Part shown: piece by piece, positions 1 to 64,000 of the stretch | Layout: the number at the start of each line of letters is the position of its first letter | Position numbering within the stretch: position 1 is the stretch's first letter | DNA from: Nemertoderma westbladi | Taxonomy: Eukaryota; Animalia; Xenacoelomorpha | Direction: 5' to 3' | DNA: 64,000 nt | NCBI GenBank assembly: GCA_032718475.1 | Contig: JAUCBJ010007289.1 | Coordinates: 248,001-312,000, forward strand | Made by a program: the position numbers and the translations under genes | The notes under the pieces: model-generated | What the model was told of the DNA's origin: nothing | The model's input: the letters and a program-made list of their open reading frames with translations, nothing else | Database searches by the model: none

Positions 1-670
1 TGATTACTATAAATGGCTGTTTAGTCCTCTCTGCGTAGGAAAAAAATGAAAAAAACAAGTAACCAGCACTTTTCAGTTAGAACACAAAATTTTTAATTCA
101 CTTATACGATGCTATAAATTCACATTTTCAGGTTTTCGAGGGCGCTGATTCTAATGGAATACATTTCTAATATGCCAGATCATTGCTACTTGTATTTTTC
201 GGCGTTTTTTGGCAAATTTTGGTGCTAGCACCAAATTTCGTACCCATCACCAAAATGTACAAGTTTGCGATGTCCAGTGCTGTTTTTATTGATTCCATCG
301 GTTTCAGGACCCTCATAAACCCGTATAACGCAAGAAACAAGGTGATACTATCTACTTATCAATTTGCATATTTTCCAAAATTTGGTGCTGGCACAACAAT
401 TTTCACCTACCGGCGAAAAATACCATTTTGAGAACACTTATGAGATTTTTACTGATTCCATTGAATTCAGAACCATCACAAACCCATATAACGCAAGAAA
501 CAAGGTGACACAATCAATTGATATATTTGATGGTTTTCAAAATTTGGTGCTAGCACCACATTTTGCACCCACATCCGAAAAATACAAGTTTGAGATGTCT
601 AGTTCGATAATTATATTTTCCATTGAATTCAGAACAGCCATAAACCTCTAAAACCCAAGAAATAAGTTGT

Positions 671-923
671 TGTGGGAGCGCTAGAGAGTCGTCCCTCTAG
701 CCTTCCAACTTCTTATATTATATCAAAAGGTTATATATATAATGATATCGTGTAATGAAACAATATAGGCCGTTAGGTACCGGTAGGTATGTGACAGCAG
801 TATATATATATGAACTCAATGTTGATCTAGTTGCTAGGAAACCCCCGCAGTTGCCACAGAGATCAACCAATCAAAAACACGGGTTATCAGTGACCATTAG
901 CCCCGAAGGGGCAGTCCGCTACA
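671..923 (-). repeat. 3' LTR of G1
   Basis: TGTGGGAGCG...CCGCTACA, preceded on the minus strand by the purine tract GGGGGGGTGG. Confidence 0.97.
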
Positions 924-932
924 CCACCCCCC

Positions 933-3900
933 CTAGTGATAAACCCAAGGTGTTTTGGTTCCTGTAAAACGTGTGGGCTGTTGTGAAACGCGTCCAGATC
1001 GAGTTGTTACGGCGGGTCGCGGTTGAACAGTTTGTTCCGGTGTACAGGGTGGGTTTTGGGTGGTGGTATCCACCAGGGTGGGTGTGTCGTCCACGAAAGC
1101 TTGCTTCAGGCGGTCGACAGAGACGTTGGTCGAACGACCGTTGACAGACAGTGTGTAAAACTTGTCCGCCCGTGCCAGAACGCGGAAGGGGCCGTTGTAC
1201 TGACACTGCAGAGGGCCTTTGTGGGCGTCATGGCGGACAAAGACGTTGTCCGTTCGCAGCAGGTCAGGCGGGACGTGTGTGTGGCGGTGTTCCTGGCCAT
1301 GGCTGGTCGTTGGTGTTGCGCGAAGGCGGCGCATCGAGTTCCTGAGGCCAGTGATAAACTCGCCGTGGTCGGGACAAGTGTCGCTCGAGAGTTCGGAGGA
1401 TGAGAAGAACTCTCCGGGGAGGCGAATCGTTGTCCCGTAGAGGAGTTCGGCTGATGTGCAGCCGAGGTCTTCTTTCGGGGTAGTCCGTATCCCGAGGAGG
1501 ACAATCGGGAGTTCATCCACCCAGTTCGGGCCGCGGAGGCGAGCTTTAAGGGACGCCTTAAGCTGCCGGTGGAATCGTTCCACGATGCCATTGGACTGTG
1601 GGTGGTAGGCTGTGGTGTGGTGGGCGTGGGAGCCGAGCAACTCGTTGAGGGAGGCCCACAGTTCGGACGTAAACTGGGATCCACGGTCCGACGAGATGTG
1701 TGCCGGGACGCCATAGTGGGCCACCCAATGGGCGAGCAGTGCACGGGCGCAGGAGATAGTGGTGGAGTCAGCCATTGGGACGGCCGTGGGCCATCGGGTG
1801 AATCGGTCTACAATGGTAAACAAGTAACAGGCGCCTTGAGAAGGAGGAAGGGGACCCACGATGTCGACTTGGATCTTCTCAAAGCGTCTGTCTGGGGTTT
1901 CAAAACGTTCGAGTGGGGCGGAGACGTGGCGCTGAGTTTTAGCCCGCTGGCAACCGACGCACTCCTTGGCCCACTTCCCGACATCGCGGTGTAAACCGTG
2001 CCAGACGAAACGTTTGGCAATGAGGCGGTGGGATGAACGTATTGAGGGGTGGGGAAGGTCGTGGATGGCGTTGAAAATCCGGCGACGCCATTGGTCCGGA
2101 ATGATCGGACGTGGGCGGGAGGTGGACACGTCGCACAACACGGAAAATGTACCATTGTCTACTGGGATGTCTTGTAGGACGAGGTTGGTGATTGCGGTGC
2201 GATATGCCTGTACACCAGGGTCGTTGTACTGGGCCTGGGACAATGCGGCGTAGTCGATGTGTTGGTTGGGGAGTGTCGCGTTGAGTTCGATCGGGGGATC
2301 TGCATCTGCAAGTTCGACCCGGGAGAGGGCGTCGGCCACGAAGTTCGACTTGCCTTCAATGTGTCGGATGTCGGTTGTAAATTCCGACACAAACGCTAGG
2401 TGGCGCTGTTGACGTGGCGACCAGCGTTCTGAGGCGCTGCTGAAAGCGAAGGTTAGTGGTTTGTGGTCCATGTAGGTGTGGAATCTACGTCCCTCGAGGA
2501 AGTACTGAAAGTGCCTGATCCCCAGATACATTGCGAGGAGTTCGCGATCGAACGCGCTGTATCGGGTTTCGGTGGGTCGCAGTTTCCGGGAGAAGAAAGC
2601 GACAGGGCGCCAGAGTCCGTCGAGGAACTGCTCGAGGACTCCGCCAACCGCCTTGTCGGAGGCGTCCACGGTGAGGCTGGTGGCGGCGGAGTGACTCGGA
2701 TGGACGAGGAGAGTTGCGGAGGCCAACGCGGTCTTGGCGTTCTCAAACGCCGACTCCATGACGGGTGTCCAGTTAAGGGACTTCGCGGTCGAAGCGAGTG
2801 CACTGTGGAGTGGATGGAGCAACTCCGTGGCCTGGGAGATGAAACGATGATAAAAATTTATCATCCCAACGAATTGTTGGAGGCCCTTCTTGTCGGCTGG
2901 GCGGGGAAACTCCGCGATGGCCTCGACCTTCTCTGGGATTGGCGTTGCACCGGAGGCGGAGATGTTGTGTCCCAGGAAGGTGAGTGAGGCGACACCGAAA
3001 ACGCACTTGGATACGTTTATGATTAGTCCATGAGCAGTGAGGCGTTCGAACAACAATCGGAGGTGTCGGAGGTGCTCTTCGGGGCTGGAACTCGCGACAA
3101 GGATGTCGTCAAGGTAAATAAACGCAAAATCGAGCTCCCGGCAGACATTATCCATGAGTCTCTGGAAAGACTGAGCAGCGTTACGGGTTCCAAAAGGCAT
3201 CCGGCGGAATTCGAATAAACCGAATGGAGTGATCACTGCAGTCTTTGGGATGTCCTCCTCGGCAACCGGGATTTGATGGTATCCCCGGACCAGGTCTACC
3301 TTTGAATAGATTGTGGTGCCGGCGAGTTGGGAGGAGAAATCCTGGAGGTGTGGAATGGGGTATCTGTCGGGGATTGTCGCGTCGTTGAGTCGGCGGTAGT
3401 CTCCGCAGGGGCGCCAACCGCCGTTCGGTTTAGGGGCGAGATGGAGCGGGGATGCCCAGGTACTCGAGGAGCGGCGGATGATCCCCATCTGCTCCATCTG
3501 CTCGAATTCGCGCCGAGCAATGGCGAGTTTCTCGGGGGAAAGTCGACGAGGCCGAGCGTAAACCGGCTGCCCTTTCGTGGGTATGTGATGTTCCATGCCG
3601 TGTTTGGTGCTCGGCTGCGAAAAACAGGGTTCTGTTAGAGTGGGGAACTCTGACAAGAGTTTGTTGTACATATTGTCGGTTTGGTCGATGGAATGGAGGC
3701 CAGGAGCGACAGTATCGGCAAGACGTGCTGGTATACTGGTGAAGGTCTTCGCATCGATTATACGTTGCCCCTTTATATCGATGAGCAGTCCGTTGTTGCG
3801 GAAAAAGTCGGCGCCGAGAATCGGTTGTGAAACGTCGGCGAGGGTAAACTTCCAGTTCATCCGGCCCAGATTCAAGTTTAGCGGGATTTCCCGAGTTCCG

Positions 3901-4127
3901 AAAGTCTTAATTGGGCTGCCGTTTGCTGCGACGAGGGAAACGGTTGGCGTGTTGAGGCGCCGTTCTCGTGGGGAGGCGGGGAAAACGCTGAGTTCGGCCC
4001 CGGAGTCGACAAGAAACCGTAGACCAGCGTTCCAGTCCCAGACATAGAGGAGGCGACTTGTACCATCTCGACCAGCGGCACTCGCCGCCATTAGTGGCTG
4101 GTCGGGCCGTTTCCCGAGAAGGAACAC
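933..4127 (-). CDS. pol: G1 Pol polyprotein (protease, RT, RNase H, integrase with GPY/F), probably expressed by -1 frameshift from gag
   Basis: Uninterrupted 1064-aa frame: LVDSGA (PR), WASPLH, YLDD (RT), TVDASD (RH), HDLPH...CVGC, DIVGPLP / SDRGSQF / ERFHR (IN DDE), YNGPF. Confidence 0.97.
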
Positions 4128-4753
4128 GGGGCCTTACAGTTCTTCGCTTTGGCACCGTACTTGGCGTGGTACCAGCATAAGGTCGAGGAAGTCGAGGACC
4201 GTGCTGGCGTATCGCGTCCCCCATCGCTGCGGTGGGGGCGACTGACTCCGAAAGCGGGAGGTTGTTGGGCCTTGGTCTCGACAACGGCGTCAGCGGCTTC
4301 CGCGAGTTCGCGAACGTCAGCAATTTTTAAGGCGGAAACCATTAGCCGGACATCGTCTGGAAGTTGCTGAAGAAACAGTTGGCGGAACAGTTGATCCACG
4401 GGGTTGTTGCCGTTTAATGCCAGCATGTAGTCCAGCAATTCTGTAGGTCGTTTGTCGCCGAGTCCAGGAAGGTTTAATAGTTTAGAGGCCTTCTGCTCCG
4501 GTGTCAGGCCGTAACACCGCAGGAGAGCCGCCTTCAGGAAATCATATTTCCCGGTGGTTGGGGGGTTCGAGATCGTCGCTACCATCCGACTGGCCACGGT
4601 TTGTTCCAGCGCGGCGACGACGTAGAAATACCGCGTTTCGTCGGTGGTGATGGCGCGGGTAGCGAATTGGGCCTCGGCCTGGAGGAACCACACGTGCGGT
4701 TCGAGGGGCCAAAACGTTGGTAGTTTTAGTGATACCGCGTTTTGTTCTGCCAT
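4091..4753 (-). CDS. gag: G1 Gag
   Basis: 220 aa starting [25 protein letters not shown], with C-terminal [18 protein letters not shown] (CHCC motif). Overlaps pol in the -1 frame. Confidence 0.95.
4109..4115 (-). promoter_or_regulatory. Slippery heptamer G GGA AAC for gag-pol -1 frameshift
   Basis: GGGAAAC on the minus strand in the gag/pol overlap, in the correct phase (...S G N...). Confidence 0.8.
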
Positions 4754-4793
4754 CGCGATCGTGACGTTGGTTGTTCCGGTTATCGGGTGGTAG

Positions 4794-4814
4794 CAAATCT
4801 CGTCTGGGTCACCA
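4794..4814 (-). promoter_or_regulatory. G1 primer-binding site, tRNA-Trp-like
   Basis: TGGTGACCCAGACGAGATTTG, 1 nt after the 5' LTR. Two mismatches to the eukaryotic tRNA-Trp 3' complement TGGTGACCCCGACGTGATTTG (from recall). Confidence 0.85.
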
Positions 4815-4815
4815 A

Positions 4816-5068
4816 TGTGGGAGCGCTAGAGAGTCGTCCCTCTAGCCTTCCAACTTCTTATATTATATCAAAAGGTTATATATATAATGATATTGTGTAA
4901 TGAAACAATATAGGCCGTTAGGTACCGGTAGGTATGTGACAGCAGTATATATATATGAACTCAATGTTGATCTAGTTGCTAGGAAACCCCCGCAGTTGCC
5001 ACAGAGATCAACTAAGCAAAAACACGGGTTATCAGTGACCATTAGCCCCGAAGGGGCAGTCCGCTACA
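4816..5068 (-). repeat. 5' LTR of G1
   Basis: Direct repeat of 671-923. Confidence 0.97.
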
Positions 5069-5654
5069 TTGTCACAAGCAATTTTATTTTTTGAATGGAT
5101 TTTTTTCAAAATTTCGGGCTTGCACCAAAATTTGCACACAGCAACGAAAAATACAAGTTTGATACGCTTGGTGCAACTCGTATATATTTCATCGAATCTA
5201 GAAACCCAAAAAACCCCAATTGCGTAAAAAACAAGTTTCAAACAATCAATTTACAAAATTGACTTATTTCAAAATTTGGTGCTGGCACCACAATTTGGCA
5301 CCCACCGAAAAAAACAAGTTTGAAATTTCTAAATCAATTTATATGAATTCCATCAAATTTCTAACACCAAAAAACCGGTGTAAATAATAAATAGAGATGT
5401 TACAATTCATATTTAATGAAATGTAATTTTCAAAAAACGTCTCAAAAAAAGTGCCAAAAGTAGGGTTAAAAAATGGTGCTATAACTCGAAAAGTACCCAA
5501 TATTTTTGAAAACGGTTTTCACTACTAGGAAGACAATAGATTTTTAGTAAAAGTCATAAAATTTCAGATACCCAAATGCGTATGTTTCAGATTTATAATA
5601 AAAAAACCACGGGAGGGGTCATATTGACCCCCCCCCCGGGTTTAATAGGGTTAA

Positions 5655-7909
5655 TAAACAATAAGTTGAAAGTTCCTCGAGCGGAGTTAAAAGCGGCTCT
5701 ATACGCTACAGCCATCGGCCGGAATGTAACAGAACAGATCGACTATCCACTGGAGAAAACTGTCTATTGGACCGACGCTTTACTCGTGTTGGAGTATATA
5801 ACCAATGAAGTCTGTCAGTTCAGCGTCATCGTTACCAACAGAGTAGCCATAATACTCAGTCACACAACGATGGATCAATGGAGACATTGCCCCGGAACGA
5901 TTAATCCAGCAGACATCGCTTCCAGGGGAGCAACTCCACAAGAACTGGTAGATACTCCAGACTGGCTAGGTGGACCCGACTTCCTCTACAAAGAAGAAGA
6001 AGAATGGCCTCCTCATCTTACTACCACAGAGATTAGACAAGCCAAGGGAGCGGAGAAAGTCAAACCTAAAACTCGGGCGAGTAAATCGAAGTTATTCAAA
6101 CCTATGGTAGATCTGTCTGTGCTACATACTTCCGGAGACGACACCTTGGATCAGAAACCCACAGCCACAAATAAGTCTGTAGTGGAAATCCGTGAGAAGG
6201 ATTGGAAATCTGGAATACCAGACGTCTCGCAAGGACTCTCACCTCTTCTGCAGAGAGCGATACATCACTACAGTTCCTGGAATCGGCTCTGTAAGGCCGT
6301 TACATATTTAAAGAGATGTTTTCACCATCACTACTCCGGGATGAAGACCAAAAGTGATACTGCTCCAATAACATCGGTGCAGGTCCATGTTGTTAAAGAT
6401 CTTCCCAAATATAAGATACCGACAGGTTTCTGAAGGAGAAGATCAGTCATCAGGAGCATGAAGAAACCAACAAACAGATGCTGAGACTCCTGCAATGCTA
6501 TGAGGATTCCGATAAGTATTTCCTGTTGTTGAGAAATCCGCAGATGCGCTTAAGGGATCGTTTCTCTAGCACAATGATAGATGGGTTGATACGTGTTGGA
6601 GGAAGATTAACGAATGCTCCATTATCGATCCTTTGACACTAAGTTTCCCATACTCATTAGAAATCTTGAAATACAAGTCAAGATGATTGTAGATGTTCAC
6701 AGCAAACTTTATCATGCTGGTAGGGAACGAGTTCTTAGCAAAATTCGAACTCGCTATTATTTTTATAAACCCCGTAGAGCTCTGAACCAAGTTCTTAGGA
6801 ACTGCATACCCTGTAGGAAAGCATTCAGTAGGCCTTTAACACAGCGAGAGGCAGAATTACCTAGGGAACGAGTAAGCTTCTATGAACCACCCTTTACTAA
6901 TACCGGTGTGGATTTATTTGGCCCCATTGAAGTATATCGTGCTAGGACTATAGTCAAGAGATGGTGTGTCATCTTTGTTTGTATGACTTGTAGAGCTATC
7001 CATCTCGACATGGTGAACGATTTATCTACCAACAGCTTTCTATTAAGCTTACGACGACAGATCGCTCGCTTTGGCACTAGTAACACGATGAGATCTGATA
7101 AGGGAACAAACTTCATTGGTGCCAACAATGAAATCAAAGCTTACGTCAAAGATTGGAACCAAAGACAGGTGGACGATCAGCTACGAGTAACAGCGTCTAG
7201 CTGGACCTTCAACGCCGCCGACGCCCCTTGGTGGGGAGGAAGTTGGGAGAGATTAATAAGAAGTGTGAAGACCGCATTTCACTTTATAGTGCCGTGCCGC
7301 GCATATCTCACCGACGAACTTTTGCGGACGTTAATGGAGGAAATCGCCGCCTATCTCAACGAGAGACCGCTTATGCCAGTCTCATCAAGTCCCGATTCCC
7401 TGGAAGCGCTAACACCCGCGCATTTCCTACTGAAGAAACCTGTAGCCATGCTCCCACAATCGGAAATCACAGACGGAGACGAATACTGCCGGCAAACTTG
7501 GCAACTCATGCAGTTGTTATCCCGTCGTTTCGCTGACCATTTCGAAAAACATTATCTGCCCACGCTACAACTTCGAACTAAGTGGTTTGCGCAGCAAGAA
7601 AACGTCAGCGCTGGAGACATGGTTCTTATTGTGGATGTAGATCTTCCACGTAAGCGGTGGCAGACAGGTCGTATCATCGAGACTCACATCTCGGATGACG
7701 GTTTGGTGCGATTGGTAGAACTCGTCGTCATGCGACGTAACTTCAAGAAACCGGGAATTGTCTTCGAGACACAGCAGCTCAATCGCCCAGTTGGTCGCTT
7801 ATGTTTACTGGAAAGAGACAGAGAACTCTCCGGAAACTATGGGAGGCAAGATACTCTTCCCACGACCACCTCCCTAATCCAACAAACATCTAGGGACTCC
7901 CCAACTTAA
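5655..7909 (+). pseudogene. pol: BEL/Pao element A: pol 3' part (end of RNase H, linker, integrase), frameshifted
   Basis: VPRAELKAA, YWTDA, QWRHCPGTINPADIASRG, HSKLYHAG...CIPC, PPFTNTGVDLFGP, RAIHLD, SDKGTNF, WWGGSWERL, and a DUF5641-like tail. Split over ORFs 5576-6433 and 6614-7909. Confidence 0.93.
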
Positions 7910-8112
7910 CAACGGCTGGAGTGGGTGTATGACTATATTTGTATTTGTTTTATTCTTTTATATTTATGTATATATTATTATGTAATTTTATTATAATCGT
8001 TTTCTTTAATTTTATTTAGTAGAATGTTATTTTAGCAATTATTTAGTAGATTAGTGCAATATATATTCGCGTTTATTACTTAATTACTTATATATTATAT
8101 ATTTAGTGCGAC

Positions 8113-9149
8113 ATAGATAGATAGATTTATTTATACATTATGTAAAAACAATAACAAATACACCAAACAATGTACCGGTATAAAGGTATTGTCCAACATA
8201 AAAAATATAGGATTACCCCTAAAGCTTCGCAGCTTATTTCCAAGGGGGTCCTTTATGTTACTTGGTTACAAATACAATATTACACTACGCTAACCTAAAA
8301 CCCATATAAAACGTAATTACACTATGTACATGTACAACTTTACCGAGAGCGTGACAATGCCCGTCTCAACGATAAAGATGTAATGTACAGAACAATTTAA
8401 TATAAAACGTAATTACAGTCTAAATAGTAAATAATTAATAAACTAATAACTTACTGTAGGACTATTGTACCTATTTTTACATTGCACACGGAGATGAGAT
8501 TTAACTGCAGATTTAAAAGAATGTTGATTATTTAGGTTTTTAATTTCATTAGGCAGAGCGTTCCAATTTTTTATGCCGTTAAAAAAGAAAGTATCAGATT
8601 CAAAGGATTTACAATTCGGGAGGTAGAAGTTTGAAGCACTAGCTCTGGTACTGTAAGAGTGTGTATCGCGTACTCTGTTGAATTTTTGTTTTAGGTAATT
8701 GGGACATTTACCATTATACACTTTATGCACATGGTTAAGGCGTAGCTGCTTAACTCTACTATCTAAGTTAAGTAGTCCAGATTCAGAAAAGTCATCTGGA
8801 GTTAGGTGGTGCCTAGGTTTGTAGTCTTTAATAAATCGTACTACTTTATTCTGAGCTACTTGTAATTTACATTTAAGTTGTTTGGTTAAGCCTTCATACC
8901 AAGAAGAGCACGCATAGTCCATGTGACACTGTATTAAAGTAGAGCAAAGTAGCTTGCGGGAGTCGGTGTTCAAACTATTTTTATTTCTGTATAGAAACCT
9001 AAGCCTACTGTTAACTTTCGAGAAAATATTTTTCACTGTACTTTCTCCTGATAAGCAGTTATCCAATGTGGCGCCTAAATATTTAACTTCCTTTTTATTT
9101 TCAATCTTATGTCCATTACTAGTGACTTCAATATTAGTTACCTTCTTTA
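8113..9149 (-). mobile_element. 5'-truncated L2/CR1-group (Crack-like) LINE, copy 1
   Basis: ORF2 C-terminus 8443-9066 (KVNSRLRFLYR..HMDYACSSWY..KLQVAQNKVVRFI..IKNWNALP), 3' UTR, AATAAA and (ATCT)n tail. Nearly identical to 35010-36330. Confidence 0.9.
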
Positions 9150-9501
9150 GCGCCTTCTTCGTTACTCTCGTTACCTTCTTCGCGACGGCGAGAAATAATT
9201 CTTTTTCTCTTTCCTTACTGTCCGTATTACATTACGAATACATAATTACAGTAAGATGAAATGTCCGTACTTATTAAAGTACAATCAAGCTCCTAGTATA
9301 TTTAAGTATTATTGGTAAGCAGAGTATTAGGAATGCAAAATTCAGATCCTCGTGTCTCGGCTAAACCGAGCTCTGGGTAGACCTTGGAAACGACTTGCCT
9401 CTTCTCACTGACATTGCTTCGTGCGATATTGCTCTCATACCGTATATTAAATAATACATATAGTAGCGTGATGTCCTTTTAACAGTAGCGTACAACGCAA
9501 A

Positions 9502-9797
9502 TAAATCTGTTAAACCCTTTGACCATCTGAAATTCTAGTCGATTAAGATATCGCGGCACCCACTGATATACTTGAAAGACAAAATTTTAGAATCAGTGGT
9601 TAACGTCCCCAGACAAGTTCTGGAATAAACTGGTGCCCATCCTAAATATTAATTATTAATATTTATAAAATCTGTCGAAATTTTAGATCCTTTAAAATTC
9701 AAGTCGATTAAGATATCGTAGCACTTACCGATACTCTTAAAAGGTCAAAATTCCTAGAATCAAGGATCCCAGTCCCCAGACATGTTCTGGAATAAAA
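9502..9797. repeat. Imperfect ~167-bp tandem duplication
   Basis: AGTCGATTAAGATATCG and GTCCCCAGACA.GTTCTGGAATAAA each occur twice, about 167-170 bp apart. Confidence 0.75.
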
Positions 9798-10103
9798 TTG
9801 TGTCTATTTAACATTAAATAATAAAATTTACGGGAATAAATTTAAATTCATACATTTCAATGAATTTAATAAATTGTCAATTTTATACAATTTATAACAT
9901 TCCCAAAATTCCATTAATTAATAGATCATGGGAGCGGAGATTCACTCTATTAAGTGTATTTGTGTGCGAGAATCTCCAATATATAGTCAATAGCCGATAA
10001 AATTCATAAAATCATATATATAGAGGATATTGACAATTAAAGAATTACTATTAAATAGCCCTAATAAAATTACCCTAATTCTACCGCTAGCTTTCCATAA
10101 TGT

Positions 10104-10569
10104 CTACTACTACTAGGATCGGCATGCTGCATTGCAGCTGCATTTTTAAGAATGCTGTGCCGGCTTGTCAACAAAATTGCACCACCACAACTCCCTATCA
10201 CCCATGACATTTGCTAGATCATCCGCATCTTTAAGGCCAGTGTCCTTTAAGATGCGTCTCAAGAAAGTCATGGGCTGTCCACCATGCTTATTCACTCCAT
10301 GAGGCTGCCAAAGTACAAGATTATGCACTGGCTGGTCCTCATGGCGAAAGCAATGTCCTGCAAAGCGGAGGCGATTTTGTTCTAGTGTCAAGCTTGGGGG
10401 AACCAATGAGACACCTCCAATGTTATATAGTGTCTGGTTGGAGATGTGTGCATTGTACTTGACACAATGAACCCGGCGTAGCATTCTTGTGAATGTGCCA
10501 TCCAGAGATTTGGTGTCCTCAGCAGTTAGAGCCCAGCATGGACTCCCGTAGAGGAGTACTGGAACTACT
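10104..10569 (-). mobile_element. 5'-truncated RTE-clade LINE 3' end with (TAG)n tail
   Basis: ORF 10146-10484 (RLRFAGHCFRHEDQPVHNLVLWQP) matches 63714-64000. (CTA)4 at 10104-10115. Confidence 0.9.
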
Positions 10570-11097
10570 ATCAGTAGACATAGTACTGTTGCTATGTCAC
10601 CATAGCAACAACCACGCTAGAATTAGAAGTGAGTTAAAAGAACAATAGAAAGCTTGCCCCATTGAATAGCATAGGGAATAAATAGCGCACTGCTAGTATC
10701 CAAGGATACATAATAAATAAAGTGACATTCTGGAAGGTACTGACTAACGGACAAATGGCCCGAATGTGTACAGTTTGTGGCAGTTGTGTTGAATTTGTGC
10801 GTTCATAGGTGAATGTTACTGCTAAAGTGTGTTTACAGTAGATAGTCGCAATTGTGAAAGTAGCCCTAACTCTCCAGAAAGAACCTGAAGTACATCTAAG
10901 CCTTTGGGACGGACAGTGGAGTGACTTGTGCCGGTTATCGTTGTCGTTGTGTAGCTACATCGTTGGTGAAAGCACAGTGACGACGGTACATCGGCGCTGA
11001 GGATCTTGCACTGTCCGGGGGCAAAAGAGGGGTAGGCAGCGACGCCCGCTAGCCTAATATATAAACTCATTATAATATTGATATACTCATAGCAGAT

Positions 11098-12989
11098 ATG
11101 ACTGAGTTGATAGAAGATGATCTTGGTATCAGGGAGCGATATACTCTACCTTTACAAGCGTTTGTCGATAGCTTGATACACGGCGACGTTGGTCCAACTA
11201 CTACGGAGGATGATGGTCGTTATATCGAACCACCAATGTCCCCGGTGCAACTTACGCGTGAATTGGATTATAGAAAGTTCACCGCTCGCTATACGCATCG
11301 TAATGGTACGTATATGGACTTCGTAACAACTGGCCATCCTATCGATTTACATGATACAGACGATGTAGATACCGAAAGGGAAATGGTTTTATTTAAATAT
11401 CATACCCAGCGGAGTCGGAACGATAAACCGAGAATAGAACACGAGAACTCTATTCGAAACAGACTCGAAAGGGAAGACATTGAAGAGCTGGATAAACGCA
11501 GCGACTTCAACGATTATCTGGAATTCTTGAGAGAGACATACCTCAATATTGCCAGTCAACAAAATCTCGAAACTCGATATCCTCAAGGTAGACATCATGA
11601 CCCTATGATAGAACTCAAACGACTCTATTTCACTATGATGTATCTTACCGCCGATCGACCGCTACCTGTCGTCCCAGATAGCTTCGAACAGATGGAGGAA
11701 TATTGTAAAACTGGAGAACGATCACCCGCGTTTCCCCTGCAGGACGTACGTCTTTGGTATTACTGCGACGAATGCCCTAGACCCAATCAGCAAACGGAAC
11801 GACATAAACATCCGCGGAGACGTTGCGCTAAACACAGTTTTACACGATATAGTTATGGGAGTTTCGAGCGAAACCTGTTCGACGTATCCCCTACGATCCT
11901 ACGTATCTCAAACGATCCTTGAACAAACCAATGATCAGAGTTCCGGAATACTCGGTCAGACCTCCTCATTCCTCAGTTAGACCTCAGACTCTTGATCCTA
12001 ATAGTATCACGGATCCTCCCGAACTGTATTCGCTGTTCAAAGATCTAGTGTTACCCGAACAGTTGATCGGTGGCACTCCGGTAGTAGGCTCACTAGATAT
12101 TCGCCAACCCTACCTAACTGGATTGGGACGCGGTCATCTAATATCGCCGTTTAACCCACACAACCGTCCCGGCTTCACCTCGATACAACCCGTTACGGAA
12201 GTCGAAGAGAGCGTCGTACGAAACGCGTTAGACGCTATTCGGCAGAAAATCGGAAAGGGAACTTACGATTGTTTGGAGAAACGTAAATTGCAACAACAAG
12301 TCCAAGCGGTGAAGGAATTAGCTTTACCCCAGTTCGATAGAGAAATACAAAATCTCGAAGAGGACATCGAACGTGGACGAACCTACTCTTTACAAGAGTT
12401 CCTAGATGAGCGTCTACAACAACAAGCGGAGGAAAATCAGCTCGAGGAGAGACATATAAAACTAGATGAGAGAGAAGAAGCAGCTTTAGCTCAACCCGAA
12501 GCTCAAATCCTTATGACGGATCTCTACTCTAAAACCATCCTTCATCCCTCGATGGTTCCCCATTTCGGAGACAAACTCTTCGCGACGGTACAACCCCAAC
12601 CAGTTGATATCAACCTAAGATCTCGAGATCTTATCGCTGACGCTCCCATGTTGCAACGTCCGCCCATCGAAGCCGCTCGTGTCGATGGTATACTCGTTGA
12701 ACCTCCGGACAATAGAGCGGATCTTGTCCGTCGCATGGTACACAATGTTAACATACGCGCTAGACCTTTACTGGACTCGTTTTATGGGATCAAAGATCAC
12801 CCTTATTGCGTCAACCTAACACAATATTACATGGTAAAACCGGAAGATCCTACACATAGTCTGAGGTTTCTGCCACTCATAAATCCTCTCGATCTTGTCG
12901 AACTCGAACAACTGCATAAACATCTGGATCAGTTAGTTAAAATAAACTCAAAACGAAATGCGCTACCTTGCGGCATCCAGTGGGAATGA
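11098..12989 (+). pseudogene. D accessory ORF1 (about 630 aa after correcting one frameshift near 11900): unknown protein with CxxC-x14-CxxH motif and coiled coil
   Basis: ORFs 11098-11922 and 11919-12989 are one frame in the copy at 25244 (SPTLARLKRSLNKPMI). Motif YYCDECPRPNQQTERHKHPRRRCAKH; E/Q/L-rich heptads at about 12280-12500. Confidence 0.75.
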
Positions 12990-15163
12990 CCCTCGAAAAC
13001 GCCACTAAAGAGTGGAACGAGACTCTTAACGTTATCGAGATGTATGGAGTTGTCACTTACGACAACGAAGGTAGCGTTCCGGTTGGAGAACTGGGAACAA
13101 CGCGGATGATACACATACGAGGACTCGCTGGTTCTACCCACGTATTTACTCGAGTGTGTTCCGATGTGATTGATTATTCTTTTGAGACTCTTACTGAGAC
13201 ACAAAAGAAACTCCGACATGGACAATTCGAACTCGCGCAGCGTTATGTCGCCGACACCGAGTGCAAACCAGCCATGGGTATCGATGGATCGATGTTACCC
13301 CAGCCCGTGCTCGAGATGTTGTTTAACGAAAGAATCCTTAAAATCGGCTCAGCTGTTTATAGAGACCTACAAAACGACTTTCGGAATATGGAGAACATTC
13401 CATACCCCTTCGTTGACACTCAGCTGATTGCTCCCTGGGCAGAAGGCCGAGGTTTCTTCCGCACTATGTATGCAAATACACCCAGCGGCATTACTAAAGT
13501 ACAACGAACCTCCATCGGACATCTTGCCTTTCAAGAATACGGATGGAATTTCAAGGTTGGAAATCCTATAAATTACCAACAAGTATATGGAGATCATTAT
13601 TCTCGTTTATACTTTGATGGACCATTGACCGCACCTGGCGCCATGTATAGCTTTATGAGTGTTCCACTTCGTCCCTCCTTAGCTATATACACGATCTTTG
13701 AAAATGCAGCACTTGCTGGTTGGCTAGCCGATGTGTGCAGTCGTACCATACGCGCCCATCCCTTAATACTTGGAACCAAACTCGCCAAGTTAGATGAACA
13801 CAATAAATTCATCCGCTTCGAATGTTTCAGGCGCTTTCTGACTCCGTTCCGTAACGTTGATAGTCAGTTCAAGGACTACGCTCTGACCAAACTCAGCCTA
13901 AGAGACTCAGCTGCGGAGAAGCTAAATAGCGCGGGATTTGCTCTCTTTCAGGACGTTTGTATACAGAACTTACATTCATCTGTTATACAAAGACCCCGAA
14001 TACGCACGGGTTATTCTGTCGTGGAAGTTCAGACAGTGGGTCCGCTTGCGGAGACAGCCGCACCTACCTCAGCTATGCAATTGGAAGACGAACCAATCTG
14101 CTTAGAGTCTGAAGCGATCCAGCCTACAGCGCCCCGGAGCAGCGATAACGATTACGTCTTGGAGTGGTATCAAGGTCCACAATGTCTCACCGCATAAGAT
14201 TATCGACACGCCAACTATGTTTCTCGAAAATGTTGTCGATTATGCGCATCGAGAGACCATTTCACCCCTATGGACTCAGACGTACCCTGCTCCTATTTCC
14301 ACGAACAGCCGATGATGGAGATCTATTGAGCGTATTGCAGACTTAATAACTCGCATATTTTTGCAGTCTGTCCCCAATTTATGACCCAATGTCACCACTG
14401 TCAACTTAAAGGACATGCCAGTTATAATTGCCCCTTTAACCGCGATTTAGAAAGCGTAGATGAGATGATTACCCTGCGCTACATCCGAGCTTGGGAAGCG
14501 AACGCGGATTTACATTGTGAGGCCCACCATCGCTACTACCCTGGACGCTCTTACGAGGGAGTTTACGCGTTCCATCCTTATTTATTCGCGTCTGTGGAAC
14601 AAAAAACACGCACACCGAGTTACGAACTAATGAAGCGTGTTGGTGAGTGTATTTCCACCAAATTTGTTCGAAAATATCTTAGGAACGTCAATCCTAACGA
14701 TATTACTTCATATCATTTGATCAATTTCATCCGTCAAGACCCTGAGTATGGCGATTTATTTATCAACTCGCACCCTGAGTTACAGGAAGTATCTCGACGG
14801 CCCTACGAATATCGAGCCCGAGAACGCGAGCTGGAAAGAACCATTAAACCAAGGAAGTTTCTCACCACTCACGGTCCACCTACCGCCATTGTCCAGACGA
14901 CCCGTCAAGGACCCGTAGGAGCTGCTGTCTTAAGACGCGCCCTAAAGGCCGTTAGACCTCGCTCCACGGAAGTTGATATCGATCAACCAGGTACCTCGAC
15001 CGGCGGATACACCGATCGTAATCCTAAACCTTCTGATGCAATTGTATTGCACCCTTCACCAAGGAGCTACAGCCCTCCTAGTAAAGTGGCTCGCCCCAAA
15101 GAGAAAAGGACTCTTGCTAGCCTCAAAAAACTGCGTAAACGCCGTCCGCGTAAGAAAGACTAA
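12986..15163 (+). pseudogene. D accessory ORF2 (about 725 codons, two in-frame stops): DEDDy 3'-5' exonuclease (WRN/EXD/mut-7-like) + three zinc knuckles + basic tail
   Basis: ExoI GVVTYDNEG; ExoII LPQPVLEMLFNERILKIGSAVYRD; FVDTQLIA; SIGHLAFQEYG; ExoIII-like PLRPSLAIYTIFE. Reading through TAA 14195-14197 and TGA 14327-14329 gives CRLCASRDH..C, Y*AYCRLNNSHIFAVC and CHHCQLKGHASYNC in the same frame as ORF 14381-15163. Confidence 0.7.
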
Positions 15164-15241
15164 CTGTTTAGAGTATTTTTATATTTTAGAAACTGTGATT
15201 TGTTATATTTTATAGACTTAAATCCCATTTTCTGGGAGCGG

Positions 15242-16114
15242 TGTAAAGGCTTTTGCGGAATTAACCGGTTATTTTCCCCGTGAAGTACTCTGTAGTTGGT
15301 TTAACAGGCATAAAAGGCCTTGTCCTTACTGTACTGTTGTTTTAGAGGACATAAAAGCCATTTCTTCTGTATGTGTACTTTAACGGACATAATTAGTAAT
15401 TCTATGACGCAATACGCCAGATCCTCTTGAAACAGTGTAGCTACCATGACGACGGCTAACAGCTGATGCTGTACACGTGGAGCTTGTTCTTTGTTCTCTG
15501 TTCCTTCTTTGTTCGGTCGACCAATCAGAGCGTTTTTTGCCTCTGTGTTGGAGATTGTATATAGAAACTCGTGGAGTTGAGTCAGTATGTGATTTTGTCC
15601 ACAGCCTACAACACCGGCTTTGGAACCTCCGTGTTTCAGTCTTTAGCCCAACATTAGTAGGCTTAATTATAGAACGTATATCTGTTATCATACAAACTGA
15701 TCATAACATCACTGCATTCATAACCATTCACACCTTAAGCTTTGTACTGGTATTTACTGTCGGTTATTCATTATATTTGTTGATGGAATATTATATTTGG
15801 AATACTGATAAATAATCAGACACCCCAATCTTCTTGATATACTAAAGGTTAGAGAGACCGGTTACATATAATGATTGCGACTTACATTAAGTGGTTTGAA
15901 GTGAATCTAATGCTATTTTATAGGCCCTACATGTATTGTCTGTTGTTCTCTTTATATGTGACTAAATTTAGTGAAGGTCGGCAGATTAGTGTGCAGCATT
16001 GTGCAGTATTGTGTATGATTGTGACTGATAACAAAGCATCTCCTAAAGAATGCGCCATATACGTGAATCTATAGCCATCCTGTTGTGTCTAGTTTAAGTC
16101 ATAACTCTGTTTAC
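15242..16114 (+). repeat. Probable 3' LTR of D (end uncertain)
   Basis: Starts TGTAAA after the PPT; TTTACA at 16109-16114 is its inverse. Contains CCAAT (15521), TATATAGAA (15558) and Inr-like TCAGT (15582). Confidence 0.55.
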
Positions 16115-16410
16115 ATATTTAGAGCGCCACGTCCTAAAGGAACTGTTAATATTTCCCGAAAGTGAATAATATTTGTCAGAGATTATATATATTAACGATC
16201 AGTCGAATAATACAGTAGGCCTACCCCGCAATACGGTTAGGCTTCCGAATCCAGTCTCCCGGGTATATCCAGCGGGTGAATGATCGCGCATAGACTGGCT
16301 TCGGCTAATGTAGTGTATCAAATACTTGTCATAGGCTAAAGACGATCTATTATCTAGAAGACATCCCAATTTGGCAGGTTAAACTGCTAAAGGTCTGAAA
16401 GCGCGAACAA

Positions 16411-17806
16411 TTTCTTAATTTTATTCTAAGCGCTAAATAAATTACCATATCTCAAATTACAGAGTTGCTTACTAATTACTAAGTATTCCAGAATACGTAT
16501 TTCTAATTTATTACGTTCTGAGTTATACTAGCAATAGCCTAAATGCCGTATTATTTTGACCTAACAGCGATTAATAAGCATAAACTTAGAAATAGAAAAC
16601 AATCAAGAGAAATAGCGCCTATCTAAACATTACGATCAAGCATCAGGCACTCCTTAAACAACATAACATAAAATAGCGTTAGTGGCAGAGCTGGTAGCGC
16701 TAGTGTAGCGCTAGTGTAAAAGATCCAGGCCACCCAAGCTACAATGGCCTTCCTAACTAAACCCACTAGGCTACCGTAGTACTTTAAGGCTGAGACGAAA
16801 TCTGGATCGTCAGCTCCCAAATGCTGTAATGACGACCGGTCCCTGGTCCCTAACTGATTAGCCCAACCACAACTGCTAGCCCCCCACCACCGTTGCCCCA
16901 CATTGGAACCGCCACACTTCCCTCCATCGCTTCAATGGTGCGCCTACCGCGCCTACCAGTACCTTTAGCCCTCCATGCTAAAAGAAATAGCTACCGTATC
17001 GGCGCATGCGTTCGCAAACAGTCTGACAGTTGAAGGGAAAATCCTTGTTAGGATTTGCTACATCGCAAAGATTAATGAAATCGAAGTCATTCTAAGCAGT
17101 AATCATTATTCAAAAGAACAGAAATCAGTATTTGCAGTTTATGACATACAGAATTAACGAGAAATGACAAGCAAGAAGATCAAAAAAACATTAAATCAAC
17201 TAACATAGAAAAACTCTACTGCTGTACTGGTGTACTGGCATACACTGACATACACTGAACAAAATATAGGTATGACGCAATAATTATCTCATTGGTCCAA
17301 CAAATTAGGCCACCATTAGACTAACCTAAAACAGCTGGGCCAATGGGGAAGCTGGATTGTGATCCCTTTCGCCCCATTTCACAAATTACTACCATATATG
17401 GTAATGAAATCTGTCCCGGTGGGCTTATAGGTTTGTGGCCGTAACATTAATTTCGCGATTATTAAAGCACATTTTAGGCGTTATTTTAGCACAAACATCG
17501 ATTTATAGGGAAATGTAAATAAAATTAGCACAAATGTATTAGATTCGATAGATATTGGAAAACGGCAAAATTCATATTTTGTTTTTAAAGAATTTTGCCA
17601 CTGCAAATGAATATATCAGAGTTTTATTATAAAATTACGTAAATAGGGCTACATACTGTATAAAATTCGACTGAATATAAATTGAACTTGTGTATTTTTT
17701 ATTTACCCTATCTAATTATTACGGTTGCACATCAATACGCACTTATCTAACTTATTTTATACTTTATAACGGGTTGTTTCAGTACACAGCGCCATATATC
17801 GTAACA
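16411..17806 (-). repeat. B1 3' LTR (U5 end missing)
   Basis: Begins TGTTACG on the minus strand after PPT TTGGAGCGG. Homology to 61487-62803 stops at about 16411. Confidence 0.9.
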
Positions 17807-18682
17807 CCGCTCCAAGGGAAACAAGTAATGTTTCCCTCCAATTGTAGAAGAAATATGGTGGTGTGAAATGACAAAATAAATTTATTTTCAAATAAATCAA
17901 ATAATTCAGTTCTAATAATAATTTCGTACAAACATTGCCATTTATACTGCATAATAATGATTACATACAAATTAATACAAAATATTGCCACTGTTATTGC
18001 ATAATGATAACTACATACAAATTAATACAAATTAGATTACAAATATTCTTTCTTGCTATATTTACAAATTAACAATTTTCTTGTTGAAATGGTACATGGC
18101 TAGGACAATGTCCCCCATTTCCCATCTCAAATTAACGATCAACAATAACAAAATAAACTAAATATAAAACATATTTGAGGCTAAATGTTTAACTAAATAT
18201 TATTGCATTTAAGGCCGATAATCAAACTAAATATAAAATACATAATAATTTCTTTCTTTTTGAATCTTTACTTAATGTATAAAAAACGCAATCACCCTTA
18301 AATTGGATGATTGCTCAAGTAAGTGAAAGGAGTAAGCCAAACCCGCGGGTTTGTCTCCCCAATCACTTCCTTCGCATCTTCCAACAACTTTTAGAACAAA
18401 TAAATCTATATGTGTATATGAGTCCAGTCGGATATACAATGGTCGCCTACAATATACATCAGAGCGACGATGACCTAGAACACATCTATGTAGCATTTGG
18501 AATTGTCTTGGGTTCACTTATAATTTAAAAATTGTTAATTTTCCAAACATTTATGAAAATTTTAATTTTGTTTTGATACCCACCAGACAAATTCTCAACG
18601 CAATTCACCTCAAACCCGCTCCTATGCATTTCCGAGTATTTGCATACGAGGAATGCATACAAAGTGAATTTGCGCTCTGACA

Positions 18683-21600
18683 CTAATCTTGTTTTGAGGC
18701 AGAAGAAAAATTATAGTCTCCTGTCTCAATGCGTGTTTCCTCTAGTAACACAATATCCTGGACCGGCCTGTCCAAGGTGTGTAAACCCTTAGTTTTACAC
18801 TTCTTCTTGTTTGGACATTTGCACCTTATTTTGACAGTGATGGTGCGTACTATATTCTGTACGTCCAGGTGTATGTGCAAGATTACGCCGATCTCCCAAT
18901 ATTTTCTCTTTATCACTGGTTCGGTTATTAATACATAGTCTCCGAACTGTTTTGTACCATTTTGATCTGGTGGATATTGTGGGAAGATAATATTCCCGCC
19001 AATATTCCCAGAATGTGTACGCTATAAACTGGGTTATTTTCCAGCTTTTTCGACTATATAGGTCGGCACTAATGGGTTCTGATGCTGGTACAAGAAATGC
19101 CGGACTCTGCATAAGCAGGTGATTTGGTGTCAATGCAACACAGTCGGGTAACAGCTATCGGCCTCGAGTTTAGAGTATGCTCGATTTCAATGAAAGCTGT
19201 TACCAGCTCGTTGTCTGTTAGTTGTTTATTCACAGGCAATGTTTTTGCTATGCCTGTTTTATGGAGCGAACCAGACGCTCCCAACTTCCTCCTCTCCAGG
19301 GACTTTCTGGAGTATTAAATTTCCAGTCAATTCTTTGCGGCAAAAGTGCTGCAGAGATTTATTTGTTCTGTGCCGCCCTATGAGCCACATTCAACTCACT
19401 ATCCCCTCCGACAAAGTTAGTACCCGGAGAAGAACGCCTTTACTAGCCCTCTCCTGGCCATGAATCTCTTCAAAGCCAGGAGTAGAGATTTGGTCGACAT
19501 GTCTGCCACACGTTCTGGCATTCTTGATCTATGACAAATCAAACCCTTATTTATTAATGGGCTCCATTTTTCGAGGGGTTTATAGAGAACTGGTCATTGA
19601 GCCGATAGCAGATAGAATTCTTTTGGGAAGGCACACATTTGATAATGCTTCAAATGCTTTAATTCCGCTTGATCAATCTCATCTTCTGTCAGAGGATGTT
19701 TCAATTTCCGAATTCGCTCACTATTAGTGCTTATTTGATCTCCTAAATGCTTCGTATGTTTTAAACAAAGTAACAAAACATATTGGCTCAACCACGCGGT
19801 TCTTTTACAAATTGTCATCCAAGAGGCGGACGAATTTAACAATTTGTCATAAATACTACGTGGCTCTAATGCTAGTGGCGGTTGCCCACTGGCCAATATA
19901 ATTTTCGAATCCAAACCCGCAGGTTTGGAAACCGAAGGCTCCGTCTTGGTGGTCATTTGCTGTCCGTCACTTACTAACTGTGACCCTTGTGCAGTCGGTA
20001 AGGGTGGTTTTATGTCATAACTTACCCTTCCGGACCTTGTAGTCACATAAGTCTCTTGGTCTGACAGGCCTCCGGGCCACTCCAATGACTCTTCAGGCCG
20101 CTCCAATGACTCTTCAGGCCGCTCCAATGACTCTTCAGGCCGCTCCAACGACTCTTCAGGCCACTCCAATGGCTCGAGTTTGGCTTTTGATTTAGACTTG
20201 GAAACTTTGTCCAATTTGACCTCTGCGTCTATCGGCATCGGATTGGTAACGATCTTCAGTCGCTCTGGCCAATGTTCCTGTGTCCTTGTTAGAAAATCCG
20301 GCCCATGTAACCAAAACTCTTGAGATTCTTCCTGGCAGAATTCCGCTGGCATAGCACCTCTTGAAGTTATGTCGGCCGGGTTTAACATTCCCGGACAATG
20401 TCTCCATTGTTCCTTCGTCGAAAAGTCGACGATCTGGGCGCGTCTGTTGGCTACAAATCTCTTTAGCGCAATATTGTCCGCTGCAATATACACTAACACT
20501 AAAGATGCATCCGTCCAATAGAATAATGTCAAGGTCGTGTCTAACTCCTCTATTATCTGTTTACTTACCTCGACCGATACTACTGCTGCCTGTAACACTG
20601 CACGAGGGACCGGCATGTATTTGACTGGCATTGTCTTTGATCTAGAAGTCACAAAGGCCATCTCAAACTTATCCTGACTTACCTCTCAGCGAAGGTAGGC
20701 TACCATACCAAAGCCGGTGTCACTCGCGTCACTGAACAGGTGCAGCTCTAGATCAGCTGGAAATACCAGCTGATTCAGAAAGTAGGAACGGGGTACATCT
20801 ATATTTTTCAATAGATGCAACTTGTGCTTCCCACTCTCTCCACTGCTTCGCATGTATAGGGGATATCGGCTCATCCCACTCTAAGTTGGACAGCCAGATT
20901 TTTCTCATACATATCCGAGCCTGTAATATTACCGGACTGATAAAGTTCATCGGGTCAAATAGTCTACTCATGGTCGATAAGCAGATTCTCCTAGCCAAAG
21001 AATTGTCTGGGCTACTGGGCTCAAACCTAACTCTTACCTGGAATTTGTCCGTATTTGGATTCCAACCAAGTCCCAGTACTCGCGCCATGGGGATGGGTTC
21101 TACACCCAATTCTATGTCTACGCTCCCGCAATCCTTCACTGGGAATGACTCCAATAAGGCCTCCGAGTTCATGGTGAACTTGGTCAGTGGGAACCCTCAC
21201 ATTGCCAAGCACTCCTGTAGACCATGAGCCACTTCTATGGCTTGTTCTGCTGTGTCTTTGGACACCAATCCGTCGTCCATATAAAAGTTCCTCAAGATGG
21301 ACTCGATTACATCTACTGGATAATTACAAATCTGGGCTGTCGTCGTTTTCTTTAAGACAAACAGCGTGCCGTTGGGACTGTCGCGGGTGCCCAATATTCT
21401 GACGTACATCTGGTATGTAACCACTGGGCCGGATAGGTCTTCATTCTCATACCAGATAAATCTGAGACTATCCTGGTCCGCCTTGGAGGCTCTCACCTGG
21501 TGGAACATTGCCTCGATGTCGCAAGTAAAGGCAAATCGGCGCTGTCTAAAGCGTAGCAGTATACCTATCAAATAGTTGTTGAGATTGGGACCATCCATCA

Positions 21601-21783
21601 GTTCGGAATTCAGGGACATACCTCTATAGACCGGTGTGCAGTCATTTACCACTCGGACCTTGCTTGGTTTGTCGGGGTGAGTCACATAGCGGTGCGGGAG
21701 GTAAAAGGTCTGATCCGTTACTAAGTCGGGGTTCTCTACCTTCCCGGCAAATCCCTTCGTCAAATAGTTGTTAATTTGAGCAC
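18683..21783 (-). pseudogene. pol: B1 pol 3' part (RT, RNase H, integrase) with frameshifts and a ~0.4-kb integrase deletion near 19515
   Basis: FYLPHRYV, CDIEAMFHQV, FYMDD, LFSDASD, NPADITSRG. The sequence corresponding to B2 about 31665-32060 (HHCC finger and first catalytic D) is absent. Confidence 0.93.
20075..20170. repeat. 21-bp coding minisatellite (ERPEESL)n, about 4.5 units
   Basis: GGCC(A/G)CTCCAA(T/C)GACTCTTCA repeated in tandem. B2 has about 2 units at 32632-32668. Confidence 0.95.
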
Positions 21784-22435
21784 TGTGCAGCTAATTTTGC
21801 TGTACATTTTAATGTTATGGGAATTTACTGTACGTAAAATAAATCACCACGTTAGGATCTAACATGATGTCTGTATGTGCCTGACTCGTAATATTGTTAC
21901 CGGTATTACCTACTTCTGTACTTATACAGTTTTGCATTTGCATATACCCACCCATACCGGTACTGCAGTACCTTACTGCCAGACCGGTACTGTACTGCTG
22001 CATCATATAACCATATACAATAAACTCTCTCAACTGAAGTCTGTATGTAATAATGATACTGTGCTTACCGCCTGCCGATCCAATCACTTTAATGATTGAA
22101 TTGATTGTTGCTTATATCTTCTACTGCTTTATATCAATTGCTGTTTAACTTTTGTTGTATTGCTGTTACCTACATGTTGATCCTACAGTTTGATATACTA
22201 ATGTAACTGATGCTGTAATGCACTAATGATTGTTTTGGCTTTGAGCCTATGTTAATGAATGAAGAATGTTTAATTGATTGCTTATACTTTCCTTATAACC
22301 TACCTACTTTCTTATTGATTGTCAATTATTATTTTCTGGGATTGCTTTATACTTACTGCTTGGCTTGCTTTAATACTAATAGCCTAGCATCTACGTTTAT
22401 AAATATTAGGGTCAAATACCCAAATTGCCTCCACA
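21784..22435 (+). repeat. 5' LTR of C
   Basis: TGTGCAGCT...GCCTCCACA, direct repeat of 54184-54843. Confidence 0.96.
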
Positions 22436-22452
22436 TTTTCTTCGAACCGGAT
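22436..22452 (+). promoter_or_regulatory. C primer-binding site, degenerate tRNA-Tyr-like
   Basis: TTTTCTTCGAACCGGAT resembles the tRNA-Tyr complement TGGTCCTTCGAGCCGGA (from recall) but lacks the TGG. Confidence 0.6.
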
Positions 22453-22771
22453 AACCGGATACCCGGCCTACCCTACCCTGGCCTACATACCACGGCCTAC
22501 AATTTAATTATACAGTCCACGTTCTGACGTTTACAAATTCGTTGCTTCTTCATTCTTACATTCAAAGAGAAACAGACATAAAACTGTAAAAGGAAATTCA
22601 AAGGTGCGTGTTCCTGTTGATATTACTTTACTTCCATACTACAGCTAATGATATTGATTTTGTTGTCAATCTGTCAGTTTACAGTTCTTCTAGTGATTGT
22701 TGCTGAAATTCAAGCTGTCAAAAGTCAGTAAATAACGTAATACTGTAATATAAATACAATTAATTCTGATC

Positions 22772-25140
22772 ATGAATCCGAACTTATATTTAGCTTATAT
22801 TACTGAACTAGCTGGACGTCAGGTCCAACGTCTTAATAACCTACAATCGCAGTTAATAGATTTGGCCATTCTGACCCAGATAATAAAGCTGCAAATTATG
22901 AGCGTGAATTGGATAAAGTTTTATTTAAAGCTAACCGTGTCCTGTCACGATTAGATCGTCAGCCAGACAATCGTCTGGGGGATGCTGCATCTTCTACCAC
23001 AAGTGAATCCAATAATGTTAGTGATCCAACTCGTGGACTGCCAAAAATTTCAGTCCCTCATTTCAGTGGGGAATATCTGAATTGGCGATTTTTCTGGGAC
23101 CAATTCCAGGCATTGATCCATAACCGTGTAGGGCTTAGTGATATACAAAAATTTGTATATTTGAGAGATGCTCTACGTGGTGAAGCCTTAGATGCCCTAA
23201 CAGGTCTTTCTGCCACTTCTTCGAATTATCAGTCTGCCATAAAGATACTTCAAAGACGGTATGGCAACCCTAACTTACTTATAGGCATATATGCTAATCA
23301 GCTTTGTCAACTCCCTCCAATTAAGGAGGGAAATATTCCATTGTTTCGCAAAACAATAAATATATTTGAGGGGTCATTACGAGAAATTCGTCAGCTGGCT
23401 GCTGAATTTGACCCAAATCTGGCTATTAAGGACAGTGAAACTGATCCAGCCAATACTTCAGCTACTGCACAATCTCTGGATTTAACGTCATTACTGTTGG
23501 CACCTTTGTTATTGCAAAATTTACCAGAGCAAGTAGTTCTTGTGTGGAATAGAAACCACTCAACAGATCGCTTTAATCTCAATCATTAACTGGAATTTGA
23601 TATGCAGGAATTGGATTCTAGAGAGTCATTGGCATTTTCTGCTTCTTTAACTAAATCAGAACCTACAAAACCTAGTTTTAAAGGTGTTCATAATTATCCA
23701 TATAAGCCAAAGACCAAACCCCTAGCTACATCTGCACTTCCAGTAGTTGAAAATCGGACAAATATTGTTTGTCCATTTTGTACTCAAATGCATACACTTC
23801 GAAATTGCCCTTCATTTCAAAGCAAGTCAATTGAGCAACGTATTGCCTTTCGCTGCAATTCCAATATGTGTTCAAACTGTTTAGGTCCTCATAATCTTAA
23901 GGACTGTCATTCAAAAGGTTGCTGCTCAGCATGTGGTAGACGACATAACACATTGCTTTGCTTCAAGAAATATGGAACTCCTTCCAAGGTTGCAACTGAA
24001 CATCCTGTAGATCAGTTAACCAGTACCGATAAACATTGGAATGGTTCCATTTCCAAACAAAACCACCCTGCAGCAGCATCTCGGCCATCATCTGGGCAAA
24101 CTTTTAAACCAAGTCTTTCCGCAACTCCTTGGGTTCCTGGAAGTGTAACTACTCCAAATGATACTTCTATGCCAATTGCTCCAATTAAACCTACTGCAGT
24201 AGAACAAAATGACTCTGTCTTTGTTAAGTTGGCCTTATCTGTCATTTCTTCACCAATGAGCCCTTCCACATGTGGTTATCAGATTTATGTCTATATGGAT
24301 GATGGCTCCAAAAGAACGTATATTAAAAGTCAACTTGCCAATGACCTTAACCTGCCAATATATAATACATGTCAAATGTCTACTGGGTCATTTGCTAATA
24401 CTGTGACTACACAAGAATCAAATCGTGACCAAAGAGCCAGAACAACACTCACCAAAAAATGTGGTTTCGAGAAAAATGCAAAAAACTTTCTCATTTCCCT
24501 CTTTATGGATCCCTTCTCCTAATTTTTTCGACAGAGGTCTGGGAAGATACAATGATACATTTTATAATAGTGGCTAGCATTCAAAATGAATTTTGTTAAT
24601 GAAAAAAACTTTTTTTTTCGTTATTTTCCAAAGAGACAAAACAACACATACTGAAATTTAACATTAACTCTAGTCTGTGTGTGTTGTTTTACCTCTAACG
24701 GTTTTCAACTTTTATGTTGTGAGGGTTGTTCTGGTTTTCCATATCTCCTAAACGGACTGACATACAAGTCTAGGATTTTAACATAAGATGTAGAACGCCA
24801 TCTTGAGTAATTTTGGTAAAAAAAATTTTTTTGAAAAATTGTGGTATGTGTTGTTCTGGCTCTATGGTCACGAAATTATGTTTCATTTAATTTATTCAGC
24901 CAGTTTTATGAAGAACCCATTGAGTTTTTTGCTTGGACAGCAAATGACTTATGTCCAGTAATACTCCAGGAGCGTATTGACCCTCTCCCTTCATTTCTTT
25001 CCCACCTTTCAAATTGGGCAGATATTTATGATGGAGGTGAGAGAACCATATTTATAATTATCGGAGCAGACCAGCTATGGAAGGTTACTGGCGATACCAA
25101 TTATACGCATAATCCTTCACTTATTGATACCTACTTTGGG
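22772..25140 (+). pseudogene. gag: C gag and protease (DUF1759-like core, Cys/His knuckles, DDGS protease)
   Basis: LPKISVPHFSGEYLNWRFFWDQF; CPFCTQMH..C, CSNCLGPH..C, CSACGRRHNTLL; YMDDGSKRTY; IIIGADQLW. Carries a frameshift, a stop and a MITE insertion. Confidence 0.9.
24424..24872. mobile_element. 449-bp non-autonomous TIR element (Sola1-like MITE)
   Basis: TIRs CGTGACCAAAGAGCCAGAACAACAC / GTGTTGTTCTGGCTCTATGGTCACG. 4-bp TSD AAAT at 24420-24423 and 24873-24876 fits the AWWT target of Sola1. Removing it restores the frame QESNYVSFNL. Confidence 0.88.
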
Positions 25141-26225
25141 CGCTGAGGATCTTGCACTGCCCGGGGGCAGAGAGGGGTAGGCAGCGACGCCCGCTAGCCT
25201 AAATATAAACTCATTATAATATTGATAAACTCATGTAGCAGATATGACTGAGTTGATAGAAGATGATCTTGGTATCAGGGAGCGATATACTCTACCTTTA
25301 CAAGCGTTTGTCGATAGATTGATACGCGGCGACGCTGGTCCAACTACTACGGAGGACGATGGTCGTTATATCGAACCGCCAATGTCCCAGGAGCAACTTA
25401 CGCGTGAATTGGACTATAGAAAATTCACCGCTCGCTATACGCATCGTAATGGTACGTATATGGACTTCTTAACTACTGGCCATCCTATCGATTTACACGA
25501 TACGGACGATGTAGACACCGAAAGGGAAATGGTTTTATTTAAATATCATACCCAGCGGAGTCTGAACGATAAACCGAGAATAGAACACGAGAATTCTATT
25601 CGAAACAGACTCGAAAGGGAAGACGTTGAAGAGCCGGATAAACGCAGCGACTTCAACGATTATCTGGAATTCCTGAGAGAAACATATCTCAATATTGCCA
25701 GTCAACAGAATCTAGAAACTCGATATCCTCAAGGTATACATCATGACCCTATGATAGAACTCAAACGACTCTATTTCACTATGATGTATCTTACCGCCGA
25801 TCGACCGCTACCTGTCGTCCCAGATAGCTTCGAACAGATGGAGGAATATTGTAAAACTGGAGAACGATCACCCGCGTTTCCCCTGCAGGACGTGCGTCTT
25901 TGGTATTACTGCGACGAATGCCCTAGACCCAATCAGCAAACGGAAAGACATAAACACCCGTGGAGACGTTGCGCTAAACACAGTTTTACACGATATACTT
26001 ATGGGAGTTTCGAGCGAAACCTGTTCGACGTATCACCTACGCTCGCTCGACTCAAACGATCCTTGAATAAACCAATGATCAGAGTTCCGGAATACTCAGT
26101 CAGACCTCCTCATTCCTCAGTGAGACCTCAAACGCTTGATCCTAATAGTATAACGGATCCCCCTGAACTGTACTCCCTATTTAAAGATCTTGTGTTACCC
26201 GAACAGTTGATCGGTGGCACTCCGG
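25139..26225 (+). mobile_element. Internal fragment of element D (second copy of 10993-12081), including the intact 5' part of ORF1 from 25244
   Basis: High-identity match from GGCGCTGAGGATC to GGCACTCCGG. ORF 25244-26260 runs into the B2 LTR. Confidence 0.93.
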
Positions 26226-26226
26226 C

Positions 26227-28207
26227 TGTAAAACAGGGGCGATCAGGAGCGCGTTATTAGTGCCGCACTGCTGCTAAACACAAAACTGCTACTCTCCGCT
26301 GGATGGCGCTAACCTGGCCGTCCGCTAATATTTTTACTAAATTTCTACGGCTCCTGCAAATCGCTTGTTCCTTTCTCTGTTGATTGCTCAACAGAGAGCT
26401 AACTGTTCGAATCTATGAGCCACGCGGGAATAACCAAAACAATAAACCCGAATCGGCTCCCTAAGCTACTTAAAACGAGTGCGGGTGACGTAGCACTCGG
26501 AGTTCACTTATCGCAAAATACTGGAATTCACTGGCAGAACACGTTGAATGTGAGAATGTTTTAATATTAAGGGGGATAGATCTGTTACTTTCCTAGGTGC
26601 TGAAGCTTGGCCTTTGGCTGGTTTTAGACCAGCAAACTTACTACTGCTGTACTGTATACTGGACACTGCTGTCAGTCCGTTGCCCCGCTATTTTCAAATA
26701 ACCGCCTAGCGTGAATAGTCTACAGTATTCTAAAACAATTACTTAAACTACTCTCCGCTATGCTGCGTACAAATTCTTATTTTATTTTATCACTAAATTA
26801 ATTACAGTCATAAATACAAAATCGCGTACTAATTACTAGATATTCCAGAATACGTACTTCTAATTTATTACGTGCTGGGGCTTATACTAGCAACAGTCTA
26901 AATGCGGTATTAATTTGACCTAATTAGCAATTAATAAGCATAAACTAAGAAATGGAAATCAATCAAGGGAAACAGCGCCTATCTAAGCATTCACATTTAA
27001 GAATCAGGCACTCTTTAGCAACACAACACAAATAGCGTAGCACTAAGTTAGTAGTACGGCAGATAGCGCTAACTACACCAATCAGCTAGTGCACTAAATA
27101 CCCGTACATTAGTACATCAGTATACCAGTATTAGTCATCCAATCAATCAATCAGTCAGTCAGTGTAAGAACCACAGGTCACCCAAAGCCACACATGGGAC
27201 TCCTAACTAAACCCAAATTCTGCCCCCCTAAAACTACAAAGTAGAGACGGAAATCTGGATCGTCAGCCCCCTAATACTGTAACAGCGGCTGGTCCCCGGT
27301 CCTCAACTGACTAGCTCCGAACGCAACGGGGGCCTCCCGCCAGCGTCGCCCAGCTTTGGATCCTCTGCACTCCCTTCCGTCGCTTCCCCCCAGTGCGCCC
27401 GCCTACCAGTAACTTAGCCCTCCATTAGAATGAATAGCTACCGTAGCGGCGCATGCAATCACAAACAGTCTGACAGGCTAAAGAAATCCCGTGGGATTAT
27501 CACATCTTAAATCACATAGGAATTAATAATCAAAAGTAGAAATCATAATTCAAGGTTGTAATTTGCAGTAATCGATTGAGAAAAACAGAAAGATAGACGA
27601 AAGATTAACAATTAACAGAAACCAGAAACAAACTACAATACTGCCACTGGTACTGCTGTAACAACTGAGAACTAGATGCACATACCGGAAATACAGCCAA
27701 TTTATAGGTGATGCAACAGGGATGACGCAATATTCCTCTCATTGGTTCCCCAATCCGCCCCACCATCAGACCAACCTGGAACAGCTGGGCCAATAAGGAA
27801 GCCGGATTGTGAACCTCAGGGCTTCCAAATCGCAAATTATTACCATATATGGTAATGGATCACGTCCCTGGCTGCTGAATGGTTAGGATTGCGTCCCTGG
27901 ATGCTGGCCCTATCGAGGCTAATAACAGCAAGCCCATATCCAGGGTCCAACAAGAACTTGCTACCCTGGACCTATCTACTTATATCCTATTACAAAACTA
28001 CATAGGTAGGGCTACATACTATACAAAATGGATGAATTCAAAATATATGGACGTTTCAATTTCCTTATCTAAATGTCATTGCGCATTATTGTCTTATCTA
28101 AATAATTATACTGTATAACGGCTAATATATTATACTGTATAACACGGACTAATATATTATACTGTATAACATGGACTAATATAGGTACAGCGCCATATAC
28201 CGTAACA
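26227..28207 (-). repeat. B2 3' LTR (1981 bp)
   Basis: TG...CA, direct repeat of 42607-44558. Contains ~27-bp tandem units at about 28102-28183. Confidence 0.96.
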
Positions 28208-29395
28208 CCGCTCCAAGGGAAATCATACAATGTTTCCCTCCAACTGTAGAAGAGTATAAGGCGATGTATACAAAACAAAATAATTCGCTTTCAAATAATC
28301 TAAATAACTTGATACTATAATAATTCTACTATTTACAAATATTGCCATAGATATTGCATAATGAATTACATACAAATTAAAATTACAAAAATTTTATCTC
28401 TCTCAATGTTAACGATTATTACATACAAATTAAATTTACAAAAATACTGTTTTCTCGTTCGTACTACATAATGATTACTACATACAAATTAAATATACAA
28501 AATATTACTTCCTTTATTTATTTACAAATTGACGGTCTACCTATTGAAATGGAACATGGCTAGGACAATGTCCCCCATTTCCCATCTCAAATTAACGATC
28601 AACATTAACAAGATAAACTAAATATAAACGTATTTGAGGCTAAATTTTAACTAAATTGCATTAAAGGCCGATATTCAAATTAAATATAAAATACGTAATA
28701 ATTTCTTTCATTTTCGGACTTTACTTAATTTCTTATAAAAAACGCAAATCATCTTGGTTTGATGATTGCTCAGGTAAGTGAAAGGAGTAAGCCAAACCCG
28801 CGGGTTTGTCTCCCCAATCACTTCCTTTGCTTCTTTCAATAAACCTTAGAGCAAATAAAGTCATATACACAAAATCAAATATAGTATAGGCTCAAAATCG
28901 TATTTCCAACAGACTATAAAATAAAAGTATTTCCTTTCAATATTTTTCGGCCTTCGAAAATAAAATTCTAAAATATGGATACGACTAGTGTATATGAGTC
29001 CAGTCGAATGATTGACCAAAACCTACGATATACATCAGAGCGACGATGATGTATATGTCTAGAGTTTGTCGCTCCGTGATATTATAGTCTCATCGGCTAG
29101 CTGCTGAGTCTCTCGGGCTCGCTCCCTTCCCCAGATACACCAGTCTACCCCCTGTAGACTGTTGACGGCGTCCTTGAGGCGTCACTTCCCGGAACCGGCG
29201 ACGACGCTCCCTGGGCACCGACTATCTCCCGACTGGTGCTCCTCCCTCGGCCTCGTCCCATTTGCCGTGTCCCTGAGGGCGCCGCGAGCTGTGAGCTCCG
29301 GCTGTTGTCGCTGTGGGCGCGGTGGTCCTGATCCTCCACTCGTTCAGAGGTCAATGACCCCAAACGAGTCTCCTTAGGCCGCCAATTGTATAATT

Positions 29396-30310
29396 CTAGA
29401 CATATATATCAGAGCGACGATGATATATAAAGGATTGGACATATTCGGGCTTAATAGTGCGTGCGTCGAAACTTCCCGAAATAATTTGGAGTAAATATCG
29501 TATAAATCGCGGATCGTGGGTATGGTTAGTAGACGGATGGATGGCGCGAATCTCGTCTGGATACTCAGGCGTGACCTTCCTTTCCTGGTGAAGCGAAGTG
29601 AATGTGGTCCAGGAGCTCGAGTTCCGTGCCGCTTCGCGCCGCACCTCTAGGTCTTTATAGGCTCGGTATAGCGAAATGGCTGCCGCCATGTCTATCAAAG
29701 TGGGTGTCGAACAGGTTTAATCTCCGTATACGGATCTAAAGTCGTAACGGTCGGCGTAATGGGTCTCGGAGGTCGCTTTCCGCTAAAGTCGATACTGATC
29801 ATCGGGTTGCTCATTGGGTAACCTCCCTCGTTGTATCTAAGAAACTGGTGAGCTTGACATCGCGTTAATATCGGTTCAGGATGTTGCTCGTTCAGTCGAT
29901 CGGGAATCGCCACGTCTTGTTTATTCATGCATTCACCGCATTTATAGAACAACTTGTATAACTGTTCTGAAGACCTTTGGCGTCTCTTAATCCTCGCCTC
30001 GAGTCCTCCGGTGCAGATGCATTCCATCGAATTGATCTCGGACGGCAGGTAGCGGTTCATCGTGCCGCAAATACATATATCCCAATAGTCCGTTACGCAA
30101 ACCAATTACACTGGATAAATCAGTTAGATGATGCGGAGGGACAAACTTCCCGAGCTACCCGGCCGCCTTCCAGCAGTTCAGGTTCGGCTCTCTAGATCCC
30201 GTCTCATTCCTAACTACCTTCTAACCTATTCCCATGCATATCGCAAAAACTTCGGAGATAAACTGGCCGTGACCAACTCACTTTTTGATGCCCAAGCTAC
30301 TCCCATTACT
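29396..30310 (-). pseudogene. B2 accessory ORF, frameshifted homologue of D ORF1
   Basis: Successive frames give GYMYLRHDEPLPAVRDQFDGM (D: TMMYLTADRPLPVVPDSFEQM), FYKCGEC...RCQAHQFLRY (D: YYCDEC...RCAKHSFTRY), NPMI..RPP..TLDP (D: KPMI..RPP..TLDP) and SLYRAYKDL (D: ELYSLFKDL). Confidence 0.8.
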
Positions 30311-30810
30311 TGTACTAGACTACAGTAGTTAGAAAGGACAATAGTCTCGGCGCTCGACTATACCAAACCCGCAGGTTTGATAATCGAACACCTCACTCTA
30401 CTGCAAACTACTGAGTGGGGTCTGTGTACGCCTCAGGTGCTACTAACCTTTAGCACCTTGGTTGTTGTACTGTTGGCACCAATCTGTGGAAGTTACTGAA
30501 CTCAATTTACACTCCTACATAATATAGCCGTCACCATGGTTTCCAAATGCTATTTTCCAGGCTTCACGACTTTTCAAATTACTGTATATCTATAGACGAA
30601 TTCTAAAACGCGTCTATACACAGCGTCTGGAATTGTCTTGGGTTCACTTCTAATTTTTTAAAATTTTTTAATTTTCCAAAAATTTTGAAATAAAATTTTG
30701 TTTTGATACCCACCAGACAAATTCTCAACGCAAATCACCACAAACCCGCTCCTATGCATTTCCTAGTATTTGCATACGAGAAATGCATACGGAGTGAGTT
30801 GCGTCCAACA

Positions 30811-33800
30811 CTAATTCTGTTTTGAGGCAGGAGACAAATTATAATCTCCCGTCTCGGTGCGTGTTTCCTCTAATAACACGATATCTTGGACCGGTCGGTC
30901 CAAGGTGTGTAAACCATTAGTTTTACACTTCTTTGGGTGTGGACACTTGCACCTAATTTTCACAGTGACTGTGCGCACTATGTTTTGCACGTCTGGGTGT
31001 GTGTGCAAGATGACACCGGTTTCCCAATATTTTCTCTTGACAACGGGTTCAGTTATCAATACGTAGTCTCCTCTTTGGAGGCTCTGAACCGTTTTGTACC
31101 ACTTTGTTCTGGTGGATATGGTGGGAAGATAGTATTCCCGCCAATATTCCCAGAATGTGTACGCGACTAATTGGGTTATTTTCCAGCTCGTACGACTATA
31201 TAGGTCGGCACTAATGGGTTCTGATGCCGGCACAAGAAACGCTGGACTCTGCATTAGCAAGTGATTCGGCGTTAATGCAACACCGTCTGGTAACATAGCT
31301 ATCGGCCTCGAGTTCAGTGTATGCTCGATTTCGATGAAAGCTGTGACCAGTTCGTCATCGGTAAGTTGTTTGTTTACAGGCAATGTTTTGGCAATAGCCT
31401 GCTTTACAGAGCGAACTAAACGCTCCCAACTTCCTCCTCTCCAAGGACTTTCTGGAGTATTAAATCTCCACTCTACTCTTTGCGGCAAAAGTGCTGCAGA
31501 AATTTCTTTATTCTGCGCCGCCCTATGAGCCGCGTTTAACTCGCTGTTCCCCCCGACAAAGTTTGTACCCTTGTCAGAGTAGAACACCTTTACTAGTCCT
31601 CTCCTGGCCATAAATCTCTTTAAGGCCAGGAGCAGAGATTTGGTCGACATGTCTGCCACACGCTCAATGTGTATGGCTCTACTAGCCATACATGTCAGTA
31701 GCAGGCCCCATCGCTTGTGGGTCAGCCGTCCACTCTTTGCTTCAATCGGACCAAAACAGTCCACCCCTGTGTTCGTAAAGGGTGGGTCATATGCCTGCAC
31801 TCTCGCTTCCGGGAGTTCAGCCATCTCCTGTTCCAATACTCTGGCGTTCACTCTCTTGCAAACCAGACAGGCGTCGTACATAGTGCCGACTGCCCTGCTT
31901 GGCTGCAATAGAATGAATCGCTGTCTCGCTGCCGACAAACAGTGTAACTTTCCCGCATGATGCAACCTCTTGTGTATATCCCATAGAATCGCTCTTTGCA
32001 ATTCTATTGGGTGACTAGGGATTATCACTGGGAACCGAAACTGTGAGTTTATGTCGACAGTCTGGATTCTCGATCTATGACAAATCAAACCCTTATGGAT
32101 TAATGGACTCCATTTTCTAAGGGGTTTATAGAGAACTGGTCGTTGAGCCGATAATGAATAGAATTCTTTTGGGAAGGCACACATTTGATAGTGCTTCAAA
32201 TGCTTTAATTCCGCTTGATCAATCTCATCCTCTGTCAGAGGTTGTTTCAATTTCTGAATTCGCTCACTATTAGCGCTCGTCTGTTCTCCCAAATGTTTCG
32301 AATGTTTTATACAAAGGTACGAAATGTATCGGAAACGCGAAAACTGCGAAACGCAGTTCTTTTACAAATTGTCAGCCAAGAGGCAGACGAATTTAGTAAT
32401 TTATCATAAATACTACATGGCTCTAATGCCAGCGACGGTTGTCCGCTAATTAATGGAAGTTTCGAATCCAAACCCGCAGGTTTGGAAACCAAAGGATCCA
32501 TTTTGTCGGTCATTTTCTGTCCGTCACTTACCAACTGTGACTCTGGTTTAGTCTGTAAGGGTGGTTTTACGTCATAACTTACCCTTCCTGACCTAGTAGT
32601 CACGTAAGTCTGTTGGTCTGACAGGTCTCCGGGCCGCTCCAATGACTCTACAGGCCGCTCTAATGACTTAAGTTTGGCTTTAGACTTTGACTTAGAGATT
32701 TTCTCCACTTTGACTTCTGCATCTTCAGGCATCGGATTGGTCACTATCTTTAGTCGCTCTGGCCAATGTTCCTGTGTCCTTGTTAGAAAATCAGGTCCAT
32801 GCAACCAAAACTCCTGGGACTCTTCCTGACAGAATTCCGCCGGCATTGCACCTCTCGAAGTTATGTCGGCCGGGTTTAACACTCCCGGACAATGTCTCCA
32901 TTGTTCCTTCGTCGAAAAGTCGACGATCTGAGCGCGTCTGTTGGCCACAAATGTCTTTAGTGCGATATTGTCGGCCGCAATATATACTAACACCAAGGAT
33001 GCGTCCGTCCAATAGAATAAGGTCAATGTCGTTTCTAACTCCTCAATTATCTGCTTACTTACCTCAACTGAAACTACTGCCGCCTGTAACTCTGCACAAG
33101 GGACAGTCATGTATTTGACCGGCATTGTCTTTGATCTAGAAGTCACAAAAGCCGTTTCAAACTTGTCTTGACTTACCTCTCGGCGAAGGTAGGCTACCAT
33201 ACCAAAGCCGGTGTCACTTGCGTCACTAAATAAGTGGAGTTCGAGATCAGCTGGGAATACCAGCTGATTCGGAAAGTAGGAACGGGGTACATCTATGTTT
33301 TTCAATAGATGTAACTTGGCTTCCCACTCTCTCCACTGCTTTGCATGTATAGGAGATATTGGTTCGTCCCACTCTAAGTCGGACAACCAAATTTTCCTCA
33401 TGCACGCTCGTGCCTGTAATATTACCGGACTGATAAAGTTCATCGGGTCAAATAGTCTACTCAAAGTCGATAAGCAAATTCTCTTAGTCAAAACTTTGTC
33501 TGGGCTACTGGGCTCAAATCTAACTCTTACCTGGAACTTATCTGAGTTCGGGTTCCAAGCGAGTCCCAGCACCCGCGCCATGGGGATGGTTTCTACCCCC
33601 AATTCTATGTCTCCGCTCCCGCGATCTTTTACCGGGAACGACTCTAATAGGGCCTCCGAGTTCGTAGTGAACTTGGTCAGAGGGAAACCCCCTGTAGCCA
33701 AGTACTCTTGCAGGCCATGAGCCACTTCTATGGCTTGTTCCACCGTGTCCTTGGACACCAATCCGTCGTCCATATAGAAGTTTCTCAAGATGGACTCGAT

Positions 33801-35009
33801 CACTTCTACTGGATACTTACCAATCTGGGCTGTTGCCGTTTTCTTTAGAACAAATAGCGTGCCGTTTGGACTATCGCGGGCGCCAAATATCCTAACGTAC
33901 ATTTGGTATGTAACCACTGGGCCGGATAAGTCTTCATTCTCGTACCAGAGAAATTGAAGGCTACCCTGGTCTGCCTTACAGGCTCTTACCTGGTGGAACA
34001 TCGCCTCGATGTCACAAGTAAATGCGAATCGCCGCTGTCTAAAACGCAACAGTATTCCTATCAAATAGTTGTTCAGGTTGGGACCATCCATCAACTCTGA
34101 ATTCAGGGACATACCTCTATAGACTGCTGCGCAGTCGTTGACTACTCGGACTTTGTCTGCTTTGTCAGGGTGAGTCACATAGTGGTGTGGGAGGTAATAA
34201 GTCTGGTCTGTCACTAAGTCAGGGTCCTCTACCTTCCCAGCAAATCCCTTGGCGAAATAGTTGTTGATCTGGGCGCAATACTTCTCCCTAATGTCCGGAT
34301 TCTTCAACAACCGAGCCCTTACTCCGTTCAATCTTTTCAAGGCTAAGTTGTAGTTGTTCTCCAACTTAGGAGGTTGTCGACGCCACAACATTCCAACTTC
34401 AAAATGTCCAGTCGGTAGTAGACGTATGGTATCTTCCATCATCTCCAGTGACCGTTTCTCATCAGTGGACATGGCTAGGTCATATCCACCGGGTTCCATT
34501 GCGTCCCTATCCAGCCATTCGATGGTTCTGGCTCCTGTCTCGAGGTCCTGGCGTATCAATTCCTTCTGTAACTCCTCCTCACTGTATTGGAAAATGTCTA
34601 GGTCTCGATATTTAGCCACTTGACCCTCCACTATGTCGGTATAAGTCAAAACGTTACTCAGATAAGTAGCGTGGGCCGCTGAACCAGACCCACGGGTCTG
34701 ATAACAGTAGTCCTCGGGTTCACTATCTGTCCGGTCGTTGTGAAGTGGTTCCGACAACCTAACATTATCGGGAATCAACTCCTCGTCCGACTCGTAAAGT
34801 CACTATAGTGGTCAATACAGGTTCTCCTAAACTCGTCTATGTCTGGTGGTCCTACTAACGGTGGTTGAGTTATAGGCTGTAATTCGTCGTATCTGGCTAT
34901 TGGCTTGTCACCACCTGTAAACTCATAAGACATGGGTACTCGTGTATACCAACCTAATATAGTCCTATGGGCATGTGGTCCATTGACATGCGGCTCAGCT
35001 GGTCTCGTT
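30811..35009 (-). pseudogene. pol: B2 pol (RT, RNase H, integrase), broken near 32300 and 34790
   Basis: ORF 32307-34778 (YYLPHHYV, FYMDD, LFSDASD, NPADITSRG) and ORF 30811-32292 (HKRLHH..CLVC, GVDCFGP, SDKGTNF, WERLVR). Confidence 0.95.
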
Positions 35010-36330
35010 AGATTTATTTATACATTATGTAAAAACAATAACAAATACACCAAACAATGTACCGGTATTGTCCAACATAACATATAGGATTACCCCTAAA
35101 GCTTTGCAGCTTATTTCCAAGGGGGTCCTTTATGTTACTTGGTTACAAATACAATATTACACTACGCTAACCTAAAACCAATATAAAACGTAATTACACT
35201 ATGTACATGTACAACTTTACCGAGAGCGTGACAATGTCCGACTCAACGATAAAGATGTAATGTACAGAACAATTTATTATAAAACGTAATTACAGTATAA
35301 ATAGTAAATAATTAATAAACTAATAACTTACTGTAGGACTATTGTACCTATTTTTACATTGCACACGGAGATGAGATTTAACTGCAGATTTAAAAGAATG
35401 TTGATTATTTAGGTTTTTAATTTCATTAGGAAGAGCGTTCCAATTTTTTATGCCGTTAAAAAAGAAAGTATCAGATTCAAAGGATTTACAATTCGGGAGG
35501 TAGAAGTTTAAAGCACTAGCTCTGGTACTGTAAGAGTGTGTATCGCGTACTCTGTTGAATTTTTGTTTTAGGTAATTGGGACATTTACCATTATACACTT
35601 TATGCACATGGTTAAGGCGTAGCTGCTTAACTCTACTATCTAAGTTAAGTAGTCCAGATTCAGAAAAGTCATCTGGAGTTAGGTGGTGCCTAGGTTTGTA
35701 GTCTTTAATAAATCGTACTACTTTATTCTGAGCTACTTGTAATTTACATTTAAGCTGTTTGGTTAAGCCTTCATACCAAAAAGAGCATGCATAGTCCATG
35801 TGACACTGTATTAAAGAAGAGCAAAGTAACTTGCGGGAGTCGGTGTTCAAACTATTTTTATTTCTGTATAGAAACCTAAGCCTACTGTTAACTTTCGAGA
35901 AAATATTTTTCACTGTACTTTCTCCTGATAAGCAGTTATCCAATGTGGCGCCTAAATATTTAACTTCCTTTTTATTTTCAATCTTATGTCCATTACTAGT
36001 GACTTCAAACTTAGTTACCTTCTTTAACTTTCTTTTGGAACCAAACAAAATACTTTCAGTTTTACCGTAGTGAATGGATAGCTTATTATCAACCAACCAC
36101 TCATTACAGGATTCTAGAACTGCACTTAACTTTTGGGAAATATGGATAGGATCTTTATGAGAGAAAATAAGAGCACTATCGTCGGCATATAAAATGAGTT
36201 TAAAATCGGGATCTATACTACTTATCATATCATTTACATAGCATACAAAAAGCAGAGGACCTAATATACTACCTTGTGGTACACCACAGGTAATCTCTTG
36301 TACAGTAGACAGCGATTTGCTAATGATTTG
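35010..36330 (-). mobile_element. 5'-truncated L2/CR1-group (Crack-like) LINE, copy 2
   Basis: RT motifs GVPQGSILGPLLF, LYADD, VKYLG. 6-bp TSD CTCGTT at 35004-35009 and 36331-36336. Empty site present in B1 near 55582. Confidence 0.95.
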
Positions 36331-39300
36331 CTCGTTTCCCATATTTGGTGTGCGATCAGCTGTTCCGCACCAATCAACATAGAAACATTCCTATAACCTA
36401 CCTGGTGTCTCGGTATCCTGAGCTTGTCAAAATACTCCTGTGCTATGGGACTCATCGGCGGCACCTTACCTAACTGCCTGCCGAATCCCTTCATAGCTAG
36501 ACACTTAAATCCGTCCAATGGCAAAGCTCTCCGTTCTTGTCGAGTATGCTGGTCTCTCGGAAGTAGGGAGTCTAGTTCTACCGAAATTCTGTGTCCCTTG
36601 AGGTCTCCTACTCCATGCATAGACTTCAACTCTATTTGTATTTCCTCTGCATCCTGGAAGCTAGAAACAGCTCTCGCCACTTCCTCGTCGATATACGATA
36701 ATGTGGACGCAGTGTCCAACATCACATATATTCGCTTAGATCCCTTATCGCCAGTAAGTTTCACCGGAATCACGCTAAATATTTCCGACGTGACCGATGA
36801 TAAATACGTCCGCGCGCTGGTCGATGAACTATCCGCGGTGAAACCTTGGCAGGTCACCTCTCTTGCGCTTGACTCGCCATCCTCGTCCGACGAACCTGGT
36901 TGATAACCATCTTCTTGGATGCCGGTATACGTATTCCTTCTTATCGATACGGGTTCTTTGCTCCCCTTCCTGTGAGGATTTCGCTGTAAGTAACGGTCCG
37001 TTGGGGTATGGAAATCCGCATGTAGCAACTTGTGATGTAGTCTGCCGCATTCCATGCATCCGTCCTTGCTGTTCGGGCACTGCCACCGTACATGACCTGG
37101 CTCAAGACATGCCCAACAGGTGTCCAACGTCCGCACTTGAACTCTTCTCTGTTCCGAATTTAATTCTTTGAACCGTCTGCAACTATCTAACTTATGATCG
37201 TCAGATCTTACCTCCTTTAGTAAACAGTATTGGCAACCTACAAATCCATCCGGCAACTCCTGTTGCTTTAACCTAGGTCTATCTAACCGCTCACCTGACC
37301 ATACTCGCGAGTCTGATCTAAAGGCTGGGGTACTCGAATTATATCTGTCTACTGAGTTAAATGTCACAGTGGTCCTGTCATCGTCAAAACTTACCATAGA
37401 CTTACCGGTAACAGGTTTAGACTCCCTCATATTCTCCTCTGAGAAGTTTGATTTCATCTCTGCTACTGCATCTGTGGCTATCATGTCATGAATATGCTGA
37501 AGTGTCAATACTTTACCTTGGCCTTCCAACTTATTCTCTAATTTGCGCCATTTCTGTCGATAACGCATGTTTAAACGTCTTATTACGCTCTTTAAAACTT
37601 CGGCGTGATCACCATGATGAGGTAGATTCACCGTCCTCAAGATGTCCAATGCATTCGAAATAGCGTTCGCTAAGTTCAACAGCTCTAACGGAGTTGTAAT
37701 CTTTCCGCCCTTACCCAAGTCTTCTACTATCGACTGCGCCATCTTGGTTTTATTCCCGTAGATGTCGCTAAGCGTCTTCATTGCCAACTCAAATGCCCTT
37801 TCATTGCCAACGAAGTTGTCAGCAATGGCTCTAGGTTCTCGATGGAGCATCTGAAGCAAATAGTTGAACTTCTCGTTGGGAGTAAAGGTGCTGTTGGTTA
37901 GCTGCTCGTCGACATAGGTTTTGAATGTCCTCCAGTGCTTGTGGTTACCCATAAACTTCTGGGGTTGTTGCGTCGGCAGTCCCTGCCTAGCAGCAAACTT
38001 ACCTATGTCCCTAAGGGTTGCGTCGTTCCGGGTTAACAAATGGTTTAGTTCCGCAGGGTTGTTAAGTCTGGTCCTTTCCCGGTGGTTCCAACTTACCTGC
38101 TCCGCGTCGGTCCTTCTTTCCTTATAGTTTTGGGACTTCTGACGTCTCATGTCTTCCTCTTCATCGCTTGACTCGGTGTCAGTCCTTAGTGCTCGTGTTG
38201 GTTTGCGCGCCTAGGCTTTGATCCAAGCATCCTGAATAAATTTTTCGGCCGAATTTTCGAAATTGGGATTATGGATAGTCGGGACAGGCGTCCTTACCTG
38301 AGGTCTATGTGGTATAGTTTACTCCGATATACGTACTCGTTGACTAGGCTGGACTTTATCTGACTCAGGCCTGCTAGGATTAGAATTACTTCTTACCTGG
38401 GCTGTTTCCTTTAACTGTAGGTTACTAAGCATGTCCATTATAGGTTGGATGTGCGGTGATATAGCTTGCGCTAAACTAGCACTTAACTCATCCCTCGTAA
38501 TAAATTCCTGGCTAGGGTTCTGTTGTATAGTCGGCTCTATCTGAGTAATCCACTCTCTCTCATATGATCCCTCCTCCGGTTTAACCCGGAAGTTCTCCGT
38601 CGAACTGGGTCGGCGCTCCATCCGCGTATTCCAAACCCGCGGGTTCGGTTCGCCCAATACTCGGCCCGTCGGAGTTTCTCTAAACTCTTTGTTGTCTCGT
38701 TCGGTCGCTTGCGTCCTTCTGGGCTCCTCCCCGAGGCGCACCCACAAGGCGGATGCTGTCCCACCACCCCTGGGGCCAGTCTGACTGATGTTATTATCAG
38801 ACTGGGCCGGAGGGTGGCCCGATGCTTCCCGGGTTCTGTTTTCGGTCCCCCGATCACACCGGCACAGCTCGTCGAACGTGTAGCCAGATGGGCGGCTACT
38901 GTCAACTTACTGTGGCCTGACTGTACATTGAGCCAACTCAAAGTATAACAAAGAGTCAACCGGCAGGTGGACCAGTCGATAGCGATCGAGCACCTAACTG
39001 ACGGTCTTGTCCCAAGCGGGCTTGCGCTACCCAACATGGAATATTGACACGTTTTCACCTGCCTCGCCGGCAGTATTGAGGGGACTCCATTCCACAACAA
39101 TACTGACTAGCTCGAAAGCTAGGAACAAGTAACCACTTACCAGTCACTGTACACGTGTACTCAACAGATGTTCACAATATCAAGTACACTACGGTAAACA
39201 CAAAATCTGACACATACCATGCACACACAGAAGACATAATCGGGAAAGACAAAATCGGGGTCAAAATCGAGAGGGACTAGTTGTATCGACTAGAGACATC

Positions 39301-41653
39301 GTGAAAGAGATAGTCGAGAGTACTTTATTTTACCGTCAGGGTAAAATAACTTGTATGTACGAAGCATGCTGGGGCGCAGTAAAGTATGGTCCTACTAATA
39401 CCAGCGGCGTCTGGACCAACCGGCAAGGTTTCCCACACTCACTCACAGTGGCCATACATACAATCACGTGTACTCACATACCCACAGCAACAGAAAGCTC
39501 ATCTCAGACCTAAACACACCCCAAAGACCAATCAGCTGAACATGGAGACAATAACATATAGTATCAAAAAAACGGAACAGCTGACGGTCAATGGCACACA
39601 TCCAAGCCCCAAAGCTAACTGCCACTGCTCGCCCACATACAAATCACAGTTCACACCACATGGACCACAAATCACGCCATGCCACCACCCCTACTGTGTA
39701 CAGGACTGGCAGTACGGCAACAGGCCGACTAGATGGAACCACGGCACCATGGCAATTCATGGTTCGCTAGACACGAGGGCCTTCAGTAACTCCCTAGCAC
39801 TATACACCAAATTTAACGTGCCCCCAGACCATCACGAGTCCGCTGCCGCCTGTTCTACACACCCCTATAGAGACCTCACCTCTTTAGGTATGTAGTGGTG
39901 CGGTGTTCTGATGACGTGGATTCTGCGCGATAGGTGAAGCACTAATACCAACTGGTGTGCGATATGTAGAGAACGGTTTAGCGATCCGAGTACTCGTAAT
40001 AGCTGGACCGGGTATAGGAATTCTGGTCGTTGTCGACTCGCGTATAGTCGGAGTTCTCGCTTCCTGTTCGGCCTTCTGCAGTGCGAACAGTTCTCGCAAC
40101 TCAGTCCCTACACTCGCCCCACATTCTTCGATCATTCGCAACCCCTTCTCGGCGATTTCATTTGCCTTTCTAGTCCGTTCCTCGCTCTCTAGGTTTAATC
40201 TCGCACTTTCCAACTGCGCCAGTTTACGTTCTTCTTCTTCCCTCGCTCGTCTCGCTGCGCTCTCTTCTTCCACACGTGCCTTCTCTTCATACAACGCCCG
40301 TCGCTCCCTCTCGCGCTCAAGTTCGCGCTCCTTGCGCTCGCGTTCGAGTTGGAGTTCGCGTCTTCTTTGCTCGCGTTCCTTAGCTTCCCGTTCGCGTTGG
40401 AGTTCGCGTTCTTCGCGTTCACGTTCGAGTTGGAGTTCTCGTTCTTCGCGTTCGCGTTCGAGTTGGAGTTCTCGTTCTTCCTGTTCGCGTTCCGCTTGCT
40501 CACGCTTACCTTTGTCTTCCAACTCTCGCAACTTTGCGTCTAACTTACGTGTGCGCTCCCGTTCCCGCTCGGCTTCCTTCTGTGCTTCCGATGCACGCAA
40601 AACTTCCGCCTGCTGTTCGTCCAGTCGGCGTCTTCTCTCCTCCGCCGAGTTGTGAGAAACAAGGGATCTAGCACATATAACTTTCCCTCGCGCGTGACTA
40701 ACCTGGGAATCGCCACTGTCTCTAGATGCGTCGTCGGGTGGAGTTAACGTTCTCTGTTGGATTTTGTCTGTCGTCGGCAGCACCTGGCCCGGTACCACCA
40801 CTCCACTCTGCATCAGCCAGCTGGTAACTTCCCGTTGATACCTGCGCTCCTCCTTATCCTGCATCTCTTCTCGCTCCACTAAGTTTCTTAACTCTGCGTC
40901 ACTCACTTGGGTCGCCTGCGCTTGTGATGCCCATAGCAACCAGTTCTCCGTCCTAACTCGCCGAAATCGCTCCGATAATGCGCGGTGCTCTAGCAAGGCT
41001 GCTAAAACCCTGTCGTAAATCCTCGTCGCCACGTCGCTCGACTGAGACTCCACTGCTCTCTTTGCTAAGACTGCAAGCTCCTCCGTCTGTTTGAATAACG
41101 CTGAGTTGTATCCCTTTCTAATCTCTACTAACCCTTCCCTTCCGATGTTCGCTGAGTCAGCTAGCATCTTCCTTACCTTGTCCGCCGTCCGGGTTATATG
41201 TCCGGCATGCGCGCGAAGTTTCTTCTTTATCGCGATGTCAAGTTCTCTTTCGCTTACCTGACTCACACTTGGTGGACTTGAAGGATTATTTCGGGAACTA
41301 CGGGTACTCCTTATAGCCGCTGGGACCACGGCACTTACCATACCCACAGGTCTGGAAACCGGGCTCCGGGCTCTCGCTTCTGCTACACTACCCTCCCTAT
41401 CACTCACCTCTGGCCGGGCTGCTATGCGGTCCTTCCTTACAGTAGTGGTAGGGGATCCTAATACTATTACTTGAGGTTGTTGTTCTTCCTCACTAGTCAC
41501 TGTCTCGTCCTCCTGTTCACTTACGTCAGCGTCGCTTGCTGCGTCGTCATAGTCGGCATTGTCGTCGACAGTTATGTCTACACTGTTATCAGTCGGCGGT
41601 CCGGCCGCCGTCTCATAGCTGTCCTCTAGTGCCTCCTTGTCTGAGACACTCAT
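36331..41653 (-). pseudogene. gag: B2 gag-protease: long acidic/coiled-coil N-terminus (39884-41653), Gag core, three Cys/His knuckles, DTAS protease
   Basis: (ERELQLERERE)-type repeats; KFMGNHKHWRTF; CQYC..H..C, CWACLEPGH..C, CMECGRLHHKLLH; VMLDTASTLSY. Interrupted by stops and a ~1.1-kb extra segment. Confidence 0.9.
38750..39880. other. ~1.1-kb segment in B2 gag with no counterpart in B1 (unclassified insertion)
   Basis: B1 57890-57970 goes directly between the two flanking homologous segments. No TSD or TIR identified; boundaries approximate. Confidence 0.65.
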
Positions 41654-42595
41654 TGTCTAAGTAATATTTTGCCTTCCGGCTAAAATCTCGCAAAAATTCG
41701 AGATATATATAATTTAATCGAAATGCGGTTAAATTATTTGTCAAATAATTGGTTGGTCCCAAAATGTCAAATAAATTCGCAATACAATATTGGGAATTTA
41801 ATAAGATATAGTTATAGCAAATACCGGTATAATATTTAAAGAAAAATATTATTATATAGCCATTATATAGCATTTAAATACCGGTATGACACAAAAATAA
41901 TTTCTGAATCTAATTCAAAATATTCAAAAATGAATTTGCCACCCAAATATTTCTAACTTTATATATATATAGCTCAAAATCAATGTAATTTTATTTTTAA
42001 ATATTATTTCTATATCCACTAGCGCGTGGCTACACCTTCAGGTTGCGACACTCTCTCTCTCTCTCTCTCTAACTGAGCGATCCAAAACACCATGGCCGGC
42101 TAAACCTAACTATCCTAACTAATAAATTGAGTTCAGTTTCGCAGTTAAACAACCGGTAATTTTTTACTGCTTCCACAAATACTATGGTGCCAACAGAACA
42201 ACTAACCTTATTTGCTGTGAGATTCCACGTCCGCGTCCAAAGTTTCAGACTTTTCGCTGATTGCAAACCGAACCCGCAGGCCCACACAAACCCCAAACTC
42301 AGAAGCTCCGTCTCGCCATGTATCTCCAGATGGTATAAAATAATTAAGCGGTTATCCAACATACCGGTACAAAAACTCTAGATTTTATTATATAAATTTT
42401 GGCCGAAACTGAATTCTCACAAACCTAGCTAAAATTTTCAAAAAACTTACTAATTTACAATTTACCCTAACGGCCCAAATGAATTGCTGTATTCCGCGAT
42501 TAGTGAACAAATGTTACTTCTCACTGTTGCAAAGCAACAGTAAAAAATAAAAGTAAAAAAAATGGTTCTTACTGTACGTAGTACAGTAAGTCAAA

Positions 42596-42606
42596 GTGGT
42601 TCTTAC
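42596..42606 (-). promoter_or_regulatory. B2 non-tRNA primer-binding site GTAAGAACCAC
   Basis: Immediately follows the 5' LTR end (..TTTAACA). Exact complement of the LTR-internal 11-mer at 27164-27174 read in element sense. Confidence 0.7.
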
Positions 42607-44558
42607 TGTTAAACAGGGGCGATCAGGAGCGCGTTATTAGTGCTGCACTGCTGCTAAACACAAAACTGCTACTCTCCGCTGGATGGCGCTAACCTGGCCG
42701 TCCGCTAATATTTTTACTAAATTTCTACGGCTCCTGCAAATCGCTTGTTCCTTTCTCTGTTGATTGCTCAACAGAGAGCTAACTGTTCGAATCTATGAGC
42801 CACGTGGGAATAACCAAAACAATAAACCCGAATCGGCTCCCTAAGCTACTTAAAACGAGTGCGGGTGACCTAGCACTCGGAGTTCACTTATCGCAAAATA
42901 CTGGAATACACTGGCAGAACACGTTGAATGTGAGAATGTTTTTATGTTAAGGGGGATAGATCTGTTACTTTCCTAGGTGCTGAAACTTGGCCTTTGGCTG
43001 GTTTTAGACCAGCAAACTTACTACTGCTGTACTGTATACTGGACACTGCTGTCAGTCCGTTGCCCCGCTATTTTCAAATAACCGCCTAGCGTGAATAGTC
43101 TACAGTATTCTAAAACAATTACTTAAACTACTCTCCGCTATGCTGCGTACAAATTCTTATTTTATTTTATCGCTAAATTAATTACAGTCATAAATACAAA
43201 TTCGCGTACTAATTACTAGATATTCCAGAATACGTACTTCTAATTTATTACGTACTGGGGCTTATACTAGCAACAGTCTAAATGCGGTATTAATTTGACC
43301 TAATTAGCAATTAATAAGCATAAACTAAGAAATGGAAATCAATCAAGGGAAACAGCGCCTATCTAAGCATTCACATTTAAGAATCAGGCACTCTTTAGCA
43401 ACACAACACAAATAGCGTAGCACTAAGTTAGTAGTACGGCAGATAGCGCTAACTACACCAATCAGCTAGTGCACTAAATACCCGTACATTAGTACATCAG
43501 TATACCAGTATTAGTCATCCAATCAATCAATCAAAGCCACACATGGGACTCCTAACTAAACCCAAATTCTGCCCCCCTAAAACTACAAAGTAGAGACGGA
43601 AATCTGGATCGTCAGCCCCCTAATACTGTAACAGCGGCTGGTCCCCGGTCCTCAACTGACTAGCTCCGACCGCAACGGGGGCCTCCCGCCAGCGTTGCCC
43701 AGCTTTGGATCCTCTGCACTCCCTTCTGTCGCTTCCCCCCAGTTCGCCCGCCTACCGGTAACTTAGCCCTCCATTAGAATGAATAGCTACCGTAGCGGCG
43801 CATGCAATCACAAACAGTCTGACAGGCTAAAGAAATCCCGTGGGATTATCACATCTTAAATCACATAGGAATTAATAATCAAAAGTAGAAATCATAATTC
43901 AAGGTTGTAATTTGCAGTAATCGATTGAGAAAAACAGAAAGATAGACGAAAGATTAACAATTAACAGAAACCAGAAACAAACTACAATACTGCCACTGGT
44001 ACTGCTGTAACAACTGAGAACTAGATGCCCATACCGGAAATACAGCCAATTTATAGGTGATGCAACAGGGATGACGCAATATTCCTCTCATTGGTTCCCC
44101 AATCCGCCCCACCACCAGACCAACCTGGAACAGCTGGGCCAATAAGGAAGCCGGATTGTGAACCTCAGGGCTTCCAAATCGCAAATTATTACCATATATG
44201 GTAATGGATCACGTCCCTGGCTGCTGAATGGTTAGGATTGCGTCCCTGGATGCTGGCCCTATCGAGGCTAATAACAGCAAGCCCATATCCAGGGTCCAAC
44301 AAGAACTTGCTACCCTGGAACTATCTACTTATATCCTATTACAAAACTACATAGGTAGGGCTACATACTATACAAAATGGATGAATTCAAAATATATGGG
44401 CGTTTCAATTTCCTTATCTAAATGTCATTGCGCATTATTATGTCTTATCTAAATAATTATACTGTATAACGGCTAATATATTATACTGTATAACACGGAC
44501 TAATATATTATACTGTATAACACGGACTAATATAGGTACAGCACCATATACCGTAACA
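42607..44558 (-). repeat. B2 5' LTR (1952 bp)
   Basis: Direct repeat of 26227-28207, with ~30 bp missing near 43533. Confidence 0.96.
44012..44094 (-). promoter_or_regulatory. Putative B2 LTR core promoter (CCAAT, TATAAAT, Inr-like TCAGTT)
   Basis: On the minus strand: CCAAT 44090-44094, TATAAAT 44049-44055, TCAGTT 44012-44017. B1 has CCAAT and TATATTT at the homologous position. Confidence 0.5.
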
Positions 44559-45529
44559 CTTCCCTTTGTATACCTAATGAAGTATCACCTTCACTCTTTT
44601 TAACTGAACCTATGGATATTACCCAACTTTGGGATTTGGAAACTGTTGGTATACGAAAACATGAAGTTGACCATATTCCATATCCAACTCCTACAGTCTC
44701 AGAGGATTGTCCTCCTCATTATAGAGTTCGGTTACCATTCAAGGGTTTACAGCGCCCTGTTTCCAATTACAATCGCATCTTTGCTCAACAGAAGCATTTT
44801 ACTTCAAAACTAAACTCTGAGGAAAATGATGTCTATACATCCAAAATGTTAAAGCTCTTTGCTGATGACATAATTGAGCCTGTGACAACTTCCTATAACA
44901 TTGGTTTTTTCTTCCAAATCATTTAGTGAAAAAATCCAATAAATATCGTGTGGTTTTTAATGGATCTGCTAAAGACACTTCAGGAGTCAGTCCTAATTCC
45001 TGCCTAGATCCTGGTCCGAACCTTCTTGCATCACTTGTTGATGTATTTCTCGGTTTTCGTCTTTATAAACATGTAGTTGTAGCTGAAATAGAAGCTGCCT
45101 ACCACCAAATCGAACTTCACCCAGACGATCGAAAATGGGTAAAGTTTATATGGAATAATGTTTCATATCAGTTCAAGAGAACTCCTTTCGGAGTATCATC
45201 TAGCTCATTCCTTCTTAATTCAACCGTGCAGTTCCAAGCTACTACAACAGCTCCTCCAGCATTCGTTGTAGAACTTTTAAAATCACTATATTGTGATGAT
45301 GTGATACATAGTAATTCTAATAAACAAAGAGCAATAGAGTTTTTACAATCAGCAATAAGTATCTTTAGTTTAGCTGGTATGAACCTTCGTCAAGTCTTAA
45401 AACCTTCCAAGATTTTGGGAGTTCCATGGAATATTGATACTGATGAGATTTATATAGACACTTCCAATGTATCAATTCCAATTCTGTTCACTCGTCGAGA
45501 ACTACTGATATCGCAGGGTCAGATCTATG
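44559..45529 (+). pseudogene. pol: C reverse transcriptase region
   Basis: QLWDLETVGI, YRVRLPFK, YRVVFNGSA, PGPNLL, EIEAAYHQI, TPFGVSSS, LYCDD, KILGVPW. Confidence 0.92.
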
Positions 45530-46025
45530 TGTTCTGAATGTTCGGGAATGAAAGAACAGAAATATAATATATATATAAAACATGACCTCGATCAGTACAG
45601 CAGTCAGTATATTAAGCTTAGGCAAGGTAATACATAATATTGAATAGTAAACACTGAAACTCTCAGTACCGTAGTAGAAGTACTTGTTATAATAATAGGA
45701 GCCTTATATAGGGTGGTAATATATACTGTATTTGTTACATCCTCCACCACCGAAAAAAAAAAATTTCCGTAAACAAAATATTTATGACAAAAAAATATAT
45801 ATACCGTATATCCCACAATGACAACTTTATGCGTATGTATGCTTAAATTTAATAACTTTCATACACTACAAATCTGTACAAATCAACAATTTGTATTATT
45901 AACGAAAAAAAAAATTACATATAGAAAAATAATTTATATCTAACTACTGTATATTTGTCAACGGGTTAAATAAAAATATGTATAATTTATTGTAAACTGA
46001 TATTTTGTTACTTTTTAGTTAAATT

Positions 46026-49000
46026 TTATGCCTCGCTATCTGAATCGTCACTTGACAATTTTTTAATACACGATTTTATATTTTTACGCGTGATCGTTGC
46101 ACATGTACGTTTCTCTCGTTCTCTGTAAATCTTGTCGGTGGATTTCGATGTGCTTTGAAGATCGCCATTTTCGTCAACAAGCATTTCGGAATGGTTAATT
46201 TCTAATGGATACAAGCGTTTCACTGGGCGTTTCAAAACACCATGACGAGTTTTCAATGAAACGGAACGTACATAGTCATCCTGTCCTGGATGGAGCATTA
46301 TAATCCTCCCTAACGGCCATTGCATCCGAGGAAGGTTACCGCTGCCGATTAGAACAATGTCTCCGACTTTTGGAACGACTTCAGTCAGAGATGTTGTACA
46401 TCGATGTCTTTCACGTAGTGCTACCAGGTACTCCTGGTTCCAACGTCGCCAGAAGTTACTAATCAATGTCGTAATATGTAAATATTGTTTCCTAACATAT
46501 GTTTCGTCATCGCTTCCGTATGAGGGATCAGATATAAGTTCTGAAACATCGGAAATAATATTTAAACCGTTTAGTTTTCTTCCATAAATTAAATGAGAGG
46601 GTGTTAGTGGAAGTATTTCATCCGGTTCGGAACTCATGTAGGTCAATGGCCGATCGTTTATAAGAGATTCTATCTCTACAACTATTGTACGCAGTTGGTC
46701 AATAGAAACTAAAGATTTCCCTAAAGTTTTCTCTAATGTTAACTTGGTCATCTTTACGAGTCATTCCCATGTACCTCCCATCCACGGACTAGATGGAGGT
46801 ATGAAACGCCACACAATTCGTTGTAAAAGCAAGTAGCTTCGAACGGACGGATCAGAATGTAGGTCTTGTAGATTAATATCAGCAGAAACGAAAGTGGATG
46901 CGTTATCACTAATAAGCTGAGTAGGGCAGCCTCGACGTCCAATAAACCGTCTCAATGCCATTATGAATTCAGTTGTGGAGTTATCGCTAACGACCTCTAA
47001 GTGAATGGCTCGTGAGGCCATACAAGTGAATAAAGCTATATAAGCCTTAGTAATTAATTCGTTCTCCTTAACAAGCAAATATCCCGTATAATCGACACCA
47101 GAAACTTGAAATGGATTAGCAATCCTTACTCGAAATGGCGGAAGTTGAGGTTCTGGTGGAGTTGTGTAAGGTCGACCTTGAACGCGGCGACAGGAAACAC
47201 ATAGCCGGAGTATTGAATTGACACGTTGTCGTATACGTGAGATCCAAAAGACTTGTCGCAAGTTTACAACTGTTTCTGTAACACCACAGTGTAAAAATCG
47301 ATTAAGAGTTTCAAGAATAAGTAACTCAGTAAACTTATGTTTACTCGGAATAAGGATCGGACATTTCGTTGTCCAATCAAGGTCAGCATGGTCGATCCGA
47401 CCTTTGGACCGAATAACTCCATTGTGTAGGAATAAATTTAGTTGCCGAATTAAATGAGGGGGTTTAGTAGTCCTGGTAGAATCGACTTGTTTCTTAAGTG
47501 CTGTATTTCAGAATAAAATGTTTCGTACTGAACTTGACGAAACCAATAAGTTTGGGCTGAATTAATATCACTAACAGATAAGGATGGCAATTTATTGCCA
47601 GATTTCCAGGTATTTGTCGTTTTCGTTTTAATTTTGCAACAACTAATGAACTTTATAACCCAAGCTGTAACGTTGATAAGTTTGTTATAACTATTGATAT
47701 ATCTATCATAGGTTTATTGACGTGATAAACTTTACTTTCAGTTTCACTTAAACTGTCTACGACTACCGGTATGGAGGAAGAAACTAGGCCCGCAGTTTCG
47801 TGTTCAAATCCATGTGATGGTTGTTGGGGCCAATCACATGGTGTAATCAGCCAATCGGGGCCGTTTACCCAAATATTCGAAGTTAAAAATTGCGAATAAC
47901 TAATCCCACGAGTTAACAAGTCTGCAGGATTGTCTTTGGTAGGTACATAACGAAAGGTTGCCATAGGTACCAACCTGTGAATTTCGTCTACGCGAGTTTT
48001 TCTGAAAGGTTTCAAAACTTTAGTGCTATTCACCCAATGTAGCACTAACTGACTGTCAGTCCACAGATTTAACGAACGTGGAGTAAATATCGATGAATAC
48101 ACATCAGAAATATAATTTACCAACCGAGCTCCAATATTAAAAGCTATCAACTCGAGGTTAGGTAAAGAAGGTTTCGATTGTTTGATTGGAGTCACTCTCG
48201 CTTTTGCTGTAATAAAAAATGAACCATTTTCATTTACAATGTAAATTACAGCACCGAATGCTTTTTTAGAAGCGTCACTAAAGCAGTGTAAGTCGATTAT
48301 TGGAGCCAATGGGAGCTGTCTAGGAATTGTCAGCGTGGCTGCTCCATTTAGGTCTGTAAGTAATAAGTTCCAAACTGAAACTAAATCGCTGGGAATGGTT
48401 GCATCCCAGTCTAATTGTAAATGCCAAAGTTGCTGTATAAGAATACGAGAGCGAATTGTTATTGGCAGTAGAAAACCATATGGGTCAAAAACCTTCGCAG
48501 ACAAACTAACAATCACTCTCTTTGTTATAATATCAGGAGAAATAATTTCATTGGAGACAAACCCGAGTTTATCTTCAGTAATGTGCCACAACATACCAAG
48601 TAACTTAACAGTACTTTTATACGTTTTAGGTCCGTCGTTATTGGTTACAATGATTTCCTGTAATTTTGGGGAATTCGTTACCCATTGTCACAATGGAAAT
48701 CCACCTTCAGTTAAAATTTGTTTACTTTGACGGTAAATATCTATTAATTCTGACTCTGTTGGCTCCATACACTGTAGATTGTCAACATAAATACCTTCGC
48801 TTATTTTCTCAGCAATATTTGAAGAATATTTATTGAGGTGATATTTTATTGTAGCATTCAATAAGAATTGGCTACACATAGCTCCGAATAAAATAACTTT
48901 AAAACGATATGTCACTAATTGACTAAAAGGGTCGAATGGATCCTGGATCCATAAAAACCTTGTACAATCGCGATCAGATTGATCAAAGCCTATTTGTAGA

Positions 49001-51529
49001 AAGGCTTTTTCTATGTCAGCTATAGCACAATAAGGATGTAAACGGAAAAGTAATAACAAATTGCACAATAAATTATTTAGGTCAGGACCCGAATAAAGAT
49101 TATCATTTAAACTAGGATAATTAGGGGCCGAGCGTGATGAGCAATCATATACAATCCGTAATGGCGTGGTAGATGATTCAGGTTTAAGAACGCCTCGGTG
49201 GGGTAAATAATGTACCACTGATCCGGAATGTATATCACTAGGCTCACTAGGACTATTTACTTCAACTAATTCTATAAAATCACGACGTAATTGATCTTTA
49301 AGAATATTGTCATAACATGATAATAACTCGGGAGTTTTACGGAGTTTACATAAGTTACACTGTAAACGTTTATAAGATAAACCGAAATTGATAGGTAAGG
49401 TTTGACAGTTTGGTTTCCAAGGTAATTTTGTGCTATACATACCGTTGGAAAAAGTAACACTTTTTTCGAAATCTTTTACAGCAATGTCCTCATTCACATC
49501 GATATTATCATATCGTATACCGATGGTGTCAAACTTCCACAATTTTTCAATATCGATTAACAAATTGTCATTTCGATTTCCTACAGTAAGCACTGTAACA
49601 ACGTTAGTATATTGGTTAGTACAAATATTTTCGTTACGATTTTGTACCTGTCCTACTAAAACATCGCCAACTTTGGACGGAATAATATATAAATTTTCAG
49701 AAATACATTTAGCAGGAAAAAATTTAAAATACTGGTCAGCACCAATTAATACATTTTATATCATTAATTGCATCTCCTGTACGCGGATCAGCCAACTGAA
49801 ATCCACGAGAGAGCAGAGTTTCAACGAGCTCAGTTTGGCCGTGAGTAGATAATCGAGATGGGAGCGAATCGATAACGAGTGCATTTAAATCAATCAACCC
49901 ATCCGCATCCGCAGACTCTGTAGCGAATGTAGCGACATCGTACGTATGAGGGTTTCTGCTCGAATTAAATCCGTCGATAGCGAGTTTAACTTTGTCAACT
50001 ATCGGTAGATGTAACTGATTGACAAGACTCTTTAGTATGAATGATCGTTGAGAACCTTGATCGAACAATGCTCGAACCTGACACATTTGAGCTCTATTGA
50101 CAATAGTAATTAGCGCCGCAGGAAGAAGTGTTGACTGCTGGTCGGAAACTAAACTCGAGAGGGAAGACTCCTGATTTGATATAGCGGAGGTTCCAGCAGG
50201 GGTGTCTGTTCGTTTACTATCACTTTGTTTATGACTTGGTTTTTTATTTATGTGTAGAGTTGTGTGATGAGCTCCATTTCAAACACGGCATCGCCCTATC
50301 CTGGAGCACCTTGTCCCCTTAACAAATTTGTGTTGTAAACAATTGATACAAAGTCGGAGTTGTATAGCGCGCTCTCTCCTATTCGCTGGTGAACTATATT
50401 CAGTACAATCTCGTACTGTATGTTCTCCATTACATAGATAACAACGAGGGGTTGCGGAACGACTTGAATCTCGAGATAAAGTAGCAAATGAACCAGCAGT
50501 ACCGCCCGAAATGACCTGTCGATTCCAGGGTTCGGGATCGGAATTTTCGATAGAAGCGATATGTTCGATTTCGTCCTGTAGCGCTTGACGTAGATCATCC
50601 AGCGACCAGTAGATAGATCTGGCTGCTCGATTTATGTTGTCCTTAATTTTCATGGGAAGTTTACGGAGAAGGATTTCTACCAACAGGAACCCAGCATCCT
50701 CGATATTTCCCTTAACGTTTTGAATACCACGGATTTGGGCTTCATATTTCGATCTAAAAGTTGCCAGTCCTTTAGTCGTGGTAAGTGGCTCCTCTAGATC
50801 GAATAACGCGTGTATACGTGCTCGTAGGATGAGCTGTGGTTTTCCGTACGTGTTCTTTAGAAGATTTATTGCTTCGTTGTAGTCGTCATTCGAACGTTGA
50901 AAGTTGCTAACCAAACAAGCGGTGTTTCCCGACAGCTGTCCTTCCAGATAAGTAAACTTAGTGGCTCCCGCTAGGTCCTTTCTTGAATGGACGGAGTCGT
51001 CGAACTGGTCCCAGAAACTGTTCCATTGGAGAGGATCTCCACTAAATACTGGAAGTTGTAGCGTTGGAAGTTTTTGTTTTGTAGTCGTTCGTTGATTCGG
51101 ATTCGTAGTCGTTACGTTACCGGTATCTACAGCTGTGGGTTTCCGATCTCCTTGATCGCTACTGGTACCACCCAGCTGTGGCACTGGATAAAAAGTATAA
51201 TTACCGCCGCTTTGGATAAAAGTTTCCGCTCGTCGTACCGCTGACGAGATTTTAGAGCTTTCGTCCTCCGCAATCTCGACCTCGATAACTATGTCGTCAG
51301 GATCGATAACGTTTTGAATGGTATCGTTTATATCATTCAACTTCGTCGATACATTACGCAGTGATTCAACCACGTCGCGGATCGATTCGAAATCTGGGTT
51401 AACCACGTACGACTTAGTAGCGATGTTGTCATATAGCAACTCGTTTAGTTGCTTTAATGACCGAGTGACGACACTTCTATACCCTGCCCGTTGACGCTTT
51501 AAAACTGTGAGGTCTTTAGTAGTCGACAT
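46026..51529 (-). pseudogene. E gag-pol polyprotein, multiple frameshifts
   Basis: KLPTLQLPVFSGDPLQW (gag), CYLCNGEH..C, LFDQGSQRSF (PR), IYVDN (RT), CFSDAS (RH), NPADLLTRG, GVDYTG / SDNASTF (IN). Confidence 0.94.
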
Positions 51530-51569
51530 TATGACTACGACATTACGTATCGTTAACGTTTATTAGAAT

Positions 51570-51583
51570 GGGTCACCGCACCA
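51570..51583 (-). promoter_or_regulatory. E primer-binding site, tRNA-His-like
   Basis: TGGTGCGGTGACCC, 2 nt after the 5' LTR, versus tRNA-His complement TGGTGCCGTGACTC (from recall). Confidence 0.7.
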
Positions 51584-51791
51584 AATGTTCTGAATGTTCG
51601 GGAATGGCAGAACAGAAATATAATATATATATAAAACATGACCTCGATCAGTACAGCAGTATATTAAGCTTAGGCAAGGTAATACATAATATTGAATAGT
51701 AAACACTGAAACTCTCAGTACCGTAGTAGAAGTACTTGTTATAATAATAGGAGCCTTATATAGGGTGGTAATATATACTGTATTTGTTACA

Positions 51792-53945
51792 CTATGATCC
51801 TAATGGTCTTCTGTGCCCTTGGACAATACAATCCCGATTAATACTCCAGAAGTCATGGAAATATGGCAAAGGTTGGGATACACCATTTCCAATTGAACTC
51901 CAACAGGAATGGCTTACATGGATAGCTAGTGCTAAAGTTCGAATATACTTTCCACGATGTGTCAACTATTCAGAAGAATGTCATTTACATATATTCTGTG
52001 ATGCATCCAGCGTAGCATATGCATTTGTGGCATATATTGTACAGCCTGCATTTAATTACTCTACTTTGTTCTTTGCCAAAGCTCGAGCTGTTCCATTGCA
52101 GAAAACGCTTTCCATACCATGTAAAGAATTAGTAGCAACTCATTTTGGAGCTCGTTTCTCAGATCACTGTCATATAAATAACCTGATTAACCCTAAGCAT
52201 GTAATATCTATGTGTGCACTTGGATGGATTCGTAAAGGCCCATCTAAACAAGACGTCTTTGTATTAAACAGGGTGACTGAAATAAATAACATAACTGAAA
52301 CCTACCAATGGAGATATGTACACTCAGAGTTAAATCCCACTGATGTACCTTCCCGTGGGAGTAGTTTAATAAACCTTCAGTCTAATTCTCTCTACCTAAA
52401 TGGTCCAGAATTCATAAATGAACCTGAATCATCATGGCCAATTAAGCCAACACCACCTCCTCAACTACTGACATTAGAAGTTCCAGATCCAATATCAGAA
52501 TGGAATCTTCTAAGAATCAATGATTATTCCTTCCTAGACAAACCAGTTAGAGTTCTTGCATGGGTATCTCGTTTCTGCCATAATGCACATCATTTTGACA
52601 AACTCACTGGTTCATTGAGTACTAAAGAAATTCAAAACTCACTCAGTCAACTAATCAAAGTTGAGCAATACGTCCATTATCCAATGGAAATGCGACATCT
52701 TACAGTCAAACCAAACTCTCCAATTCCACGACATTCTTCTCTTTGCAACCTACGGCCAGTTATACACCAAGGTTTGCTTGCAATGCAGCCAAGGACTGGT
52801 GAACAACCTCTTCCTATTTTACCACGCCGTAGTTATCTTACTAAACTTATTGTTAGTCACTTTCACTGCGGACTTATGCACCAAGGTATTGAAGCCACAT
52901 TGGCACAGGTCAGGACCCAGTACTAGGTACCACATGGTCGTTCTATATACGTAAAATGGTTCATGAATGCCGCCCATGTCGTCGATATCGGACTCAGCCA
53001 TATAATGTACCTGAGTCTGCCTTACAACCCTTCAGGAGTAAACCTCTTGTCCCCTTCACCGTCACAGGCATAGACTTCTTTGGCCCTCTATTTACAAAAG
53101 ATGGTTCCAAAGCCCAATGTCTCATATGCACTTGTGCATCGATCAGAGCCATCCACTTGGAACTTGTGAAGACTGCTGATACCAAGTCAACTCACCTTGC
53201 TCTTCGAAACTTCTTGGCCCGTCGTGTTCGTCCTTTCACTAATGTCGAATTTCGATCTGATAATGCCAAAGCTTTCCTTAAACTGTCAACTATGAAGTTC
53301 CCCAATTATGTTGTCACTTGGAAACTAATTCCAGCCCGTTCTCCTCATTGGGGTGGTTGGTGGGAACGACTAATAAAGTTGGTCAAAAAGTGCCTTCGTA
53401 TAACATTTCACCATAAAGTATTCACTTTTGAGGATTTATCCACTATATTGTGTGAAGCAGAAGCCATATTTAACCTACACCCACTTACTGCTGCCTCAAC
53501 AGATCCTGAGGATTGTGATGCTCTTACACTTAGTCATTTCCTTTATGGGAGTCCACCACCACTAGATCAACAAATGGATGTTGCTGCTTCATCAACGTCC
53601 GGAGGTCTTCGTCGAAGCCTTCTGTCACGAGATCAGGCTAGTCGAGTTCTTTGGAAAGCCTGGTCTCAACGATACCTCGCATCTCTTCGTGTATGGCGTC
53701 ATAAACAATGTATGAATCCATCTCATCAACCTTCAGTCAATGACCTTGTTCTTGTTAAGGAAACTGTTCCTCGTGGGCAATGGTCTCTAGCCCGAGTAGT
53801 CCATCCATTAGTAGGACGTGATGGGATATCACGAGCTGCGATCATCCTCAAGAACTCCAAACCTGGTTCTCCTGGTTTCTTAACTGAGAGAGCTGCCCAT
53901 CTCCTTATTCCACTCGAGGCCAACCATTGCGATGAAATAATATAA
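51792..53945 (+). pseudogene. pol: C RNase H and integrase
   Basis: YDPNG, HIFCDASS, NPTDVPSRG, HFHCGLMH..CRPC, GIDFFGP, RAIHLE, SDNAKAF, WGGWWERL. Confidence 0.94.
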
Positions 53946-54183
53946 GATGGAATCGTTCACCGTGGGGGTGTAGCAAGTAAGTCCACACCCATACCTTCCT
54001 CCTCTGCCTCTACGTCAAATAAAATTGTTCTAAAGAAAAAGGTTGAAACTCCGAAATCAATTACAGATTTCAAACTAGTTAGCACCAAACCTCATAAGAC
54101 ATCTCATGGTCGACTAGTTCACCCTCCTAAAAGATACTGAAAATGTTCATTGCAACAGAATGTTCCATTGCAACGTGGGGGTG

Positions 54184-54843
54184 TGTGCAGCTAATTTTGC
54201 TGTACATTTTAGTTTAAATGTTTTGGTTATGGGAATTTACTGTATGTAAAATAAATCACCACGTTAGGATCTAACATGATGTCTGTATGTGCCTGACTCG
54301 TAATATTGTTACCGGTATTACTTACTTCTGTACTTATACAGTTTTGCATGTGCATATACCCATACCGGTACTGCAGTACCTTACCGGCAGACCGGTACTG
54401 CACTGCTGCATCATATAACCCTATACAATAAACTCTCTCAACTGAAGTCTGTATGTAATAATGATACTGTGCTTACCGCCTGCCGATCCAATCACTTTAA
54501 TGATTGAATTGATTGTTGCTTATATCTTCTACTGCTTTATATCAATTGCTGTTTAACTTTTGTTGTATTGCTGTTACCTACATGTTGATCCTACAGTTTG
54601 ATATACTAATGTAACTGATGCTGTAATGCACTAATGATTGTTTTGACTTTGAGCCTATGTTAATGAATGAGTAATGTTTAATTGATTGCTTATACTTTCC
54701 TTATAACCTACCTACTTTCTTATTGATTGTCAATTATTATTTTCTGGGATTGCGTTATACTTACTGCTTGGCTTGCTTTAATACTAATAGCCTAGCATAT
54801 ATGTTTATAAATATTAGGGTCAAATACCCAAATTGCCTCCACA
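54184..54843 (+). repeat. 3' LTR of C
   Basis: Direct repeat of 21784-22435 with small indels. Confidence 0.96.
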
Positions 54844-54848
54844 AGCAC

Positions 54849-57800
54849 AATACTTCTCCCTAACATCTTGGTTCTTCAACAACCGAGCTCTTACTCCGTT
54901 TAATCTTTTCAGATCCAGGTTGTAATTGATTTCCAACTTAGGGGGTTGTCGACGCCACAACATTCCAACCTCAAAGTGTCCTGTCGGTAACAGACGTATG
55001 TTCTCTTCCATCATCTCTAAAGATCGTTTCTCGTCGGTGGACATGGTTAGGTCATATCCACCTAGTTCCATTGTGTCTTTATCCAACCATTTGACGGTTC
55101 TAGCTCCTGCTCTAGTTCTAGGTCCTGGTGTATCAATTCCTTTTGCAACTCCTCTTCGCTGAATTGGAAAATGTCGAGGTCTCGATATTTCGCCACCGGA
55201 CCCTCCACTATATTGGTATATGTCAAAACGTTACTCAAATAAGTGGTGTGGGCCACTGAACCAGACCCACGGGTCTGATAACAGTAGTCCTCGGGTTCAC
55301 TATCTGTCCGGTCATTATAGAACGGTTCCGACAATCTAACATTATCGGGACTCAACTCCTCGTCTGACTTGCTAAAGTTGCTATAGTGGTCAATACAGGC
55401 TCTCCTAAACTCGTCAATGTCTGGTGGTTCTACTAACGGTGGTTGCGTTATAGGTTGTAATTCATCGTGTCCATCCTTTGGCTTATTGCCACCTGAAAAC
55501 TCATAGGAAATGGGTACGCATGTATACCAACCTAATATAGTCCTATGGGCATGTGGCCCATTTACATACGGCTCAGCTGGTCTCGTTTCCCATATTTGGT
55601 GCGCGATCAGCTGTTCCGCTCCAATCAACATAGACACATTCCTATAACCTACCTGGTGTCTTGGTATTTTGAGTTCGTCAAAATACTCCTGTGCTATGGG
55701 ACTCATCGGTGGCACCTTACCTAACTGCCTGCCGAACCCTTTCATAGCTAGACACTTAAATCCATCCAATGGCAACGTTCTCCTTTCCTGGCGAGTGTGC
55801 TCTTCTCTCGGAAGTAGGGAGTCTAGTTTAACAGCAATCTTATGTCCCTTGACATCTCCTACCCCGTGCATGGATTTTAACTCTATCTTTATCTCCTCAG
55901 CGTCCTGGAAGCTGGAAACGGCTCTCGCTACTTCCTCATCTATATACGATAATGTGGACGCAGTGTCCAAAATCACATATATTCTCTTCGACCCTTTACC
56001 TCCAGTAAGTTTCACCGGTATCACGCTGAATATTTCTGACGTCGCCGATGATAAATACGTCCTCGCGCTGGTCGATAAGCTATCAGTGGTTAATCCCTGA
56101 CAGGTCACCTCTCCCGCGCTCGCTTCACCATCCTCATCTGATGAACCTGGTTGATATCCATCATCTTGGATGCCGGTGTATGTATTTTTCCCTATCATTA
56201 TGGGATCTCTGCTTCCCTTCCTTTGAGGATTTCTATGTAAATAACGGTCTGTTGGAGTATGGAAGTCCACATGTAGCAACTTGTGATGTAGTCTGCCGCA
56301 CTCCATGCATCCGTCCTTACTGTTCGGGCACTGGCGCCATACGTGACCTGGAGCAAGACATGCCCAACAGGTGTCCAACGTCCGCACTTGAACTCTTCGC
56401 TGTTCCGAAGTTAAATCTTTGAAGCATCTGCAACTGTCTAACTTATGGTCGTCTGATCTTACCTCTATTAGTAGGCAGAATTGGCAACCTACAAATCCGT
56501 CTGGCAACTCCTGTTGCTTCACTTTAGGTCTATCTGACCTCTCACCTGACCATACTCACGAGTCTGGTCTGAAGGCAGAGGTACTTGGATTGTATTTGTC
56601 TACTGAGTTAAAAGTCACAGTGGTTCTGTCCTCGCCAAAACTTACCATTGACTTCCCAGTAGCAGGTTTAGACTCCCTCATATTCTCCTCTGAGAAGTTT
56701 GACTTCATCTCTGCTACCGCATCTGTGGCTATCATATCATGGATATGTTGGAGTGTCAACACTTTGTCCTGATCCTCCTGTTTATTTTCCAGTTTTCGCC
56801 ATTTCTGTCGGTAACGCATGTTTAAACGTCTTATTATGCTCTTCAAAACTTCGGCGTGATCGCCATGATGAGGCAGATTTACCGTCCTTAAGATATCTAA
56901 TGCATTCGAGATGGCGTTCGCTAAGTTCAACAGCTCCAACGGAGTCGTAATTTTTCTGCCCTTACCCAAGTCTTCCACTATCGACTGTGCCATCTTGGTT
57001 TTATTCCTGTAGATGTTGCTAAGTGTCTTCATAGCTAATTCAAACACTCTTTCATTGCCGATGAAATTATCAGCAATGGCTCTAGGTTCTCGATGGAGCA
57101 TCTGTAGTAGATAGTTGAATTTCTCATTAGGAGTAAAGGTGCTGTTGGTTAATTATTCGTCGACATAGGTTTTAAACGTCCTCCAATCTTTATGGTTGCC
57201 CATAAACTTCTGGGGTTGTTGCACCGGCAATCCCTGCCTAGCAGCAAACTTACCTATGTCTCTAAGTGTGGCGTCGTTCCGGGTTAATATGTTGGTTAGT
57301 TCTGCAGGGTTATGAAGTCTGGTCCTTTCCCGGGGGTTCATACTTAACTGATCCGTGTCAGTCCTTCTTCTCTTCTGGTTTTTGTACTTCTGATGCTTCA
57401 AATCTTCCTCTTCATTGCCCGAGTCTGTGTCGGTTCTCGGCGCTCGTGTTGGTTTATGCGCCGAGGCCCTAACCCAAGCTTCTTGTATAAATCTCTCCGT
57501 TGAGTGTTCAAAATCGGGATTATAGATCGTAGGGACAGGCGTTCTTACCTGAGATCTTTGCGGTATTGTTGCCTGCGATATGCGTACTCGCGCGCCAGGT
57601 TGGACTCTGTCTAGTTCTTGCCTGCTAGGAATAGAATTACTGCTTCCTTTAACTCTAAGTTACTAAGCATGTCCGTTATAGGTTGGATGTGCGGCTTAAC
57701 TCCTCCCTCGTAATAAATTCCTGGCTAGGGTTCTGCTGAGCTGTCGGCTCTATTTGGGTAATCTGCTGTCTCTCATACGATCCTTCTTCCGGTTTAACCC

Positions 57801-59627
57801 GGAAGTTTTCCGTAGAACTGGGTCGGAGATCCATTCGCGTATTCCAAACCCGCGGGTTTGGTTCGCCCAATATTCATCCTCTAGGAGTTTCTTCTATAAA
57901 CTCCTCTTTGTCACGATAATAATTTCGCTACGGCGCGCCCTCCTGATGGCGCGGATCTTGCGCGATTAATTGGTGAAGCACTAATTCCAACTGGTGTGCG
58001 ATATGCTGAAAATGGTTTAGCGATCCGAGTACTCGCAATAGTTGGACCGGGTATAGGAATTCTGGTCGCCATTGACTCACGTATAACTGGAGTTCTTGCC
58101 TCTTGTTCAGCTTTCTGCTGTGCGAACAGGTCTCGCAACTCGGTACCTATACTCTGCCCCACATTCCTCGATCATTCACATCCCCTTTTCGGCAATTTCA
58201 TTTACCTTCCTTGTTCATTTAGTCGCATACTCTCTAATTGCACCAACTTACGTTGTTCGTCTTCCCTTGCGAGTCCCGCGCTCTTGATCCAGTTGCGCCT
58301 TTTCTTCGTATAATGCGCATCTCTTTTTCTCGATCTCGAGTTCGCGTTCCTTGCGCTCGCATTCGAGTTGAATTTCACGTTTCTTCTGTTCGCGTTCAGC
58401 TTGAAGTTTGCATTCTTTGGTTTCCCGTTCATGTTCAAGTTGGAGTTCGCGTTCTTTCTGTTCGCGTTCGGCTTGCTCACGCTTACTTATATCCTCCAAC
58501 TCTCGCAGCTTTGCGTCTAACTTTTGGATGCGCTCCCTTTCTCGTTCGGCTTCCTTCCTGGCCTCCGCTGCACGTAAGACCTCTGCCTGTTGTTCATCTA
58601 ATTGTCGTCTTCTATCCTCCGCTGAGTTGTGAGAAACAAGGGATCTTGAGCATATAACCTACCCTCGCGCATGACTAACCTGTGAGTCTCCACTGTTTCT
58701 TGAAGCGTCGTCGGGTGGAGTTAGCGTCCTCTGTTGGATATACTCCGTCGTCGGCAACACCTGAACCGGTACTACTACTCCACTCTGCATCAACCAGTTG
58801 GTGACTTCCCTCTGGTATCGTCGTTCTTCTTTGTCTTGAGTCTCTTCCCGCTCCACTAAGTTCCTTAACTCCGCATCACTTACTTGAGTCGCAGTGCTTG
58901 CGACGCCCATAGCAACCAGTTTTCCATTCTAACTCATCAGAATCGCTCTGATAATGCGCGGTGCTCCAATAAGGTTGCTAGAGCCTTGTCGTAAACCTTC
59001 GTCGCTACATCACCCAAATGGGACTCCACTGCTCTCTTCGCTAGGACTGCAAGCTCCTCAGTCTGCTTAAACAACGCTGAGTTATATCCCTTTCTAAGTT
59101 CTACTAACCCGTCCCTTCTGATGTTACCGGAGTCGGCTATCATCTTCCTTACCTTGTCCGTTGTCCGGGTTATATGTCCGGCATGCGTGCGAAGTTTCTT
59201 CTTTATCGCGATGTCCAGTTCTCTCTCGCTTACCTGACTCACACTCGGTGGACTTGAGCGATTATTAGGGGAGCTACGGGTGCTCCTTACAGCCACTGGG
59301 GCCACGGCACTTACCATACCCACAGGTCTGGAAACCGGGCTCTGGGCTCTCGCTCCTGCTAAACTACCTAAAAAACCTCCTATCACTCACCTCTGGCCAG
59401 GCTGCAGTGCAATCCTTCCTTACAGTAGCTAATAATATTATCTCACCTTGATCTTCATCACTAGTCAATGTCTCGTCCTCCTGTTCACTTACGTCAGCGT
59501 CACTCGCTGCCTCGTCATAGTCGGCATTGTCATCAACAGTTATGTCAACACTGTTATCAGTCGGCGGTCCGGCCGCCATCTCATAGCTGTCCTCTAGTGC
59601 CTCCTTCTCTGAGACACTCATTGTCAC
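54849..59627 (-). pseudogene. gag: B1 gag-protease and start of RT region, many frameshifts
   Basis: Fragments from MSVSEKEALEDSY (59621) to VREKYCA align with B2 gag-pol. Contains ILDTASTLSY and three Cys/His knuckles. Confidence 0.93.
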
Positions 59628-60491
59628 TCATTGCCTTCCGGATAAAATCTCGCAAAATTTCGAGATATATATTAATTTAATCGAAATTCGATTAAATTAT
59701 TTGTCAAATGATTTATTTGTTCTCAAAGTATCAAAATACGAAAGTAAATTCACAATACAATATTGTGAATTTAATTATATATAGTTATATTAAATACCGG
59801 TATAATATTTAAACGAAAATGTGGCTCTATAGCTATTATACAGCATTTAAATACCGGTATGACACGAAAATATTTTCTGAATCTAATTCAAAAAATTCAA
59901 AAAAATGAATTTGTCACCCAAAATATTTCTAACTTTATATATATAGCTCAAAATCAACGTTAATTTTATTTTTCAAATATTATATATGTATCCACTGGCG
60001 CGTGGCTACACCTTCAGGTTGCGACACTCTATCTCTCTTCCAACTGAGCGATCCAAAATACCATGGCCGGCTAAACCTAACTATCCTAACTAATAAACTG
60101 AGTTCAGTTTCGCAGTTAAACAACCGGTAATTTTTTACTGATTCCACAAATACAATGGTGTACCAACAGAACAACTAACCTTGTTTGCTGTGAGATTCCA
60201 CGTCCGCGTCCTAGGTTTCAGTCTTGTCGCTGATTGCAAACCGAACCCGTAGGCCCACACAAACCCCAAACTCAGAAGCTCCATCTCGCCATGTATCTCC
60301 GGATGGTATAAAATAATTAAGCGGTTATCCAACATACCGGTACAAAACTCTAAATTTTATTATATATAAATTTTGGCCGAAACTGAATTCCCACAAACCT
60401 AGCTATAATTTTTAAACTTACTAATTTTACAATTTACCCTAACGGCCCAACAAATTGCTGCATTTCAAATGATTAGTGAACAGAAAATAAA

Positions 60492-60502
60492 GGATCTTTT
60501 AC
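60492..60502 (-). promoter_or_regulatory. B1 non-tRNA primer-binding site GTAAAAGATCC
   Basis: Follows ..CTTAACA at the inferred 5' LTR end. Exact complement of the LTR-internal 11-mer at 61780-61790 and 16716-16726. Confidence 0.65.
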
Positions 60503-62803
60503 TGTTAAGCAATCCAACTTGGTCCAACGCAACTGTTGAACCTTAAAATCTTACTGTTGAACACAAGCAGGACCTTCAGAACCGTCGACTAAGAATATTT
60601 TACTGTTATATATGGCTCTGACAATCACGCGCTCCTTTCTCTGTCGATTTCTCAACAGAGAGCTAACTGTTCGAATTTATAAACCACCACAGCAATAACC
60701 AAAACAATAAATCTGAAATGGCTGAAATTTTAATTCACTTATACGATGCTATAAATTCACATTTTCAGGTTTTCGAGGGCGCTGATTCTAATGGAATACA
60801 TTTCTAATATGCCAGATCATTGCTACTTGTATTTTTCGGCGTAATTTGGCAAATTTTGGTGCTAGCACCAAATTTCGTACCCATCACCAAAAAGTACAAG
60901 TTTGCGATGTCCAGTGCTTTTTTTATTGATTCCATTGGATTCAGGACCCTCATAAACCCGTATAACGCAAGAAACAAGGTGATACTATCTACTGATCAAT
61001 TTGCCTATTTTCCAAAATTTGGTGCTGGCACAACAATTTTCACCCACCGGCGAAAAATACAAGTTTGAGAACTCTTATGAAATTTTTACTGATTCCATTG
61101 AATTCAGAACCATCACAAACCCGTATAACGCAAGAAACAAGGTGACACAATCAATTGATATATTTGATGGTTTTCAAAATTTGGTGCTAGCACCACATTT
61201 TGCACCCACATCCGAAAAAATACAAGTTTGAGATGTCTAGTTTGATAATTATATATTCCATTGAATTCAGAACAGGCATAAACCTCTAAAACGCAAGAAA
61301 TAAATTGTCACAAGCAATTTTATCTATTGAATGGATTTTCAAAATTTTCGTGCTAGCACCAAAATTTGCACACAGCAACGAAAAATAAAACGCTGAATGG
61401 AAATGAAAAACGCTTAGCGTTGAATATTCTACAGTAATTCTAAAAGTAATTTACCCAAAGCTATTCTCCGCTATGCAGCATACAAGTTTTTAATTTTAAT
61501 CTAAGCGCTAAATAAATTACTGTATCTCAAATTACAGAGTTGCGTACTAATTACTAAGTATTCCAGAATACGTATTTCTAATTTATTACGTTCTGAGTTA
61601 TACTAGCAATAGCCTAAATACCGTATTATTTTGACCTATCAGCGATTAATAAGCATAAACTTAGAAATAGAAAACAATCAAGAGAAATAGCGCCTATCTA
61701 AACATTACGATCAAGGTTCAGGCACTCCTTAAACAACACAACATAAAATAGCATTAGTGGCAGAGCTGGTAGCGCTAGTGTAAAAGATCCAGGCCACCCA
61801 AGCTACACACGGCCTTCCTAACTAAACCCACTAGACTACTGTAGTACTTTAAGGCTGAGACGAAATCTGGATCGTCAGCTCCCAAATGCTGTAATGATGA
61901 CCGGTCCCCGGTCCCTAACTGATTAGCCCAACCACAACTGCTAGCCCCCCGCCAGCGTTGCCCCACATTGGATCCTCCACACTTCCCTCCGTTGCTTCCA
62001 CAGTGCGCCCGCTGCGCCTACCGGTACCTTTAGCCCTCTATGCTAAAACAAATAGCTACCGTATCGGCGCATGCATTCGCAAACAGTCTGACAGTTGAAG
62101 GGAAAATCCTTGTTAGGATTTGCTACATCGCAAAGATTAATGAAATCGAAGTCAATCTAAGCAGTAATCATTATTCAAAAGAACAGAAATCAGTATTTTT
62201 TTTGCAGTTTATGACATACAGAATTAACGAGAAATGACAAGCAAGAAGATCAAAAAACATTAAATCAACTAACATAGAAAAACTGTACTGCTGTACTGGT
62301 GTACTGGCATACACTGACAAACACTGAACAAAATATAGGTATGATGCAATAATTATCTCATTGGTCCAACAATCCCTCCCACCATTAGACTAACCTAAAA
62401 CAGCTGGGCCAATGGGGAAGCTGGATTGTGATCCCTTTCGCCCCATTTCACAAATTATTACCATATATGGTAATGAAATATGTCCCGGTGGGCTTATAGG
62501 TTTGTGGCCGTAACATTAATTTCGCGATTATTAAAGCACATTTTAGGCGTTATTTTAGCACAAACATCGATTTATAGGGAAATGTAAATAAAATTAGATA
62601 TTGGATTCATATTTTGTTTTTAAAGAATTTTGCCACCGCAAATGAATATATCAGGGTTACATTAAAAAAATTACGTAAATAGGGCTACATACTGTATAAA
62701 ATCGACTGAATATAAAATGAACTTGTGTATTTTTTATTTACCCTATCTAATTATTACGGTTGCACATCAATACGCACTTATCTAACTTATTTTATACTGT
62801 ATA
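60503..62803 (-). repeat. B1 5' LTR, carrying a piggyBac-like fragment and cut by an RTE insertion near its U3 end
   Basis: 61487-62803 matches 16411-17769, and 60590-60722 aligns to the B2 LTR. The TGTTAA boundary at 60503 is inferred from distance to the B2-aligned block. Confidence 0.85.
60725..61387 (+). mobile_element. Internal fragment of the piggyBac-like element (no termini), including the empty Gypsy site
   Basis: Matches 86-670 joined to 5073-5153 with a single TTGT. Confidence 0.92.
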
Positions 62804-64000
62804 ATAATGGTTCTTTTCGGGGAATCTCATTGATCTCGATTGCTGCAAAGCTATACAATAGGTTTCTATTAAATCGCATCAGGGATCCCATTGAGAGACT
62901 GCTCCGTGGAAATCAGAATGGGTTCCGTAAAGGTCGTGGGACCATGGAGCCCATTTTGGCACTTAGAAGGATAATTGAAGAATTATCAAAAAAGAAAGAC
63001 AGGCATCTGGCTGTTGTCTTTGTTGACTTCTTCAAGGCCTTTGATTCAGTCTCTCGCTCACGTATGTTCAGCATACTTTCATTATATGGGATTCCTGATG
63101 AAATTATTGCAGCAATGAGATCAGTATACGATGGTTCGACAACATTTGTGTCTACTGTTGACGGTGACACAGAACCATTTGAAGTGTTATGGGGCGTCGT
63201 CCAAGGAGACACACTTGCACCATTCTCGTTCATTATTGTGGTTGACTATGTTCTACGCATGTCCTTAGATCATCATAATGATGATGGGGTGATGATAACT
63301 CCACCTACTGGCTCCAGAGGTCGAGGAAATCCTGCCAAATACCTAACTGATCTAGACTTTGCTGATGACTTAGGAGTACTCTCAGAATCATTAGAGGGAG
63401 CCCAACGGCTCCTCAGCTCATTAGAACATGCTGCTTCTAGTGTTGGTCTTTTTATTAACTCCAGAAAGACCAAAATGTTGACAGTTAACTTTGAAAGTCC
63501 TCAGCAAGTCTCTGATCGGATGAGCATAAGCTCAAAGGATGGTATGCTTGAGCATGTGGACGACTTCTGTTACCTGAGATCATGGATCCGGAAGTCAGGT
63601 GAGGACCTTCGAATACGTAAGGGAAAGGCATGGGCAGTCTTGAATAGGCTTTCCAGGATTTGGAAGTCACCGAGAATTAATCGGAAACTTAAGGTCCGAT
63701 TATTTAGAGCAGCAGTAGTTCCGGTACTCCTTTACTGGAGTCCATGCTGGGCTCTAACTGCTGAGGAGAACAAATCTCTGGATGGCACATTCACAAGAAT
63801 GCTACGTCTGGTTCATTGTGTCACGTACAATGCACACATCTCCAACCAGACACTATATAACATTGGAGGTGTCTCATTGGTTCCCCCAAGCTTGACACTA
63901 GAACAAAATCGCCTCCGCTTTGCAGGACATTGCTTTCGCCGTGAGGACCAGCCGGTGCATAGTCTTGTACTTTGGCAGCCTCATGGAGTGAATAAGCATG
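62804..64000 (+). mobile_element. 5'-truncated RTE-clade LINE; RT frame open to the window edge (absent from the ORF track)
   Basis: Manual translation from 62815: FRGISLISIAAKLY..NQNGFRKGR..FVDFFKAFDSV..GVVQGDTLAPF..LDFADDL..INSRKTK..RLRFAGHC, with no stop. Confidence 0.95.

Follow-up and report, generated by a model that had tools for sequence, protein, structure and literature searches.

A probable self-priming site in an intron-less, long-LTR lineage of BEL/Pao retrotransposons from Nemertoderma westbladi

The window considered here, a stretch of 64,000 nucleotides of Nemertoderma westbladi DNA, contains two elements, B1 and B2, that lie on the minus strand and are nested among other retrotransposons. 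By their protein domains both are BEL/Pao (Belpaoviridae) retrotransposons. B2 has PF03564, PF05380, PF17921 and PF18701 as well as a YMDD motif, in the RT-RH-IN order of BEL/Pao, and PF05380 and PF03564 are present in B1. The closest database proteins are BEL/Pao polyproteins with at most 42% identity, and the named protein relatives come from marine invertebrates and fishes. TG...CA LTRs flank the B2 coding region and the LTRs of B1 are truncated; the LTRs are about 2 kb long and the element about 13.6 kb. Insertions and frameshifts disrupt both copies, and one of them, an insertion of a 163-bp-repeat element at about 60724-61407, interrupts the 5' LTR of B1. The acidic motifs of the predicted B2 RNase H are present. 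The features of the two elements are collected in the table.

Features of elements B1 and B2 in the 64,000-nucleotide window
Feature	Position	Strand	Remark
B1 3' LTR, truncated before U5	16403..17806	-	
B1 partner, 3' LTR	16716..16726	-	
B2 3' LTR, 1981 nt	26227..28207	-	partner 11-mer present
B2 partner (predicted primer 3' end)	27164..27174	-	in 3' LTR, 937 nt upstream of LTR end
B2 integrase piece, PF17921 and PF18701	30814..32361	-	
B2 pol piece: RT (YMDD), BEL/Pao RNase H region PF05380	32310..34799	-	acidic motifs present
B2 gag region, several broken frames	36264..41656	-	PF03564 at 36264-38210
B2 second, 10-nt copy of the site, in leader after TACA	42563..42572	-	one of three ACA/GT units
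B2 candidate primer-binding site GTAAGAACCAC	42596..42606	-	flush with LTR end
B2 5' LTR (TGT...ACA), 1952 nt	42607..44558	-	without partner 11-mer
AATAAA, candidate poly(A) signal	43244..43249 (B2); 61582-61587 (B1)	-	kept in both, downstream of partner
Junction of 31-nt deletion, B2 5' LTR	43532..43534	-	2-nt microhomology
TATA-like hexamer of B2	44050..44055	-	motif only
B1 candidate primer-binding site GTAAAAGATCC	60492..60502	-	
B1 5' LTR, 5'-truncated	60503..62804	-	3' end presumed
B1 partner, 5' LTR	61780..61790	-	

Several other features of the window are described here for completeness. The B2 gag region starts with a 590-aa frame (39887-41656, minus strand) that has an acidic N-terminus, E/R-rich charged repeats and no Pfam match. 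Before the 3' LTR, B1 and B2 have only the same short purine-rich run (28208-28216 and 17807-17815). A nine-codon upstream frame in a conserved part of R is kept in both elements with a synonymous change (about 27425-27455 and 62040-62070, minus strand). The 163-bp-repeat element is also found at 88-670 and 5065-5400, where it is split by a Gypsy element (671-5068) with a 4-bp TSD and a TGG site, in addition to its insertion in B1 (60724-61407). Another repeated element (10993-15163 and 25139-26225) has four frames of 277-418 aa without a Pfam match and is abundant in sequencing runs. A BEL/Pao element, E, has a tRNA-type site, as the first-pass annotation had stated, with TGG and without a self-match, and a Gypsy element, G, likewise has a TGG site and no self-match. 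Element C, which has a 5-bp TSD, carries a site (22436-22455, plus strand) without TGG and without a self-match (6 nt) that we take to resemble a tRNA-type site. No tRNA genes were found in the 64-kb window with ARAGORN.

Minus-strand synthesis begins within a few bases of the end of the 5' LTR, and whatever anneals there is the primer. The first-pass annotation had proposed that B1 and B2 lack a tRNA site at this position and that the 11 nt following the LTR pair with a slot in the element's own LTR. The coordinates of all five 11-mers are exact, no TGG occurs in the 120 nt after the B2 LTR end, and the first TGG after the B1 end (60503) is 53 nt away. The slots in B1 and B2 are homologous, lying in register between common CCT and ACT flanks, and the exact duplexes end at 11 nt in both elements. 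The rarity claimed for such a match also stands, since an 11-nt match at spacer 0 arose in 2 of 4000 dinucleotide shuffles of each element, a figure that rises to 12-13 of 4000 with spacers of 0-5 nt. It had further been held that the two duplexes are related by five compensated changes. Five of the 11 ungapped positions do differ, but a single 2-nt indel together with about two substitutions would also account for the difference.

The geometry of the pairing is secure for B2 and less so for B1. Pairing starts at the first post-LTR base in B2, whose LTR end (42607) is set by LTR-LTR divergence. The end of the B1 LTR had been placed at 60503 and is more doubtful than was said. Among six ACA candidate ends of B1 only 60503 has an 11-nt complement (5-8 nt for the others), and the terminal inverted repeat is 5 bp at 60503 versus 4 bp at 60555. 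A global alignment of B1 with B2, on the other hand, puts the true end of B2 opposite B1 60555, and 60503 opposite the third AACA/GT unit in the B2 leader. A further end that had been offered as an alternative, 60604, aligns inside the U5 of B2 and was rejected. The B1 end cannot be fixed independently and 60503 rests circularly on the match, so that the complementarity in B1 is real and its flush geometry is assumed. Each element has three ACA/GT units (42520-42610 and 60500-60560), which include the 10-nt second copy of the B2 site. These units could record shifts of the LTR end through priming at duplicated sites.

The claim that the B2 LTR holds the complement is true of the 3' LTR but not of the 5' LTR, from which a 31-nt deletion has removed 10 nt, the partner 11-mer and another 10 nt; the longest complement that remains there is 4 nt. 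Because only the R of the 5' LTR is transcribed upstream of the site and this LTR has no slot, the B2 copy could not prime in cis. The two B2 LTRs have 22 mismatches in 1950 positions. A target-site duplication was looked for at B2 and none was found, and the two LTRs may thus stem from different insertions.

On the B2 LTR, 4616 contigs were obtained from four DNA runs, with similarities from 99% to below 90%, which implies a large group with many subfamilies. No substitution in the slot 27164-27174 was seen among the 134 aligned contigs listed from the four runs, in a test that had no positive control and in which strongly differing contigs show up as loose ends and not as substitutions. The 31-nt deletion was likewise absent among the contigs listed in this same test, which had no positive control. 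Among those listed, the loose ends begin at 27174 in three of the runs and at 27175 in the fourth. Upstream of the slot these contigs agree with the flanking sequence; across it they have other letters, and they show what would be further subfamilies with different slots. Taken by itself, the window gives a weaker case than had been held, as the 5' partner of B2 is deleted and the B1 end is derived from the match itself. The strongest evidence comes from relatives and not from these two damaged copies.

Relatives were sought by a profile scan of metagenome contigs, which gave 525 among 601 stretches, and the best 80 of the 525 were retained. Flanking direct repeats were present in 34 of the best 80 loci; 31 were inspected, 14 taken forward and 12 analysed, namely those with the LTR end placed at the point of LTR-LTR divergence (L008 and L043 were left out). 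The relatives are at 35-42% protein identity, and the metagenome loci may come from few host species. A match of 10-15 nt to the element's own LTR, with a spacer of 0-4 nt, was found in 11 of the 12 loci. It is contiguous in four of these (L046, L051, L057 and L074). In the other seven (L007, L013, L017, L031, L032, L034 and L038) it exists only across a canonical GT-AG intron, with predicted splice joints that have GTAAGT, GTAAGC or GTACGT as the donor and a pyrimidine-rich AG acceptor. That the match exists only across an LTR intron in 7 of 11 loci points to the spliced element transcript as the partner. That an intron in the LTR commonly interrupts the partner had escaped the first-pass annotation.

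When sites and LTRs were swapped between loci, 2 of 270 pairs reached at least 10 nt under a strict splice rule and 13 of 240 reached 10 nt under a loose one, two of the 13 being the related pair L017/L031. When 65 pre-gag regions from 59 loci were scanned blind, a match of at least 11 nt was found in 14 of them versus 10 of 520 swaps; the other 51 fell below 11 nt, and many of these 51 are visibly short or may be without an LTR. Outside the 12 loci, L008 at its real divergence point and L044, the twin of L043, each have 11 nt. It had been asked whether related families always carry the complement. Eleven of the 12 distant BEL/Pao loci do, but L026 has a TGG-type site (L026:55-75) and a self-match of 4 nt. 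Across the TGG-type sites of L026, E and G and the degenerate site of C, the self-match is only 4-6 nt.

Other features of the relatives bear on how such a match might be used. At 24 sites the 3' end of the predicted primer is AC in 19 cases, AT in four and ACT in one. L027, which has a split slot, and L051 are close in the tree and differ by one letter in the site, with the complementary letter in the partner. L051 has an intron-bearing 5' LTR copy and a contiguous slot in the 3' copy. These copies (L051:1-326 and 6694-7103) are 88% alike, and the intron-like stretch of the 5' copy ends in an AG acceptor inside the slot; they are perhaps two variants joined in a single contig. In 12 of 13 LTRs the slot is followed, at a distance of 12-295 nt, by a poly(A)-type hexamer, a position that strand transfer requires. 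The distance is as short as 12-14 nt for L032, L038 and L057, and in B1 and B2 the AATAAA is 193-295 nt past the slot. Both LTRs of L032, and likewise of L034, are near-identical and keep the intron. Folding with duplexfold, without a shuffle control, gave 3-4 further pairs after a loop in seven elements.

A FastTree phylogeny was built from 81 RT-RH segments, comprising 77 loci with at least 450 aligned residues together with B1, B2, C and E, and was rooted on E, although this root is weak. Split-slot and contiguous-slot loci are interspersed in the tree. L026 is nested among self-matching loci, and it may have retained or regained tRNA priming. B1 and B2 form a long branch outside the 77 loci. 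The relatives could therefore be a parallel case and not the B1/B2 lineage, and the argument for a shared origin is limited by the weak root. No match to the B1/B2 LTR pattern was found in the metagenome contigs, and no relatives were found in two scans of viral contigs.

How do B1 and B2 compare with known systems? According to the ICTV, the primer site of Belpaoviridae has 18 nt and serves tRNA-Arg or tRNA-Gly, the LTRs are 0.2-1.2 kb, the genomes are 4.2-10 kb, and replication is poorly understood (PMC8742986). B1 and B2 resemble the family in their LTRs, the gag-PR-RT-RH-IN order and the Pfam domains PF05380, PF03564 and PF18701; they differ in having no tRNA site and in LTRs (about 2 kb) and an element length (about 13.6 kb) above the ICTV ranges (PMC8742986). 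As the tRNA site is missing, B1 and B2 are, by sequence, a BEL/Pao variant and not a typical member.

In the portions available of the sources on Tf1, the self-primer is the first 11 nt of the RNA and is cut by RNase H (PMC7175516); in those on Tj1 of S. japonicus, self-priming has been proposed (PMC4600332). Within the same portions, Tf1/Tf2 of Schizosaccharomyces pombe, Tj1 and the Tf1/sushi group share with B1 and B2 the lack of a tRNA site, the complementarity of an 11-nt post-LTR site to the LTR of the same element and a cut predicted at the duplex end (PMC7175516, PMC4600332, PMC5341516). However, Tf1/sushi elements are Ty3/gypsy (chromovirus-related) and B1 and B2 have BEL/Pao domains, so they are not members of that group. 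A second difference from Tf1 is that the slot of B1 and B2 is about 540 nt past the sole nearby TATA-like motif, which is seen in sequence only, and that the slot of the relatives is mostly split by an intron.

Self-priming has also been predicted from sequence for the plant TAR elements (Houba, Osr-1) of Ty1/copia and for Tcn1, in the part of the source available (PMC6317226). The rule given in that part is nearly the same, at least 10 nt starting 0-5 nt after the LTR, but it concerns plant copia or chromovirus elements and takes contiguous matches only (PMC6317226), so that it would miss splice-split cases. The half-tRNA-primed Copia elements (copia, Ty5 and Bianca) also have a site without TGG and a primer 3' end that arises by internal cleavage, going by the accessible text of the sources (PMC6317226, PMC10886601). 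These Copia elements use a fragment of a host tRNA as primer, and all members of a lineage have the same site (PMC6317226, PMC10886601), whereas sites of the B1/B2 type vary with the element's own LTR. No report of self-priming in BEL/Pao was found in the open literature, with subscription papers, Repbase, GyDB and supplements outside the scope of the search. Searched by term, the available portions of four BEL/Pao surveys (PMC3118150, PMC554778, PMC6238403, PMC8556966) gave no discussion of the primer site.

The loci compared show that the letters at the post-LTR position differ freely between families and follow the LTR of the element itself, often in the predicted form of the spliced transcript. 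The earlier proposal that a BEL lineage is primed by its own RNA is thus supported, and the distant BEL/Pao relatives add independent support. On these comparisons the primer probably derives from element RNA. For B1 and B2 the best reading, which we consider rather likely by analogy, is self-priming as in Tf1, in which the element's own transcript would fold back and be cut in cis by RNase H. The RNase H cut of Tf1, as given in the accessible portions of its sources, is the closest precedent for the 3'-OH (PMC7175516, PMC5341516).

The steps of such a mechanism can be outlined as follows. Transcription would start in the 5' LTR, upstream of the slot. The TATA-like hexamer lies 542 nt upstream of the partner 3' end in the intact B2 LTR and 557 nt in B1, and on this motif a start about 510-525 nt upstream of the slot is suggested. 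In most relatives splicing of the LTR intron would first assemble the slot, B1 and B2 being the intron-less form. The transcript would then fold back and be cut after the final AC of the slot, and the RNase H of the element would be the likely agent of this cut, as it is in Tf1. In B1 and B2 the cut would free a 5' piece of about 0.5 kb ending in a 3'-OH. RT would copy U5 together with the R sequence that follows the cut and then jump to the 3' R, which the mechanism would place between the slot and the poly(A) signal. All sequence upstream of the cut would be inherited from the 3' LTR copy, which would account for the usual retention and occasional loss of the intron. Judged by motifs, the predicted primer measures about 12 nt in L013, where the TATA is 119 nt upstream and the intron takes up 77 nt; it would be about 100 nt long in L051 and about 0.5 kb long in B1 and B2. 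The B1/B2 transcript would have to close a loop of about 900 nt and be cut about 500 nt from its start, an arrangement for which no tested precedent was found in the literature consulted.

Other sources of the 3' end were considered for B1 and B2. A ribozyme or self-encoded small RNA was rejected, as the window has no Rfam match at the gathering score; Rfam gave one chance-level match only on the B2 LTR (E 2.6), and a hammerhead core pattern was absent from the two LTRs in which it was sought. A conserved structure upstream of the slot has no support (z of -0.44 and -0.85, covariation term of +0.7 from three sequences). An intron does not split the B1/B2 slot, which has no AG before it and a contiguous match. 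For a possible intron upstream of the slot there is an acceptor common to both elements and no clear common donor. Release of the primer by the spliceosome was also rejected, since B1 and B2 have no GT after the slot.

An alternative to folding in cis is that the primer is element RNA that acts in trans or comes from the 3' end, either a separate LTR transcript, the partner RNA of a dimer or a 3' LTR copy trimmed to the slot by a host nuclease. This explains the same complementarity and avoids the 900-nt loop, it agrees with the survival of the B2 slot in the 3' LTR only, and little trimming would be needed in L032, L038 and L057, where the hexamer is so close to the slot. The much greater distance to the AATAAA in B1 and B2 speaks against it. 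Moreover, a spliced 3' copy used as primer should erase the intron from the progeny, yet the LTRs of L032 and L034 keep it. We regard a primer of this kind as unlikely.

It may also be suggested that the duplex is structural, with a role in packaging, dimerisation or protection of the site, and that priming in truth falls to a host RNA, for instance a tRNA cut internally in the manner of copia and Ty5. Priming by half-tRNAs is known in Copia lineages, and the nesting of L026, with its TGG-type site, among self-matching loci fits this view. However, in the available portions of the sources half-tRNA priming is reported for Copia only (PMC6317226, PMC10886601). The sites also vary widely among families, each tracking its own LTR. 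A primer must anneal a few bases from the LTR end, which is precisely where the self-match sits, and a structural duplex is accordingly improbable.

A third possibility is that the match in the window is a relic or a local accident, in which the ACA/GT units and small duplications of U5 and leader gave B1 a match off its true end and the pairing in B2 is disused. The presence of three units in each element and the alignment of the B1 end at 60555 are in keeping with this, as are the lost slot of the B2 5' LTR and the missing TSD of B2. Against it, once the four letters common by descent are allowed for, the orthologous slot of B1 would match one or other of the six candidate ends by chance with a probability of about 4e-4. 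Neither a slot substitution nor the 31-nt deletion was listed among the 134 contigs, in the test without a positive control, and the pattern recurs in relatives. An accident of this sort is very unlikely. Least credible of all is that the pairing hides a splice donor directly behind the LTR and so spares unspliced genomic RNA: the B2 site does start with the donor-like GTAAGA, but the sites of many relatives start with GTT or AT, which are not donors, and the element would be left without a primer site.

The post-LTR match is a real feature, and what it reflects is probably self-priming in BEL/Pao, here in an intron-less lineage with long LTRs. In its broadest form, to which we lean by a little, the proposal is that a broad BEL/Pao group dropped tRNA priming and would use its own transcript, usually spliced across an LTR intron and cut at a conserved AC, with splicing gating reverse transcription. 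B1 and B2 would be a branch without the intron; their LTR is 2 kb long, their primer would measure about 0.5 kb, and their 11-nt primer and site would form a hypervariable pair that changes between subfamilies.

Self-priming has been shown for Tf1 and predicted in some gypsy and copia lineages, and the BEL/Pao case, if true, would be the third LTR superfamily. It would also mean that the primer need not be the first bases of the RNA. In many relatives the primer would exist only after splicing, which would tie reverse transcription to the host spliceosome. Elements of this kind may escape silencing by tRNA fragments that are aimed at the primer site. They would be overlooked or wrongly classed under annotation rules that demand a tRNA site or an uninterrupted match, and the conserved AC end provides a precise spot at which the cut can be sought in RNA data.
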